Part shown: positions 1-64,000 of the stretch, piece by piece | Position numbering within the stretch: position 1 is the stretch's first letter | Layout of the letters: every line of letters starts with the position of its first letter | Assembly: GCA_000004985.1 (NCBI GenBank) | Contig: GG738902.1 | Source: Naegleria gruberi | Taxonomy: Eukaryota | Strand: one strand, 5' to 3' | Length of the DNA: 64,000 nucleotides | Notes under the pieces: model-generated | The model's database searches: none | The model's input: only the letters and a program-made list of their open reading frames with translations | What the model was told of the DNA's origin: nothing | Program-made: the position numbers and the translations under genes

Positions 1-1
1 G

Positions 2-768
2 GAAGGTAAATTTGGAAAGGAAAGAGTTGCTGTATTGAATATGGCTAATCCAAATACACCTGGAGGTGGATACAAGGGAGGATGTGGGTAAGTTTCTTTC
101 AATATTATTTAATCCAAAAATTCATATTGAAACTATATTACAGAGCTCAAGAAGAAAATTTACACAGAAGATCAAACTTGTATCAATGCTTGGACAATTA
201 TGTAGACAAGATTGACAAGACTAGAACATGGAATTATCCAATAGGATATGAAAGTGGAGTCTATAGTCCAGATGTTACATTCTTCAGAGGATGTGAAGCT
301 AAGGGTTATCCACTCCTTTCTGCTCCAAGATTAGTCGATGTCATTACCACTGCTGCAGTTCCAAACTCTCTCAATCATGGTGATGGAGAAATTGATGAGA
401 GAAATATTGGCAGTATTGAGGCCATTTTAAAGATTGCAGTTCAACACGGAGTTAGAAATGTGGTCTTGTCGGCTCTTGGTTGTGGAGCTTTCAGAAACTC
501 TCCAACAGCAATTGCTAAAGTTTTCAAGGAAAAGATTGAAGGTCCACAATTCAAAGGCCACTTTGATAGACTCTACTTTGCAATCATTGAAGATCACAAC
601 TCAAAGAAGGGACATAATCCTGATGGAAATATCAAACCCTTTGTCCAAGTTTTCAATGATTATTTGAAGGATAGAACCGATGTAACAGAACTCACTGACT
701 CACAATTCAATTATGATTATGATAATATGAATGATGTATATCAGCAATACTATGAAGAAAGTAGGTGA
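2..768 (+). CDS. Macro-domain protein of the TIGR02452/DUF2263 (microbial-type PARG-like) family; 5' end cut by the window; exons <2..87 and 144..768
   Basis: Frame 2 of 2..87 reads EGKFGKERVAVLNMANPNTPGGGYKGGCG. GTAAGT follows at 88 and ATTACAG ends at 143, giving a 56-nt intron. Splicing yields GG-AQEENLHRRSNLY, the N-P-x-x-PGGG ... AQEE-L-R-S-LY family signature. LSALGCGAFRN lies downstream and the stop is at 766-768. Confidence 0.8.
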
Positions 769-1086
769 GAGTATTATCAAATTGTATAATAAATAATCAA
801 TATTAAATCCAATAACTATTAAATAATTGTACTCTCGCTTTCCGATAGCCAAATAAATATTTAATTCACCATATGGTGAGAATGACCGATTTCTTATAAT
901 TGTGTTGGCAGTCCTGAGCCCGAGGACACAAGCAGCAAATTAATTTTTTAAGCTTAACGAAATAGCACCTCCTCAATAAACTTAAAACTTCTCACACCGC
1001 CAAGTGCGCTCTGATTCGGACACCTCAAACACCAATGCTTAATTTCTCATTTTGCATTATGATAACAGAGAAAACAAGATAAAAAA

Positions 1087-2268
1087 ATGGAACAATCGGA
1101 AGTGACCATTGCATACTTTAATAATGGCCTTGATGTGCTGAGTATGTTGAGTAGGTGGCAAGTACCAAGCTCGGAATCTGTCATGATTTTCATGTCAAGT
1201 GTTTTGTTTTGCATTGTGGCGACATTGGTTCTTCCTGGAAAGATGGTTCAGGGAGTTCCATTGAAGGATGGATCGAGGATTACATACAAGATTAATGGAT
1301 TATCGGTTGTGTTGCTTGGAACTTTATTTTATGGATTGTTGTGCTATTTCAATTTCCAAATTGGGAATGAGCTTATTTATTCATTGGTTTGTAAGAGTTT
1401 TGGACAATTGCTGGTTACAAGTTTGGTGTTTAGTTTTCTATTGACCAGTTTCTTAAATTTGAGATGTGTCCTTCAACCAGAGAGAAGTAATTACGTTTAT
1501 CCTAAATGGAATATTATCATGAATTTTTGGTGTGGTGTTGAATTGAATCCACACATTTTTGGATTTGAAATTAAGCAATTTTCGTATAGACCTGCATTCT
1601 TAATGATTGGAATTTTGAATTTAAGTTTTGCTTTCGAACAGTTTCGTCTCTATCAAACACTTTCTCAAAATTTCATAACTTTCCAAATCATTAGTTTCCT
1701 CTACTTGATTGATTGTTTCGTATTTGAAGAAGGACTCATTTTCATGTTTGATATTATTGAGGAAAACTTTGGATTCATGTTAGTTTTTGGTGATTACATG
1801 TGGACTCCATTTATTTTCACACTTCAAAATTTATATTTGATTAATGACTTTAATGTTAATCATTTCCAAACAGTTGCCAATATTTTGATATTCATTGTTG
1901 GTTATATCATCTTTAGAGGAGCCAATAATCAAAAAATTACCTTCCGTCAAGATCCAAAACAAGTTTGGCTTGGACTAATCGAACCTAAAGTATTGGAAAC
2001 TTCTCGTGATAGAAAGCTGCTCATTTCTGGATTCTGGGGAATGGCCAGAAAGATTAATTATTTAGGAGATATCCTAGTGGCCATCTCTCAAAGTTTCCCA
2101 TGTCTTCAATGTGGCCATGTCCTTCCATGGATGTATCCAATTTATTTAACACCACTTTTACTTCACAGAGCCATGAGAGATAATGAAAGATGTAAGGAAA
2201 AGTATGGAAAGTTTTGGGATGAATATTGTTCAAAGGTTAGGTGGGTTATGATTCCTGGAATTTATTAG
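1087..2268 (+). CDS. Sterol reductase of the ERG4/ERG24 family (C-14 / C-24(28) / delta-7 type), polytopic membrane protein
   Basis: 393-codon ORF whose ATG follows an A7 run. It has many hydrophobic segments. The C-terminal signature reads GFWGMARKINYLGDIL ... LLLHRAMRDNERCKEKYGKFWDEYCSKVRWVMIPGIY. Confidence 0.85.
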   Translation: MEQSEVTIAYFNNGLDVLSMLSRWQVPSSESVMIFMSSVLFCIVATLVLPGKMVQGVPLKDGSRITYKINGLSVVLLGTLFYGLLCYFNFQIGNELIYSLVCKSFGQLLVTSLVFSFLLTSFLNLRCVLQPERSNYVYPKWNIIMNFWCGVELNPHIFGFEIKQFSYRPAFLMIGILNLSFAFEQFRLYQTLSQNFITFQIISFLYLIDCFVFEEGLIFMFDIIEENFGFMLVFGDYMWTPFIFTLQNLYLINDFNVNHFQTVANILIFIVGYIIFRGANNQKITFRQDPKQVWLGLIEPKVLETSRDRKLLISGFWGMARKINYLGDILVAISQSFPCLQCGHVLPWMYPIYLTPLLLHRAMRDNERCKEKYGKFWDEYCSKVRWVMIPGIY

Positions 2269-2449
2269 AAATTTTTCGTAGAGATTAGAATAAACTTTCG
2301 AATTTTATGAAATTTAAAGTTTTTGAAAAGAATAATTTCAATGGCTTAATCATGATGTTTCTGATAAATAACTGAATGTAATATTTGTAGATGAAAACAT
2401 AGTCAAATGACGTCAACTGTCATCGATTAATAAAAATCAAATAAAAAAA

Positions 2450-3205
2450 ATGTCATCAGAGTTAATCGTGCCACCAACACCAAGAGGTGCAGCCTCTACA
2501 TCAGAAACAGCTCCAATCACTGAAATTGTAGCATTAAAAATTTCATACGAAATTCCAGAACAAATTTTATCCGAAAATGAACTTGATCAATCACACATTA
2601 GAATAACTTATTGTTTTCCTTCGGATACTTTAGTACAACAAGTTAAAAAACAATTTATTTCTCACTTGTTGGCTAAAGGAGTTGTTAATTTGGAAGTTTC
2701 TAATAAGAATGATGTAGATTCGAATACATTGGATCAGTTTCGTTTACTTGTTACAGGTGGAAAGGAATTATTAGTCGATAAAAAATCACTTCAAGAAAAT
2801 AGAATTGAAAATAATGGCAAACCACTTTCTGTCAATTTAATCAAAATTTCTAATAATCCATCCGAAACTGATGACGAAAATGTTGTAAACCTTTCAGATT
2901 ACGTCGAACGTGAAACTATCAAAATCAAAAAGAAACATGTCGAAGTCAAGCTCAGAATCCAAGAAAAAGTTGGTGATCAAGTTTTAACATGTGACATTTC
3001 CTGTAAAAACAATAAGAAATTTGGAGTCATTTCAAAAATGTATTGTCAACACAGAAATTATAATGCTGAAGATTTTGTGTTTGCAACAAGTGTTAATCAC
3101 GTCTTGTTGAAGAATGAAAAATCACTTTCAAGTATGGGAATGGTTGAGCAAGGAACTGTTTATGTTATTAATGTTTATCATAAGGATTTGGTTAGTTTTA
3201 AATAA
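2450..3205 (+). CDS. Hypothetical protein, possibly with two ubiquitin-like folds
   Basis: 251-codon ORF whose ATG follows an A8 run. Segments such as FRLLVTGGKELLVDKKSLQENRIENNGKPLSVNLI loosely resemble ubiquitin-like domains. No firm motif was found. Confidence 0.5.
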   Translation: MSSELIVPPTPRGAASTSETAPITEIVALKISYEIPEQILSENELDQSHIRITYCFPSDTLVQQVKKQFISHLLAKGVVNLEVSNKNDVDSNTLDQFRLLVTGGKELLVDKKSLQENRIENNGKPLSVNLIKISNNPSETDDENVVNLSDYVERETIKIKKKHVEVKLRIQEKVGDQVLTCDISCKNNKKFGVISKMYCQHRNYNAEDFVFATSVNHVLLKNEKSLSSMGMVEQGTVYVINVYHKDLVSFK

Positions 3206-3270
3206 AGGAATTTTATGGAAATAAATCTATTGGAAAATTGAATTTTAACTCAAAATAGGAATGATGCAGA

Positions 3271-3278
3271 AAAAAAAA
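3271..3278 (-). terminator. Pol III terminator (T8) 6 nt downstream of tRNA-Ala
   Basis: The minus strand after the discriminator base reads CTTACC followed by TTTTTTTT. Confidence 0.6.
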
Positions 3279-3284
3279 GGTAAG

Positions 3285-3357
3285 TGGAGATGCGGGGTAT
3301 CGATCCCCGTACCTCTTCCATGCTAAAGAAGCGCTCTACCATGTGAGCTACATCCCC
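3285..3357 (-). tRNA. tRNA-Ala(AGC): tRNA-Ala, anticodon AGC, 73 nt
   Basis: The reverse complement is GGGGATGTAGCTCACATGGTAGAGCGCTTCTTTAGCATGGAAGAGGTACGGGGATCGATACCCCGCATCTCCA. It folds as a cloverleaf with 7-bp acceptor, GCTC/GAGC D stem, CTTCT/GGAAG anticodon stem, loop TTAGCAT and CGGGG/CCCCG T stem. It carries the G3:U70 alanine identity pair. Confidence 0.92.
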
Positions 3358-3632
3358 TTACATTCTTTTCGAAAACAAGTCTTAATACAACGTTGAAGAA
3401 CGATTTTTACCAGCTGGCAAGATCAAGAAATTCAAGTGTTATTTCAACAAATTATTAATAATTGAACTTAGCACATAATATTAATTTTCTCTCGGAACAT
3501 ACCTCAATTTCCGAAGTCAGACACCACTCAAAAAAAAAATGCACATCGGAATTTCACTCCCTTACTTAAATCTCACTCTTCTTTTCCGATGCCAATCAAT
3601 GAAAAAAACAAGAAAACATCAATATCTTCCAG

Positions 3633-4145
3633 ATGGCCAAAAACAAGACTGCCAAATCTCAAACTCCTCAAGTGAAACCTCAAATCCAAAAGATTGAAAA
3701 ACAACATCAACAAATCAATAATGATTTGAATAAGCAATTGAAGAAGGAAAATTCCGAAAAGAAGAAGCAACATCAAACTTCCTCAGATGCTGCTTTAAAG
3801 AATCAAGAGAGCAAGCAAGTGTCTTCAACAGGTTCATCTCCAGAAAATATTAAGACAGAAGTTACTCCTTCCAATAATCAGGCAACATCAGATTTGTCTC
3901 CTTCTTCCGAGAGCAAATCAAATGATAAGAGGGAGAAAACAATGGAAAGAATTAGAAAGGTGGTAAAACAATTGAAGGAAGATCAAAAGAAGGAAGAAAA
4001 GAAATCAAAAGTTTTGAAAACTCCACTTATTGAAGAAATTAACGAATCGGAGGAGAAGGAATGTCAATCTTCTGAATCATCTTCAGAGAAGAAAGAAGAA
4101 AACGAACGAAATGACGCAGAAGCAAGTACTGTTGAATGTAAATAA
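3633..4145 (+). CDS. Hypothetical K/E/S-rich low-complexity protein
   Basis: 170-codon ORF with an ATG start and charged low-complexity composition. No recognisable domain. Confidence 0.5.
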   Translation: MAKNKTAKSQTPQVKPQIQKIEKQHQQINNDLNKQLKKENSEKKKQHQTSSDAALKNQESKQVSSTGSSPENIKTEVTPSNNQATSDLSPSSESKSNDKREKTMERIRKVVKQLKEDQKKEEKKSKVLKTPLIEEINESEEKECQSSESSSEKKEENERNDAEASTVECK

Positions 4146-4183
4146 ATATTGAAAAGTTTAGTTTTGGTTTATTGGTGATCAAT

Positions 4184-5521
4184 TTACAGAATAGAGGTAG
4201 TGATTGGTTTGGAAAGATAGGATGACTTCCTTCGGGTAGGAAGTGTTTTGGAAGCTACAGAATTGAGAAGATTATCATTTTCTTGTTGTAGTTTGAGGAT
4301 TGTCTCTTCACGATCTAATCTCATCTTGTCAGCTTCATTAATGTGTGAAAATAGTTCAGAAATAGTTCGTTCTTGTTTTTTGGCAACTGTTTGAAGGTTG
4401 ATACTATTAGATTGTTCTCTCTTGACTTGTTCCTGAAGTTGCTTGATTTTCTGTTCAAGTTGTTGAATGGTATCTCGTTGTTGCTTTATCATTTCATCCT
4501 CTTCTTGTAGTCTCTTTCTATTCTTGTAAGGGGGCAGCCATTTATCGTGTTCAACCTTGAGCATTTCTTGTAAGAGTTTGTGATGCAGTGATGCAATAGA
4601 ATTTTTGGACTCATCTTCCAAAGATTTATCCACACTTTCAATTTCAGTTTCTCGACTTCCAACAATTTTCACTCTCGATTCACTCAAGAGATTGGCAAGC
4701 TTTTCCTTATCGAGACTGTTTTGAGTCTTTCCATCTTTTTCATGGAGCATGGTATTGAATGAAATGACGAGCCTGGATAAGGTTTGAGCTCTATCATGCC
4801 ATCGTTCTGCCCAATCATCAGAAATTTCCTTCTGTTGAGCCAACTCGTGGTTTCTATTCAAAAGAGTGGCATTCTGGGATTCAATTTGTGCTAAACGAGT
4901 TCTCAGCATTTCATTCTCTGTGTGAACATCTTTTGAAATGTCCTTTTGTGCACACAGATTTGCGTGAAGATAATTATTCGTCCTCACTGAATCCACAACT
5001 ATATGTTCATATTGTTTTTTACATTCTTTCTTTGTTTTGTTCAATTTTCCCTTCAAATGATCAATTTTCTGATCCCTCTTAGCTAAACTCAAATGTACAG
5101 AGAGTGGATCCATATCCAAGCATGCCCTTTCATATCTATCCTTCGTCGTTTCATCCAATGAATAATTACTATCAGAGTCTAACGAAGCAATGGAAGACAA
5201 GGAATTTGATCTTTTCAATCTTCCACCATCTCCACTTCCTCTCCTTAAATTACTAGATGATGATGATGAAAATGATGGCAACAAGTGCCTATAATAATAA
5301 TAAGGCATGTAAGGATAATAACGATTCGGAATGGAAAAGGCATCATCAACAGAACCGTGCCAAAGTACTGAAGAGGACGGAGCTGATGGATAATGATCAT
5401 AGGGATCTGCTCCTGCTGGCCAAACACTTGATGAATAGGGTCCTCCCCAACGATGATAATTGACCATTTTTTTTAAATCCTTTTTATTTACGATTTTTTT
5501 ATTACCAACACTTGACTTCAT
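4184..5521 (-). CDS. Coiled-coil protein, function unknown
   Basis: The long minus-strand ORF has heptad-like Q/E/K/L-rich sequence over the C-terminal ~300 residues. The ORF-track start at 5551 is TTG. The first ATG is at 5521 (MKSSVGNKK). A second ATG at 5467 follows an A8 run and is an equally plausible start. Confidence 0.55.
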   Translation of the reverse strand: MKSSVGNKKIVNKKDLKKMVNYHRWGGPYSSSVWPAGADPYDHYPSAPSSSVLWHGSVDDAFSIPNRYYPYMPYYYYRHLLPSFSSSSSSNLRRGSGDGGRLKRSNSLSSIASLDSDSNYSLDETTKDRYERACLDMDPLSVHLSLAKRDQKIDHLKGKLNKTKKECKKQYEHIVVDSVRTNNYLHANLCAQKDISKDVHTENEMLRTRLAQIESQNATLLNRNHELAQQKEISDDWAERWHDRAQTLSRLVISFNTMLHEKDGKTQNSLDKEKLANLLSESRVKIVGSRETEIESVDKSLEDESKNSIASLHHKLLQEMLKVEHDKWLPPYKNRKRLQEEDEMIKQQRDTIQQLEQKIKQLQEQVKREQSNSINLQTVAKKQERTISELFSHINEADKMRLDREETILKLQQENDNLLNSVASKTLPTRRKSSYLSKPITTSIL

Positions 5522-5895
5522 TTTCTGTAATGAATAACAAGCAGCAACCAACGCAAGGATGCAAATTCAGTCATTGCTCTTGTTGCTATTCGCATCAATA
5601 TTTACCACTATTTGCCGTGCCGTTATTAAATTGGCTCAAACAAATACTTGAACCAACAAGGCAAATCTTATTACCATGAACCTCAAATCAAGCAACAAGA
5701 TAACACCTCAACAATTTCATTAATACATAACACCAATTCGGCACTTGCTAGCCTTTTATTTTCACTTGTCTTGTTGTCACTTGGAAGGATAAATTGTGGC
5801 ATAAGTTCTTTTAGAGTAATTAGTCAATTAAATTTCAATTGAACTCTTTAGTCTAAGCCCTTGCAATTAATTGATATCAAAAAAAATCTGCAAAG

Positions 5896-8800
5896 ATGCC
5901 ACTACACCAAACTTTCATCTACACTGGGAAGCTACAACCAGACGAAACTAAACATACAACATTTCCAACAACAAGAACAATATCGCGGAATAGTCGAATT
6001 TCTTTCTCTTCATCAACTATAACCACAAATTTAATTATTTCAATTCTACTGCTAGCATTTATCACCTCTCTCATACAATCTCTATATTATCAGATAGTGT
6101 ATTCATCCAACAATGACAACAAACTTTATAGTCACACATTCTTTGTGAATGCTGCCACTACATGCTATGGTGTTGACAGCACGGATCCTAGTGTTTGCTC
6201 GGGTAATGGAAATTGTACCAGTAAGAATAATTGTGAGTGCAATGATGGATTTAGTGGAAACAAATGTCAAACAGAGACGGTGAAATGTTATGGTGTAGTA
6301 GATACTGATCCTACAGTATGTTCAGGTCATGGAAATTGCTCTAGTAAGAATAATTGTCTGTGTGATTCAGGGTACAGTGGTAACAAGTGTCAAACCTTTG
6401 ATGGTACTAGTTCGATATCGTGTTATGGAATCGATTCGACAGATAGTTCAGTTTGTAATTACAATGGTAATTGCACAGCAACGAATAATTGCGTTTGTAA
6501 TCAAGGATATAGTGGAAATCAGTGCCAAACATTGGATAGCTCTTTTAAATGTTATGGAGTTGACTCTACTGACGTTTCTGTTTGTAATGGAAATGGAAAT
6601 TGTACATCAACTAATAATTGTGTCTGCAAATCTGGTTACACTGGGAATCAATGTCAAAATGAAGATAGTTCATTTAAATGCTACGGGGTTGACTCGACAG
6701 ATATCTCTGTTTGTAGCGGAAATGGAAATTGTACAAGCTCAAACAATTGCGAATGCAAATCTGGTTATACTGGTAATCAATGTCAATCAATTGATAGCTC
6801 TTTCAAGTGTTATGGTGTTGATTCGATAGATATCTCTGTTTGCAATGGAAATGGTAATTGCACTAGTTCAAATAATTGTGTTTGTAAATCTGGTTACAGT
6901 GGAAATCAATGTCAAACCTATGATGGCGGTAATAGTGGTTCATTTAAATGCTATGGAGTTGATTCTAGTGATATCTCTGTTTGTAGTGGAAACGGTAACT
7001 GTACTTCTGCTAATAATTGTGAATGTAAGGCAGGTTATAGCGGCAATCAATGCCAAACCTTCTCTACCTCTTTTAAGTGTTATGGTGTTGATTCGACAGA
7101 TAGTTCAGTTTGTAATGGAAATGGCAATTGCACCTCCTCTAATAATTGCGAATGTAAATCTGGATACACAGGAAACCAATGTCAATCAATTGATAGCTCG
7201 TTCAAGTGTTATGGTGTTGATTCGATGGATGTCTCTGTTTGCAATGGAAATGGTAATTGCACTAGTTCAAACAACTGTGTTTGTAAATCTGGTTACAGTG
7301 GGAATCAATGTCAAAACAATGATGGCAGTAGCACCATTAAATGTTATGGTATTGATTCGACTGACCCATCAGTTTGCTCAGGTCATGGTATCTGTTCCTC
7401 AACCAACGACTGCCAATGTGAAAATGGTTACAGTGGAAATAAGTGTCAAACCTTTGCAAACGAAACATCTACTTTCAAATGTTATGGTGTAGATTCTTCG
7501 GATCCTACTGTTTGCTCTGGTAATGGAAACTGTACATCCACCAACAATTGCCAATGCCAATCAGGATTCAGTGGAAATAAGTGTCAAACTACAGTTAATT
7601 ATTGCTTTGGTTATGATGAAAATGATAACAATGTTTGTGGTGGTCCAGATCGAGGAAAATGTACATCTAACGATGTTTGTGAATGTAAGGGAAGCTACGT
7701 TGGTTACGATTGTGGTGCTTTTGTTTCAGACAAATCACTCATCAAAATAACCTCAAAATATTCAAAGATTCTAAGCACCAATACTGACATTAATTTCATA
7801 ACAATTAGTATTCCAAAGCTCACTAACAGCTACAAGGGAATTGAGAATAGACTCAAGAGTACTTTGGTGATTTTCAGCAGTAATGTTACTATTGATTATT
7901 CCACTACTGGAATGATTGAACAGTTTCAATTGTATAAGAACATGACACTTGGCGTCTACTCTCTCAATTTAACCATTGTTGATACTACTTATAACATTCA
8001 AGTTGCTGCTACTGTTGAGAGCTCAATATTTTCTATACTGACTCTTGAACAAACTACTCAAAGTGTGGATACCTTGACAGCAAAAGAAATTGCACAAGTT
8101 ACAAAGCAATTGAACCAAATTACAAACCAACAACAATTTATTTCTACTGTGGTTTCTACTTTGAAAGAGAATGTTAATAATTACACAATTGATGATGGTT
8201 TAGATTTGACTTCGTCACTATTAGATATTTCCAATGTCAAGTTGGATACTAAATCTAAACTGGGAATATCTGAAACCCTAAAATCATATGCTCAAAATAT
8301 GATCGAAAAGTTTGACAATTTCACAACAGAACAAGTCAAACCAGTTGCAATTAACATCGTTTCTGTTGCCTCAAATATTTTAAATCAATCTATATTTACT
8401 GAACCATCATCTAAATTTGTGGTTATCGGTAATTCTATTCAATCCGTTGAAAAGACACTTTCCCTTGTTACGATTGTTAATCCAACAGAAAATTTATCAA
8501 TTGAAACTTCGATGATTAAGGTTCTTCTCATTTCAAAATCAGAATACAAGAATTTACATACTATAGATAAGGATTATACTCTTAATCTTCCAGAATTGGG
8601 GTTTGAATATTCGTTTGGTTTGGTAAAATATGAAAATTACTTGACAGAAGATTTGCAAAACACAAGTTCAATTTCTGACATTTTGCAAGTGAGACCAATG
8701 TTGAATGGTGTTTTTAGCCCTCTCAGACATTTATCCACTCCATTCAATTTGACTTTCTCTATCAAACATTTCGGTGCGCCACCAAGTAATGAAACAGTTG

Positions 8801-10590
8801 CAACTGTGGTTTGCAAATATTGGAACGAAACAACTAATGAATGGTTGAGTGATGGATGTAGCACCACAATCCTTTCGGCTGATCAAGTCTTGTGCTCATG
8901 CTATCACACAACAAAGTTTTCCTCCTTTGTGGATTATTCTAAAGTGAATTTCAGTACCAGAACTATTCAGACATCACTAGCCGTTGCCAACATCATTTTC
9001 AGTTCCTTATTTATTGCTGCAATTCTAGTTATCCTTGTGTTGTTGGTAATTTTCAGAAAATCCCAACCTGTAAAATCAAGATTTATTACTCCCTACTTTG
9101 CATTAACTGCCCTATTGATTGATAATTTGGTTTCTGGTATTATTGCCAAAGGACTTTTACTTGGAAATTACTCATTCAATGTAGTTATCATGACAAGTGT
9201 CTGTGCAGTAATTTCAAGTGCACTATTGGCAAGTGCAGTCTGGTGCTATTTTGTCATGTCCATTCGTTTCATCATCCACAGATACTTTTACGAATACATG
9301 ATGAGAGTGGTTGAGAACAGACAACAAAAGAATGCCGTTTTGGTTAAGATTTTGAACATTTTCAAACAGGATAAGCTTCTCATCTTGTCTAGTTTGATGA
9401 TTGGTTTTGGTTTTGTCTTGTACTTTACCATTTTTATCATTTTGAAGGGAGTGGATGCTTTCTCTGATTCTCAATTCACTTACTCAACAACCATTTCATT
9501 GTTTATTATTTTACTTTTCATGACGGCGATGGTAATTGCTATTTACATTTTAGACTTTTATTTGGACTTTACAAACAAACAATTAAGAGATGAATTAGTT
9601 GACATATCTGATGAAATAATGTTATTAGAAAGTGGAGATTCAAGCTTGAACAATCTCAATTCTAGAAAATCCCTTAAAATTACAAAACCTTTCGTTGATT
9701 TGTTGGAACAATCCCATATTAAGAAGTTTTTCAATTTATTCTACTCAAATGACAAGTTAATGTTCAGACCTGAGGCCATTTTCTTCATGTTAGGTATTTC
9801 ATTCTTTACCATTTCTTACTGCTTGGGATTTGCCAGTGTCCATGACCGTTACGTATCAAATCCAACTTCTACACAAATTCAAACAGTCGACATTCTCGAT
9901 GCAGTTGCATTCCTTTTTGAAGTCTTGATGACCGTTTGTTTGATTACTAGCTTTGGAGGTTTCTCTGTTGGTTGGGCCATTTTCACTGAAACCAGAAAGA
10001 GAAGTTGCTTCAAGGAATCCAGACAAGCTTCTGTCAATGCTGAGAGAATCAAATCTCAAAGACTTGAAAGCTACGAGGATCTTACCAACAGGTTTGATGT
10101 TTACAAGCTCATGAAGAACAAGTACTTGTTAAGACTCTTCCAACAATATGCCAAGTTGGAAATGTCACTAGAAAATTATATTGTTTGGATGCGAATTGAA
10201 CATGCCAGATCTAAATTTGCCAAATTGTGGGTTGATATGGATGGAGAAGCAGCATCTATCGAGGAATGGAATTCACTCTTGGAGGAATTACTTGGATGGC
10301 TAAAGGATCACTTGGATCCAGATGCAGAACTCGCTCTCAATGTCAGCCACCACTCTGTTAAACAATTCATTGCTGCTGTGCATATGCTAGAAAGCAAAAT
10401 TGACACCATTTCAACTAAGAACAGAGATTCCCTATTCAATTTGAAAGAAATGGTTAGACAAGCCATTGATTCATTAATCATCGATGTTCTCTACAATTTA
10501 ACAGACACCTATTCAAGATTTATCATCACGGATGAATACAAAGCTCTCAAAGAAGTAGAATCTGTTACCGAAATGAATACTTTCAAATAA
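5896..10590 (+). CDS. Adhesion-GPCR-like receptor: signal anchor, 12 EGF-like repeats, GPS motif, 7 TM helices, C-terminal RGS domain
   Basis: 1564-codon ORF. It has 12 repeats of CYGVDSTDxSVCSGNGNCTSxNNCxCxSGYxGNxCQ. The GPS motif CKYWNETTNEWLSDGCSTTILSADQVLCSCYHTTKFSSF (about 8812-8931) lies about 25 residues before TM1. Seven hydrophobic helices span about 8977-9985. The RGS-like region FDVYKLMKNKYLLRLFQQYAKLEMSLENYIVWMRIEHARSKF ... YSRFIITDEYKAL spans about 10093-10550. Confidence 0.85.
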   Translation: MPLHQTFIYTGKLQPDETKHTTFPTTRTISRNSRISFSSSTITTNLIISILLLAFITSLIQSLYYQIVYSSNNDNKLYSHTFFVNAATTCYGVDSTDPSVCSGNGNCTSKNNCECNDGFSGNKCQTETVKCYGVVDTDPTVCSGHGNCSSKNNCLCDSGYSGNKCQTFDGTSSISCYGIDSTDSSVCNYNGNCTATNNCVCNQGYSGNQCQTLDSSFKCYGVDSTDVSVCNGNGNCTSTNNCVCKSGYTGNQCQNEDSSFKCYGVDSTDISVCSGNGNCTSSNNCECKSGYTGNQCQSIDSSFKCYGVDSIDISVCNGNGNCTSSNNCVCKSGYSGNQCQTYDGGNSGSFKCYGVDSSDISVCSGNGNCTSANNCECKAGYSGNQCQTFSTSFKCYGVDSTDSSVCNGNGNCTSSNNCECKSGYTGNQCQSIDSSFKCYGVDSMDVSVCNGNGNCTSSNNCVCKSGYSGNQCQNNDGSSTIKCYGIDSTDPSVCSGHGICSSTNDCQCENGYSGNKCQTFANETSTFKCYGVDSSDPTVCSGNGNCTSTNNCQCQSGFSGNKCQTTVNYCFGYDENDNNVCGGPDRGKCTSNDVCECKGSYVGYDCGAFVSDKSLIKITSKYSKILSTNTDINFITISIPKLTNSYKGIENRLKSTLVIFSSNVTIDYSTTGMIEQFQLYKNMTLGVYSLNLTIVDTTYNIQVAATVESSIFSILTLEQTTQSVDTLTAKEIAQVTKQLNQITNQQQFISTVVSTLKENVNNYTIDDGLDLTSSLLDISNVKLDTKSKLGISETLKSYAQNMIEKFDNFTTEQVKPVAINIVSVASNILNQSIFTEPSSKFVVIGNSIQSVEKTLSLVTIVNPTENLSIETSMIKVLLISKSEYKNLHTIDKDYTLNLPELGFEYSFGLVKYENYLTEDLQNTSSISDILQVRPMLNGVFSPLRHLSTPFNLTFSIKHFGAPPSNETVATVVCKYWNETTNEWLSDGCSTTILSADQVLCSCYHTTKFSSFVDYSKVNFSTRTIQTSLAVANIIFSSLFIAAILVILVLLVIFRKSQPVKSRFITPYFALTALLIDNLVSGIIAKGLLLGNYSFNVVIMTSVCAVISSALLASAVWCYFVMSIRFIIHRYFYEYMMRVVENRQQKNAVLVKILNIFKQDKLLILSSLMIGFGFVLYFTIFIILKGVDAFSDSQFTYSTTISLFIILLFMTAMVIAIYILDFYLDFTNKQLRDELVDISDEIMLLESGDSSLNNLNSRKSLKITKPFVDLLEQSHIKKFFNLFYSNDKLMFRPEAIFFMLGISFFTISYCLGFASVHDRYVSNPTSTQIQTVDILDAVAFLFEVLMTVCLITSFGGFSVGWAIFTETRKRSCFKESRQASVNAERIKSQRLESYEDLTNRFDVYKLMKNKYLLRLFQQYAKLEMSLENYIVWMRIEHARSKFAKLWVDMDGEAASIEEWNSLLEELLGWLKDHLDPDAELALNVSHHSVKQFIAAVHMLESKIDTISTKNRDSLFNLKEMVRQAIDSLIIDVLYNLTDTYSRFIITDEYKALKEVESVTEMNTFK
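6163..7713 (+). repeat. Tandem coding repeat (EGF-like units of about 117-135 nt, 12 copies) with a higher-order 399-nt duplication
   Basis: The period is visible at nucleotide level. The block starting TGTCAATCAATTGATAGCTC at 6781 recurs at 7180, nearly identical for about 150 nt. Confidence 0.85.
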
Positions 10591-10672
10591 AATTTATTCA
10601 GGAAGCACGTATGATTAAGGCAAAGTTTTATTTAAATCCACGTATACTTTACTTCTTTATAAAATGAGATAA

Positions 10673-11910
10673 TTATCTTTTAATGGGCGGGCGTGTCTGT
10701 AAATCACTGATTGAATAATCCTGGAATATTTTCAACATGCGCTCTCTATTCATCAATTTTGTAGTGTGTGTAATTATTAAATCTCCTCTTTTACAAACGA
10801 ATTCGAATAGATCATCCCCAATATAATCCTCATGAATATAGTGAATGTAAAGAAGAATCTCAGGATACTTTGAAAAAAAGGGTGCAACTTCATAATATTC
10901 ATAACATGTACTCACTGAGACATCATACCGTAAAGTTAATTCCAAATATTTCAATCTTTCGGTTCTAGGAATATAGCGGATACACTTTGGTACAATTGAA
11001 AGAATTTGAGGTAGGAATGTAGCTTGTTCCTTGACAAAGCGAAATGTTGAGGGATCTCTTTTCACACAATTCATTACAATTTCCTGATAATTTTCAATGG
11101 CAGGATCAACATATTGGAGGGTGAGAGGATCCAACTCAAGTGCTGGTATTACAATTTCTGGATTCTTTTTGAAAGCTGCAGTCATAAATTGAAGATTGTG
11201 TGGCAGTTTTCTAATGGCCAATAGAGCCATTTCTAAATCAGATTTGAATTCAAAATAAATGTATCTGAATAAATGTGGATTAATTTCTAGAGCCATCTTG
11301 GTTAATTCTCTATCTTTTCTCAATTCCAATTTGATAAATGAAAAGGAAGCTGGATTTAATCTCATATTAATCAATGATTCTTTTACAATTTGCATATCCT
11401 GAAGAGATTCATCAAATTTTTCAAATGAAACTCCATAATTGAGCATTTCCATCATTAATTCTCTATCATTTCTATAAGAATGATTCGTTGGAAAATGATG
11501 TGCTTCCCTCTTTTTTTATCCAATTTCAGAATTTTCAAAAGATATTCAATCGATGAATCGTGACTCAAGGCATAAATTACAAATTCTCTCATTTTAAACA
11601 ATGATTCATCTAAAAGTTTTGCAATTTTTTGTGGATTTCCTTTTCCACTTTGAATTATTTGCATCATGAGTTCTTTATCTTTTCTAAAAGATTTTGGAAT
11701 TAGCTCAAGACATTCTGGATCAATTTCAAATGCCATTAACATTGATTCTCTTGTTTCTTTCCAATTATCTGGGAAATATGAAAATTTTGGATTGATTTGT
11801 TGTCCACTTTTGGCAGCCATCTTGCCTAATTCAAAATCCTTTTCCAAATTATTGACATTTGGCACATATCCATATTTGCTAGCCACCAATTCAAGAATTT
11901 CTCTATCCAT
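10673..11910 (-). CDS. DUF4116-repeat protein; reading frame broken once at a homopolymer (ORFs 11910..11455 and 11455..10673 are one gene)
   Basis: Both ORFs carry DUF4116-type repeats (FRKDKELMMQII, LRKDRELTKMALEINPHLFRYI, FKKNPEIVIPALELDPLTLQYV). The downstream frame is already open 60 nt upstream of its ATG. It reads KKREAHHFPTNHSYRNDRELMMEMLNYGVSFEKF, a complete repeat. One extra A in the A7 run (plus-strand T7, 11511-11517) fuses the two frames. Confidence 0.6.
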
Positions 11911-12248
11911 ACACCAATTAGACTCTTTAAATAATGAATACAGACAATCAGAATCTCTATTCGAAGAGAGTTTCTAATAGCTATTCTATGTTCGACCACG
12001 ACACTCAAGTATATCTTGAATTTCCATTTTTTTAGAACATTCAATCAATATTTCTTTATCAACACTGCGCAACCAACCAACTCTTTTCAAATACTCCCAA
12101 TAATTTGTTTCCTTTCTCAACTGGAACAAAAGCACGCTACATGATTAACAGATCGAAGTAAAAACTAGTTTGTTCGTTGCTTAGTTGGTTATTTTCACTT
12201 TTGTATTAAGACTAATATTTAATTGAATAGATTTCTTAATGAATGTTA

Positions 12249-12308
12249 GGGGATGTAGCTCACATGGTAGAGCGCTTCTTTAGCATGGAAGAGGTACGGG
12301 GATCGATC
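12249..12308 (+). pseudogene. Truncated tRNA-Ala(AGC) copy: 5' about 59 nt only, lacking the 3' T-stem strand and acceptor strand
   Basis: GGGGATGTAGCTCACATGGTAGAGCGCTTCTTTAGCATGGAAGAGGTACGGGGATCGAT is identical to nt 1-59 of the intact gene at 3357..3285. It then diverges into CTTTTTTGTACGC. The few bases upstream (GAATGTTA versus GAATGTAA) are also similar. Confidence 0.8.
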
Positions 12309-12314
12309 TTTTTT
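12309..12314 (+). terminator. T6 run immediately after the truncated tRNA copy (potential Pol III terminator)
   Basis: TTTTTT lies at 12309-12314, directly at the truncation point. Confidence 0.4.
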
Positions 12315-12785
12315 GTACGCTTCTATCTTTTTCAATGGAACAAGTTGAAATTACCTTCAATTATTTAAAATAGAATCTTTTTGTAGTATTATTTGAATAA
12401 CATTCTTAGCTAAGAACCATTAGATGACAAAAAACCAAAAACCGCCCAGCAAAACCGTTACACCATTATAAATGGTTTTTCAAAAAAAAACACCATCAAG
12501 AATTTATTCTCACCTGCAATGAAGTAACAACGACACACAGGTGCTAGTTTCAAATCCACATCAAATTACCTGTCTAGATGCCCTTTGCCAATTCTCTTTT
12601 ACCAAGAGCAAAGTGAAAGTCCCCAAAAGATGTTTCCACCATAATACAAAAACAAGTAACACATATTTTCATATATGAATAATATCTATTGCAAGATATT
12701 ATAATCACCATCAAACTATTTGACAAATAAAATTAGCCGGCTGGTTTGCCATCATAATATCCAAGTTGGATTTCAAACAACAAAA

Positions 12786-15700
12786 ATGTCCAAATTGCTT
12801 CTCCTACTATTACTTTCTCTTTTATTTGCAACAACAACAACACGAATAATCAGTGCCTACATCCTGCTACCACAACAATCAGCATCATCTTCACTTTATA
12901 ATAACCAAGATGATAATTCATCATCAACAACTATAATAACATCATCCTCATCATCATCAAATGTATTACTTTCTGCTACAGCAGCAGTGGTGGTGGAGAG
13001 GAATAAAACATTCTATATCAATGAAGCGAATGGCACACAAAGTGGTGATTGTTCCGAGCCTTCAAAAGCCTGCTCCTCCATCCTCTATTTAACTGGTTTG
13101 ATTTCACGATCGACCGATTATTTAACAAACAAGTTTTTAATCTATCTAATAGGAGATTGTATTAAATATGAACCAATAACATTCAGTACCATGACCTTGA
13201 CGAGTACTTTTATATTTCTCTCATACAATGATTCAAATAATACAAATAATAGTAGTGGCAGTACAGTTAATAGAGTGACATTGGCAAATAAGAGATGGTT
13301 AGCTCAATTTTCAAGTATGGGATTTGAAAATTTAATTGTGGACAAGATGGAAATATTTCCAGGAGATGGATTTTCATTTGTGAATTGTCTGGTTAGAGGG
13401 ATGAGTTTGAAGAGAGGATTTACTTGGATGATTGTGAAGAATACAGTGATTGAGGATTCAATTTTTGGAGATGATAGTGTCACGAGTTATATGAGGAATA
13501 AGGACGATAGACCAGTGATTGAAATTACACAGAGTAGAATTGTTCGTTCAAAGATGAATTTAGAATCAATTACTAATGTTATGAACTGTAATTTTACCGA
13601 ATCTAATATGACGATTAGCAATTCAGTATCTTCAACATTGCAGAATATTGCTGTTAACAATTCTAGAATTTTATTAAGAGTTGTCTTTTATATTAATGTG
13701 AATTATTTTGATTGCTCCAATAGTAGTTCATCATTTGCAATTGATGGAGCCAATGAGGTTAAAATTGTGAGGTTCAATTTTGAGAATTGTAATAATTATG
13801 GAGAAAGTACTCTCTTCTCTACTGTTAGGACTTTAAATATTGATCACATGAATTATATTAGAAATAAGGGTGCACTTACGTTTTTAGGAGTTTACCAAAC
13901 TAATATGGGATCATCTAATTTTATTGAGAATAGAAATGGTGCCATTCAAGTGGAAAATCATGGCGACTCACCAACATATTTTGTCGTGCAAGGTTCCAAG
14001 TTTTTGAGAAATAGCAGATTATCAAATGGTGGAGCTATTTATATGGATTCAGCTTTATCAAATTTCCATACCTATTCTAGTGTATTTGAAGATAATATGG
14101 CATTGAATGGAGGTGCTGTATATGTATTAGCATCCATTAGAAATACCTATACCAATACTGTTTTTAACAGAAATAAGGTTACAGACTGTGCTAAATGCGG
14201 TAATGGTGGAGCTCTTTATTCCAACACAAACTCTCTAGAGTGGAGATCCTCCAATTTTACAAATAATGTAGCCATTAAGGGAGGAGCTGTTTTTATTGAT
14301 AGAGTACCATCTATTACCTTTGAAACTCAGGATATTGTGTTTCAAAATAATGAAGCTCAATTTGGATCAGACTTTTTCTTTGAAAAGTATGAAGTTGACA
14401 AGTTCCCTGTTGATAAATATGCAAACTCTACTGCCAGCTCAATTATGAAGAGTTTCAAAGTACTCATGAATAATATTGAGATAGACTCAGGAAAGAACTT
14501 TGATGTCTATCCAGGTGAAACGATACAATTACAATATTCCTTTGAAGACATATTTGGAAATAGAATTGAATCTTCTCATAATCAACCTGTCATATCCTCT
14601 GATGCAAATATTACTCTATACACAGTTTTTACCTCAAATACGGACTTTAAGTTGCTCTTTGATTTGAATAATAAGGGAGAGATATCTACAACTGTTGAAT
14701 TGGTCATTGCCTATTCAGAATTTACTGTAATTAGTGAATTGCATCTCACCATTGCTCCATGTCCACAGTATCATCGTTTACAACAGGTCAATTTTAATGG
14801 ATACAAATGTGTCAAGCAAGATGTATTGCTTATTATCATTTCCTCTGTACTTTCATTTATTTCCCTGCTTATAATAATACCATTCATTTCATTCATTCTT
14901 TACAGGTTTGCACTCAAAAAGTTGTTTATATTCTACAAGAGAGAACGAGAGGAGAGAAGAATTGAAAAGCAATTGAAAGATTACCTCTTTAGAAATATTA
15001 ATGCCAATGATGAGAAACAAGGTCTCCTCAAATCTTTGACACATTCTAATATGATAATTCCAATCAGTGACATTCAAATTGTTTCCAAAATAGGAGAAGG
15101 ATCGAATGGTGTAGTATATTTGGGGCGATGGAAACAAACTGACGTTGCCCTCAAAAGTATCAAACATGATTCTACCGATATTGATATTGAAAATCAATTA
15201 GAAGAATTTGAACATGAAGCTTCCTTATTAGCAAGCTTACGTCATCCCAATGTCATTTCATTTTATGGTATTAGTTTCGGTCTCAATGTACAATACATGG
15301 TAGTTGAATATTCAGTTAATGGAAGTTTGGACAAGGCAATTCATCAATCCAAGATTAAGAAGAAGGTTCTCAGTTTTAGAGATAAGATTAATATTGTTCT
15401 TGGAATTTCAAAAGGTTTAAATTACTTGCATTCATTGAGACCACAAATGATTGTTCACAGGTATGTATTTGAATAGTCTTATTGAGATTAATACTGAAAT
15501 TATCAAATAATTTTAGAGATTTGAAACCTGGAAATATTCTATTGGATAGTAATTTTGAGCCAAAGGTAACAGATTTTGGAATGAGTCGATTTATTGGAAC
15601 TGAAAATTCATCCATGACCATGAATGTTGGTACATTACGATATTGTGCACCTGAGATATTCAACAATGACAAACACGATGCCAATCACATGGTCGATGTC

Positions 15701-16096
15701 TACTCATTCTCAATGATTATGTATGAATTATTATTTGAGGATGCTCCCTTCTCTGAAAATACTAAAAAGATGAAGAATAGAAGTTCAGGAATCTCTACAT
15801 CTGACTCCTCATCCGTAACAAGTGGAAGTGGTTCAAATAATATTAATGAAATGTACAGTATTCCAGTTCGAGTAGTGAGAGGAGAACGCCCAAGCATTCC
15901 CTTCTCGAATGAAAATGAATTGGAAATGTGGGCTGATGAGTTTATTACTGATAATGCCTCTCTAAACTACAAAGTACAAGCTCTTGAACAATATATTGAA
16001 TTGATGAAACAGTGTTGGGCTCAAGCTCCAAATCAAAGACCATCCTTTGGTCAAATTTCGGAAACCCTTTTGAATATTAGCATTTCTTTCAGATAA
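12786..16096 (+). CDS. Single-pass receptor protein kinase (TKL-like) with a Pmp/beta-helix-type repeat ectodomain; exons 12786..15460 and 15517..16096
   Basis: The ORF-track start at 12720 is TTG. ATG 12786 gives the signal peptide MSKLLLLLLLSLLFA. The ectodomain has repeated F-x-x-N ... GGA(I/V/L) motifs (NGGAIYMDS, NGGAVYVLAS, GNGGALYSNT, KGGAVFIDR). The TM helix is VLLIIISSVLSFISLLIIIPFISFILY. Kinase motifs are GEGSNGVVYLGRW..VALK, DFG and APE. Removing the 56-nt intron 15461..15516 (GTATGT...TTTTAG) restores IVHRDLKPGNILLD. Confidence 0.85.
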
Positions 16097-16428
16097 GCCA
16101 GCTACATGCCAACACAATCTCTCAATGATACAATCAAGCAAATTTTCTTCATAATTTATTGTAAATTATTGTAATCATTAAATTGTTTAGCACTGAGAAT
16201 CTTGTGGATACTTGGGAACGGTTTTCATGTTCCAAAACGAGACGCAAATAACAAAAACGCGAAAAAAAATAATTAGCGAAATTTGGGCGCGGATTTACTT
16301 TTCTTCAGCAAATTTCATCATCAGCACAAAGCAGCAAGCTTATCATCACCATCATCACGGAATAATTATCTTTTCTATTTATTTATTAATCTTCAATATC
16401 TAGATTTTATCTATTTGGAGAGAAGAGA

Positions 16429-17496
16429 ATGAACATTAGAATTCTTGTAACTACTTTAATATCATGTTTAGTAATCTTTCAAGCCACAATTTTATCGGTT
16501 GAGGCTTGTTCTTTCTTGTTGAAGGGAGAACAACAATGTACTCATTGGTCCTATCAGAAAGCTGCTATATGGCAACAGGAATGTCCATTCTCATCATGTG
16601 GAGGAAGATCACAATCACCCATTTCTATTTCACTCTATCAAACGACACTCTATGAGACCTATTTCATGAATGCCAAGGCACAGAGTTTGATCATGTATGA
16701 TTTCTCTACGGATGATAAGAGATTGATTGTGTTTAGGGGAATTGATAACTTTTTTCAACAATTTAGCTTTTCTGTCATTAATAATAATCATACTATTGTG
16801 ATGGAGAGTGTGAATGAGGAGTCAATTTCGATTGAGAGATCATTTTGGATTAGAAATAATACTTGGCAAACGTTTAATTCGATAACAGTGCCATATTATT
16901 TGAAACAATTTCACTTACATTCACCTTCTGAACATTTGGTCAATTCTGAGAGTTTTGATTTGGAGTTACATTTGGTTTTCCAAAGAAATGATCTTCCTTC
17001 AAATACAAGTGAAGCTCTAGTTCCAAAACTTGCTGTTGTTGGAATATTGTACAAGGTTCTTTTGGGAGCTATTGATAATCCACTTGTTGACATTGTCATT
17101 CAAAATGTTTTACAGAAACCAAGAGTTATTGGAAAGCCAATTCCAACCACTGTTACAGGAGGATTATTATTCGACCTAGTTACTGCACGTCAACAATTTG
17201 ATCCACTTTATTCATACTTTGTTTACAATGGAAGTTTAACAACTCCAAATTGTAATGAAAATGTCATGTGGAATTTGATTAATCCAAACATTATGAGTGG
17301 TGGTTATCATTACATTTCCTCCAGACAATTAACAACATTACAACAACTCATGAATCAAAATAAGCCACACATTGCAGAAGGTGCCAACTTGGGAAAAGTT
17401 CAAATTAACACTGGCTCTGCCTATATTGGAAATAATAGACCTTTACAACCTCTGAATGGTAGAACCATCATTAATATTGTAAAGAAATTACTGTAA
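16429..17496 (+). CDS. Secreted alpha-type carbonic anhydrase
   Basis: Signal peptide MNIRILVTTLISCLVIFQATILSVEA. Family motifs are GGRSQSPISI, QFHLHSPSEH...ELHLVF (all three zinc His positions present), YNGSLTTPNCNENVMWNL and NNRPLQPLNGRTI. Confidence 0.9.
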   Translation: MNIRILVTTLISCLVIFQATILSVEACSFLLKGEQQCTHWSYQKAAIWQQECPFSSCGGRSQSPISISLYQTTLYETYFMNAKAQSLIMYDFSTDDKRLIVFRGIDNFFQQFSFSVINNNHTIVMESVNEESISIERSFWIRNNTWQTFNSITVPYYLKQFHLHSPSEHLVNSESFDLELHLVFQRNDLPSNTSEALVPKLAVVGILYKVLLGAIDNPLVDIVIQNVLQKPRVIGKPIPTTVTGGLLFDLVTARQQFDPLYSYFVYNGSLTTPNCNENVMWNLINPNIMSGGYHYISSRQLTTLQQLMNQNKPHIAEGANLGKVQINTGSAYIGNNRPLQPLNGRTIINIVKKLL

Positions 17497-17768
17497 ATAA
17501 TTGTACAAAATAAAGATATAATTCCTATGAACAACCTCCTAAATAGAAAGATAAATTGAACATTCAATTTATTATTAATTGTAAAAATAGATCAAGAACC
17601 ACAATATGAAATTCTAGTACATAAAATATCGATTCAAACTCTGTGTGAATTCCATTCATGAATGAGGCATGTAGTGTAATTCTAACATCACGATCAGCTC
17701 ATTTATCTGAAGTGTTGGTGGCGTAACTCCACCCATGCCTTTTTATCTTTCGAATTCTTTTAAAAAAA

Positions 17769-18905
17769 ATGAACGATTTCAACAAGGTACTGACAGTTGT
17801 TTTCATATTGAATTGGTTACTTTTTATTGCATTTTGGAGGAGTTATGCCCCTAATCCACAAGAAAGTTATAACTTGGGTGTTGCCGATAATGAGGGGGTT
17901 GAAGTACCATCTGCACCATTTTATGCCAAAACTGAAGTAATTAGTCCAGAGAAAGTGGACGAAAGAAAAGAAAGTTCTGTAATTGTGAAAGGAGCTTCGG
18001 GATACAAGTGTATTTTGCCACCAACCGAAACTAACAAGCAATTTTTCGCTGTTGGTGAGAATTATTATAGTGGCAGTTCGGAAATGTTGAAATTTATTTG
18101 TGAATATTTAAAGAGACGAAACTTGGTGCAAGAAATTATTCCAAAATCAAGAAAGATGATGAAGAGATTAATATACGAAACTCATTTGATGGAAATGGTG
18201 GGATTGAGAGATGCAGTGATGAAAAGATATGCCAATTCCTTGATTGATAATCAGATATATTTTGGTGGACCACAAATCAAGAAAAATAGACGATTTGTTA
18301 TTCGAATCGGATTAATTCGAAAGGCAATTATCGAATATTGCAAAAGAAAACCGCCTTCTTTCATCAACAATTTGGATACACCACTCAGGGCTGCCTTATT
18401 TAATATTCGAAATGAATTAAGAGGGGATGCACTTTTTCTATTTATCAATTTACACGATCAACAGATATTGAGAGAAATTTCTAGAGAAATTGTTTCGAAT
18501 CTGCCACAATATCTTTCTAATATTGGAAATTCTTCAGATCTTTCAAAAATGATGAAGGAGAAATTAGCAGAAACAGTTTACAAAATGTTACAACGATATG
18601 GAAACAAAGAAATTAGTACTACAATCTCTCTTGAACTGGTAGCCTCAGTATTATCAGAAAACAAAAAACTTTTCAATAACTATGAAAATTGTTTCACCAA
18701 TCATTCAACCAGACCAATGCTTGGATGTTTTGGATTTATCAAGAACATGCCAAAACCACTTTACAATGCAATGATTAAGAAATTATTTGAGAGAAGTGGT
18801 GAAATCCGGATCCTTTGCCACAATCACCAAATAAGTGCAAACGCGAAAGAAAAGTTTGAAAAAATGTTTTCATTAAGATTGGATCGATTTCTGAAGAAAT
18901 TGTAA
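17769..18905 (+). CDS. Hypothetical protein with an N-terminal TM/signal anchor
   Basis: 378-codon ORF whose ATG follows an A8 run. No recognised domain. Confidence 0.5.
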   Translation: MNDFNKVLTVVFILNWLLFIAFWRSYAPNPQESYNLGVADNEGVEVPSAPFYAKTEVISPEKVDERKESSVIVKGASGYKCILPPTETNKQFFAVGENYYSGSSEMLKFICEYLKRRNLVQEIIPKSRKMMKRLIYETHLMEMVGLRDAVMKRYANSLIDNQIYFGGPQIKKNRRFVIRIGLIRKAIIEYCKRKPPSFINNLDTPLRAALFNIRNELRGDALFLFINLHDQQILREISREIVSNLPQYLSNIGNSSDLSKMMKEKLAETVYKMLQRYGNKEISTTISLELVASVLSENKKLFNNYENCFTNHSTRPMLGCFGFIKNMPKPLYNAMIKKLFERSGEIRILCHNHQISANAKEKFEKMFSLRLDRFLKKL

Positions 18906-19133
18906 ACTAAAGTTTTTTTAAACTATTCACAATAAAACTGATTCAATTGTAGCATTTGAACCAAATACAAGTAAAATGTTAGCTAACATTTGATAAGGTA
19001 GGTTCAATTGACTTTGAAACATTTGACAGTGCTTCCTTTTCGAATATCAAACAAGCAAATTATTATCAAATCACAGAACTTCACAATATAGAGGATTTTG
19101 CTGTTAATAATCAAAATTTGTATTGTACAATGG

Positions 19134-19970
19134 TTATTGAACAAATGGTTCAAAACCAAACTGAGTCATTCCCTTGTGCATAATATTTAATTCTATTGTC
19201 ACCTCTCCTCCAACACTTTCAGTCCTGGTTACCTCTCTTCCTTCACCTTTACAAACCATTGTCGAGTCGAAATATTCTGGGGCCACTCCCTTTACGGAAC
19301 CAATCCATTTCTGTATTAAGGATGTACTTTGAGGTTTAAACAGTTTAACTTTCAGACTGTGTTTTCCAGCTCCGATTGGTACTTGACACCATCCATATCC
19401 GATAATCTTTTGCTTTCCAGTTCCTTCTTGAACAACAAGACACAACTTTGGCCATCCATAAGGATTTGTACTTCTAAAACAAATCTCCAGAGGGAAATTC
19501 CAAATATACTTTGAGTTGAATCCTCTTGGCCTCATTGCAACCTGTGTCACACCACTTTCCAAGCTTACTCCTTCTCCAGTTGTTCTTGCAATTTCCCAAT
19601 CTTGCCCATAAACAAATTGAAAACTACACGAAATATTCATATTGCCAGGAAATTCTGCATGACTTATTACACCATTCACAATCACATAAAACGATGAAGT
19701 GGCATTATTATTTTGAACTGATGTATAATTATTATTCATGGTTGTATTATTGAGGGTGATATTTGTTGTATTCAAATTGATGCTATTCATCGGATCAAGA
19801 TTATTTACACTTGTTGATAAAATACTACTCGCTGAGGTTTCTATAATGTTGTTTGCTGCTTCAATATTTTCCGATATTATTGGCTGTTTATTTGGTCTGC
19901 CGAGCATACCTGCCGTACTTGGTCGTGAACTAACACCTGCTGGCTTTGAGCTTGATGGTCTATTGAGCAT
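19134..19970 (-). CDS. B9D1: B9 domain-containing protein 1 (ciliary transition-zone MKS module) with an N-terminal low-complexity extension of about 95 residues
   Basis: Strong collinear resemblance to B9D1: VNGVISHAEFPG...CSFQFVYGQDWE...WNFPLEICFRSTNPYGWPKLCLVV...GYGWCQVPIGAGKH...FKPQSTSLIQKWIG...PEYFDSTMVCKGEGREVTRTES. The ATG follows an A8 run. Confidence 0.85.
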   Translation of the reverse strand: MLNRPSSSKPAGVSSRPSTAGMLGRPNKQPIISENIEAANNIIETSASSILSTSVNNLDPMNSINLNTTNITLNNTTMNNNYTSVQNNNATSSFYVIVNGVISHAEFPGNMNISCSFQFVYGQDWEIARTTGEGVSLESGVTQVAMRPRGFNSKYIWNFPLEICFRSTNPYGWPKLCLVVQEGTGKQKIIGYGWCQVPIGAGKHSLKVKLFKPQSTSLIQKWIGSVKGVAPEYFDSTMVCKGEGREVTRTESVGGEVTIELNIMHKGMTQFGFEPFVQ

Positions 19971-20392
19971 TTTTTTTAAGGAATTGTTTGGATTTTGTGT
20001 AGATTTTTGGCGGGAAAGTCTAATAATACAACACTCCTCAAACGTTCTCAGATTCTAGTTTGAAGTAAATGGTTATACCTGTTTGTTTTACAGTCAGAAG
20101 ATTGGATTGTTTGAGAATAGTTGGGAAACATTGGATTCCATCTGCTGTGAAAGATTCTATAAAAGAAATTAAAGTATATCTTTCAAAAGACGAAGTAACT
20201 ATTTTAAGGGAAGGCGAGGTTTACCATTTGTCTAAATAATTATGACAAAGAATGTACGTTGGTTCATATGTACTAAAATGAGCATGCTTTGTGTTTTGAA
20301 AATTAGAACCAATTCCATCCAGTAAATAACAAGTTTGAAACTAAACATTGCAAACAGAGAAAAACAGTAAGGTTAATCCAAATCAAAAAAAA

Positions 20393-21763
20393 ATGTCCGA
20401 AAAACAACCTTCATCAAACTCTTCAAACAACAATAACACAAAGCATGATAGTAATAATAGTAATAATAATAACGACAATGGAATGACCAATAAGATTGGA
20501 CATAAACAATTCATCTTGGAAAAACCCATCGATACAATATTTACAACAAGTAATTCTTCATCAAGAAGTTTCATAACACCACTAACACCAGAACAACAGG
20601 AAAGGTTGAAAATGATCGATCCAAAGCAGGCTATGATGTTGTATTTTGTTACAAGTACATTCTTTTCACGTCTGTTTGCTCATCCATTGGACAGAATTTC
20701 AACCATTCTCCGAACACAACATGTTCTTCCAAATGCGTATGGTACAAGCTTTTATACAAATTTGCCAACAGCAGTATCTTCATCATTGGTACAACCACAG
20801 CAACAGGCTCCTTTTAGAGGTGCCATTGATGCTTTGAAAAAACTTCCAAAGGATAGAACATTGTGGAGAGGATTGGCTCCCGATGTTTATGGGTAGGTTC
20901 CATATAAACTATGGATTTTAATATTTGGATTAACATTTGGAAATTGGATTTTTATTAATCTGGAAATTTATTATTATGGATTTTTTAATATTTAATTAAA
21001 TCAATTTGGATTTATTAATATTTCGGAAAGTCGCTTATGTGCAAAAGTAGTGGAATTACAATTTGCAGATGAAATTAACAACTTTATTCAACCTTGGATG
21101 GGAACTCTTGTAGAACAAGATCCAAACGATCCAAGAAAGAAACTTTTAAATACAAAGGTGTTGGCTACCTCTGTAATATCTGGTGCTGTTGCATCCTTCC
21201 TTATTTCTTATCCATTCAGTGTTGTTTCAACAAGAATGCAATCCAATTTAATTCCACTCCATGAAGTGAAATATAATATGGATTGGCAAATGGTGAACAA
21301 GACCAACTTTTCCAATGTATGGCAATCATTTAAATCAATCTATCAATTTGAAGGAATAAGAGGATTCTATACTGGTTTATCAGCTGCTGTATCTGGTCTT
21401 GCTGTTTATAGAGGCATCTATTTTGCCTTATTCGATTCATTGAGACGATTGGGAATGAGTGACAATTATTCATTGAGTGAGAAATTCTTATATAGTCAAG
21501 GTTGTATATTCACTGCTGGTCTCAGTGCTTATCCTTTCCGTCTCATTGGTGATCGATTGAAAGCTCAAGCTGTCTTTAGAAAATTATACACGGAGGAGGA
21601 AACTCAGCTATTCTATAGAGGAACTTTGGATGCCATGAAAAAGATTTACCAACAAGAGGGAATTAGAGGATATTACAGAGGATTTGTTTTTTCATTGGGC
21701 ACAAGTTATGCAGGTGCCATCTTACTAAGCATGTTTGTTGCCCTTGGATCGAGACAATTTTAA
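20393..21763 (+). CDS. Mitochondrial carrier family (SLC25) protein; exons 20393..20892 and 21031..21763
   Basis: Three carrier repeats are present (HPLDRISTILRTQ; YPFSVVSTRMQS; YPFRLIGDRLKAQ; GIRGFYTG, GIRGYYRG). The ORF-track start at 20348 is TTG; ATG 20393 follows an A9 run. Donor GTAGGT is at 20893. Acceptor AG at 21029-21030 is the only nearby acceptor that keeps frame. It gives RGLAPDVYG-RLCAKVVELQFADEI (138-nt intron). The acceptor choice is the weakest part of the model. Confidence 0.75.
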
Positions 21764-21909
21764 CTGTCACCCTTTAGCAAATGTTCCACAAGATCAGTAG
21801 ATAAATAATAATTAATTGTACAAAACAAATTTCATGAATGGATCAACAACAATAACAGTACTGATTAAAATAGTATTAAGGTTAGCAAAAATTTTATTGA
21901 GGGAATAAC

Positions 21910-22791
21910 TTATTCAGTCTTCTTTACATCAGTCTTCTTCCTCTTATAACTTTGAATATAAAAGTTCAAGAACAAGGCCAAGAAGGCAGCAACAGTCAAG
22001 TCAACCAAGAAGAATGGATAATAATTACCAGCACAAGTTTGGTTATCTCCATACTTGAACCACAACCAAACCTTTGGAACAACCAAATCAAAAACAAATT
22101 GAATAATTTGCATTCTGGTAATCCATGGCTTGATAACATTCAAACAACCTGGAGTAAAGATTGGAGAATTCTTAACAGTACAAACATAAAAGTAGAAATA
22201 CATGATAACGTGAACACCAGCATTCAAAGTTGAAGGGAACCACATCATTTGTGACTTTTCCAAAATGACATACCAACACAATAATAAGGTAATCATGTGA
22301 TGGAAGGTATGCAAGAAAGTCAAACTCTTACACTTGATCATTAAAAAGACAGTATCTAACAATTCATAATATTTGGACAAGTAGAAAATGTACAACCAGA
22401 AAGGAACTGCACCCTTTCCCATTCTATTAGGAACATCACAAGTTAAGGCAGAGAGTTTTTCCATAAAGCTAGCTTCTGGAATTTCATTAACAACTTCAAC
22501 AGCTTCACCAACAAATCCCAAAACCATGATCAAACTCAACACACTGAGGAAAATATTGTGGAATTTAATGAACATTTCCAAGAGTGGATGTTTCATTGGT
22601 GTATTATTTCTAACCTTTTTCATATACAGTGGAAGTAAATAAAGAGACAATCCATAACCAACAACAGCTGTTGCTGGATAGATCCAGTGAGATATTGGTG
22701 CTTCATTGTAAATGTACTTGAAATCGTGAATGTACTGGGACATTCCTTCACCATTAGGAATGAATTGTAAAAGTCTATCGATGAACACCAT
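21910..22791 (-). CDS. ELO-family fatty-acid elongase
   Basis: Multi-pass membrane ORF with the histidine box LTFLHTFHHMITLL and NAGVHVIMYFYFY. The ORF-track start at 22896 is TTG. The first ATG is at 22791 (MVFIDRLLQ). Confidence 0.85.
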   Translation of the reverse strand: MVFIDRLLQFIPNGEGMSQYIHDFKYIYNEAPISHWIYPATAVVGYGLSLYLLPLYMKKVRNNTPMKHPLLEMFIKFHNIFLSVLSLIMVLGFVGEAVEVVNEIPEASFMEKLSALTCDVPNRMGKGAVPFWLYIFYLSKYYELLDTVFLMIKCKSLTFLHTFHHMITLLLCWYVILEKSQMMWFPSTLNAGVHVIMYFYFYVCTVKNSPIFTPGCLNVIKPWITRMQIIQFVFDLVVPKVWLWFKYGDNQTCAGNYYPFFLVDLTVAAFLALFLNFYIQSYKRKKTDVKKTE

Positions 22792-23949
22792 ACTGATTCG
22801 AGATGATGATGAATATAAGAGTGGGTGTTGAGTGTGTTGGTTTTTTTCAAAAGTTTGAGCATACAGTCTTTGCACCAACCAGCCTTTATGGTTCAAACAA
22901 CAACAAGATCATCTTCACAGCCTCATTGGAAATTTTCAATAATTGAAACATCATCAACAAGGTGATGCTTGAAGCTGTTGTTTTTTGATTTTTACTCCAA
23001 CAACGGATCCTACAAATTGAAAAGTCCAAAATTGTGCGGTATGAAGCAATTTGTGTTATTAGGAAGTAAATAATATTGATAAGGTGGACGAGAATGGTGG
23101 AGGATCATTGATTGAGGATTATATGATGATTATTTTAATAATTAATATTGATCATCTTGTGTTGAATATTAATGTCGATTTTGTTGAGGTCTGAAGCCTA
23201 ATTGAACCGTAATTAAAATGGATGTTCACCACGCCTGTTGCCGATCCGATTTGTAATACTAGACAAACTCTTATTAAATAAATAGGCATGACCATCATCA
23301 ATGCACAATAATAATTTAATATACGATCGTCATGATGATGATGATGCAACTTTAACGTTGATGATGATGAGCATGGAAGGATGAAAGTTCTCCTGACGCG
23401 TGAATTTCAAAATGTGTATTTACTTTTGAAACTTCGTTAATAATAATAACAGAGAATTAAATAGTGGAATATCAACGGTACTATTATAATCTGTTATTGA
23501 TAATTTATTGTAAGGAAATTGAATTCAAATTGTAAGGTGGAGCAAATTTTCACACAGTACCAACTTGCTTCCATTATCGGTCTATTTTGATTTTGTCCGT
23601 TAGAGTGAAATTCCACCATTTGGAAAATTTTATTATTTGGGATTGTGAAATTTGACAGTGGTCACAGACCTTTTTTGTGGTTGTATAATAACTAGTAATT
23701 TACAGTAATGATAAGGTTGTTTGACTTTGAGGTGGAGTAAGGATGTCCTTCATGAGTGTCCTTACTTGTCGAACAAGGCATTTCGGTCACAAATGATTTT
23801 CAATACCAAGACTGCAAATATTACTTGTGAAAATAAGAAAAGGTGATAGATGTGTTTAGCCTAAAGGTTTAGGTCTGAAAACAGATTAGGATAATTTTCT
23901 TCAATTCGAATTAAAAAAATACCATTGAGATTGACCATCAAACGTCAAT

Positions 23950-25269
23950 ATGACTGAACAACAAACAGTGTTAATTGATGATCTTCAATTAATTTCAAAT
24001 CAATTTCCATGTGGTGATATTCTTTGGGAAATTTTATCATTTTGTAATGATTTTACATTTATTGTAATGAATTGTGCACTAGTTTCCAAACAGTGGTACC
24101 ATGTCATTTTGGAAAGATGTAAACTCTCATTAACCTGCAATTCGGATCAGAAATTGAAGGGAAAATTTCTTGAAAGAGTTTCAAATTTCACAGTTAAAAA
24201 GAATGAAGAAGGAAATTTGTTTAATTGTCAAATTTTTGAATGTTTGAAGAATTTGACAAGAATTGATATCAGTGATAATGAAATTAGCGATGAAAGGGTT
24301 AAGCATTTTGGTAATTTGACTCATTTGACAAATCTTGTAATTAATTGTAACGACATTGGTGTAGAGGGAGCTAAATGTCTTTGTCAACTGAATCAATTAA
24401 CAAGGCTTAATATTGGAAACAACAGTCTTGAGACTGAAGGTGCTAAATACATTAGTGAACTGAAGAATTTGACCAAACTTGATATCGCTCGCAACTGTAT
24501 TGGTGATAGAGGTGCTCAATTTATTACTGAAATGAAACAACTGACTTCTCTAAACCTTAACAGGAATGGAATTGAATATTTAGGAGCAAAATTTATTAGT
24601 GAAATGTATCAATTAACGAGTCTTGATATCAGTAACAATGACATTGGTTCTGAAGGAGCTAAACAAATTAGCAAACTCGACCAATTGACCAAACTATATA
24701 TTTACGATAATAATATTGGTGATGAAGGAGCTATGCACATTAGCGAAATGAAACAACTAACTAATCTCGATATTAGCAGGAATGATATTGACTCAGAAGG
24801 TGCCAAATCCATATGTGAACTCTATCAATTAACAAATCTCAATATTTGTTCGAATTACATTGGTGAAACAGGTGCCAAGCATATCAGTGAAATGAATAAT
24901 TTGACCATTCTTGAAATTGGCAGTAATGAAATTGGATCTGAAGGAGCGTATCATATCAGCAGAATGCACCAATTGACTAGGCTCATGATTTTTGCTAATG
25001 ATATTGGAGAAAAAGGGGCCAAACATGTTTCTGAGATGAAACAATTAACTAAACTCGATATTTATGATAATAATATTGGTGATGAGGGAACTATACACAT
25101 TAGCGAAATGAAACAATTAACCTACCTCGATGTTTCAGCCAATAATATTGGTCACGAAGGTGCTGAATATATTAGGAAATTGAATCGATTGACATTTCTT
25201 AATGTTCACTATAATTCATTCAGTGATAGTGAATCAGAACTTATAGAAAAGGAGTTAATGAAGGATTAA
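23950..25269 (+). CDS. F-box-like / RNI-type leucine-rich-repeat protein
   Basis: The N-terminus ILWEILSFCNDFTFIVMNCALVSKQWYHVI is F-box-like. About 13 24-residue repeats follow (L(T/N)xLDIsxNxIGxEGAKxISEMKQ), visible as a 72-nt period in the DNA. Confidence 0.8.
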   Translation: MTEQQTVLIDDLQLISNQFPCGDILWEILSFCNDFTFIVMNCALVSKQWYHVILERCKLSLTCNSDQKLKGKFLERVSNFTVKKNEEGNLFNCQIFECLKNLTRIDISDNEISDERVKHFGNLTHLTNLVINCNDIGVEGAKCLCQLNQLTRLNIGNNSLETEGAKYISELKNLTKLDIARNCIGDRGAQFITEMKQLTSLNLNRNGIEYLGAKFISEMYQLTSLDISNNDIGSEGAKQISKLDQLTKLYIYDNNIGDEGAMHISEMKQLTNLDISRNDIDSEGAKSICELYQLTNLNICSNYIGETGAKHISEMNNLTILEIGSNEIGSEGAYHISRMHQLTRLMIFANDIGEKGAKHVSEMKQLTKLDIYDNNIGDEGTIHISEMKQLTYLDVSANNIGHEGAEYIRKLNRLTFLNVHYNSFSDSESELIEKELMKD

Positions 25270-25485
25270 CATGAATAAAAATTACTAATCTTAATTATTT
25301 ACGGTAATATTGAACAAAGATTGTAAAAGTGTTGTTTAATGTAATTGGAAGGAATGTGGAATTTGAGACGGATTAAGGATAACACCCAAGTCGAAAGTGG
25401 TCGCATTCTTTTCCTTTCACTGAAATTCTTGTTGTCAACTTTTACTGACAAGTGACAGCAACATAATTAAAAAAAATAGCAATAA

Positions 25486-26568
25486 ATGAACAATTACGAT
25501 GTAAGTTTCGTCTACCAACCATCTCATCATCCAACATGATTTCATCATCTCATCCACAGTTCGATTCCATCAACAAGGAAAGCAAAAAACAAGTGTAAGT
25601 TCAAATTTGAATCACAAGTCCAATATAATGTTGAAATAATATTCACAAACAGTGCTTGTCGTATCGTTGTCGGTGTTTGCATCCTTGGTTGCTGTATCTT
25701 TGCTGTCATTGCTGCTGTCGTCTTGGCTGCAGTCTTCTTCCCAAGAAGTCCAAATATTGTTAGTCAGTATGTATATATATATTAGAATCATTCATCATTC
25801 TCATCATCATATTTTGTTGTTGATTGGAATATCATCATCTTTATCGGAATGATATTAGACAATTGTATTTTACTCAATTTTCAGTGGATTTTTGTCCTGC
25901 TCAAAGTAAGAGCAATAATTCGGCATGTTGTGTTGGAAGTTCGTGTACCTTTTCCTATAATAATGCAACATTGGGTATTGCTTCGTATTTTGTGGTGCGA
26001 GCTACGAATGGTAACTTGTTTAATATATCATTGAATGCGTAGGTTTTATGATAATTTGATGATGAAATATTAATTCTTGATGGATGATGATGGTGTGGAT
26101 TTTATGTATTGATGTGATAATTGATGATTTTAGAGTCAAGATTGAAATCATGTATGGATCGGAAGTGATCGGTTCGAGTGCTTCGGAGAGTTATCCTGTT
26201 GGTCCACAAACTACTCAAGGTTTGTACTCATTGAAAATTACTTTATTCCTTAATTAATTAATTAATTCAATTTAAATTTAATAATTTTATTTGAAAATAC
26301 AAATAATAATGTGGAATGAAATGTAGATGTTAATGTACCAATTATATGGAAATCTTCTCTGAGTAGTAATGTAATGAAATCAATCATGTGCCAACTCACA
26401 GGTAATAACAATGCCTTACCTTATACATTCACGTTAAGTATGGGTTCAGTGACTTACTTCCTCAATACATTTGCATTCTCAAGTCAAACAGCAAGTCTTC
26501 AAGCTTCCATAGATGTTTGCTCATCCAATTGTAAAGTACAATACTACTCTTCAATGTGTCCAACCTAA
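25486..26568 (+). CDS. Six-exon gene for a type-II membrane protein resembling the LEA_2 / NDR1-HIN1-like family (not evident from the ORF track)
   Basis: Exons: 25486..25500, 25560..25594, 25653..25766, 25859..26038, 26134..26219, 26327..26568. The total is 672 nt, or 223 codons plus stop. Donors are GTAAGT, GTAAGT, GTATGT, GTAGGT and GTTTGT; all acceptors are AG. The product has the TM helix ACRIVVGVCILGCCIFAVIAAVVLAAVFFPRSPNIV. It continues QLYFTQFSVD...FVVRATNGNLFNISLNAVKIEIMYGSEVIGS. An alternative start at ATG 25536 (intron 1 retained) is also in frame. Confidence 0.55.
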
Positions 26569-26986
26569 TGATATAGTCATTCACATGTGGACATGAAATT
26601 TAATAAAAATTCAAGAAAACAATCTTTTTCTCAATGTTGGAATACATGAAAATTAAGAACTTGTAAGTCCCAATTAATGTAAATTCCTTGTCTGATTTGG
26701 CGAGATATGTTACAATGGAAAAATTCATTAAAATTCATCTGCGTCTCACTTTACTGGTCAGAACTTCTCCCGCCAAATCGTAAACGAGTAACCAATCATA
26801 ACTGTTACGCTTGAAAAATTTACTTTAGAAAAAAAAAACTCAATTCTCTCCCCTCTACACTCTTTCAGTTGTTGTTGCAACAAATTTTTATCGTAGTGAG
26901 GGTTTTTATATATTTTGTATAGTTCATCATCCAAATCCAAATCATCATCAACCACCTTACTTACTATATTATTTATTAAATCGAGA

Positions 26987-29900
26987 ATGGGTTGCGGAAA
27001 TTCAAAATCAACACTCGGTGTAGTTGAGACCGTCGAAGAAAAACCAAAACAACAAGCCACTGTCAATAACACCACTAATACTACCACTGCTGTCATGACA
27101 GGAACACTTGAACCAGAGGCACCAAAGAAGAAGGATGGTTTCTGTTACTTCTTTGGTCTTGACAGTCAAACTAAGGAAAACCTCACTGAAGGGAATAAGG
27201 ATATGAAGGAACTACTTGGAGGAAAAGGTGCTAACTTGTGCGAAATGTGCAATTTAGGTATTAATGTTCCTCCTGGATTTACTGTTTCTACAGAAGCCTG
27301 TGAACACTTTAGCCAGCTTCATAACCTTGCTACTTCAGCAGGAGAAGAAGGAGCTGAAAAAAAGAATCTCACTTTACCAGAAAACATTCAAACACAAGTC
27401 GACGAATATCTCAAAAAATTGGAACAAGCAACTGGAAAGAAATTTACCGATTCATATGAAAATGATACAGATAAGGTTCTCTTAATTTCTGTGAGATCAG
27501 GAGCTGCCATTTCAATGCCTGGAATGATGGACACTATTCTTAACCTTGGTATTTGTGACAAGAATATTACTCAACTCGTTAAAAACTTTGGTGGAAATGA
27601 AAAATTCGCTTGGGATTCATATCGTAGTCTCGTTCAAATGTTCGGTGAAGTTGTCATGTCAGTCAAGCCAGAACATTTCGAAGACAATATCAAAAAGCAA
27701 AAGGAAAAGAGAGGTATTACTCATGATTCTGAATTGAATTTGGAAGAAATTCAACAAATCGTTCAAGATCACAAACTTACTATTTTCGAACAAACTGGAG
27801 GTGAAGACTTCCCACAAGATGTTCGTCAACAATTGTACAGAGCTATTATTGCTGTCTTTAACTCATGGCACAATAAGCGTGCTGTGCAATATAGAAAGAT
27901 TCACAACATTACTGGTCTTAAGGGAACTGCTGTAAATATTCAATCCATGGTCTTTGGTAATGTTGATGAACGTTCATGTTCTGGTGTCTGTTTCAGTAGA
28001 AATCCTTCAACAGGTGAAAATCTATTCTATGGTGAATATATGATTCAAGCACAAGGTGAAGCTATTGTTGCTGGTCAAAGAACTCCAGAAAAGATTGAAA
28101 CCTTGGCTACTAACTTCCCAGAATGTAACACTAGTTTGAAGGAAATCAGTACCAAATTGGAAAAGCACTTTAAGGATGTCCAAGATATGGAATTCACAAT
28201 TGAACAAAATACTCTCTATATGTTGCAATGCAGAAATGGTAAAAAGACAATTCAAGCTTCTCTCAAGATTTACTGTGACATGATAGATGAAGGTCTTATC
28301 AATGAAAGAGAAGCCATCTCAAAGATTGATGCTACTCAACTCAACCAAATGCTCCATCCATTCTTGGATGATTCTGAAAAGGCTCATCACGAACCTTTGG
28401 CAACTGGTTTACCAGCAAGTCCTGGTGCTGTAGTTGGTAGAATTGCTTTCACCAGTGAACAAGCCATTAAAATGTCTGAAACCAGAAAGGAAGATGGTGA
28501 TGTCATCTTGGTCAGAGAACAAACAAGCACTGAAGATTTGGCTGGTATGCATGCTTCTCAAGGTTTCTTGACTACTAATGGTGGTCTTACTTCTCATGCT
28601 GCTGTTGTTTCTCGTCAACAAGGTAAATGCTGTGTAAGTGGATGTAGCTTGCTTTATGTCACTAGTGAAGAATCTTGTACAATTAATGGAACCCTCTTTA
28701 ATCAAGGTGATATTATTACTATTGATGGTTCAACTGGTAATGTCTACGGTAAGGCTCTCAAGACAACTAGACCAGGTATTTCTCAACCTGACTTTGTCAG
28801 AATTATGGATATTGAAAAGAAGTACAGAACTATGAGTGTCTATGCTAACGCTGATACATCTGTCGATGCTCATAAGGCTGTTGAATTCGGTGCTGAAGGT
28901 ATTGGATTGTGTAGAACTGAGCACATGTTCTTTGAAAAGACAAGAATAGTTGACATGAGAAGAATGATTGTTGCCTCCACCACAGAAAAGAGACAAGAAG
29001 CTATTAATGTTCTCAAAGATTATCAACGTTCTGATTTCCTTTCCCTCTTCCATGCTATGGAAGGAAAGAAGGTCACTATTAGATTGTTAGATCCTCCACT
29101 TCACGAATTTTTACCAGAAGATCCACAAGAAATTGAAGAATTGGCTTTGGCTCTTGGTGAATCTGTTAAGGATGTTACCCTTACTGTCTCTCAACTCAAG
29201 GAAAAGAATCCAATGTTGGGTCATCGTGGTTGTAGATTGGGTATTACCTTCCCCGAGATTACTCAAATGCAAGTTGAAGCCATTTTTGAAGCTGCTATTG
29301 ATGCTACTCATAAGGGCGAAGTTGTTGTTGATATTATGGTTCCATTAGTTCAATCTGTTCAAGAACTTGTCAACCAAAAGGAAATTATTGAAAAAGTTGC
29401 TTCATCATTGTTTGCCAAGCATGAAGACAGAAAATATCTCATTCATTACAGAGTTGGTTGTATGATTGAAACTCCAAGAGCTGTTTTGATGGCTAAAGAA
29501 CTTGCTGGTGTTGCTGATTTCTTCAGTATTGGAAGTAATGACTTGACTCAAATGACCTTTGGTTTCAGTAGAGACGACAGTGGTAAATTCCTTAAATATT
29601 ATCTCGAACGTGACTTGATTGAAAATGATCCATTCGAAGTTTTGGATACAGAAGGTGTTGGAAAGATTATTCAACTCACTGTCCAAACTGGTAGAGAAGC
29701 AAAGAATGGTTTGACTGTTGGTTTGTGCGGTGAACATGGTGGTGAATCTCACTCTGTTAAATTCTTGTACCAATGCGGTCTTTCATATGTCAGTTGTTCA
29801 CCTTATAGAATTCCAATCGCTAGACTTTCTGCTGCTCAAGAATCTGTCAAGAATTGGAGAAATGTTATTTGTGTTAATGGTGGTCCAGGATCAGGAAAGG

Positions 29901-30412
29901 GCACACAATGTGCCAAACTTGTTGAAAAGTATGGTTTTATCCATTATAGTACAGGTGATTTGTTGAGAGCTGAAGCTGCTAAGGATACAGAACAGGGTAG
30001 AATGATCTCGTCATACATTAAGGAAGGTAAGATTGTGCCTGGTGCTGTTACTCTTGGTTTGTTAAGAAATGCTATTTTGAACCATCCTAAAAAGGATGCT
30101 ACGTTCTTGATCGATGGCTTCCCAAGAGAAATGCAACAAGCTGTTGACTTTGAAGCTCATGTCTGTAAATTCAAGTTTGTCCTCTTCTTTGATTGTCCAG
30201 AAGAAATTTTGGAACAAAGATTGTTAGAAAGAGGTAAGACGAGTGGTAGATCTGATGACAATGCCGAAAGTATTAAGAAGAGATTCAAGACCTATAGCGA
30301 CCAAACAATGCCAGTTATTGGATACTTTAAGAAGACTGATAGAGTCAAGACAATTGATAGTTCAAAGACACAAGAAGAAGTGTTTGCTGAAGTATGCAAA
30401 TTATTTGATTAA
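26987..30412 (+). CDS. PPDK: Pyruvate phosphate dikinase fused at its C-terminus to an adenylate/UMP-CMP-type nucleoside-monophosphate kinase domain
   Basis: One uninterrupted ORF. The ORF-track start at 26915 is TTG; ATG 26987 gives MGCGNSKS. PPDK motifs are GGKGANLCEM, the catalytic-His loop GGLTSHAAVVSRQQGKCCVSG (about 28579-28640), GLCRTEHMF, IGSNDLTQ and GLCGEHGG...SCSPYRIPIARLSAAQ. From about 29861 comes the NMP-kinase domain: VNGGPGSGKGTQC, GDLLRAE, LIDGFPRE, FFDCPEE and GRSDDNAESIKKRF. Confidence 0.9.
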   Translation: MGCGNSKSTLGVVETVEEKPKQQATVNNTTNTTTAVMTGTLEPEAPKKKDGFCYFFGLDSQTKENLTEGNKDMKELLGGKGANLCEMCNLGINVPPGFTVSTEACEHFSQLHNLATSAGEEGAEKKNLTLPENIQTQVDEYLKKLEQATGKKFTDSYENDTDKVLLISVRSGAAISMPGMMDTILNLGICDKNITQLVKNFGGNEKFAWDSYRSLVQMFGEVVMSVKPEHFEDNIKKQKEKRGITHDSELNLEEIQQIVQDHKLTIFEQTGGEDFPQDVRQQLYRAIIAVFNSWHNKRAVQYRKIHNITGLKGTAVNIQSMVFGNVDERSCSGVCFSRNPSTGENLFYGEYMIQAQGEAIVAGQRTPEKIETLATNFPECNTSLKEISTKLEKHFKDVQDMEFTIEQNTLYMLQCRNGKKTIQASLKIYCDMIDEGLINEREAISKIDATQLNQMLHPFLDDSEKAHHEPLATGLPASPGAVVGRIAFTSEQAIKMSETRKEDGDVILVREQTSTEDLAGMHASQGFLTTNGGLTSHAAVVSRQQGKCCVSGCSLLYVTSEESCTINGTLFNQGDIITIDGSTGNVYGKALKTTRPGISQPDFVRIMDIEKKYRTMSVYANADTSVDAHKAVEFGAEGIGLCRTEHMFFEKTRIVDMRRMIVASTTEKRQEAINVLKDYQRSDFLSLFHAMEGKKVTIRLLDPPLHEFLPEDPQEIEELALALGESVKDVTLTVSQLKEKNPMLGHRGCRLGITFPEITQMQVEAIFEAAIDATHKGEVVVDIMVPLVQSVQELVNQKEIIEKVASSLFAKHEDRKYLIHYRVGCMIETPRAVLMAKELAGVADFFSIGSNDLTQMTFGFSRDDSGKFLKYYLERDLIENDPFEVLDTEGVGKIIQLTVQTGREAKNGLTVGLCGEHGGESHSVKFLYQCGLSYVSCSPYRIPIARLSAAQESVKNWRNVICVNGGPGSGKGTQCAKLVEKYGFIHYSTGDLLRAEAAKDTEQGRMISSYIKEGKIVPGAVTLGLLRNAILNHPKKDATFLIDGFPREMQQAVDFEAHVCKFKFVLFFDCPEEILEQRLLERGKTSGRSDDNAESIKKRFKTYSDQTMPVIGYFKKTDRVKTIDSSKTQEEVFAEVCKLFD

Positions 30413-30435
30413 ATGTAAATAAATATATAAATATT

Positions 30436-31311
30436 CTAATTTCCATACGTCTCTGCAAACTTTTGAAGTAAATATTGGTAAGCTGTTTTGTTAACAGATT
30501 CAATAAAAAACTCCTTGTCTGGTTGTCCAAAGAATGCAATACTATACCTATCTGATTCATAATTAGACAGGACAACTTGATGAGGAACACTCTTATATTC
30601 TTGATCAGTCCATTCTTGCATCAAATCTCCACAATTTACAATAATGGCATCTTTAACACAAGGTGCATCAATCATTTCATTAGTGATTCGGTCCAAAACT
30701 TTCAAACCACCTGTACTATCCTGACATAACAATGTTATTGAACCATAGTCAGAGTGAATTCCACATCCATTACTAAATTTTGGAGCACTTGAATCAAGTT
30801 TAGGATAATGTAAATATCTCAAACTATGTTCCATTTCAGAGTGAGCCAGAGCAAAATCATCCGTTTGTTTACTCAATCCTCTCTGTAAATCACCCAATAA
30901 TTCAATCAATAGACCATGCAATTCCAAGAATAGTTTCTTTGAAAATTCCTCAAATCCCTTAACAGAACCATGTTCATCTTCATTAGGAAAATAAACTTTT
31001 CCATAATCTACATCCGACTTGGACATTCGAACATTGTAAGCCTCCTTCAGATCAATGTCCTTTCCATTTAATTTCTCACTATTCGTACTAATGTAACCAC
31101 TTTCTCCCTTCACTGTATGAAGTTCTTGTTTCACTTGTTTCGGCAATTCAAAAAACAGTTTTGAAAATTCAAAAGCTTGATCAATTAATGGAATTAATGG
31201 ATGATCAACAAGATAGAAAAATCCGATACTGTTCAGGGCATGTTTAATTTCGTCCAATCTCGTGTCGCTGTTGTATGAAATGATGGGAATTAAAGTTTCG
31301 TTTGGTTTCAT
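30436..31311 (-). CDS. 2-oxoglutarate/Fe(II)-dependent oxygenase (isopenicillin-N-synthase-like)
   Basis: Iron triad and 2OG site: GIHSDYGSITLL (H-x-D), SVPHQVV (distal His), RYSIAFF (R-x-S). The N-terminal DIOX_N-like region reads IPIISY...IGFFYLVDH. The ORF-track start is GTG. ATG 31311 follows an A7 run. Confidence 0.85.
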   Translation of the reverse strand: MKPNETLIPIISYNSDTRLDEIKHALNSIGFFYLVDHPLIPLIDQAFEFSKLFFELPKQVKQELHTVKGESGYISTNSEKLNGKDIDLKEAYNVRMSKSDVDYGKVYFPNEDEHGSVKGFEEFSKKLFLELHGLLIELLGDLQRGLSKQTDDFALAHSEMEHSLRYLHYPKLDSSAPKFSNGCGIHSDYGSITLLCQDSTGGLKVLDRITNEMIDAPCVKDAIIVNCGDLMQEWTDQEYKSVPHQVVLSNYESDRYSIAFFGQPDKEFFIESVNKTAYQYLLQKFAETYGN

Positions 31312-31597
31312 TTTTTTGAGTTTCGTAAGGTAGGTACTTTCCCAAGTCCACACATAACTTGGTTAAAATTCACAGATTTCTTCAATAAATCTTTATTAGA
31401 AAGTTCCTTTCCTCAACATTTTCATCCAATTATTGAAGGGAAGATTTGGCGCCAAAAAATTTCCGGATATTGTAAACTGGTTCTGCTGGTTGCAAAGCAT
31501 TTTTCCAGCAAAACAAAAGTTTGTGTTTTCTACCAACTGACAAACCTATTTAAGACGAAACCAATTCGAAACACCACTAAACAAAAACAACAAAAAA

Positions 31598-32821
31598 ATG
31601 CCAAAACGTGATTCAGCAAGCAACAAAGAACAAGTAGTAGAAAACTCAACCGCCACAACTTCAAGACCACCCAACAAGAAACGCAAATCTTCAAGTCAAC
31701 CAACTTGTGCTGCTTTGGATTATTCGATTGAAGAATTGAGAAAACTCATCAATATTACATTATTCACCAGAAGAATGGACAATGATGAGAATGAAAAGAA
31801 TGCAAAGGATTGGAAACAATGGAATGAATGCAAAGATGCAGAACTCAATCTATTCGAAAGTAATTCTCGTCTCGTACGAAAGGTTTCTCATATTACGGAT
31901 TTTGATTTGAGTGAACAATCTGCTTCTAAAATACGTTTAGGCATTCGAGTTGATAACAAAACAAACATGGATCTGGAAATGCAAGTTTTCATTGATGAAA
32001 AAAAGATGAAATCGAGATGTTGTGAGAGAAATGCCGAAACTTTTATCATTTCCGAAAGGTCAAATCCCCAAACAGTTCATCCATTCATCCTTAAGAAACA
32101 TGAACAAGCTGAGGACGAAACTGAAATTGATAAGGAAGTTCTCAAAAAATTGGGAAGTGTCAAGTTTAAATTTTTCAAAACTAAAGTGACTCGAAAGAAT
32201 TCCATTTCAATTAATCGTCATTTTGAAATCGATAATGAAAATATCAAAATTAAGAGTAGCATGTTGAAGGAAGCTCCAATGTCACTTGGTTTGGGGGAGG
32301 GAATCAAGTCAGAGGTTAAAAGGGGAAGAACGTTAAGTTCATTGAAGGATTTAGTTTTGGAATGTGAAATTAAGTATACTAATCAAATAGGATATTTATT
32401 GGAATTGAGGAAGAATGGTATTGAATTGGAACCTGCAAATAATAGAGTTCAAGCTACTTCTTCTTCTGCAGATTCAAGTCTTGATGTTATTGAACTATCA
32501 GATAGTGAAGAAGAAACTAATTTGCCTCCAATTGGAAATTCAACCTCAACTCCATTGTTAAAAGTCTATGAAAATATCACTGAAACGATTCAAGATATTT
32601 CTAAAATGGAAGTTGAGGACTTGTTAAAGTTCATTAAGCGTACAGATGAAAAGTTATTTAATGTAGCCGAAACCCTTTTCAAAGAACATGAAATTAATGG
32701 ACGTGCCTTTTTGAGTCTCCCCTCCTCTACAAGCAGTATGCTCGCTTTAGGATTAAAAATTGGATCCCGAGCTAAAATAGAACAAATTATTAAGCAAATT
32801 CAACACAATCCACAAAATTGA
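31598..32821 (+). CDS. Hypothetical protein with a probable C-terminal SAM domain
   Basis: 407-codon ORF whose ATG follows an A7 run. The C-terminus VEDLLKFIKRTDEKLFNVAETLFKEHEINGRAFLSL...LGLKIGSRAKIEQIIKQI is SAM-like. Confidence 0.5.
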   Translation: MPKRDSASNKEQVVENSTATTSRPPNKKRKSSSQPTCAALDYSIEELRKLINITLFTRRMDNDENEKNAKDWKQWNECKDAELNLFESNSRLVRKVSHITDFDLSEQSASKIRLGIRVDNKTNMDLEMQVFIDEKKMKSRCCERNAETFIISERSNPQTVHPFILKKHEQAEDETEIDKEVLKKLGSVKFKFFKTKVTRKNSISINRHFEIDNENIKIKSSMLKEAPMSLGLGEGIKSEVKRGRTLSSLKDLVLECEIKYTNQIGYLLELRKNGIELEPANNRVQATSSSADSSLDVIELSDSEEETNLPPIGNSTSTPLLKVYENITETIQDISKMEVEDLLKFIKRTDEKLFNVAETLFKEHEINGRAFLSLPSSTSSMLALGLKIGSRAKIEQIIKQIQHNPQN

Positions 32822-32839
32822 AAATAAATATATCTATAT

Positions 32840-33880
32840 TTATTCATGCCAAGTTACATTGGGTCTCCATTTGAGGTAGACATTTTGATGATAATCCTGT
32901 GAAGCTTGTTGAGATAGCTCAACATGTTGATAATCACTCATGAAACTCGTTTGTGCAACTCTTTGAAATGGTTGAATTTTGTTCACACGTTTATGTCTGT
33001 ACGATGAATGAACACAGGATAAATAATCCTCCCACATTGCCTTTTCCTTTTCATTGAGTTGAACAGAGTTTGAATTGAGTAGTATTTGAGAGAGTCCATG
33101 AATTTGAATTCCTGGTTGATAATCAGTATCGTCAAAGAGTGTGCATTCTCTATAATTGAGAATTTGCTGACCATTGAATCCATCATTGTCGAATTTAAAA
33201 GGTGTTCCATCATCTCTGAACATGATGAATGTAAATTTGTGATTGAGTGGTGCAATTAAGTCTCGTTTCAACATATTTCCCAATCCCCATCCTTTGAATT
33301 TCATTTTCATGAATTGGAGTTGGCTTATGGTTAGTGATTCTTCTAGAAATGATAGAGGATTTTGGCAGTCTCTCTTTCTAATATTCAATCCGAAACAGAA
33401 CAGAAATTTGAAATGGAAATGTTCTTTCCAACTCATTGATTTAATTTCTGGAGAGGCAAACTTTTCCAATATTGATTCGATATCATTCTTTTTTGCTGCT
33501 GATGAGCCACATAAATAGTCCAGTTTATGCAACATTCGGTCAATCTCTGAAAAATCAACAAATTGTTTCGGTGCAGTTGACTGAACTGGTTGTTGTTCAT
33601 CATCATCAATAGGACGATAATAAATCTCCCCTTCAGTGCCATTTCCCAACACTTCTCTATAGTATAGTTTTGCAAATTTTTCACTTTCAATGAATTTCCG
33701 CCAACTTTTGCAAACTATTCTTGGATCGAAAAAGAGGAAAGCAGGTGGAAGAAACAATAAAATTTCATAGAGAATTGGTTCATGATCAAACCAGCAATAG
33801 TGCTGGGCAGCAGTATCAACAACGCGTTGATAGGTCATTTTTTTTGGAAACTCCTTTCGTCTGATTTTGGTACGAATCAT
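32840..33880 (-). CDS. Hypothetical protein with an F-box-like N-terminus
   Basis: EPILYEILLFLPPAFLFFDPRIVCKSWRKFIESEKF is F-box-like. A second in-frame ATG at 33838 follows an A8 run and may be the true start. Confidence 0.5.
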   Translation of the reverse strand: MIRTKIRRKEFPKKMTYQRVVDTAAQHYCWFDHEPILYEILLFLPPAFLFFDPRIVCKSWRKFIESEKFAKLYYREVLGNGTEGEIYYRPIDDDEQQPVQSTAPKQFVDFSEIDRMLHKLDYLCGSSAAKKNDIESILEKFASPEIKSMSWKEHFHFKFLFCFGLNIRKRDCQNPLSFLEESLTISQLQFMKMKFKGWGLGNMLKRDLIAPLNHKFTFIMFRDDGTPFKFDNDGFNGQQILNYRECTLFDDTDYQPGIQIHGLSQILLNSNSVQLNEKEKAMWEDYLSCVHSSYRHKRVNKIQPFQRVAQTSFMSDYQHVELSQQASQDYHQNVYLKWRPNVTWHE

Positions 33881-35457
33881 TAAATTAATTGTGTAAAGTT
33901 AATTATTTATTAATTATTCATCATGTTGAATTTAGTATAATATTGCACATGGTAAAAAAGTGATGAAATTTTCATGTAAGAAACTGACTCGTAGCTCTCT
34001 TCTAAAGAGGAAATTTCCCTTTCTGTATAATTATTCGATTTGATAATTCGTCCTAGAAGGAACTTTCTATTCGAAACAAGTGATCAAAACAAACACCATC
34101 TGCAGCTATCGTGCCACCAGTTCACAACTCAAACTGTCAATTCAACAACTGAAATAACAATCATCCTATCCAACAAGCAACCAATTCACAGCAATAAAAA
34201 CAAATTCTTCTCCTTTGTGTGTTAACATATGTGAAAATTATGAATCAATTATATTGACCAAACTCCATTATCAAAGTATCAGATGATATTCAAACCTCTG
34301 TGTTTTCATAGTTTTCGTTGTGTCTTTTGAAAACCATGTTAAACTCTAAAAATAAACACCAAAAAAAAATTGTTATTCACATTTTCACGCGCACTGCTGC
34401 TGAACACACAACAATTTTTGAATCCCTTTGAGAGTTGTTGAAACTTGCAAGTTGATTTTTGAAAAGTTTGAACACTGTGTGCACTGTTCAGCATATATAG
34501 TACCAATATATTGACACATTTGTTGGTCCGGAAAAATCATTTCATCATTGTATTGATCAATTTTTAGATCATCATCACGGAGAGAGCAAAATATCATATC
34601 TCAAGTTGAAAATCATCAACCAAGTTTGCGTAAGTTTAAGGCTTTTCCAAATCGTGTATATTTATTGATAATCTATGATAATCTGCTTTTTCAAAATCAA
34701 ATCATATTATAATAATATCAAACATATGTTGCTGATGATTAACAACAATAATAATAACAATATTTGAAATTCTACTTATATTTAACCTCTCTATATGTGT
34801 GTATTCCTCTATAACGCGGATCATATTGTTGTTGTGATGATATATATCTTGTTGTTTGTGTTGTGTGCACAATGTTCTATTTCATACTAAATTGTACTAA
34901 ATAATCAATTTCTCCTACTTTCTATCCATACACAATTATTACCTAAACTATATAAATTCAATATATAACCATTATAATAATACTATTTCTACTAATTTTA
35001 CTACTTTATTATACGAACAATACGAATAATAACAATGGACCACCCGTGAATATTTACCTCATCCTCTCAACTAATATTTGGCTATCAAAAAACATCTAAA
35101 ATTTCCTCATCATTATCATTTTAAAAAAAAACGGATCAATCAGAACTTCTCCCTGTCATTCAATAATTTGATAGTTGTTGTTGTTGTTTGAAGATAAAGC
35201 TTTTGCTAATAGAATCTCTAGTTGTATATAGTTAGTTCGTTTCAAGGATTTGTGGATTAACAACACAAAGAACGAGTTGAAAAAACTGTTTTATAGTAAT
35301 CGTACAGAAGAATTGAATTGTAACTTGTTGAATATAACAAGAACAATAACATATTCTTACAATATATAATTTATAACAAGAACAACATTTGAGGATCAAA
35401 TTGTTACTTTGCGAGAATAACTTGTTTTTACTACTCTAATTAAAACAAGAGAATATA

Positions 35458-37509
35458 ATGTTGACCAATCATGGAAAATCCGATAATTCATCTTCAGATG
35501 TTCTGACGATAGGTAATAATAACAACATGTATATCCATTCTGGAGGAGATGATTATTATTTACCTCCATCAGCTGAAAGAGATGACTCTTCAGTTCATTC
35601 TGGATCGGAGAGGAATGATTCATCCATGTTGGGTAGTATACCTGAAGATATCGATGATGATAATCTTGGTATCAAGGAATATGGAAGTTTTGCACCACAG
35701 TCAAAACAAGATTTCTCCTCTCCAGTATCTTTGAGACCTCCAGTTAGATTCCCTACACCTACTGTCCCTCTGCCACCTTCTCGTCCACCAACTCTCCAAT
35801 CTCTCTCTAACCCAAGACCTTCACTCCCACCATCTGTTGCTAATACTACTAATGCAATTTCAACACCATCCCAACAATATCCATCAAGTCCTTCCAATAC
35901 ATTCCAAGAATTCGTATCAGGTGAAGAATACAAGAGACCTGTTATTCTTTCTCCATATGATGATTCACATTTCCATCTTGTTGATGAAAAGAGCCGAGTT
36001 AAACAATCGTCGCCTCCTAAAAAAGCAACCACTTCAACAAGTACCACATCAAAGACAACCAATTCAAGTACTACTAGTAACAGTATTAATTCTACAAATC
36101 ATACATCTGCTGCTGTTACTTCAGTTAAATCATCTAATGGAACAACAACAACATTTGAGCCAAAAAACAATCAAGTAGGTCTAAAGACACTGCTGGCTCA
36201 AAAACAACAACAAATGCAACAACAAAAAGAAGACAAAATGGAAACTGATGAAAAAACAAAGGAAGATAAGAAGGAAGAAAAGGTCAAGGAAGAAAAGCCT
36301 AAAAAAACCACTAAGACATCAAAGAAAAAATCTAAGAAGGATTCAGATTCAGAATCGGAATATGTGGATGAATCGGAATCAGATGAATCAGATAAAAAAC
36401 CATCTAAAAAGACTAAAAAGAAGGAAAAGATTAAGAAACCAACCAAACCAAAAACAACCAAAAAGGAAACTAAAAAAGAGGAAGAGAAAAAGGAAACTAA
36501 AAAGGAAACTAAAAAGGAAACCAAAAAGGAAACCAGATCAAGTAAGAAGGATATTACTATTCCAAGTCCTAAGCGAACACTAGATCCGAGTGGTTCAGAG
36601 AATGAAACCAACGGAGGTGATGAGCCAAAATCTAAAAAGAATAAGATTACATCATCAATAATTGATGAACCAATTACTGCTACTATTACTACTAAACCTA
36701 GTGTGGAGACAATTAGTGCTCCTGTTGTAAAAACTACAAGTCAAATTGTTAAAGAGAAATTAGAGGCCAGAAAGTCTCAAACCAGACCAAACGAAGATCC
36801 TCCAAAGAAGAAATCTGAAACAAAACAAACTCTTGCCAAGAAACAAAAACATACTGCTGATGATAAGATGAAACAAAAGAAGAGTTCAGAGGCAATTTCG
36901 TACTATCTGAGAGCAGGTATCTTGTTTAGTGAAGGTGCTCACTTTTCAAAGGAAGCTTATTTGATTTCATCCAAGGAAAACAAACAAACTTATTTCTTTG
37001 ATGCAGTCAATTTACTACAACAAACTGTTGCCTACTTGAAACAAATTGCTAAAATGGCTCTTCAACATGGTGAAATTCAAAAGGCTGCTCTCACTCATCT
37101 GCTGTTATTCACAACTGTGAAAGTGTGGTTCAAGCTGAAATCAGAAACAATTGTAAAGTATAAGAATTATTTAATGGCAAAAGTTAATGAATTGGGAGGA
37201 GCCTCAACAGGCAATAGTCAATCAACTTCTCCAGCTGTGACATCCCCTCAATCAGTCTCGACTCCTTCACCAATTCATAGCTCCATGAATGCTACAGAAG
37301 GTATTCAGAAAAAGGAAGTGGAAAAACTTTGTAAAGAATTAGACGTTGTTTCCCAACTTGCTGAACAAGAAGATAATTTAAATCTTCAACTCAAGAACTT
37401 TGCTGTATACAGAGAAGATTCCGAACTAATGATTCGTGTCTATCAGGGAGATCTCATGTTTGTCACAATGTTCATTGAAGAAGAATTGATAAAACTAGAT
37501 GTGTTTTAA
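35458..37509 (+). CDS. Low-complexity P/S/T- and K/E-rich protein with a structured C-terminal helical domain (AF4/FMR2 C-terminal-homology-like)
   Basis: 683-codon ORF. The first ~470 residues are proline-rich, then Lys/Glu-rich with KKET repeats. The last ~210 residues (from about 36841) are non-repetitive and helical. Confidence 0.6.
   Translation: MLTNHGKSDNSSSDVLTIGNNNNMYIHSGGDDYYLPPSAERDDSSVHSGSERNDSSMLGSIPEDIDDDNLGIKEYGSFAPQSKQDFSSPVSLRPPVRFPTPTVPLPPSRPPTLQSLSNPRPSLPPSVANTTNAISTPSQQYPSSPSNTFQEFVSGEEYKRPVILSPYDDSHFHLVDEKSRVKQSSPPKKATTSTSTTSKTTNSSTTSNSINSTNHTSAAVTSVKSSNGTTTTFEPKNNQVGLKTLLAQKQQQMQQQKEDKMETDEKTKEDKKEEKVKEEKPKKTTKTSKKKSKKDSDSESEYVDESESDESDKKPSKKTKKKEKIKKPTKPKTTKKETKKEEEKKETKKETKKETKKETRSSKKDITIPSPKRTLDPSGSENETNGGDEPKSKKNKITSSIIDEPITATITTKPSVETISAPVVKTTSQIVKEKLEARKSQTRPNEDPPKKKSETKQTLAKKQKHTADDKMKQKKSSEAISYYLRAGILFSEGAHFSKEAYLISSKENKQTYFFDAVNLLQQTVAYLKQIAKMALQHGEIQKAALTHLLLFTTVKVWFKLKSETIVKYKNYLMAKVNELGGASTGNSQSTSPAVTSPQSVSTPSPIHSSMNATEGIQKKEVEKLCKELDVVSQLAEQEDNLNLQLKNFAVYREDSELMIRVYQGDLMFVTMFIEEELIKLDVF
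36463..36534 (+). repeat. Short tandem coding repeat (12-nt AAAAAGGAAAC[T/C] units encoding KKET)
   Basis: AAGGAAACTAAA / AAGGAAACCAAA is iterated, giving KKETKKEEEKKETKKETKKETKKET. Confidence 0.6.
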
Positions 37510-37626
37510 CAATCCAATAACAATACATTCAATAACTTATTTAAATGCAACAATAAATATATAAGATGATTTATTATTATTATGTTGACATTCAATTTAA
37601 TAATAAATCAAGGTTTGCTTTCTCTA

Positions 37627-38310
37627 TTAATGAGCTAAACACTTCTCCAAAGTTGGACAATAACTTGGAACCTTGAAAACATCAGCATCTACCTTCTCTG
37701 TTTGATCATAATATACAACTTGCTCATTACCAGTGAATGTAAAAGTATTCACATTCAAAATCCAACATTTTCCACTCTCAATTCGCTCATCATTAAAAAC
37801 CCAATATTCAGCATCTTGTCCATACTTGTTAACAGCTTCAATTCTATTGGCATTATATTGACCAATCTTTCCCTTTGTAATCTTTCCACTCTTTGGAACA
37901 CAAGATGGTTGCCACTTGCTTGGATCTGTATTCACTTTCACACATGAACAAATACCTTCGAATGGCACACGATATTCTACACTAATTGTTTCACTAACTT
38001 TGAAATCCCACAATGTGAATGAGTAAACCTTACCAGAGATTGAAAATGAACCGGATTGTCTGATCTTTCCAAGATTGTAATCACCAAAGAAGGAAGAAGA
38101 ACCTTCAGAAAGAGCCAAAGTTTGGTTGACATCATTTATGGCCACAATGTTGAAGGATGAGTTGTAGGAGTGGACATTTGGTAAGCAACAATAGTTGTTG
38201 TTGCCTTGTTGGTCCATTTGACTTTCCAATAGTTTGAAAGAATCGAATGCAGTCAAAAAAGAAACAAGAGTCAAGATGATGAATGAAACAGCAAGAGCTT
38301 GTACGTGCAT
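37627..38310 (-). CDS. Secreted Cys-containing hypothetical protein
   Basis: 227-codon ORF whose ATG follows an A7 run. Signal peptide MHVQALAVSFIILTLVSFLTAF. No recognised domain. Confidence 0.55.
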   Translation of the reverse strand: MHVQALAVSFIILTLVSFLTAFDSFKLLESQMDQQGNNNYCCLPNVHSYNSSFNIVAINDVNQTLALSEGSSSFFGDYNLGKIRQSGSFSISGKVYSFTLWDFKVSETISVEYRVPFEGICSCVKVNTDPSKWQPSCVPKSGKITKGKIGQYNANRIEAVNKYGQDAEYWVFNDERIESGKCWILNVNTFTFTGNEQVVYYDQTEKVDADVFKVPSYCPTLEKCLAH

Positions 38311-38441
38311 TTTTTTCTAGTCAACTGAAATATAACGACCACTCCCAATCAGCACAACACACCATCAAATTACAATCTAATAAAATTAGATGAAAGCTCA
38401 ACAAATAATTTTACAAAACACAAAACAATTAATTAAAAAAA

Positions 38442-39026
38442 ATGCCAAAACGTAAAGCTGCTGCCCCATCATCCACACAAACTCTAGAACCGTCATCAAA
38501 TAAAAAGAAAAAATCGGAAGAGAAGGTTGAATTGCTGAATAAAATATTGAATGCACTCGAGGAAAATAATGCATTACAAAAAGCCTTGCTCCGACATCTA
38601 GGAGGAAAAGTTCCTGCTCTTCCTTCATCATCAACAGCCAATTCAAATTCAACAAATAGGACTGCAGCAGTTAATTCAGTTTGTGAAAGTAGTGAAAGTA
38701 GTGATGAAGATGAAATAGTTAGTGATGATGTTGCAATATCATCAAAACGTTCGACTATTAAAACAACTTGTCCATGGACAGGTTCAAATCTGCAAGAACC
38801 TGTTCAATCTAAGAAATGTAAACACGTATATGAAAAGGCAGTGGCTTTCGCAAAATTGAGAACTGGAGGGGGTTATTTTGAATGTCCTATTATTGGTTGT
38901 AAGGAATGCAGAATTACTATAGTAGACCTTGTGGAAAGTCCATCCCTTGCTTTACAAATCAGAAAGGAAATTAAGAGAAAAGAAGAAGAAAAGAGAAAAA
39001 AGGCAGAAAGTTCTGAGGATTGTTGA
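38442..39026 (+). CDS. NSE2: SP-RING (Nse2/Mms21-type) SUMO-ligase-like protein
   Basis: CPWTGSNLQEPVQSKKCKHVYEKAVAFAKLRTGGGYFECPIIGCKECRITIVDL matches the C-P-x-T...P-V...C-x-H...C-P-x-x-G-C pattern of Nse2 SP-RING fingers. The ATG follows an A8 run. Confidence 0.7.
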   Translation: MPKRKAAAPSSTQTLEPSSNKKKKSEEKVELLNKILNALEENNALQKALLRHLGGKVPALPSSSTANSNSTNRTAAVNSVCESSESSDEDEIVSDDVAISSKRSTIKTTCPWTGSNLQEPVQSKKCKHVYEKAVAFAKLRTGGGYFECPIIGCKECRITIVDLVESPSLALQIRKEIKRKEEEKRKKAESSEDC

Positions 39027-39179
39027 ATTTTAAAATCCACAACCTATATTTTAATTCGTGAAACTGAAAGAAGATTGAGGATTAATTGAGGAATTGGTGA
39101 ATACAAAATATTTATTCAAGGGAATTGTGGAATTTTATTTAAAAGGATATTCAACTTGACAATTAGTTTGTGGAATCAT

Positions 39180-40016
39180 TTAATTAAGTTGGGAAGCAAG
39201 CATGGTATCTTTCAATTCGAGGGCCTTTTTCTTATTGAGAGATTTTACCAAATAATTTCCACATACCACCAAGTTATCTAAATCTCTAATCCATTGAGTG
39301 TTTCTCAACAGTTGGTACGAGGAATCAGTGAGTAAATTTCCTTGCAAATTTAACCTCTTGACATGCTCGAATTTGTTTGACTCACAGAGAATTTTCAAAC
39401 CCTCATCACCAATAAAGGTATTCACCAATTCGAGACGTTTCAAATTTACAAGATATGGAGATTGAACGAGTGATTTAACACTTTTAGGACCGAAATCTGG
39501 ATTATTGTGAATAATTAGAGTTTCGAGAGTTAAAAGTTTCGAACAATTTGCTAGCATCCCAAACGAGTCTGGACTAATATTCGAGCAAAACAGTTCTAAT
39601 TCTTTCACATTTGTTAGGAATGGGCTTTCAACAAGGGCTACTATTGCCGCATCATCAAAATCCATTCTGCCAAATCTGAGACTTGTGATATTTCTGCACT
39701 TTTCTGAATTCAAAAAGTGTTGCAACACTTCTAACGTTAATCCACTCGAGGACTGAATTTCCAATCTATTGAAATCTTGTGTTAAAAGAAGAGGTAGATG
39801 ATTCTCTTGATTGATAATTAGTGAGAGGTCAACTTTAACTTTCTTCTCACAGGAATTTAATTTCTTAATCCTTGGTAAAGAAGGTGGCGATGAAGGACAT
39901 GATGATGTCGAAGATGAAGCAATGGATACGTTATCTGGTTGTGTGGCTTGATCAGTTTCCTTCTTTACACTTTTGTTCAATTTTCTTGGTTTCTTGCTGG
40001 TGAGTTGTTTTGGCAT
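39180..40016 (-). CDS. RNI-type leucine-rich-repeat protein with a basic/Ser-rich N-terminus
   Basis: 278-codon ORF whose ATG follows an A9 run. Repeats include LTNVKELELFCSNISPDSFGML, LLTLETLIIHNNPDFG, LVNLKRLELVNTFIGDEGLKIL and FEHVKRLNLQGNLLTD. Confidence 0.65.
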   Translation of the reverse strand: MPKQLTSKKPRKLNKSVKKETDQATQPDNVSIASSSTSSCPSSPPSLPRIKKLNSCEKKVKVDLSLIINQENHLPLLLTQDFNRLEIQSSSGLTLEVLQHFLNSEKCRNITSLRFGRMDFDDAAIVALVESPFLTNVKELELFCSNISPDSFGMLANCSKLLTLETLIIHNNPDFGPKSVKSLVQSPYLVNLKRLELVNTFIGDEGLKILCESNKFEHVKRLNLQGNLLTDSSYQLLRNTQWIRDLDNLVVCGNYLVKSLNKKKALELKDTMLASQLN

Positions 40017-40758
40017 TTTTTTTATGAGTGGAAAAATTATTTTTAGATTTGAAGTGTTGCTTTTAACAAGCTGCTAACGAAAATTTATGTTTTTTCGAGC
40101 TAAACACATCAATCAAAAAATTCAATTTGAATAAAACATTGTTTTACAGTTATTTTCAATGTTTCTTTAAACAAGAATATTCTTGTCTATTTGATCTGTT
40201 AGTACTATTATGAAATAACTTAAAATTTAACTCTCGGAACTTCAACATGTCTTCCTAACGAATTCGTGTGGTGAACATTCCGAAACTTTCCTTTACACAA
40301 AACAACATGTTATTCAAGACAGAAAGTTCTTGTATTCCAATGTGTTCTTAAATACATTGCAAAGAAGATTTACATTCATGAGAAGAAAGCAACTACAATG
40401 AACGTTGGAAGGATTTCAATGATATACAGTTCAATTAAGCTTCAATTAACTTTAAAATAGATTCTAATAACATTGAAAACTATCTTGTAACAAAGATACC
40501 CAAATTAGAGTTTGACCTCCAGGAAATTATTTCCAAACAACTGCAATAATATTGAAAAATGGTTCAAAAGAATCAGATTATAATAATTTTCTCTCTGTTA
40601 TCCAAGCTTGAGGTGTTTTAAATTACTCCTTGCGGCATTTCAACAACTGACCTTGCCTTACAACTCCATCTCCGTCTCCTTCTATCATTCGCATAATTGG
40701 CTTCTAAACTGAGTCAAGTCAACTATGCCAAAAAAATCCATCAAAAAAAAAATTGAGA

Positions 40759-41385
40759 ATGAACAAACGCTTAACACTTTTATCTTTGTTCTTGCTATGC
40801 TTGTTAATAAGCATGTCACTTGTTCAACATGTCAACTCTTCTCGACCAAACTGTGCTGAGCCTCTCAACACACAAAACTCTGGTTCTTCAGATTCGTTTG
40901 GAAGGAAAACTCTTCAAGCAGCTGATCAAGATGTCAAGTTGTTGAACAATAAAGAGGGCATAACCTCTCTTCTCATTGATAGTATGGCCAGAAATGCAAT
41001 GGCTCAATTATCTCCAAGTGTTTTCAATGGTGTTCTAGGCCCAACCAATAAGTACATTCCACTTGTTACATTTGAAGCACATGCAAATGCCAAATGTTAT
41101 GCATGTCAAGTGGATTGTTTGAAAAAGTGGAAAGGATTAACGGAGAGAGCTCTTTTCAAATCATGTAAATATAGATATTTCTATTATGGATGTGATAGAC
41201 CATGTTATGGAAGTCATACTGCTTCACAGAAGGATACTGCTGATATGATTGCTATTTGTTATGTTAGGAATAATTGCAGATTTGGAAATGTATTGCTTGA
41301 TTATGCTAAAAAGTATAAGAAGAAGGCAATGAGTTCTATTGTGTGGGATATTGGAACAGCTGCTCAAAATACTAGAGCTGATTAG
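40759..41385 (+). CDS. Secreted Cys-rich hypothetical protein
   Basis: The ORF-track start at 40753 is TTG. ATG 40759 gives the signal peptide MNKRLTLLSLFLLCLLISMSLVQHVNS. No recognised domain. Confidence 0.55.
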   Translation: MNKRLTLLSLFLLCLLISMSLVQHVNSSRPNCAEPLNTQNSGSSDSFGRKTLQAADQDVKLLNNKEGITSLLIDSMARNAMAQLSPSVFNGVLGPTNKYIPLVTFEAHANAKCYACQVDCLKKWKGLTERALFKSCKYRYFYYGCDRPCYGSHTASQKDTADMIAICYVRNNCRFGNVLLDYAKKYKKKAMSSIVWDIGTAAQNTRAD

Positions 41386-41575
41386 TTTTGATATTCTTTG
41401 ATTTCGAATAAATAGTTGGAAATGAATTTATTCTAATCTCTGTTCTGATACACGAATTATTTCGGTCAAATATTGAGAGTATAGGTGTGATAGTAGTTGA
41501 TTCTTTTCAAATATTGTTCATAATCCTTAAAGAAAATAGGAAACTGTTCCATGTAAAATTGTAATTGTTTCAAAA

Positions 41576-43992
41576 TTACTCAAACTCCCTTGTAAATATT
41601 CCAGAAAGATCTTGTTCTGATAAAAAGGAACTACTCTCCCAAAATAGTGGATTCTCAAATCCTGTAATACCAACAGACGAGTAGTCTTCTGGTTGAGTAG
41701 GTGTAACTTCAATATTCAGTTGTGTATTTAGTGGAATGTCAATAGGAGTAGGTTGTACACTCACAACACGTCTAACTCTTATCAGAGACAAGTATTGTTC
41801 CATGTCTGCAAGAAGGTCCTTAAAGAAAAGCTCAACAAACTTGTATCGTTTTTTCATCAAATTAAAAGCTCTCATATCCTTCTCAAGAATATCGAAATAA
41901 TCAATTCCGTTATATCTGAAATCTGTACTTTGGCTTGAAATTAGTGTTTTGACAATTTGTAAATGCACATTGGTTGCCTTGGCTACACAGACAAGAGTTT
42001 CTATAGGGAAGAGTGGAAACCAAGCATGTTGCGTTATTTCTGTAATTTCCAAAGCTGCCTTCTCCATAATATCCCTAACAGTTGGATTGTGTGATTTAGA
42101 TAGAATTGAAATTCTCAGTGAGTTTGCAATTAGAGTAAATATTGGATCAACTAGTTCTTCATACTCAGGTCCTACAATTCACTTGTTCAGATATTTGTTT
42201 TATAATGAAACTTACCATATGAAAAACATGCAAGAGCAGGACTCTTTGTTGGAGTGTCTATCAATCCTTTGGCCACCTTTTTGATATTCTCCACACACAT
42301 TTGGACAACACTCCAAATTTCAAAACAATTTTCACTATTAACTTCTCTAGTCACTACACCGATCCATTCCTCTGGAAATTTATCCATTGTAAAGAAGCTA
42401 TAAATATCAGGCAATCTTCTGAGGAATTCTTTCAAGTCCAAACGATTCAAATCATCTCCCAATACATTGTTAAAATAAAATACAAGATTTTCCAAATTTC
42501 TCTCACAGTCTGTCATAGTAGCTCTCTTCTCCTCGCCACTGAGTTGCGTCTTGACATAGTACTGGAGAATTTGCATGTAGAATTTTGCATTTTCGTATCT
42601 TCCAACCCAGCCTTCATACGAGGCCAAATTACCATAAGTTGCTGCAATATGATAGCTTTGAATTTGGTCAAACATTTTAGAAAGTGCCTTTTTGGCTCTT
42701 TGAGCTGTCTTTTCTGCTAGCTCAGCGAGTCCATATCTACATTCACACAATGCTCTCACCGATAAGAAGAGAGGGAACATTTCCTTCTTGTTGCTCTTTT
42801 CTCCTTCGATATCATTTGGTGTTGTAATGTAATTTTCCAATTCTTCCTTGCTCACCAATGGACATCCATCACATGCAATATCAAAATAAAAGTCAATCAC
42901 ATTTCTCTTACTGAGATGACCAACTTCTTCCACATTATCACTATCGGAATCACTATTTTTTTCTGCAATATTATTGTTGGTGGTTGAATGGTATGGTTTG
43001 AATTTTGGATCATTCGAAACTACACCATCCTTTGGTTTGAATGAGGTAACTCCTTTCTTTTTCTTTCTCTTCTTTTTTTCCTCAGTTCCCTTGATTGCAT
43101 TCCTCTTTGATTCTCTATAAATACATTCCACAGATCGTTGTGTACATGCTGTACAACATGGCAATTTCTTATCTGTAATATTATGGTGAATTTTAAAATC
43201 AACAAATAATAAAATACCTACCACTATTAAGGATTTAAAATTAAAATGTTATTTAGATTATTTACATACCATTTTCTATTAAATAGTTAATAATATGAAG
43301 ATTAAAAACACATACCGATGCTGCTTTCTACAAGGCTCACAGGCAATTGGAAAGAATTCAGTATTATCGTCTGTTGCAGCTGTTTGATTTGGTGAGCCAG
43401 TCTTTTCGTTACCTTCTGAACCATTACTACTGCTACTACTCGATTGGCCATTAATAACATTAGTTGATAAATTAATATTTTGATTTGGAATAAATCCTCT
43501 ATTATTATTTACAAAATTCAAATATTCTTGTTGTCTTTGTTGGAAAAGCAATCCGAAACTGTTTGGATTCATTCCTCCCAATAATTGTTGCTGCATTAAT
43601 ATTTGTTGAAGACTTGGATTGTGATTATTCATCATTAATTGTTGATTTACAGGATTCATTGCAGGTTGTTGATTATTTACAGAAGAAATCGATGGATCTT
43701 GAACAGTTTCCCAACCAGAAGCAGAATTTCCTAAAGACTTTCCGAGTGATGATAAAAATCCACCATTATTTCCACTACTTGTATTATCATTACCTAAATT
43801 TGAAAGGAAATTCATTGATGATCCACTATTACTATTATTCATCATCATCATATTATTCATCAATACATTATTCATCATCAACTGGTGCTGAGACGTTGCC
43901 GAATAGCTTTGATTATTACTATTCATTTCAAACGTTTGTTTGGTGTTGTTATTTGTTGGTTCCGAGTTGTCTTGATGATTTAACGGACGCAT
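41576..43992 (-). CDS. Zn2Cys6 (Gal4-type) binuclear-cluster transcription factor, five exons including 6-nt and 2-nt micro-exons
   Basis: Exons (minus strand): 43992..43316, 43275..43270 (AAAATG), 43223..43222 (TG), 43172..42216, 42171..41576. The total is 2238 nt, or 745 codons plus stop. Donors are GTATGT, GTATGT, GTAGGT and GTAAGT; all acceptors are AG. The spliced product reads ACEPCRKQHRKCDKKLPCCTACTQRSVECIY (C-x2-C-x6-C-x6-C-x2-C-x6-C). The last intron (42215..42172) joins ...CFSYG to PEYEELVDPIFTLIANSLRISIL. That junction is collinear with the plus-strand paralog. Confidence 0.75.
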
Positions 43993-44561
43993 TTTTTTCT
44001 TTTAGAATTTAAAATTTCCCGCTACAAAAATGTTAAACACTTCAAAATTGGAATTAAAATTTTGTAATATTGTACCAAATAAATATGTTTAATCAAATTC
44101 CATTCTTGTAATTCATATCCTTTTGTTGTACAGCTTCACCAAGTCAACCAATAGACAATATTTGAACGATTCCACTTATTTTTTTCTATCAGGAAAATGC
44201 TTGAACAGAATCCTCAAATAATGATGAAGGAATGAGATCATAAATGAGTTTGAAGAATTGTCTTTCCACTCAGTATCATCATGTTATCAATACTGAGATC
44301 AACATGCTTAGTAGAGGTGGAGAATAATAAAATTGAAATACCAGCAGCACTTTGGAGGACCTCCATTCGATTCTTGCTCCAATCGTGCTCTTTTTTGTCT
44401 CTTGTTCTCAATTATCAATGTGCGCTCAATTTCCGACGCAAGAATCAAAAAAAAAAAAGACGTTTTCCGTTCGCTCGTCCGTGATGCTTTAGAAACAAGC
44501 AACAGATAACAACACTGTAAAAAAGAAGAATTTGTGGCGTTTTGAGAAAGAGAAGGAAAGA
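43993..44561. promoter_or_regulatory. Shared divergent promoter region between the two Zn2Cys6 paralogs
   Basis: A 569-bp spacer separates start codons 43992 (minus) and 44562 (plus). It contains only short ORFs of no coding character. Confidence 0.4.
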
Positions 44562-47128
44562 ATGAATTCGTCATCAACATCACCACAACAGGCTCCTCCT
44601 CAAGGCTTTGGAAGTTTTCCTTCCTCCCCTAACAATAACATGTATACACAGCCTCAGCAACAACAATATTCTTCCTATAATAATAGTTTAAATAGTAGTA
44701 ATAGTACTAATAACAACATGATGATGATGAATAGTGTCCACCATCATCAGCCTCTTCCTTCATCTCCTTATAATCAACATCATCATGTGGCATCTCAATC
44801 AAACACCTCACAACAGCAACAGTATTATGATAATAACAATAATTATCAGGAATATAATAGACCACCGAATAATAATAACATGAATCATTCATCATCGATG
44901 AATAATGGTACGATGATTTCACTTCCTAGTCAAAATTCCTCCTATCAGACGTCACCATCACAATATGGCAACAGTAATAACAATAACTTTATTTATAATA
45001 TTCCACCACCATCCACACCACAGCAACCACCACCTCAACAAAATTATCATAATGGAATGCAAGGAATGAGTAGTAGTTCATATCAATTTGCGAATAGTAA
45101 TGGAATGCACAATAGAATGAATAATCAAAATGTGTCACCACCCATGAATCAACAACAAAATCTCGAATCAAGTCCAGAAGAAAATTCGTCATCACCAAAT
45201 GCTGAGCAATTGGGAAATTCGGATTTTCATCCCATCGCCTGTATAAATTGCAGAAAGCAACACAAACAATGGTAAGTTTAGTTATATTTGGAATTAAATC
45301 GATAACATTTTATAGTGGTAAGTATTAAATAAGAGAAATTGATTATTTAATGTTTCGGATATATAATTTAAACCTATCAGATAAGAAATTACCAAGTTGT
45401 CAACGATGTATTTCGAAAGGTATAACTTGTGAATATAAAACGCCTAGAAGAATGAGATATCCAAATCAGTCGAAACAAAAACAACAGCAACAGTCAACTG
45501 AGGAACAGCAACAATCAGAACCAAAGAAGAAGAAAAAGAAAACCGACTCGAAAGATAACCTAACACCAAAATCAAACTCTCCTCTCGATCCAGAAAATGT
45601 TTGTGCTCCAAATACAACTCTCACTAGCAGATTCCCTCAAACTCTCTCAAAAAAGAATATTATTGATATTTATTATAGCATGATATGCGATCACTTTATA
45701 TTTATTGAAAAACCAGTATTGGAAAAGTATATTCTTTCCAAGAGTAATAGTGAAGATGTGGATGATTCAGAATTACCACTCAAGAAGGAAATGCAGACAT
45801 TCTTCTTCTCTGTGACAGCACTAGTGGAACAACGTATGGGAATGGGAGATTTATCTGAAAAATCAGCAAAGAAGGCTAGAGATTGTCTTTCTAAACTTTT
45901 TGATGAAATGAATAACTTTGTAGTTGCCTGTTCGTATGCAAATTTGGGATCATATGAGATTGGATCAGGACGAGTCAAACTATCCAGGTTCTATTTCCAT
46001 AATGCCAAGTTTTACTTTGAAAGTTTGGACGATTCTGAAAAGTCAAGGTTATCAGAGCATGAAAAGGCTCTCCAAAAATACTTGACATCAGTGGAAATTG
46101 TAAATGCAGATAATGATCTAGGAATTTCAGCCATGATACATGACATGCCAAAAGTTTTTCATTTCACCACAGGACATCACTTACCTCAAGAAATTGTTAA
46201 AGCAACTCAACAAGAGGTCAGTCCTTCGAATTGTTTGGACTATCTCAAGATTGTGGAAATGATTGCCTCGTACTTGAACAAGTATTTCAGAGGTATGGCC
46301 ACTAAAACTAGAGGAGAAAAGGAAATGGAAATGTATGACAAGGGTAGTAATCTCTGCCAAGGTTTACTAATGAACGGATTACGTGTAGGTGTCTTGACTA
46401 AGGCAGGGTATGGCAAGGATCTTATTGAAGAGTCTTCTTTGAGAATTACGTATGCGTCCGAGAGTGAATTTTTTCCATTCCTTCCTGTTATTGTAATTCC
46501 ACACGTTGCTCTCGCTGCCCGTATTCACTTACAAATTGTAAAAAAGATTGAAAATGGTACCAGACAAAATCATCAGAAAGGGCTCACTTTCCAAAATACC
46601 GTTGGACCTATTGATTATTTTGATATTCTGGCAAAAGATTACAGATCACTCATTATTCTCTCTAAAAGATTTAAGAGAGTGTCGGTATGTTACGGTTCTC
46701 TCCTTGATGAAATTAAAGAGATTTTAGGTAGGAGAGTTGAAGCTCAGCAAAACAACGACACCACCTCGACAAATAACTCTAATACTGTTACTACCCCAAT
46801 TGCAGATGATGCACTCTTACAGCCACTTTCCTTAGACTCTTCCAGCCTGCCTCCACTGTCCTTCCTTCTAGGTTCTATGAATGATAATCCTTCACTACCT
46901 CAATCTTCAAGCTCTCAAAAATCAACCCTTGATGGATATGCTTCCAACAATTTACAACAAAGCATTTTCAATTCAATAATTCAATCTCCAATCAAATCAC
47001 CCTCACAACAACAAGAGTTGTACTTTGCTGATCCATTCTTTACACACGAAGATTTACAACAAATATTTTCTCCACATACGTATGGCGATTTTGAGGATGT
47101 ATCAGAATATAGTTTTAATGTGAAATAA
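44562..47128 (+). CDS. Zn2Cys6 (Gal4-type) binuclear-cluster transcription factor, three exons including a 2-nt micro-exon
   Basis: Exons: 44562..45271, 45316..45317 (TG), 45381..47128. The total is 2460 nt, or 819 codons plus stop. The ORF-track start at 44532 is TTG. Both donors are GTAAGT (45272 and 45318). Acceptors are TTTTATAG (ends 45315) and CCTATCAG (ends 45380). The product reads ACINCRKQHKQCDKKLPSCQRCISKGITCEY. The N-terminus is Q/N-rich and the C-terminal region is collinear with the minus-strand paralog. Confidence 0.8.
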
Positions 47129-47154
47129 ATTAGTTCCTTTCCCATATAATATCT

Positions 47155-47493
47155 CTATTGTTCTTCCACGTATTTGGCTACATATTCAGGATAGCATGGC
47201 AATCTATCTCCTAGCATAACGTGGTGATTACCAGTTTGAGTTTCAGCTGTTGGTTCAAAGACTGGTTCCAAAGGCTTTTCCACAAATACTTCGTGATCTT
47301 TCTTAACTGGTAATTCTTCCTTCTTTTCTTCAACAACTGGTGTTTCTGTAATTGTTTCTTCCTTCTTTTCTTCAACTGGTGCTTCTACAACTTGAGTAGT
47401 TTCCACAGAAATTGGTGGTACTTGTTCAATTGAACAAATAAATGGAATTGTTTCTTGAATTAACTTTTTACAATTTTCAACTTGATAATTCAA
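47155..47493 (-). CDS. E/K/P/V-rich ORF without an ATG, probably the displaced 3' end of the upstream ankyrin/coiled-coil gene
   Basis: The 112-codon ORF starts at TTG. It has coding-like internal repeats (PVEEKKEETITETPVVEEKKEELPV). It overlaps the preceding ORF by 17 nt in a frame offset by +1. I found no canonical intron that joins them. Confidence 0.35.
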   Translation of the reverse strand: MNYQVENCKKLIQETIPFICSIEQVPPISVETTQVVEAPVEEKKEETITETPVVEEKKEELPVKKDHEVFVEKPLEPVFEPTAETQTGNHHVMLGDRLPCYPEYVAKYVEEQ

Positions 47494-49381
47494 TCAGGTA
47501 AATTCCAATTTGAACTTTTTTAGGAATAAATTGTTGTAATTCAACAGTTTCGTTTCCAAGGCTCTCCATGATTTTTCTTAATAATTCATAAATTTCAATA
47601 ATTTCACTTAATTCATCCTTATTTAACAATTGAATGTCAGTTAAATATTCTTGATTCAAATATGTTTTGATAAATTCATCCAATACTATTAACTTCTCTT
47701 CCAATTCTTGAATATATTTGGTCAATTTCATTAAAAAATTCTCCGATTTAATGCTTTCTACCATACAAGTCATGTTTAACTTTAGTTCATCAACTTGTGA
47801 ACTTTCTTGTTCAAGTTTCAATTCATTAGCATGTTCAAAACAATTCTTTAACTTTTCACAAATTTCCAAATATTCTTTTTGAAATTCATTTTCTAATACA
47901 GTACATAAAACCTTAATTGCATTGATTTGTGAATTGGATTGAGTTTCTTCTTGTCTTTCAATATTTGTTTCTTGTGTTTCGTCTTGTTCTTTAATATTTT
48001 CGTCTTGTTTTTCGAGAGTTTCTTGATTTTCATCATGTTTTTCCTCTTGTTGTTCGAGAGTTTCTTGGTTTTCATCATGTTTTTCAAGTGGTTCTTGTTT
48101 TTCAAGAATTTCTTTCTTAATTTTATCTTTTTCAACTTTTTCATTCAATTCCTTCTTAATTTTGGAAATTTCCTTTCCGTTGACTTTCCATAAATTGTTA
48201 ATTTTAATATTTGGTGATTGAAGTAATAATTTAACAATTTCTAAACGTCCTTTTTCACATGCAATATGTAATGGAGACTAATAAATATTTAAAAATGTTG
48301 TAATTATTATTACTTACTTCCTATTATGGTAATGTTTAAAATAAGTATTAAATACAAACCATCTAAATAATAATGTAAAATATTTTAAATATTTAATTCT
48401 TACATGCTACGAGGAAATAATTAATAAATTAATTATTAATTTACATACTTCCTAAAATAGATAAATAATTTAATTGGTTAATTACTCACTTTCTAATAAC
48501 AAAGTTGGCAAATTAATTTCAATATTTAATAATACTAACTTCCTATTAAAAAAATTAATATTAAATATTAAAAATACTAACAATCTAAAAAAATGTAAAT
48601 ATTTAAAATTGTTTAAAAACTTACAACTCTCTAAAACAAATATACACGTAATTTAATTAGTAGAGACTTACTTGCTAATAAAAATATTAATTTAAGATTA
48701 TATTACTTAAATTACATACTTCCTAATAAGGAACTTGTTCATAAATAAAGAATTTAATACTTACTCCCTAATAATATTAACATTAAATAGTTATAAGTGA
48801 AATACTAACTTTCTAATAAATTATTTTATAAATAACTAAGTATTAAATACTTACATGCTAATAAAATGCTAATTTAATACAAAATTACCAAATTTAGAAT
48901 ACTTACATACTAAAAATAGTATTATTTTTATATTTTTTAATATTAAATTACTTACAGTCTGAAAATATTATTATTACAATGCTAGCAACACTTACAAACT
49001 AATAGCATTAAATATAAATAATTAATTATTCAATTCCTTACATACTAATTAATTATTTAGTATTTTACAATATTTCCTTAAATACTTACTTTCTACAATC
49101 ATACCCATTTAGATCTTATTAAACAATTGATATTCTACTCACATACTACTCAATTTTAAATATTTATAATGTTAATATTAAATAGTACTTACTCCCTTAT
49201 TCACATCAAGTCCTCCACAATTCAACAATAACTTGACAATTTCCAAATGTCCCCTCTCACAAGCCATGTACAACAATGTCTTATTCCGATCAGATTCATT
49301 TACCTTCGTTGGCTTGAAATACTTTTTAAACTCGGCAACGTTTCCACTATTTGCAGCATCTACAAGATGAGGAGAGAGCAT
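47477..49381 (-). CDS. Ankyrin-repeat plus acidic coiled-coil protein; exon 1 49381..49193, long exon 48277..47477, separated by the mini-intron/micro-exon array
   Basis: Exon 1 reads MLSPHLVDAANSGNVAEFKKYF...TLLYMACERGHLEIVKLLLNCGGLDVNKG and ends in phase 0 before GTAAGT. The exon from 48277 reads SPLHIACEKGRLEIVKLLLQSPNIKINNLWKVNGKEISK..., continuous with ORF 48148..47477. The M of that track entry is a TTG codon. Confidence 0.7.
48278..49192 (-). other. Array of 20 mini-introns (37-50 nt) separated by 19 micro-exons (18 of 3 nt, one of 6 nt)
   Basis: Micro-exons on the minus strand: 49145-49143 TAT; 49092-49090 AAA; 49044-49042 TAT; 48998-48996 TTT; 48958-48956 ACT; 48909-48907 TAT; 48857-48855 CAT; 48812-48810 AAA; 48767-48765 GGA; 48722-48720 GAA; 48674-48672 CAA; 48630-48625 AGAGTT; 48584-48582 ATT; 48542-48540 GAA; 48492-48490 AAA; 48451-48449 GAA; 48406-48404 CAT; 48362-48360 ATG; 48320-48318 GAA. 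Each is preceded by (T/A-rich)AG. Each is followed by GTAAGT (10 times; 11 counting the exon-1 donor), GTTAGT (3), GTATGT (2), GTGAGT (2), GTAAGG, GTAAGA or GTTTGT. Intron lengths sum to 855 nt and exon lengths to 60 nt, matching the 915-nt span. Confidence 0.7.
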
Positions 49382-49532
49382 TTTGATGTTTGGTGTTGTT
49401 TTGTTTTTTTTGAATGAAATTTTCTTTTTATCACCATATTAAGGCCTTAATGAAAGTTCATTATGGTTTGGGAACTTGTAATTTCTAGAAGTTGCGTTTG
49501 GAGTTTAATTAGAATGTTTAAAAATTGAAGTA

Positions 49533-51506
49533 TTAATCAGAATCACCAGAATATGATTCATAATCATCGGTTGAAATCATTTCTTGTTCGCGTGGTAAAC
49601 CATTAATGTAATCGGCATAATCTACTCGCAAATATTTGACTAAATGGAAAAATTGAGATCGTAGCATGGTGTTACCTTGAACGAACTCTCGTGCTTCGAT
49701 TTCTACACTATTACAGTTAATTTCTAGTAAACGGATAGCTAGCTCAATTATTCCTGTTTGTATCAGGGCAAGATTCCTCTTATTTTCAATGTCAAAATTA
49801 AGAACTTTCAGTGTTTTAGTTTTGGCTAAAGTAAAGTTGACTGCCTTATCAATATCCAATAGAGCTATTAAACCTGCAAAAATGTAAATGGAACGTTTCT
49901 CCAACATTGCTCGCATTAAAATTTCTACTAGCTTTTCAAGATTAGGTGGCTTAATTCCTTTCACAATATAGTCACAAACTAAATTGATGAGGCAGTTATT
50001 ATTTAGTGGAATCCAAGAGTTTTTGATAGCCAAGCTATAAATAAATTCCATATTTGATACCGCATTGCTTATAGGTTCAATAGCGTCATACATTTGATAT
50101 GAAACAAGTACTCTTGCTGGTCCAGTTAGTTCATTATTTGATCTGAAATAGAAGAGTAATAAATCCGAAATGACTTTCCTTATGTTATCATCCAAAAGTT
50201 GTTTCTCTGAAAGCAGTTGGTGTATGCGTAAACATAGAACCAATCGACCAGCCATTGTTTCTGGAAGTACGGTTTTCCAAGTTATAAATCCAGGTATTAA
50301 AGATTTAACAGCTAGCACCATCCTTTCCGTCATTCCTAATATTATTAAAATGGTTTCTATGAATTTGAAATACTCAGATTCAAGTGGATATTTTACAATA
50401 TTAGAAATTATACTTGTCAATTCGTCATCCTTAATCATCTTGTTAGTTAATTCCATTGTAGCACACAAAAAATTAAGAAATGGTTCAACATCCTCAGGTG
50501 TTTCCACTTTAAATTCAATCGTACCGTTGTAAATTACTTCCAAACATGACTGATCGAGCATAATTTGGTCCAAATGATATGGTAAACCTAGTAATAAAAT
50601 TTTTCTAATGGAATATGGAGCATTTTCGAGAATCTCTTTGATATAGAAATTTCCGAATGTTTCATCGCTGAAAAGGGCACATTTCATGGCTATTTCTCGT
50701 AAATCTAACAACTCTGTAGCATCCCCAATAATTCTAAAATAATGTGCAATGAATGCACTAAATTTGAGTTTTTCAACAACTTTCAAAGCTTTTCTTAATC
50801 TTTGATTGTGTTCTTCATTTCGTTCCAAATCACTAATAGCATCAAACTCTTGATTTAGAAAAGCAAATGTTGGAAACGGACAACTATGAGCATAGATTCG
50901 GAGTATGTCTATTAAATTCTCATCTGGTTCTACGTCAATTCTTTCATATAATAGTTGGAATAAGTTTTGCAACATTGGTTCATTTTTGGTTGTACGAACA
51001 ATTCTAAGGTCTGCATACTTTGAAAGTAATTTTTTTTCTCTTGTTGTCCATTTTGGACACATTGCCTTGTCATTCCAATATTTTTCATTATAATGTGACA
51101 AGAAATCAATTAACTTGATGTAAAAAACATGAGAAAGAGTAGCACCTTCAGTATTCATACACGCCCAGACAGCATGAAAATACCAATACGGTACCACATG
51201 TTCATACTTAGTATTTGGAAACAGAAAATTGTCCCTTGTCTCCTTATAGTCATCCAAAAATCGATAAACCAACTGGCCAGCACCACCAAGGTTGATCACT
51301 TTAAATAAATTTGTAATATCATCATCGTCACTCCAAGAAATTTCCGTAAATGTTTCTTCATCTTCCATCATGTCATTTTGAACAATATCACACAACAGTT
51401 CATAGCTTGTGTAAATGTCTCCCCCAGGCAGCTCATCGGACAGTTGTGACTTGTGCAAATGTTCCTTCAGAGCATCACGGTTAGGTCCATCACGAAGTTT
51501 GAACAT
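49533..51506 (-). CDS. Large hypothetical protein (helical-repeat-like), no recognised domain
   Basis: 657-codon uninterrupted ORF whose ATG follows an A8 run. Confidence 0.6.
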   Translation of the reverse strand: MFKLRDGPNRDALKEHLHKSQLSDELPGGDIYTSYELLCDIVQNDMMEDEETFTEISWSDDDDITNLFKVINLGGAGQLVYRFLDDYKETRDNFLFPNTKYEHVVPYWYFHAVWACMNTEGATLSHVFYIKLIDFLSHYNEKYWNDKAMCPKWTTREKKLLSKYADLRIVRTTKNEPMLQNLFQLLYERIDVEPDENLIDILRIYAHSCPFPTFAFLNQEFDAISDLERNEEHNQRLRKALKVVEKLKFSAFIAHYFRIIGDATELLDLREIAMKCALFSDETFGNFYIKEILENAPYSIRKILLLGLPYHLDQIMLDQSCLEVIYNGTIEFKVETPEDVEPFLNFLCATMELTNKMIKDDELTSIISNIVKYPLESEYFKFIETILIILGMTERMVLAVKSLIPGFITWKTVLPETMAGRLVLCLRIHQLLSEKQLLDDNIRKVISDLLLFYFRSNNELTGPARVLVSYQMYDAIEPISNAVSNMEFIYSLAIKNSWIPLNNNCLINLVCDYIVKGIKPPNLEKLVEILMRAMLEKRSIYIFAGLIALLDIDKAVNFTLAKTKTLKVLNFDIENKRNLALIQTGIIELAIRLLEINCNSVEIEAREFVQGNTMLRSQFFHLVKYLRVDYADYINGLPREQEMISTDDYESYSGDSD

Positions 51507-52162
51507 TTTTTTTCTTATTAAAATTAGTTAAATATTATTAAATAAATAAGTTTGGAGCTATTTGGTTTTTTGGTGACAATATAATGTTACGCCACCGAAG
51601 CTCCAACTCAGAAAAATTTTCAAAATTCAAAGTAAAATTGTGTTTGTGTTATTAGAGTGTTAATAATTAAATACTGTCGGTTTCAATCCCTTATCGTTTA
51701 CGCAGACTTTTTATTGATGGTGCGATTTTATTATTGGTAAACAACTCAAGCAGGAACTATTCTAATCATTCAAAAAATTATTCATATTGGTGTGGGTGTA
51801 ATTAAGTTGGGGGGGCTACGTGCAGTTAAGAACAACTAGATCTGATGCTCTATTCAGTCTGTGTAATGTTACTTTTGGTTGCAACGAAGGAATGGAATTT
51901 TCTAATTATTTTGAATGTATCTGTCTAGAATCCAAAGTGAAACCTTTTCCAAGATTAAATAAAACAACTTTGGATTATTTAATAACAATTATTCCTTCGT
52001 CCCAATTAATATCAATCTCAAAAAGAGGAAAATCCAATGTATTACTGTATATCATCAAGTTGTGTCAATCATCCCACCTTTATTTATTGAGATAATCAGC
52101 TGGCTTCCAGTTTTTCTAAAATGCACTAATATGGCAATGCTTATTTTGACTTTTCAAAAAAA

Positions 52163-52564
52163 ATGACCAAAAATTGTAAAAGAAAAGGAGTTATTATTGA
52201 TGAATTAACGTATGAAGGATCATCAAAACCAAAGGATTTCTGTTGTGTTTGTAAATCCAAACATGATACAGTTATTTGGAAGAAGGGTTCCTTTACACTC
52301 ACTCCTTTAGCATTAAAGATGGCTTCACTTATGAAAAATTGTGTCATTGATGGCAATTTATGTGGAAATGTTTGTTGTAATGCAGCGTATGTGGAAATAT
52401 GTAATTATTACAAGTCTCCAATAGGGAAAGGAAAGGCAGATTCACTAAAAACCATCAAGGATCCCATCTGGAAAACTGATAACAAAATTCGAAAACCGAA
52501 ATTCGAAATTGTTAAATCGCAAAGAACACTTGTACCAATTTTACTTTACTATTTTATTCAATGA
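52163..52564 (+). CDS. Small Cys-rich hypothetical protein
   Basis: 133-codon ORF whose ATG follows an A8 run. It has Cys/His clusters (FCCVCKSKHDTVIW, CGNVCCNAAYVEIC). It may relate to the downstream hAT-like ORF, but I could not build an in-phase splice between them. Confidence 0.4.
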   Translation: MTKNCKRKGVIIDELTYEGSSKPKDFCCVCKSKHDTVIWKKGSFTLTPLALKMASLMKNCVIDGNLCGNVCCNAAYVEICNYYKSPIGKGKADSLKTIKDPIWKTDNKIRKPKFEIVKSQRTLVPILLYYFIQ

Positions 52565-52847
52565 ATAAGGGATGAAAAACATTCATTAGAAGAAGATAGA
52601 TTCCCAGTAATATATTCTCTCTCTGTACAATTTATTATTTCAATATCTGTCAAGTTAATTGAGATAGAAGGTTTTTCATTAGCTCATACCAAAATAGCTG
52701 GAGTTGAACTTCCTTGAAAAAGAAGTCTGGAAATTCCAGGAAAGAATTTGGAACAAAAATCTTTCCTAGAAAATCCAGAGAAAAATCTTTCCGGCTACAT
52801 TACCAAAAGGGTCAATCATCTCTCTACCAGCAGCCAATTCGAATCCT

Positions 52848-55004
52848 TTGACCAAACTATTCAATAATATTGAGGAACAATTTAGTAGTAAACAACTCTC
52901 CAAAAGAGAACAACGAAAAACATCTCAACTCAACGTTAATGATCCTAAATTTTGTGAGTTGGATATTGAAATCGTTCTTAAGTGTTTTCCAGAAATTAAA
53001 CCTGCAAGCTTTATTTTAGAAACCATATTACAGGAACAAAATGAGTATCCTCTTGATGTACGTTATATGGTAGCATTAGCAGTGGCCAAATATGATGTTG
53101 GAACTCAAAATATTTATGATATTGTCAAATTAGTTGGTAATTTGCCAGAGTTTGGTAATTTAAAATTACGCGATGCCATGAATTCTGACACAGTAATAAG
53201 ATGTATTGTTGAGATTGGATTATGTGTTAAAGTTGCACTTTCTTTAATCCTAAGTGAATCTTTGGATTTGTTGTGGTCTTGTGATGAAACAGAGGATCAT
53301 TATAGAAGATTTCTTGCCATTACAGCACATGGAATGTTGAAAGACAAACCCTGGCATTTTGTTCTTGGTTTATCCGAAATTAGTGATCATGCCAGCGTAA
53401 ATATTGGTTGCAAATCTGGAATATTGACACAATTCAATAATCAAAGAAGACTGGATTATAAAGAAACTGATCCTTATGGTGTCACAGTATTGGAAGATTG
53501 TATATTTTTGAGTTGTGCTGATCATACGGTTGCTTTAGCGGCTAAAAGAGCTCACAAGCAAATGGCAGAGATATGCAAGGAGTTTAAAGTATATGATCCA
53601 ACAAAAATTCCTCCGTGCTATCTTAGTATTATTCATTACATTACTTCCGTGATATCATCTAAGTTCAGAACTACTTCCAAAAACAAATATCTTGCATTCG
53701 AAAGTAAGTGGAAATTAAAAAGTAGACCAATGGTCTGTGTAGATGAAATAAGATATTGCTCAGTTGATATTGTAGCAAACTTGATTGTTGAGAGATTATA
53801 TTTTTTTAAAAGTATTAGAAGATACATCACTGACAAAAAGTTGTATGAGGTATTGATGTTATTGGATAGAAAAGAAATAGTGATGATGTTGTGTGTTAGT
53901 TCTTGCATGTGGACATCTCTTTACTCCAAATATATGAAGAGTGGTTCCATTATTTCCTCTTCCAGTTATTATTTGGAATATTTGGAAAAGCTTACAGCTA
54001 TCATTTCAAATCCAAATAATTATTCCTATATATTGAATGTAACTTTTGAAATAACACCAGAGTTATTTCGGGAATATTATAACTCAACTAAATCCTTAAC
54101 TTTGAATATTCCTTCACTAATATCAGGTCAAATAGAATATGAAAATAATATCTTGCCACTCAATCAATTTGAAGAGCAAATTGGTAAAAGCCTTGTTCAA
54201 AATAGAGCTATAGAACAAGACAAAGTTGCAGTTCTGATATTAGAAGAGTCGTCAGAAGATAATATAGAGCATGTAGATATTAGTTGCATTGGTAATGTTC
54301 AAGAAAACCTATTTATGAGGTTCGGTGAAGCAATCATCTCTGGAAATGTTACTTCCTTAGTGGATTATATTACCAAAAATAATTATGCTACAGAAAAGTT
54401 GTACTCAGATTTCATTACAGCAACAAATAGATTGTGTGAAAGAACATTCTCCACTGTGAAATATGCTCTTGATGATAATTCTAGAACCAGAGCACTGGTA
54501 ATCGAGTCAATAATATTAGTCAGGCAATTTCCATTAGACTTGAATGTCAGTAGCTTTTCTCCATTATTTGAATTCAAAAAGAAAGCTAGAGTATTGCTAG
54601 ATTCACAACAAACAAGAAAAGAGATCGCCTCGGAGAAGGTGGTCATTGAATTAAAACAGGCTGAAGAAGAATCCCAAAAAGTAGCAAAGAAGCACTCTCA
54701 ACAGTTAGAAGGAGAGTTGACAGATCAATTATTGAGAGTATGTGGAATAACATTAGATACCAATCTCAAACCTTATACTAACAAATGGTACGCATTGGTA
54801 GTAGATAAAATTAAAAAACACTACAATGGAAAGAAGAAGAAGAAATGGAGGAAAACTTTTCGGAAAAAGAGTGATTATGTACAATTTTTGGCACAAATTG
54901 CACTTGAAGAGGAGAATAGATTGTGGAGAGAAGGGTTGCCATCATCACAGTCTGATTACTCACAACAAAATGCGTTCACAATCGAGGAACCAAGTACACA
55001 ATGA
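52848..55004 (+). CDS. hAT-family transposase-like protein (domesticated gene or element remnant); no ATG at the 5' end of the open frame
   Basis: The frame is open from 52770; the first start-like codon is TTG 52848 and the first ATG is about 74 codons in. hAT-like motifs include FLAITAHGMLKDKPWHFVLGLSEISDHASVNI (insertion-domain/RNase-H region) and FLSCADHTVALAAKRA (C-x-x-H block). The C-terminal NRLCERTFSTVKYALDDNSRTRALVIESIILVRQF resembles the hAT dimerisation motif (S-E-R-x-F-S...R..L). Confidence 0.5.
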   Translation: MTKLFNNIEEQFSSKQLSKREQRKTSQLNVNDPKFCELDIEIVLKCFPEIKPASFILETILQEQNEYPLDVRYMVALAVAKYDVGTQNIYDIVKLVGNLPEFGNLKLRDAMNSDTVIRCIVEIGLCVKVALSLILSESLDLLWSCDETEDHYRRFLAITAHGMLKDKPWHFVLGLSEISDHASVNIGCKSGILTQFNNQRRLDYKETDPYGVTVLEDCIFLSCADHTVALAAKRAHKQMAEICKEFKVYDPTKIPPCYLSIIHYITSVISSKFRTTSKNKYLAFESKWKLKSRPMVCVDEIRYCSVDIVANLIVERLYFFKSIRRYITDKKLYEVLMLLDRKEIVMMLCVSSCMWTSLYSKYMKSGSIISSSSYYLEYLEKLTAIISNPNNYSYILNVTFEITPELFREYYNSTKSLTLNIPSLISGQIEYENNILPLNQFEEQIGKSLVQNRAIEQDKVAVLILEESSEDNIEHVDISCIGNVQENLFMRFGEAIISGNVTSLVDYITKNNYATEKLYSDFITATNRLCERTFSTVKYALDDNSRTRALVIESIILVRQFPLDLNVSSFSPLFEFKKKARVLLDSQQTRKEIASEKVVIELKQAEEESQKVAKKHSQQLEGELTDQLLRVCGITLDTNLKPYTNKWYALVVDKIKKHYNGKKKKKWRKTFRKKSDYVQFLAQIALEEENRLWREGLPSSQSDYSQQNAFTIEEPSTQ

Positions 55005-55092
55005 TGTTTTTGTTTTTTTTTAATAAAATTTTACAACAAAAATGCGCACCAATCAAATTACTGGCGTAACATTAGTGACAATACTTTACGTT

Positions 55093-55989
55093 TTATAACA
55101 AATCTATTGAAGATACCAGTGAATTGTACATGAATAAAAACATTTCATCACTCAGTTTGGAGGAATCAGCACCAAATTCACTGAGTGTTTTCAGGGCAAT
55201 ATTGTGTTTGGTTTTGATTAATGATGCTGAAAGTTTTACAGAGAGAGGAATTAATATTTCTCTCAGTTTGGCAACATTTGAATCTGAAATATTATTCTTC
55301 ATCCAATATAATGCAAATTCCAATAATTTCATCTCACCAAACACAACCTTTTGATCCTGATATTCCTCAATAAAACCAAGCATCATACTCTCATCAAAAT
55401 AATTAATATACATTGATAACTTCCAGGAACTTGTAAACTTGGTTTTTAATCTGGTTTCCATCTCTGGGATTGCAAAAGTTTTAGCCAAATAGTACAATTT
55501 GAAAAAGTGTTGCACATAATCACCATCTACCAACTTGTCAAGAAGAAAGTTTGTCAATTTAGGAATTCCCATCAAAATTGAAAGCCTAATCGCATCAATA
55601 ACATTATCCAAAGAATGATCGAGCAAATGGTCCCTCTCCTCTGCTTCGTACAAATAGAGCATTACATATTCAAAAGCCTCTCTATTATACACTTTGAGAT
55701 CAACTTGAATTGTTTTTGATTGATTTTCATCGGAGGTGATGATCATTGCATCGGAATGTTCTTCCTTCTTTTCATCATCATGATTAGTTGTTATATTATT
55801 ATTATTATTACTAGTAATATTAGAATTATTTGTTGATGATTGTTGCGTTAACTTTTCTAAAAAGTAAAGAGAAGAGACAATTATTGAAGAGTGAGCATAA
55901 TATTTGATCGGATCAGATAAAAGTTGTGGAAAGAGTAATACTACGTTATGATCACTTTCATTATTGAATTTCAACTCTTGTGAAGACAT
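55093..55989 (-). CDS. BTB/POZ-domain-like protein
   Basis: 298-codon ORF whose ATG follows an A8 run. The BTB-like region reads SDHNVVLLF...IKYYAHSSIIVSSLYFLEKL...TIQVDLKVYNREAFEYVMLYLYEAE. A helical BACK-like region follows. Confidence 0.6.
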   Translation of the reverse strand: MSSQELKFNNESDHNVVLLFPQLLSDPIKYYAHSSIIVSSLYFLEKLTQQSSTNNSNITSNNNNNITTNHDDEKKEEHSDAMIITSDENQSKTIQVDLKVYNREAFEYVMLYLYEAEERDHLLDHSLDNVIDAIRLSILMGIPKLTNFLLDKLVDGDYVQHFFKLYYLAKTFAIPEMETRLKTKFTSSWKLSMYINYFDESMMLGFIEEYQDQKVVFGEMKLLEFALYWMKNNISDSNVAKLREILIPLSVKLSASLIKTKHNIALKTLSEFGADSSKLSDEMFLFMYNSLVSSIDLL

Positions 55990-56075
55990 TTTTTTTAATT
56001 AAAATTATTATCCGTATTATTTTAATAATTAATGAAAATGTTAATTGTAAAGTATTTAAAAATATTTAAAAAAAA

Positions 56076-57596
56076 ATGAGCGGTCAATCTGTGGTGATTA
56101 CTCTGGTTGATCATCCTCAACAGGACCATCAATATTTATTTAATCTTCTCTTTCAAAAGATGCAACACCAAATCAAAGGCTTTGTCCGTTGGTTTGAAAG
56201 GCGGGAAAATATTTTAAATGAAATTCGAGTAAATAATAATAATCGTGATGATGATCATGATGAATATTTCATTCCGAAACCCTTCTCTGTATGGATTGAA
56301 AAGGAGGAAAATTTAAAGAAAGAAATGGGTTTTTTACCAATTGAATTTTCGTTGGATAATGCAAGTCTGGTGGCTTATACGATTGTTGCAACTCTTTTCT
56401 CATTGTCGTCCAATATGTTTGAAATTGTCGTATTCAACAAGAATGAATGTACTAGTGAGAGGAGTGAAGGATTTCTTCTCACGAGCCTACTTTTAGATCA
56501 AAATGAGGAGGAGTTTATTGAAAGTTTTCCCAATGAATTGATTGGTTCGAAAGAATTTATGAAGAAAGCTGTCGAAATGTGTGGAACTATTGTTAGGTGT
56601 GAGTGTTTGAATAAGGAGTTTTTGCAGGATCGTGATTTTGTGTTAAGGGCTGTGAATAATGCACCAATTTCCCTCTTGGAAGAGATTCCACTTCAATATA
56701 GAAATGATGATGAGATTGTTTTTAAGAGTTGTTCATTCATCCCAGCATGGGATGCAGAATTAATGTCAGATCGTTTAAAGAGCGACAAATCTTTCCTTTT
56801 AAAGGTGATTGAGAACGATCCTCCCATCTTTAAGTGTATTAGTCCAGAACTAAAAACCGATACAGATTTCATTATGGAATGCCTTGATAGGGCTGGCACT
56901 ACGCTATTTGATTACATTCCCGACTGGATTTTAGAATCAATCGTTAAGGATATCAATATATTGAAATCAGTTTCCTCCAAACGATTTATAAGGGATTATT
57001 TTGCACGAGCTGCCTCTAAATTCCTCCCCCATGAAGTAATTATTGAACTTTCCAATGACAGAGAGTTTGCCTATCAATGCATTAAGAATCAATCAACAGC
57101 TGCTTCATTCTTCTCACCAGATATTAGAAAAGAAATAGAATTTATCAAACTATCCAAGAATTTGAACATTGCCCCAGATAAGACAGTATTAGATCGTGAA
57201 TTCCTGAAAGAAATGTATAGCTTGGACATTCAAAATTTCCACTACATGCCAGACGAGCTCAAGAATAACAAAACCTTTGTTTTGGAGTTGATGGAAATCA
57301 ATGGATTAGGTTTGGAATTTCTCTCTTCTTCCCTAAGAACTGATCATGACATTATCCAACGAGCAATTCAACAAAATGGTTCCTCCCTCAATGTTGCCCT
57401 AACTAAAGAAAGACGAAACAAGAAACTTCAAGAAATGGCAACCGAAACTAGTGGCTATTTCGAATATTTACATGCTGACAACATGAAATTCTGGAAACAC
57501 TTTAATTTAAGATTGGAGAAGGAGTACTTTGGATTTGACATTCCCAAACGTTTTTGTTCAGTAGCAGCGTTACACAAAAAGTACCAACTTGATTGA
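56076..57596 (+). CDS. DUF4116-repeat protein
   Basis: 506-codon ORF whose ATG follows an A9 run. It has iterated repeats of about 48 residues (FLQDRDFVLRAVNNAPISLLEEIPLQYRNDDEIV; LKSDKSFLLKVIENDPPIFKCISPELKTDTDFIMECL; ELKNNKTFVLELMEINGLGLEFLSSSLRTDHDIIQRAIQQNGSSL). Confidence 0.8.
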   Translation: MSGQSVVITLVDHPQQDHQYLFNLLFQKMQHQIKGFVRWFERRENILNEIRVNNNNRDDDHDEYFIPKPFSVWIEKEENLKKEMGFLPIEFSLDNASLVAYTIVATLFSLSSNMFEIVVFNKNECTSERSEGFLLTSLLLDQNEEEFIESFPNELIGSKEFMKKAVEMCGTIVRCECLNKEFLQDRDFVLRAVNNAPISLLEEIPLQYRNDDEIVFKSCSFIPAWDAELMSDRLKSDKSFLLKVIENDPPIFKCISPELKTDTDFIMECLDRAGTTLFDYIPDWILESIVKDINILKSVSSKRFIRDYFARAASKFLPHEVIIELSNDREFAYQCIKNQSTAASFFSPDIRKEIEFIKLSKNLNIAPDKTVLDREFLKEMYSLDIQNFHYMPDELKNNKTFVLELMEINGLGLEFLSSSLRTDHDIIQRAIQQNGSSLNVALTKERRNKKLQEMATETSGYFEYLHADNMKFWKHFNLRLEKEYFGFDIPKRFCSVAALHKKYQLD

Positions 57597-57749
57597 ATCA
57601 TCGAGTACGAAACTTCCTTACCAATGCTTATGTGCGAAGATAGAGCTCTATTGATCAGATTCAGTTCCCGTTAAAGACTCAATTATTACTTTTACGTCAT
57701 TTGTCAGATATCTCTGTTCTCCCAAGAAATTGAAAAAAAAAACATTCAA

Positions 57750-58832
57750 ATGGAAGAGTGTAACATCATCATTGAACCTTTTGCCTATGGCCTCGATAAC
57801 AGCTCTGCTTTATCTACAACAACTAGAAATGTTCATTATTTTTCTCTGAGCGCCTACGGTGTGACCATGTTGATGGCCATAGCACTGTTATTATTTATGG
57901 CAGTGTTACTTGTTAGGAAAGGTCATTCTATGGTTTCGAACAAAAAGTTGCTGTACCTCTTGACCATCTTTTTGAATATTATTCAGGTTGTGGCCATAAT
58001 GTCAGGAGTTGGACATTCGGTGAGCAAGTTGACAAATGCTGCAGAGGTGGTTGGTCAGGCCTTTTTCATGATTCACTACGAGACGATTATTATAACATTA
58101 TTCTTATCAATTATTTGCCAGAGTATGACAACAAAGGTTTTCTATACTGTTTATTTTGTTGGAAAGAGAAGAACAAAGCTCCAGACCTTTCTTAAACATT
58201 ATGCAATTATCAATGCAATTATTTGGACTATTTTGGTTTCCTTGTTAGTGATAACAATCTTTTTCACCTTGATGGCATACTACTTTCCTGGTGTGAATCA
58301 GGAAATTGCCAAAGATGCTGCTGTTGATAGGTTTTATGTTGATGCTGCTGTTGGTTGTTTTTACATTATTTCTGTAACTGTCACAGGAAGTGTCAATATT
58401 GCTTTGGTTGTTTATCTTATCAGATCAATCAGGGAGTCAGCTGCTAGATGTGGGCTTAAACCAAGTGAAGAACAGAACACTGCATCTAAAAAATTAATTG
58501 CTATCAGTATTAGTCAATTATTTCTTGGAATTGGAATGGGATTAACAACATTTTTATTCATTTTAGGATTATTGGATTATATTGCATTTGCAGTTGCAAG
58601 TCACTTGCAAAGAATACTGGTATTCGTTTATTCTTTGTTGGTAGTTTTCACTTTTGGGCCTCTGGATGATTTGAATAAGCACCTTTCCTCAAATTCTCAA
58701 CTTAAAACCATTGCTTCTCCAACTTCTCCACAAAGAGCAAAAACCAAATCAGAATCACCAGAAACTGAATTGAAAGGATTTGATATTGCATCACCCTCAA
58801 TCAACCATTCAAATGTTGTTAGTAGTGTTTAA
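57750..58832 (+). CDS. Seven-transmembrane (GPCR-like) membrane protein, family unassigned
   Basis: 360-codon ORF with seven hydrophobic helices of about 20-28 residues and a Ser/Pro-rich cytoplasmic tail. Confidence 0.6.
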   Translation: MEECNIIIEPFAYGLDNSSALSTTTRNVHYFSLSAYGVTMLMAIALLLFMAVLLVRKGHSMVSNKKLLYLLTIFLNIIQVVAIMSGVGHSVSKLTNAAEVVGQAFFMIHYETIIITLFLSIICQSMTTKVFYTVYFVGKRRTKLQTFLKHYAIINAIIWTILVSLLVITIFFTLMAYYFPGVNQEIAKDAAVDRFYVDAAVGCFYIISVTVTGSVNIALVVYLIRSIRESAARCGLKPSEEQNTASKKLIAISISQLFLGIGMGLTTFLFILGLLDYIAFAVASHLQRILVFVYSLLVVFTFGPLDDLNKHLSSNSQLKTIASPTSPQRAKTKSESPETELKGFDIASPSINHSNVVSSV

Positions 58833-58862
58833 TCAATTTTGGAAACTATGAAACTTCCTTTA

Positions 58863-61800
58863 TTAATCAGCTAATTGCCTATTAGATGGTTTGATTTTAG
58901 TGGAAATTTCCCACAAATCTTCATCTGAATGATGAATAAGACGAGGCAATTCCTCAGTAAAGACGAATTGAAGATAGGCCAATTCTTGGAAGTCATAATT
59001 GAGACACAATTGTTGTAGGGAAGCAACACGCTCCAATGTCTTGAGGAGAATTCTCATCATCTTGTAATTAATTACCTTCTTGTTTGGACTTTTTGGATGG
59101 TCTAACAGTGGTTTGTTACCTTCCTTTGTGAATAAAACTTGACTTTGAAAGCTTCCTAAATATGGAACACATGGTAATTGTTTTTCTGACAAACTGTCAT
59201 ACATGGCAGCAATTTCCTTCGAATTGATAACCTTCTTTTGACAATCTTCCAATTCTTGATAAAGTTTGTGAACTTCCTTATTGTCTTCATAAAGCTCCTT
59301 GATTCTATAGACAGAGGTGGATCTGAGAGCTCCTAACAATGCCATAAATCCGAAAAAGTTGTTTTGTTGATAGCATGACTGAGCTGAACACAAGACTTTT
59401 GTGAAAACCTTCTTTCTATCTCTGTCATTTGTTTGAACAAGTACCATTTCGTTCGCCCAATGTTGAACCAGTTTGAAATGCTCTTGCATGAATAGAATAT
59501 TACTGCTGTACTTTTCTCTAATTTCCTTATCCTTGCTTTCAATATAGTAAAATTCGTAAGGTTTGATTTTGAGGAAGAATTTAGCCTCCAATAGAGTAAG
59601 TTGATGAGCAATCTCGTTGGAAGGCCAAGCTACAATATCAAAAGTAATTTTGAACGGATTGGTAATACGTTGAGTAGTAAAGTACAATTCTCTATCGTGA
59701 TTCCACTTTGACATTGGAATTTGTGGAGTGGATACCATTTGAAGTGTCAATCCTTTTGGAAGAATGAGTGTCTTGTCTGTTGATTGATCTCCATCTTGTC
59801 CAGGGCTTGTAATGTTACAACGAGAGCCTGAAGATGCCTGAATGGACAAGACATTCAATAAGAGGGCATTTTGAATCTTGGCAATACTGGAACTGCTACT
59901 ATCTGACATGTGTTCAATTTCCCGCATGAAATTAATACTCTTTGCAATACTTAAATTGTTAAAAGCATAAAAACCATCCTTGATTAATCTGGCTGCTGTT
60001 CTTTCTAAATTAATCTTGGCAATAAACAAATTGTCCTTCTTGGAGGAGTCCATCTTTGATTGTTGATTCAAGTGTTTGTACTTGGAAATGAGAATATCAA
60101 TAATGTGCTCTGGAGAACTAAATAAATTATATGTCAAGTAGAACATTTGAGAAAAGTTTTCAGTATTTTCAATATCATTCTCTGGATTAAATCCTAAAAT
60201 CTTATTAATGGATGCTTCCAATGTTGCTGCCTTGAGAGATTTAGATTCCAAATCGACAATGTAGTCCTCAGGTTCGGCTTCATTAATATTGCTAATGGAA
60301 GATGCCTCTATTCTACTCAAATATTCACTCAATAAAATATCACTACAGTTAGCACAGTGTGCTCTGAACACATCTGTATCATAGTCCAAGTCGTTTGCAT
60401 CTGGACAAAAGACCAACAAGCTGTGAGATTTTTCCATGAACATTAATAAAGCAATGAGTAATCTAAACTTGTTTTCCTTCTTTAAGAATTTCATAGACAA
60501 GTCTCTTGAATTACTAATTTCATGAACACTGATTCTCTCAGCAAAGTTGGTAATAAGCTCTGTCATGACACTTTTAACCATTATAAAGCAAGTATTACCA
60601 TCATGTCTTAAAAGTGAGTGAATGACTGTGTGTCGAATGAGTTGAATTAGTTTGTATAATAGTGCCTCAACAGTATCATCATCTGCTGCACTATCTGAAA
60701 CATTTTCCAAAACAGAAATCAAGTGCTTGGTCATACCTCCTTCCTTTCCTATAAATAAGTTAAAGATTAAATAGACCACAATTTGATAAGATTTGCTAAC
60801 AAAGTCAAGCTTTTTGGATTGTTGTTCAGATCTCTCTTTTGAAATACCTCTGAATGAAAGTACAACATTCTTGAAAAACTTTAAAACGTAAAATATAATA
60901 CTAATGTCATTCAGATCGTTAGCAAAATAGAGGGTCTTTTTCTTCCACCACTCAATCAAGGTATCTCTATTACAATTTCTCATGGTCCACAACATGATAG
61001 TACTCAGAATAATATTAATTTCGTTGAATTGTTTGAGTTTGAGCAAAAGTTCTTCTCCTTTGGTAAAGAAGTTGTCAACTAATGAATTAAATAAAATTCC
61101 AATGACTCGCTCACGTTGTTCCCTCGATTGATATCTTTCATCATAATCAATCTTGATGAAAAGATCAAGGAAATATTTGGCTGTCTTGAAAATTATCTTT
61201 TCATTGCCAGCCTCAATTGATTCCAAGAAGAAAGTAATGAGCTTGCTTACGAATGCGTTTTCCTTTCCAGCAGTGTCCAAATCCCAAATAGAGTGATAAT
61301 CTGTAATAATAGCCAAAGATTCACTCAATAATCTAGAAGCAGTATCCTTGGAAGTGCATCGATTTACCTTTTTACAATAAAAATCAAAAACACCAGCCGA
61401 TTCAGAATACCCCAAAAATGGAATTAAATCTCTGATAAATAGAGCAATATTTCTGTTACAGTAAACTACCAAATTATTGTTAGCTGCATTGTTGGTACCT
61501 AACAGTTTTTCCATTCCTTCAAAAAGTAATTGGATAAGACTCTTTGAAAGTTGAATAAGATCTGCCTCTTCATAATTTTTAACACCTTTGGATTGTGCAA
61601 CAAGGAGACTCTTAATAGCCATATCGAAAATAAACCAAGAATATCTGCATGACTCTGATTCAACACTGATATCGTCTTGTTGCTTTTGCTCCTTGCTATG
61701 CATGTAGAGAATGAATAAACTCAACAATTTGCAATGTAAAGTTTCATAATTAAATACATATTTCACATATCCAGAGAAAAATCTATTACCACGAGAGCTA

Positions 61801-63989
61801 TTTCCACACAAGTCATGGAAGTGGTTCATACAAGTTACCAAGGCATCAAATGTTCTCACCTGAAGGTCTGATCTAATCTTCTCATGAGTAGCTATATCCT
61901 TGACGAATTGGTCACTATCGGAATAGTTCAGAATTTCTAGAAGAATATCAAATATCAAGTACATGTATGGCATACACAAGCTGAAATCTATCAATACAAT
62001 CTTGTTGTATAAGTGATAAACAATATATTCTAGAATGGCTGATTTTTGAAGAGATGTACTCTTTGTAAATGCATTATAAGCAGCAAATAATAATTGCAAT
62101 CTTTCATCGGGTGGTTGAATAGTAGAGACAAGATTTGCATCAATTTTGAGTTTGGCTTTTTCAGTAAGTTTGTTAGACATCAAGTCCTTCTCACTGGCTG
62201 ACAAGTAACCAGGATTTAGTTTTGAATAAATCATCAATGTCTCATTAGTAACACTTTGTCTAATTGCCATATAATTCACAAGTAAATCACCAAATATTGT
62301 CTTATCTGCTTCATAGACAGAATTCTTTGCTGCCAATGGTAAGAAGGCATAACCAAGAATGTTTCTATTAGAAGAACCGAAATGAGCATTTCTAATATCT
62401 AGGGAGTCCATATATTTTTGAACTTTACCTTTAGAATCCTCAACATCAATACTGTAGAATGTAAATAACAAGTGATGGCCTGCAGTAATGTTTTCAGAGG
62501 TGAGTCCCAACAAGTCAACCTTAATTTCATCAACAAAGTGTACATTTTTCTTTGTATTGTTGGCGAGACTGGAGAATTGATATCTTTGTAGTTTGTTATT
62601 GTATTTTCCAATCAATCGTTTCAACATTTTGCTCTCAGTATTGGTAGTAGAGATAAAATCTTCTGGAGATGGCTTAGAGAGATCATTTTCTCTTACAGCC
62701 ACTTCAATTAGTAAATGTTTACATGATTTAACTCCTCCCAACCGAGCAAACTTTAAATGAATGTACATCATGTTCTTATAGACCATATTTGGATATCTTG
62801 ATTTTGTCCAAGGAATTTCTTCAATAATATCTTCATTCATTTCCTCTTCTAGCATTAAATTGGATTTGTTTCTTCTCTTTTGTGATTCTGTACTTCTACG
62901 GTGAGGTGAATCTGGACGGAATGGGTCTGTCCTCTCTTCATCCCAGAAATCCAATGAGAATGTATCATCCTCAATGTAACTAGATTGTTTAGTGAGAGTT
63001 GAACGAGAGAATGAACTCTTCCAATCCTTTTCCAATCTCGACTCGATAGTAACTTTACCTTTGATATGGTAAGCTTGAAGTCCGTTGTGTGAACTCTGAG
63101 GATCCAAATGTTTCAATAGAGTGATAATGTTAAATGTTTCAATATTGGCATCCACAATGATTGGATAAAACCTTTCCAAAACAATCTTATTAAAATTCAA
63201 ATCAATCTTGGTGTCATCAATATTTTCCGAGAAGAAGGATGAGCTCATTGAGTTTGAGGCTGTATTGCTGAAACTATTATTTAAACTTGTACCTTTCTTT
63301 TGTGCGAAAAGTTTACAAAATCCTAGCAAGAAGGACTGTTCAAAGTGAGCTAAAGTTTTCCTTCTCTCATCATTAGTATTATTCTTCCTGTCCTTTGAAG
63401 AACCTCCAAGTTCTTCTGCGGCCTCTTGTACTGTACTATGGGGAGCAATTCGTCTCACAACAAGAACACAATAAACTTGATCATGTGGATAACTAACATG
63501 GAAAGTTTTTTCTTGCACAATTGTTGGAGGCATTCTCAAATGTTCTTGTGCAGATGGAGGAAGAGTTGAAAGTTGAGCCTCCGTGAGGAAATTAAAATAC
63601 CAGTCCTCACTAATCTTCCTCTCAGTCTTGCAATCATACAACGAAAGGGAGAATGTGAATAATTCTCTCGAATCAACCATCAATGAAAAATCAGACACAG
63701 ACAGAGTAATAGTAATCTTGCTCTTGACAGGAAACTCGAGAGATGGCAATGTCCTATGGCACAGAATTAAATCCAAAGGTTTGTACTCATAGTATGGTTT
63801 GAGAAGCATCATTAACCTCTCTTCCAGAATTTCATTCTTGATATTCATGTCAGCAGCTGTTGGAGCACTACTCAAGATTGCATTTCCAAATTTGGCAGAC
63901 AATCTTCTATTTCCGTTAACTGAATATGTGAGCTCGTTGATAAATGTAACCATTTCATCATTTAAATTTTCCTTGGTAAGATCCTCCAA
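58863..63989 (-). CDS. DOCK-like (DHR-1 C2 plus helical scaffold) protein ending in RasGEF_N and RasGEF (Cdc25-homology) domains; 5' end may lie beyond the window
   Basis: 1708-codon uninterrupted ORF. Its first codon is TTG and the frame stays open to the window edge. The DHR-1-like region (about 62330-62800) reads YKNMMYIHLKFARLGG...LLIEVAVREND...VHFVDEIKVDL...HHLLFTFYSIDVED...LGYAFLPL. DOCK mid-region motifs are CRYSWFIFDMAIKSLL, NRNIALFIRDLIPFL, IKIDYDERYQSREQRERVIGILF and LWTMRNCNRDTLIEWW. The RasGEF_N-like region (about 60050-60260) reads LKAATLEASINKILGF...MFYLTYNLFSSPEHIIDILISKY. The RasGEF region (about 58920-59670) reads EIAHQLTLLEAKFFLKIKPYEF...NNFFGFMALLGALRSTSVYRIKELY...LPCVPYLGSFQSQVLFTKEGN. 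Confidence 0.8.
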   Translation of the reverse strand: MEDLTKENLNDEMVTFINELTYSVNGNRRLSAKFGNAILSSAPTAADMNIKNEILEERLMMLLKPYYEYKPLDLILCHRTLPSLEFPVKSKITITLSVSDFSLMVDSRELFTFSLSLYDCKTERKISEDWYFNFLTEAQLSTLPPSAQEHLRMPPTIVQEKTFHVSYPHDQVYCVLVVRRIAPHSTVQEAAEELGGSSKDRKNNTNDERRKTLAHFEQSFLLGFCKLFAQKKGTSLNNSFSNTASNSMSSSFFSENIDDTKIDLNFNKIVLERFYPIIVDANIETFNIITLLKHLDPQSSHNGLQAYHIKGKVTIESRLEKDWKSSFSRSTLTKQSSYIEDDTFSLDFWDEERTDPFRPDSPHRRSTESQKRRNKSNLMLEEEMNEDIIEEIPWTKSRYPNMVYKNMMYIHLKFARLGGVKSCKHLLIEVAVRENDLSKPSPEDFISTTNTESKMLKRLIGKYNNKLQRYQFSSLANNTKKNVHFVDEIKVDLLGLTSENITAGHHLLFTFYSIDVEDSKGKVQKYMDSLDIRNAHFGSSNRNILGYAFLPLAAKNSVYEADKTIFGDLLVNYMAIRQSVTNETLMIYSKLNPGYLSASEKDLMSNKLTEKAKLKIDANLVSTIQPPDERLQLLFAAYNAFTKSTSLQKSAILEYIVYHLYNKIVLIDFSLCMPYMYLIFDILLEILNYSDSDQFVKDIATHEKIRSDLQVRTFDALVTCMNHFHDLCGNSSRGNRFFSGYVKYVFNYETLHCKLLSLFILYMHSKEQKQQDDISVESESCRYSWFIFDMAIKSLLVAQSKGVKNYEEADLIQLSKSLIQLLFEGMEKLLGTNNAANNNLVVYCNRNIALFIRDLIPFLGYSESAGVFDFYCKKVNRCTSKDTASRLLSESLAIITDYHSIWDLDTAGKENAFVSKLITFFLESIEAGNEKIIFKTAKYFLDLFIKIDYDERYQSREQRERVIGILFNSLVDNFFTKGEELLLKLKQFNEINIILSTIMLWTMRNCNRDTLIEWWKKKTLYFANDLNDISIIFYVLKFFKNVVLSFRGISKERSEQQSKKLDFVSKSYQIVVYLIFNLFIGKEGGMTKHLISVLENVSDSAADDDTVEALLYKLIQLIRHTVIHSLLRHDGNTCFIMVKSVMTELITNFAERISVHEISNSRDLSMKFLKKENKFRLLIALLMFMEKSHSLLVFCPDANDLDYDTDVFRAHCANCSDILLSEYLSRIEASSISNINEAEPEDYIVDLESKSLKAATLEASINKILGFNPENDIENTENFSQMFYLTYNLFSSPEHIIDILISKYKHLNQQSKMDSSKKDNLFIAKINLERTAARLIKDGFYAFNNLSIAKSINFMREIEHMSDSSSSSIAKIQNALLLNVLSIQASSGSRCNITSPGQDGDQSTDKTLILPKGLTLQMVSTPQIPMSKWNHDRELYFTTQRITNPFKITFDIVAWPSNEIAHQLTLLEAKFFLKIKPYEFYYIESKDKEIREKYSSNILFMQEHFKLVQHWANEMVLVQTNDRDRKKVFTKVLCSAQSCYQQNNFFGFMALLGALRSTSVYRIKELYEDNKEVHKLYQELEDCQKKVINSKEIAAMYDSLSEKQLPCVPYLGSFQSQVLFTKEGNKPLLDHPKSPNKKVINYKMMRILLKTLERVASLQQLCLNYDFQELAYLQFVFTEELPRLIHHSDEDLWEISTKIKPSNRQLAD

Positions 63990-64000
63990 TTTTCTTTCCT

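Follow-up and report, generated by a model that had tools for sequence, protein, structure and literature searches.

Our analysis shows that a gene on the minus strand of a 64,000-nucleotide stretch of Naegleria gruberi contig GG738902.1 (the window) encodes a DOCK-C/D scaffold carrying a SOS-like REM–Cdc25 module at the position of DHR-2, and that its product probably works, by the mechanism proposed below, as a phosphoinositide-targeted Ras-family GEF. A preliminary description of this DNA had proposed a Rho-GEF-type scaffold re-equipped with a Ras-family GEF; the homology of DHR-1 and the ARM repeats, the presence of RasGEF and the absence of DHR-2 all bear this out.

A single open reading frame spans DOCK and RasGEF domains

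The open reading frame (ORF) comprises 1,708 codons without interruption at 58863–63989 on the minus strand, with the stop codon at 58863–58865, and the frame is still open across the final 11 nt of the window. It is 100% identical to residues 581–2288 of a 2,288-aa N. gruberi protein. Because the frame is open to the edge and matches residues 581–2288, the ORF is truncated by the window edge, and the TTG listed at its beginning is therefore not a start codon. Outside the window lie the other 580 N-terminal residues, which show low complexity and little conservation. The gene, most of which is covered by the ORF, encodes a multidomain exchange factor at least 2,288 aa long. As was noted at the outset, the fusion is directly visible in one continuous frame without a stop, since all 1,708 codons are open across the junction. 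In the features that follow, window residue 1 is residue 581 of the 2,288-aa protein.

58863..64000, minus strand: coding region for the C-terminal 1,708 aa plus the stop codon (open frame; identity to the 2,288-aa protein)
62790..63821, minus strand: N-terminal DOCK-C/D-type region, window aa 57–400 (hhalign against SPIKE1; DOCK6 PDB profile match)
Within this region, aa 115–134, minus strand: C2-like (DHR-3-like) block with the motif LSLYDCKTERKISEDWYFNF
62103..62786, minus strand: DHR-1 (DOCK-type C2, PF14429), window aa 402–629 (Pfam E 1.4e-21)
60849..62102, minus strand: ARM-repeat region with demonstrable DOCK homology, window aa 630–1047 (motifs CRYSWFIFDMAIKSLL, NRNIALFIRDLIPFL, DYDERYQSREQRERVIGILF and LWTMRNCNRDTLIEWW)
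60297..60848, minus strand: helical tail, window aa 1048–1231 (continues the solenoid; family-conserved)
59850..60263, minus strand: REM (RasGEF_N), window aa ~1243–1380 (beta-hairpin start YIVDLESKSLKAATL; REM motif NFSQMFYLTYNLFSSPEHIIDILISKY, aa 1278–1304)
58887..59663, minus strand: Cdc25-homology RasGEF catalytic domain, window aa 1443–1701 (PF00617, E 3.5e-34)
59115..59174, minus strand: catalytic helical-hairpin motif PCVPYLGSFQSQVLFTKEGN, window aa 1606–1625 (aligns with the SOS hairpin over 20 residues)

A DOCK-C/D-type scaffold

By homology, the first ~1,050 window residues are a DOCK-C/D (SPIKE1/zizimin-type) scaffold composed of a C2-like region, DHR-1 and ARM repeats. Pfam identified DHR-1, a domain of the DOCK (CZH) family, with a PF14429 (DOCK-C2) score of 77.7 bits (cut-off 33.6), and the domain could be aligned with SPIKE1 DHR-1. 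Comparison of 10 family members with 14 canonical DOCKs using hhalign gave a probability of 100% and an E value of 2.9e-92 across 854 columns, a span that places P0001 637–1627 on SPIKE1 129–1043. In DOCK6, a C2/DHR-3 domain lies between the N-terminal domain (segment 44–256) and DHR-1 (PMC13503879). A C2-like (DHR-3) region upstream of DHR-1 was likewise found in the window protein, as P0001 pairs with SPIKE1 from residues 637 and 129 onward, respectively, and a PDB profile search with the N-terminal region matched DOCK6 residues 287–418 at E 1e-4. Between DHR-1 and the catalytic domain, we found an ARM solenoid with conserved DOCK motifs. Its four mid-region motifs match canonical DOCK motifs column for column, and the family ARM profile matched human DOCK6 at E 2.3e-13. 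The named canonical relatives of the scaffold are SPIKE1 and DOCK6/7/9/10-like proteins. Pfam returned no match in the window protein for DOCK-C-D_N or a PH domain, and none at E ≤ 1 in the window ORF for DHR-2, TPR_DOCK or DOCK_N.

The preliminary description had recognized a DOCK layout with an N-terminal DHR-1 C2 block, in agreement with the Pfam and hhalign results, and all of the motifs that it quoted were found where it placed them, including the four that align with canonical DOCKs. It was mistaken in holding that these four directly precede DHR-2 in DOCK proteins, as DOCK6 and SPIKE1 have ~300–350 aa of ARM repeats in between. Four basic residues (K413, R416, K421 and K424) lie in the beta1/L1-loop region of DHR-1 and are invariant in three orthologs. 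In DOCK8, the residues that bind PIP2 are R570/K576/R581 (PMC7893821). The two sets may be equivalent, with the alignment of the loop being uncertain, and the basic residues kept in the L1-loop region suggest that DHR-1 binds phosphoinositides.

The scaffold ends without a DHR-2 domain

DOCK sequence homology can be traced as far as aa 1047, and the solenoid continues for ~185 residues to about aa 1231, directly followed by an acidic linker of ~11 residues with low model confidence. Family members have this helical tail in common, with conserved motifs such as K-x-E-x-K-[WF]-R-x-L-L, and hhalign under relaxed settings detected no significant similarity between the tail and DOCK C-terminal ARM repeats or DHR-2 lobe A. 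The junction lies after these further ~185 helical residues, not directly behind the last DOCK motif. The distance from that motif (aa 1015) to REM (from aa 1243) is ~230 aa rather than the ~170 residues first given.

The window protein does not have the C-terminal DHR-2 (lobes A, B and C) of the DOCK family. Pfam found no DHR-2 lobe A, B or C in the window protein at E ≤ 1 and none in 12 scanned family proteins and fragments; canonical P0013 was matched at E 1e-23 to 1e-30. With the --max setting, a custom DHR-2 HMM scored −0.1 bits in the window protein and at most 0.2 bits in 13 family members, versus 98–472 bits in five held-out DOCKs used as controls. Aligning the tail plus REM–Cdc25 with the DOCK C-terminal half (SPIKE1 1030–1847) using hhalign gave a probability of 0.3%, and the best path of the tail, itself non-significant, fell in the ARM part preceding the SPIKE1 DHR-2. 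The modelled region is predicted to be all-helical, with neither the beta-sheet lobe B nor the lobe B/C fold, including in the stretch before REM where a cryptic DHR-2 had been considered. The initial impression that DHR-2 hallmarks are missing is thus shared by Pfam, the custom HMM with its positive controls, hhalign and the predicted structure.

A SOS-like REM–Cdc25 module

The C-terminus is a complete SOS-like REM–Cdc25 module. The Pfam match to RasGEF (PF00617) covers aa 1459–1646 and identifies a Cdc25-homology domain. In PDB profile searches, RasGEF matched SOS1/2 at E 1e-19, followed by RasGRF1, by Cdc25 and RalGPS1, and after these by RasGRP and Epac; that SOS comes first is a weak hint that Ras may be the substrate. 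Pfam RasGEF_N matched aa 1273–1337 at E 0.003 with 18.2 bits, below the gathering cut-off of 28.3. RasGEF_N exceeds the Pfam cut-off in eight paralogs and relatives, and the REM motif aligns with a SOS2 REM segment of 27 residues. Foldseek superposed the predicted model of aa 1040–1708 on SOS1 REM–Cdc25 with a target TM of 0.74–0.77 over ~490 columns. The motif alignment, the superposition and the scores of the relatives all identify a REM N-terminal to Cdc25.

The catalytic hairpin is intact: 'SQVLFTKEGN' aligned with the SOS hairpin, and its F, G and N are family-invariant. Its L and E are presumably the equivalents of L938 and E942 in SOS1 numbering. Other RasGEF motifs are partly altered in the window clade ('KMMR' for 'KRR' and 'LY' for 'TW'). 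Our results agree with the earlier report of a RasGEF_N motif and a full Cdc25 domain, with the RasGEF_N match being weak. The RasGEF domain is C-terminal, as described there, and ends 7 residues ahead of the stop codon.

A conserved family in Heterolobosea

Searches for relatives revealed that the architecture recurs across Naegleria (N. fowleri, N. lovaniensis and paralogs within the genus), Willaertia and Acrasis, as well as in five further assemblies. The members are:

N. gruberi: D2VK39/XP_002675540
N. fowleri: FDP41_010725 and FDP41_012438
N. lovaniensis: C9374_010383 and C9374_005870
Willaertia magna: KAL9644000
Acrasis kona: KAL0488222
Further members: P0010, P0011, P0021, P0077, and P0018 together with its upstream neighbour

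The named Heterolobosea members have an identical domain order and are homologous over their whole length, and the three Naegleria orthologs share 66% identity. The sample sources of the further members are SRR26196974, SRR32315873, SRR22387979 and JGI 3300062135, with contig GC contents of 51, 46, 28 and 38%. A homolog search with P0021 added P0077 and distant insect DOCK9s. The members were uncovered by an exhaustive representative search; a word-prefiltered search was too insensitive for this family, returning only the three orthologs with the full ORF and only a 354-aa N. fowleri fragment with the ARM alignment. Compared with its heterolobosean relatives, the window clade has the shortest ARM-plus-tail (620 aa versus 673–894) and the weakest REM score. 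Rather than an isolated fusion event, DOCK-RasGEF represents a family with multiple paralogs that is conserved in Heterolobosea. Since the family spans Naegleria, Willaertia and Acrasis with several paralogs, the swap of the catalytic module is ancient, and selection has preserved it.

Proposed mechanism and alternative explanations

Its domain content suggests that the window protein is probably a phosphoinositide-targeted Ras-family GEF. DHR-1, perhaps together with the N-terminal C2, would bind phosphoinositides and thereby place the protein at the plasma membrane, while the ARM solenoid may serve as a regulatory or partner-binding platform. The Cdc25 hairpin would then open the nucleotide pocket of its GTPase substrate, a member of the Ras/Rap family. 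A Ras-family switch would here be loaded by lipid signals that activate Rac/Cdc42 via other DOCKs. Lobe A of DHR-2 has a role in DOCK dimerisation (PMC13503879); because it is absent, the canonical DOCK dimer has probably been lost.

We considered whether the fusion could be an assembly or gene-model artefact that merged two adjacent genes, and give this practically no weight. Split models do exist (N. lovaniensis C9374_001133 plus C9374_001132, and two neighbouring calls on metagenome contig L004), but they run the opposite way, with one gene divided in two. One unbroken ORF spans the junction in the window, the architecture is also continuous in N. fowleri, N. lovaniensis, Willaertia and Acrasis, and Logan contig L001, which consists only of a complete 2,100-aa ORF and short flanks, looks like a transcript assembly. 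The uninterrupted ORF and the shared architecture of the relatives led us to reject an artefact. An N-terminal part of non-DOCK origin, comprising an unrelated C2 domain and a generic helical repeat, would be in keeping with Foldseek, whose only matches were generic solenoids (importins and CRM1, for example), and with the lack of a Pfam TPR_DOCK match. We rejected this explanation as well, its chances being negligible in the face of 854 collinear hhalign columns, HMMER matches to SPIKE1 and other DOCKs that cover the ARM region, the DOCK6 match of the family profile and the precomputed Pfam TPR_DOCK9 listed for family members. It is also very improbable that a degenerate or cryptic DHR-2, at least lobe A, lies between the ARM repeats and REM, such that the protein is a dual Rho/Ras GEF or has kept the DOCK dimer. 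Only ~195 residues separate the last DOCK-homologous residue from REM, whereas DHR-2 spans ~450 aa, and the Pfam lobe profiles, the custom HMM, the hhalign comparison with SPIKE1 and the missing beta-sheet lobe B in the model all argue against it.

A pseudo-GEF or pure scaffold, in which Cdc25 is inactive or the DOCK part has become a non-functional remnant insensitive to lipids, is unlikely but deserves more consideration. The window clade is fast-evolving and the most divergent in the family (20–29% identity to other members), its REM score is under the Pfam threshold, and several family-conserved positions are changed. Against this, the three orthologs agree most closely in REM–Cdc25 (78% identity versus 62–67% elsewhere), the protein keeps both the hairpin L/F/E-G-N and the positions that do not vary in the family (W, R, N, R and P..P), the basic residues of DHR-1 are invariant in orthologs, and the predicted fold is complete.

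Significance

According to reviews and surveys, DOCK proteins have an invariant DHR-1 plus DHR-2 core to which only SH3 or PH domains are added (PMC5499878). The family described here contrasts with this view: the DOCK scaffold is kept whole and its catalytic domain is exchanged for that of another GEF superfamily, an arrangement that has survived both species divergence and gene duplication in a deep-branching lineage of eukaryotes. Our literature searches, which combined Naegleria or Heterolobosea with DOCK/DHR-1 and RasGEF/CDC25, found no description of this architecture within the literature covered, and the heterolobosean family is apparently undescribed so far. We put at about even the chances that Heterolobosea, and possibly other protists, have an old and diversified set of 'DOCK-Ras GEFs' in which the lipid-sensing/ARM scaffold was rewired from Rho to Ras. 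If so, the DOCK scaffold would be a portable regulatory module independent of DHR-2, and in heterolobosean amoebae phosphoinositides would be coupled directly to Ras, in a way that has no described counterpart in other motile cells. In the amoeba Dictyostelium, motility and feeding are driven by Ras–PIP3 circuits. If the window protein is active, DHR-1 and ARM would have a function separable from DHR-2 (membrane targeting, autoinhibition or partner binding, for example), and DOCK-type control could govern Ras rather than Rac. The pathogen N. fowleri has a member of the family, and counts of Naegleria 'DOCK' genes based on the C2 domain alone would take in Ras GEFs.

Comparison with known systems

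The DOCK-C/D Rho GEFs (human DOCK6/7/8 and DOCK9–11 and plant SPIKE1; 'zizimin-related' CZH) share with the window protein a homologous C2-like region, DHR-1 and first ~420 aa of ARM repeats in the same order. The conserved ARM motifs are held in common, and the helical fold matches the DOCK ARM domain. The window protein differs in having no DHR-2 (lobes A–C) and hence neither a Rac/Cdc42 catalytic site nor a lobe-A dimer interface. In place of the C-terminal ~300–350 aa of ARM repeats in DOCK6 and SPIKE1 it has a ~185-aa family-specific helical tail, and it adds the 580-aa low-complexity N-terminal extension. With SOS1/SOS2, and also RasGRF1 and yeast Cdc25, it shares the bipartite REM–Cdc25 fold (TM 0.74–0.77). 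The SOS motifs in REM and in the catalytic hairpin are kept and SOS is the best PDB sequence match, yet identity is ~19–20%, and a ~25-aa disordered insert separates REM from Cdc25, unlike in SOS. Upstream of REM–Cdc25, the window protein has a DOCK scaffold where SOS has histone-fold/DH-PH, RasGRF has PH-IQ-DH and Cdc25 has SH3.

A DOCK-type scaffold and a RasGEF module share one reading frame

The fusion that the preliminary description had read from a continuous ORF is directly visible on the minus strand of window 58863-63989, where 1708 codons run without interruption to a TAA stop at 58863-58865. Beyond the ORF, the remaining 11 nt of the window stay open in this frame as well, and the translated sequence matches residues 581-2288 of a 2288-aa 'rasGEF domain-containing protein [Naegleria gruberi]' with 100% identity, so that the window covers most of the gene but not all of it. 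A TTG listed as the ORF start was rejected as an ORF-finder artefact because the frame runs to the edge and the protein has 580 more N-terminal residues. These residues beyond the window are of low complexity and poorly conserved, and no Pfam domain was found in them. Pfam placed three domains in the ORF (window aa, residues of the ORF):

Pfam domains of the window protein
DOCK-C2 (DHR-1), window aa 402-629: E 1.4e-21, 77.7 bits against a cut-off of 33.6
RasGEF_N (REM), window aa 1273-1337: weak, E 0.003, under the cut-off
RasGEF (Cdc25), window aa 1459-1646: E 3.5e-34

Profile searches, as the preliminary description had advised, thus recovered its DHR-1 and RasGEF domains firmly and its RasGEF_N weakly; at E<=1 the scan returned no DHR-2 lobe, as that description had held, and no TPR_DOCK or DOCK_N family. 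A PDB sequence search with the C-terminal fragment ranked SOS1/SOS2 catalytic modules at the top (E ~1e-19), followed by RasGRF1, yeast Cdc25, RalGPS1, RasGRP and Epac2. Window aa ~105-250 gave a small but significant match to DOCK6 residues ~280-418, a region that cryo-EM of DOCK6 assigns to a C2/'DHR-3' domain N-terminal to DHR-1 (PMC13503879).

The scaffold is of DOCK-C/D type

We searched 1.84 billion representatives exhaustively with HMMER, using a profile of window aa 51-1250 from three Naegleria orthologs; only 39 proteins reached E<=1e-3. These matches fell into two disjoint sets, proteins with DOCK-C2, REM and RasGEF (hereafter the family) and canonical DOCKs with DHR-2. The latter included grapevine SPIKE1, Balamuthia 'DOCK9/6/10', a crinoid DOCK7-like protein and DOCKs from Diphylleia, Chlorokybus, Closterium and a choanoflagellate, and spanned profile positions ~512-954, the ARM region. 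The strongest result for DOCK homology came from a profile-profile comparison (hhalign) of 10 family members with 14 canonical DOCKs, which aligned 854 columns at a probability of 100% (E 2.9e-92) and paired residues 637-1627 of the full-length protein (window aa 57-1047) with SPIKE1 129-1043. All four mid-region motifs that had been called DOCK-like align with DOCK counterparts:

ARM motifs in the profile-profile alignment
Motif 1: window CRYSWFIFDMAIKSLL; SPIKE1 AMAWFFLELIVKSMAL
Motif 2: window NRNIALFIRDLIPFL; SPIKE1 LNSSLAFFCYDLLSII
Motif 3: window DYDERYQSREQRERVIGILF; SPIKE1 EFDSRYQKHEDKLYIAQLYF
Motif 4: window LWTMRNCNRDTLIEWW; SPIKE1 ILQIVRNLDDASLVKAW

A helical-region profile from nine family sequences matched ARM residues 931-1175 of human DOCK6 (E 2.3e-13), with weaker collinear pieces at 720-741 and 1259-1304, and TPR_DOCK9 is present in the precomputed Pfam annotation of other family members. 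The AlphaFold2 model of window aa 621-1270 (pLDDT 80.5, pTM 0.74) is all alpha-helical to about aa 1231, and Foldseek returned only generic solenoids for it. Judged by these alignments, the helical region is truly DOCK-like. The scaffold belongs with those of DOCK-C/D (SPIKE1/zizimin) proteins, and the DOCK layout proposed for the N-terminal part is upheld by the hhalign and DOCK-C2 scores.

A RasGEF module stands in place of DHR-2

The proposal of a RasGEF_N motif followed by a full Cdc25 domain up to the stop was confirmed by Pfam, by SOS alignments and by model superposition. The REM motif NFSQMFYLTYNLFSSPEHIIDILISKY aligned with a 27-residue counterpart in SOS2, and REM exceeded the Pfam cut-off in eight paralogs or relatives. 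The catalytic hairpin motif PCVPYLGSFQSQVLFTKEGN aligned with a 20-residue SOS counterpart and keeps a leucine and a glutamate, which we take to be equivalent to SOS1 L938 and E942. An AlphaFold2 model of window aa 1040-1708, with pLDDT ~80-95 across REM and Cdc25, superposed on SOS1 REM-Cdc25 crystal structures with a target-normalised TM of 0.74-0.77 over ~490 columns, and the Cdc25 fold ends seven residues before the stop codon. Among the three orthologs REM-Cdc25 is the most conserved segment (78% identity versus 62-67% elsewhere), a sign that the catalytic module is under purifying selection.

A cryptic DHR-2 between the scaffold and REM was sought by several approaches, all of them negative, in keeping with the absence first proposed. 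Pfam models of DHR-2 lobes A, B and C matched none of 12 family proteins and fragments scanned, but gave E 1e-23 to 1e-30 for a canonical DOCK retrieved alongside them. A custom DHR-2 HMM from 14 canonical DOCKs, run with filters off, gave 98-472 bits for five held-out DOCKs, at most 0.2 bits for all 13 family members and -0.1 bits for the window protein. Using hhalign, we obtained a probability of 0.3% both for window aa 1040-1255 against SPIKE1 1030-1847 and for REM-Cdc25 against DHR-2. Only ~195 residues separate the last DOCK-homologous residue (aa 1047) from the first REM strand (aa 1243), compared with ~450 for a DHR-2, and in the predicted models they are helical, with no lobe-B-like sheet.

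The preliminary description erred in placing the DOCK mid-region motifs directly before DHR-2. In canonical DOCKs ~300-350 ARM-repeat residues follow the 'LW..RN....WW' motif (DOCK6, motif at 1259-1304 and DHR-2 from 1587; SPIKE1, motif near residue 1020 and DHR-2 from ~1389), whereas the window protein has a family-specific helical tail of ~185 aa in that place. Family members conserve this tail (for example, K-x-E-x-K-[WF]-R-x-L-L), which had no assignable match to C-terminal ARM repeats or a vestigial lobe A.

The architecture is shared across Naegleria, Willaertia and Acrasis

A survey of other protists, also suggested at the outset, found the architecture in Willaertia, Acrasis and further Naegleria proteins:

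Family members
N. fowleri ortholog: 2443 aa, 66% identity to the window protein
N. lovaniensis ortholog: 2429 aa, 66% identity to the window protein
Second N. gruberi family protein: D2VK39, 2358 aa
Further N. lovaniensis paralog: 2501 aa, same architecture
Further N. fowleri paralog: 2521 aa, same architecture
Willaertia magna: 2096 aa, same architecture
Acrasis kona, named 'RasGEF': 2000 aa, same architecture
P0010, P0011, P0021 and P0077: same architecture, Logan assemblies of public sequencing runs
P0018 and its upstream neighbour: same architecture, JGI metagenome

This distribution, including the Logan and JGI assemblies, led us to reject a one-off fusion or artefact. The swap is therefore older than the divergence between Naegleria/Willaertia and Acrasis, and duplications came after. 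The clade of the window protein is the most divergent (20-29% identity to other members), and RasGEF and DHR-2 occurred together in no protein of the set of family proteins and canonical DOCKs. Naegleria also has canonical Dock and Zizimin genes (PMC3620097, PMC5499878); the family thus adds to canonical DOCKs and does not replace them.

The GC contents of four contigs carrying family members (L001, Logan SRR26196974, 51%; L002, Logan SRR32315873, 46%; L003, Logan SRR22387979, 28%; L004, JGI 3300062135, 38%) indicate several different source organisms. Apart from short flanks, L001 contains nothing but a complete 2100-aa ORF and resembles an assembled transcript; in L002 and L003, intergenic gaps beside the family gene are as small as 1-12 nt. 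One N. lovaniensis member appears as two adjacent models (P0008 and P0012, C9374_001132/001133), a DOCK-C2 half and a RasGEF half, and a member at L004 7774-12649 is split likewise, with 40 nt between its halves; N. fowleri has one undivided counterpart of 2521 aa. Both splits were probably introduced by annotation, at an intron or frameshift. A stand-alone N. fowleri protein (P0004, FDP41_011184, 354 aa, on a 47-kb contig) covers profile positions 868-1097, is 68% identical to part of the ARM/tail of the window protein and lacks any Pfam domain; it could be a pseudogene, a haplotig or an incomplete duplicate of the N. fowleri ortholog.

Other genes in the window

In composition (33.5% GC) and in the genes around the fusion, the window is typical of a gene-dense protist chromosome:

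5896-10590 (+): 1564-aa protein packed with EGF_2/teneurin-like EGF repeats
12720-15476 (+): 918-aa ORF that stops midway through a protein kinase domain, matching profile positions 1-127 of 258
26915-30412 (+): single 1165-aa pyruvate phosphate dikinase ORF (PPDK_N, PEP-utilizers, PEP-utilizers_C) with a C-terminal adenylate kinase domain (ADK, aa 988-1141, E 1.7e-48)
56076-57596 (+): DUF4116-repeat protein, 5 repeats, E 2e-43

The half kinase domain suggests that the ORF stops at an intron/exon boundary near 15476 and not at a genuine stop codon. Fusing PPDK to adenylate kinase would link the handling of AMP with that of ATP. Long ORFs at 57750-58832, 55093-55989, 52848-55004, 49533-51506, 45350-47128 and 35458-37509 had no Pfam match.

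Proposed mode of action and place among known GEFs

With the domain anatomy, homology and conservation of the window protein established, a mode of action can be proposed. By analogy with other DOCKs, DHR-1 would bind phosphoinositides and target the protein to membranes. Its beta1/L1 region keeps basic residues K413, R416, K421 and K424, invariant in orthologs, and the alignment would put K424 at the 'RN' position where DOCK8 has R581, which is needed for PI(4,5)P2 binding (PMC7893821). The ARM solenoid would serve regulation or partner binding, and the Cdc25 domain would activate a Ras/Rap-family GTPase by nucleotide exchange; Ras-specific GEFs as the best PDB matches give a weak hint of Ras as substrate. 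Without lobe A, which forms its interface (PMC13503879), the homodimer typical of canonical DOCKs would be lost. The swap point may lie at a flexible acidic linker that recalls the ARM/DHR-2 hinge.

The window protein shares ancestry with DOCK-C/D proteins over ~1000 residues but lacks DHR-2, one defining feature of DOCK GEFs, and therefore should be kept out of the DOCK Rho-GEF class; by sequence and fold it belongs to the RasGEF family. A survey of RhoGEF evolution describes DOCKs as built from DHR-1 and DHR-2 alone, to which SH3 or PH may be added (PMC5499878). The sequences are already in public databases under the automatic names 'RasGEF domain-containing protein' and 'C2 DOCK-type domain-containing protein', and full-text literature searches found no paper on the DOCK-C2 and RasGEF combination. 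Domain shuffling is common among signalling proteins of amoeboid protists, which tempers the surprise. It is nonetheless notable that the catalytic domain was replaced while the whole DOCK scaffold was retained, in an arrangement conserved across a deep lineage and duplicated within it.
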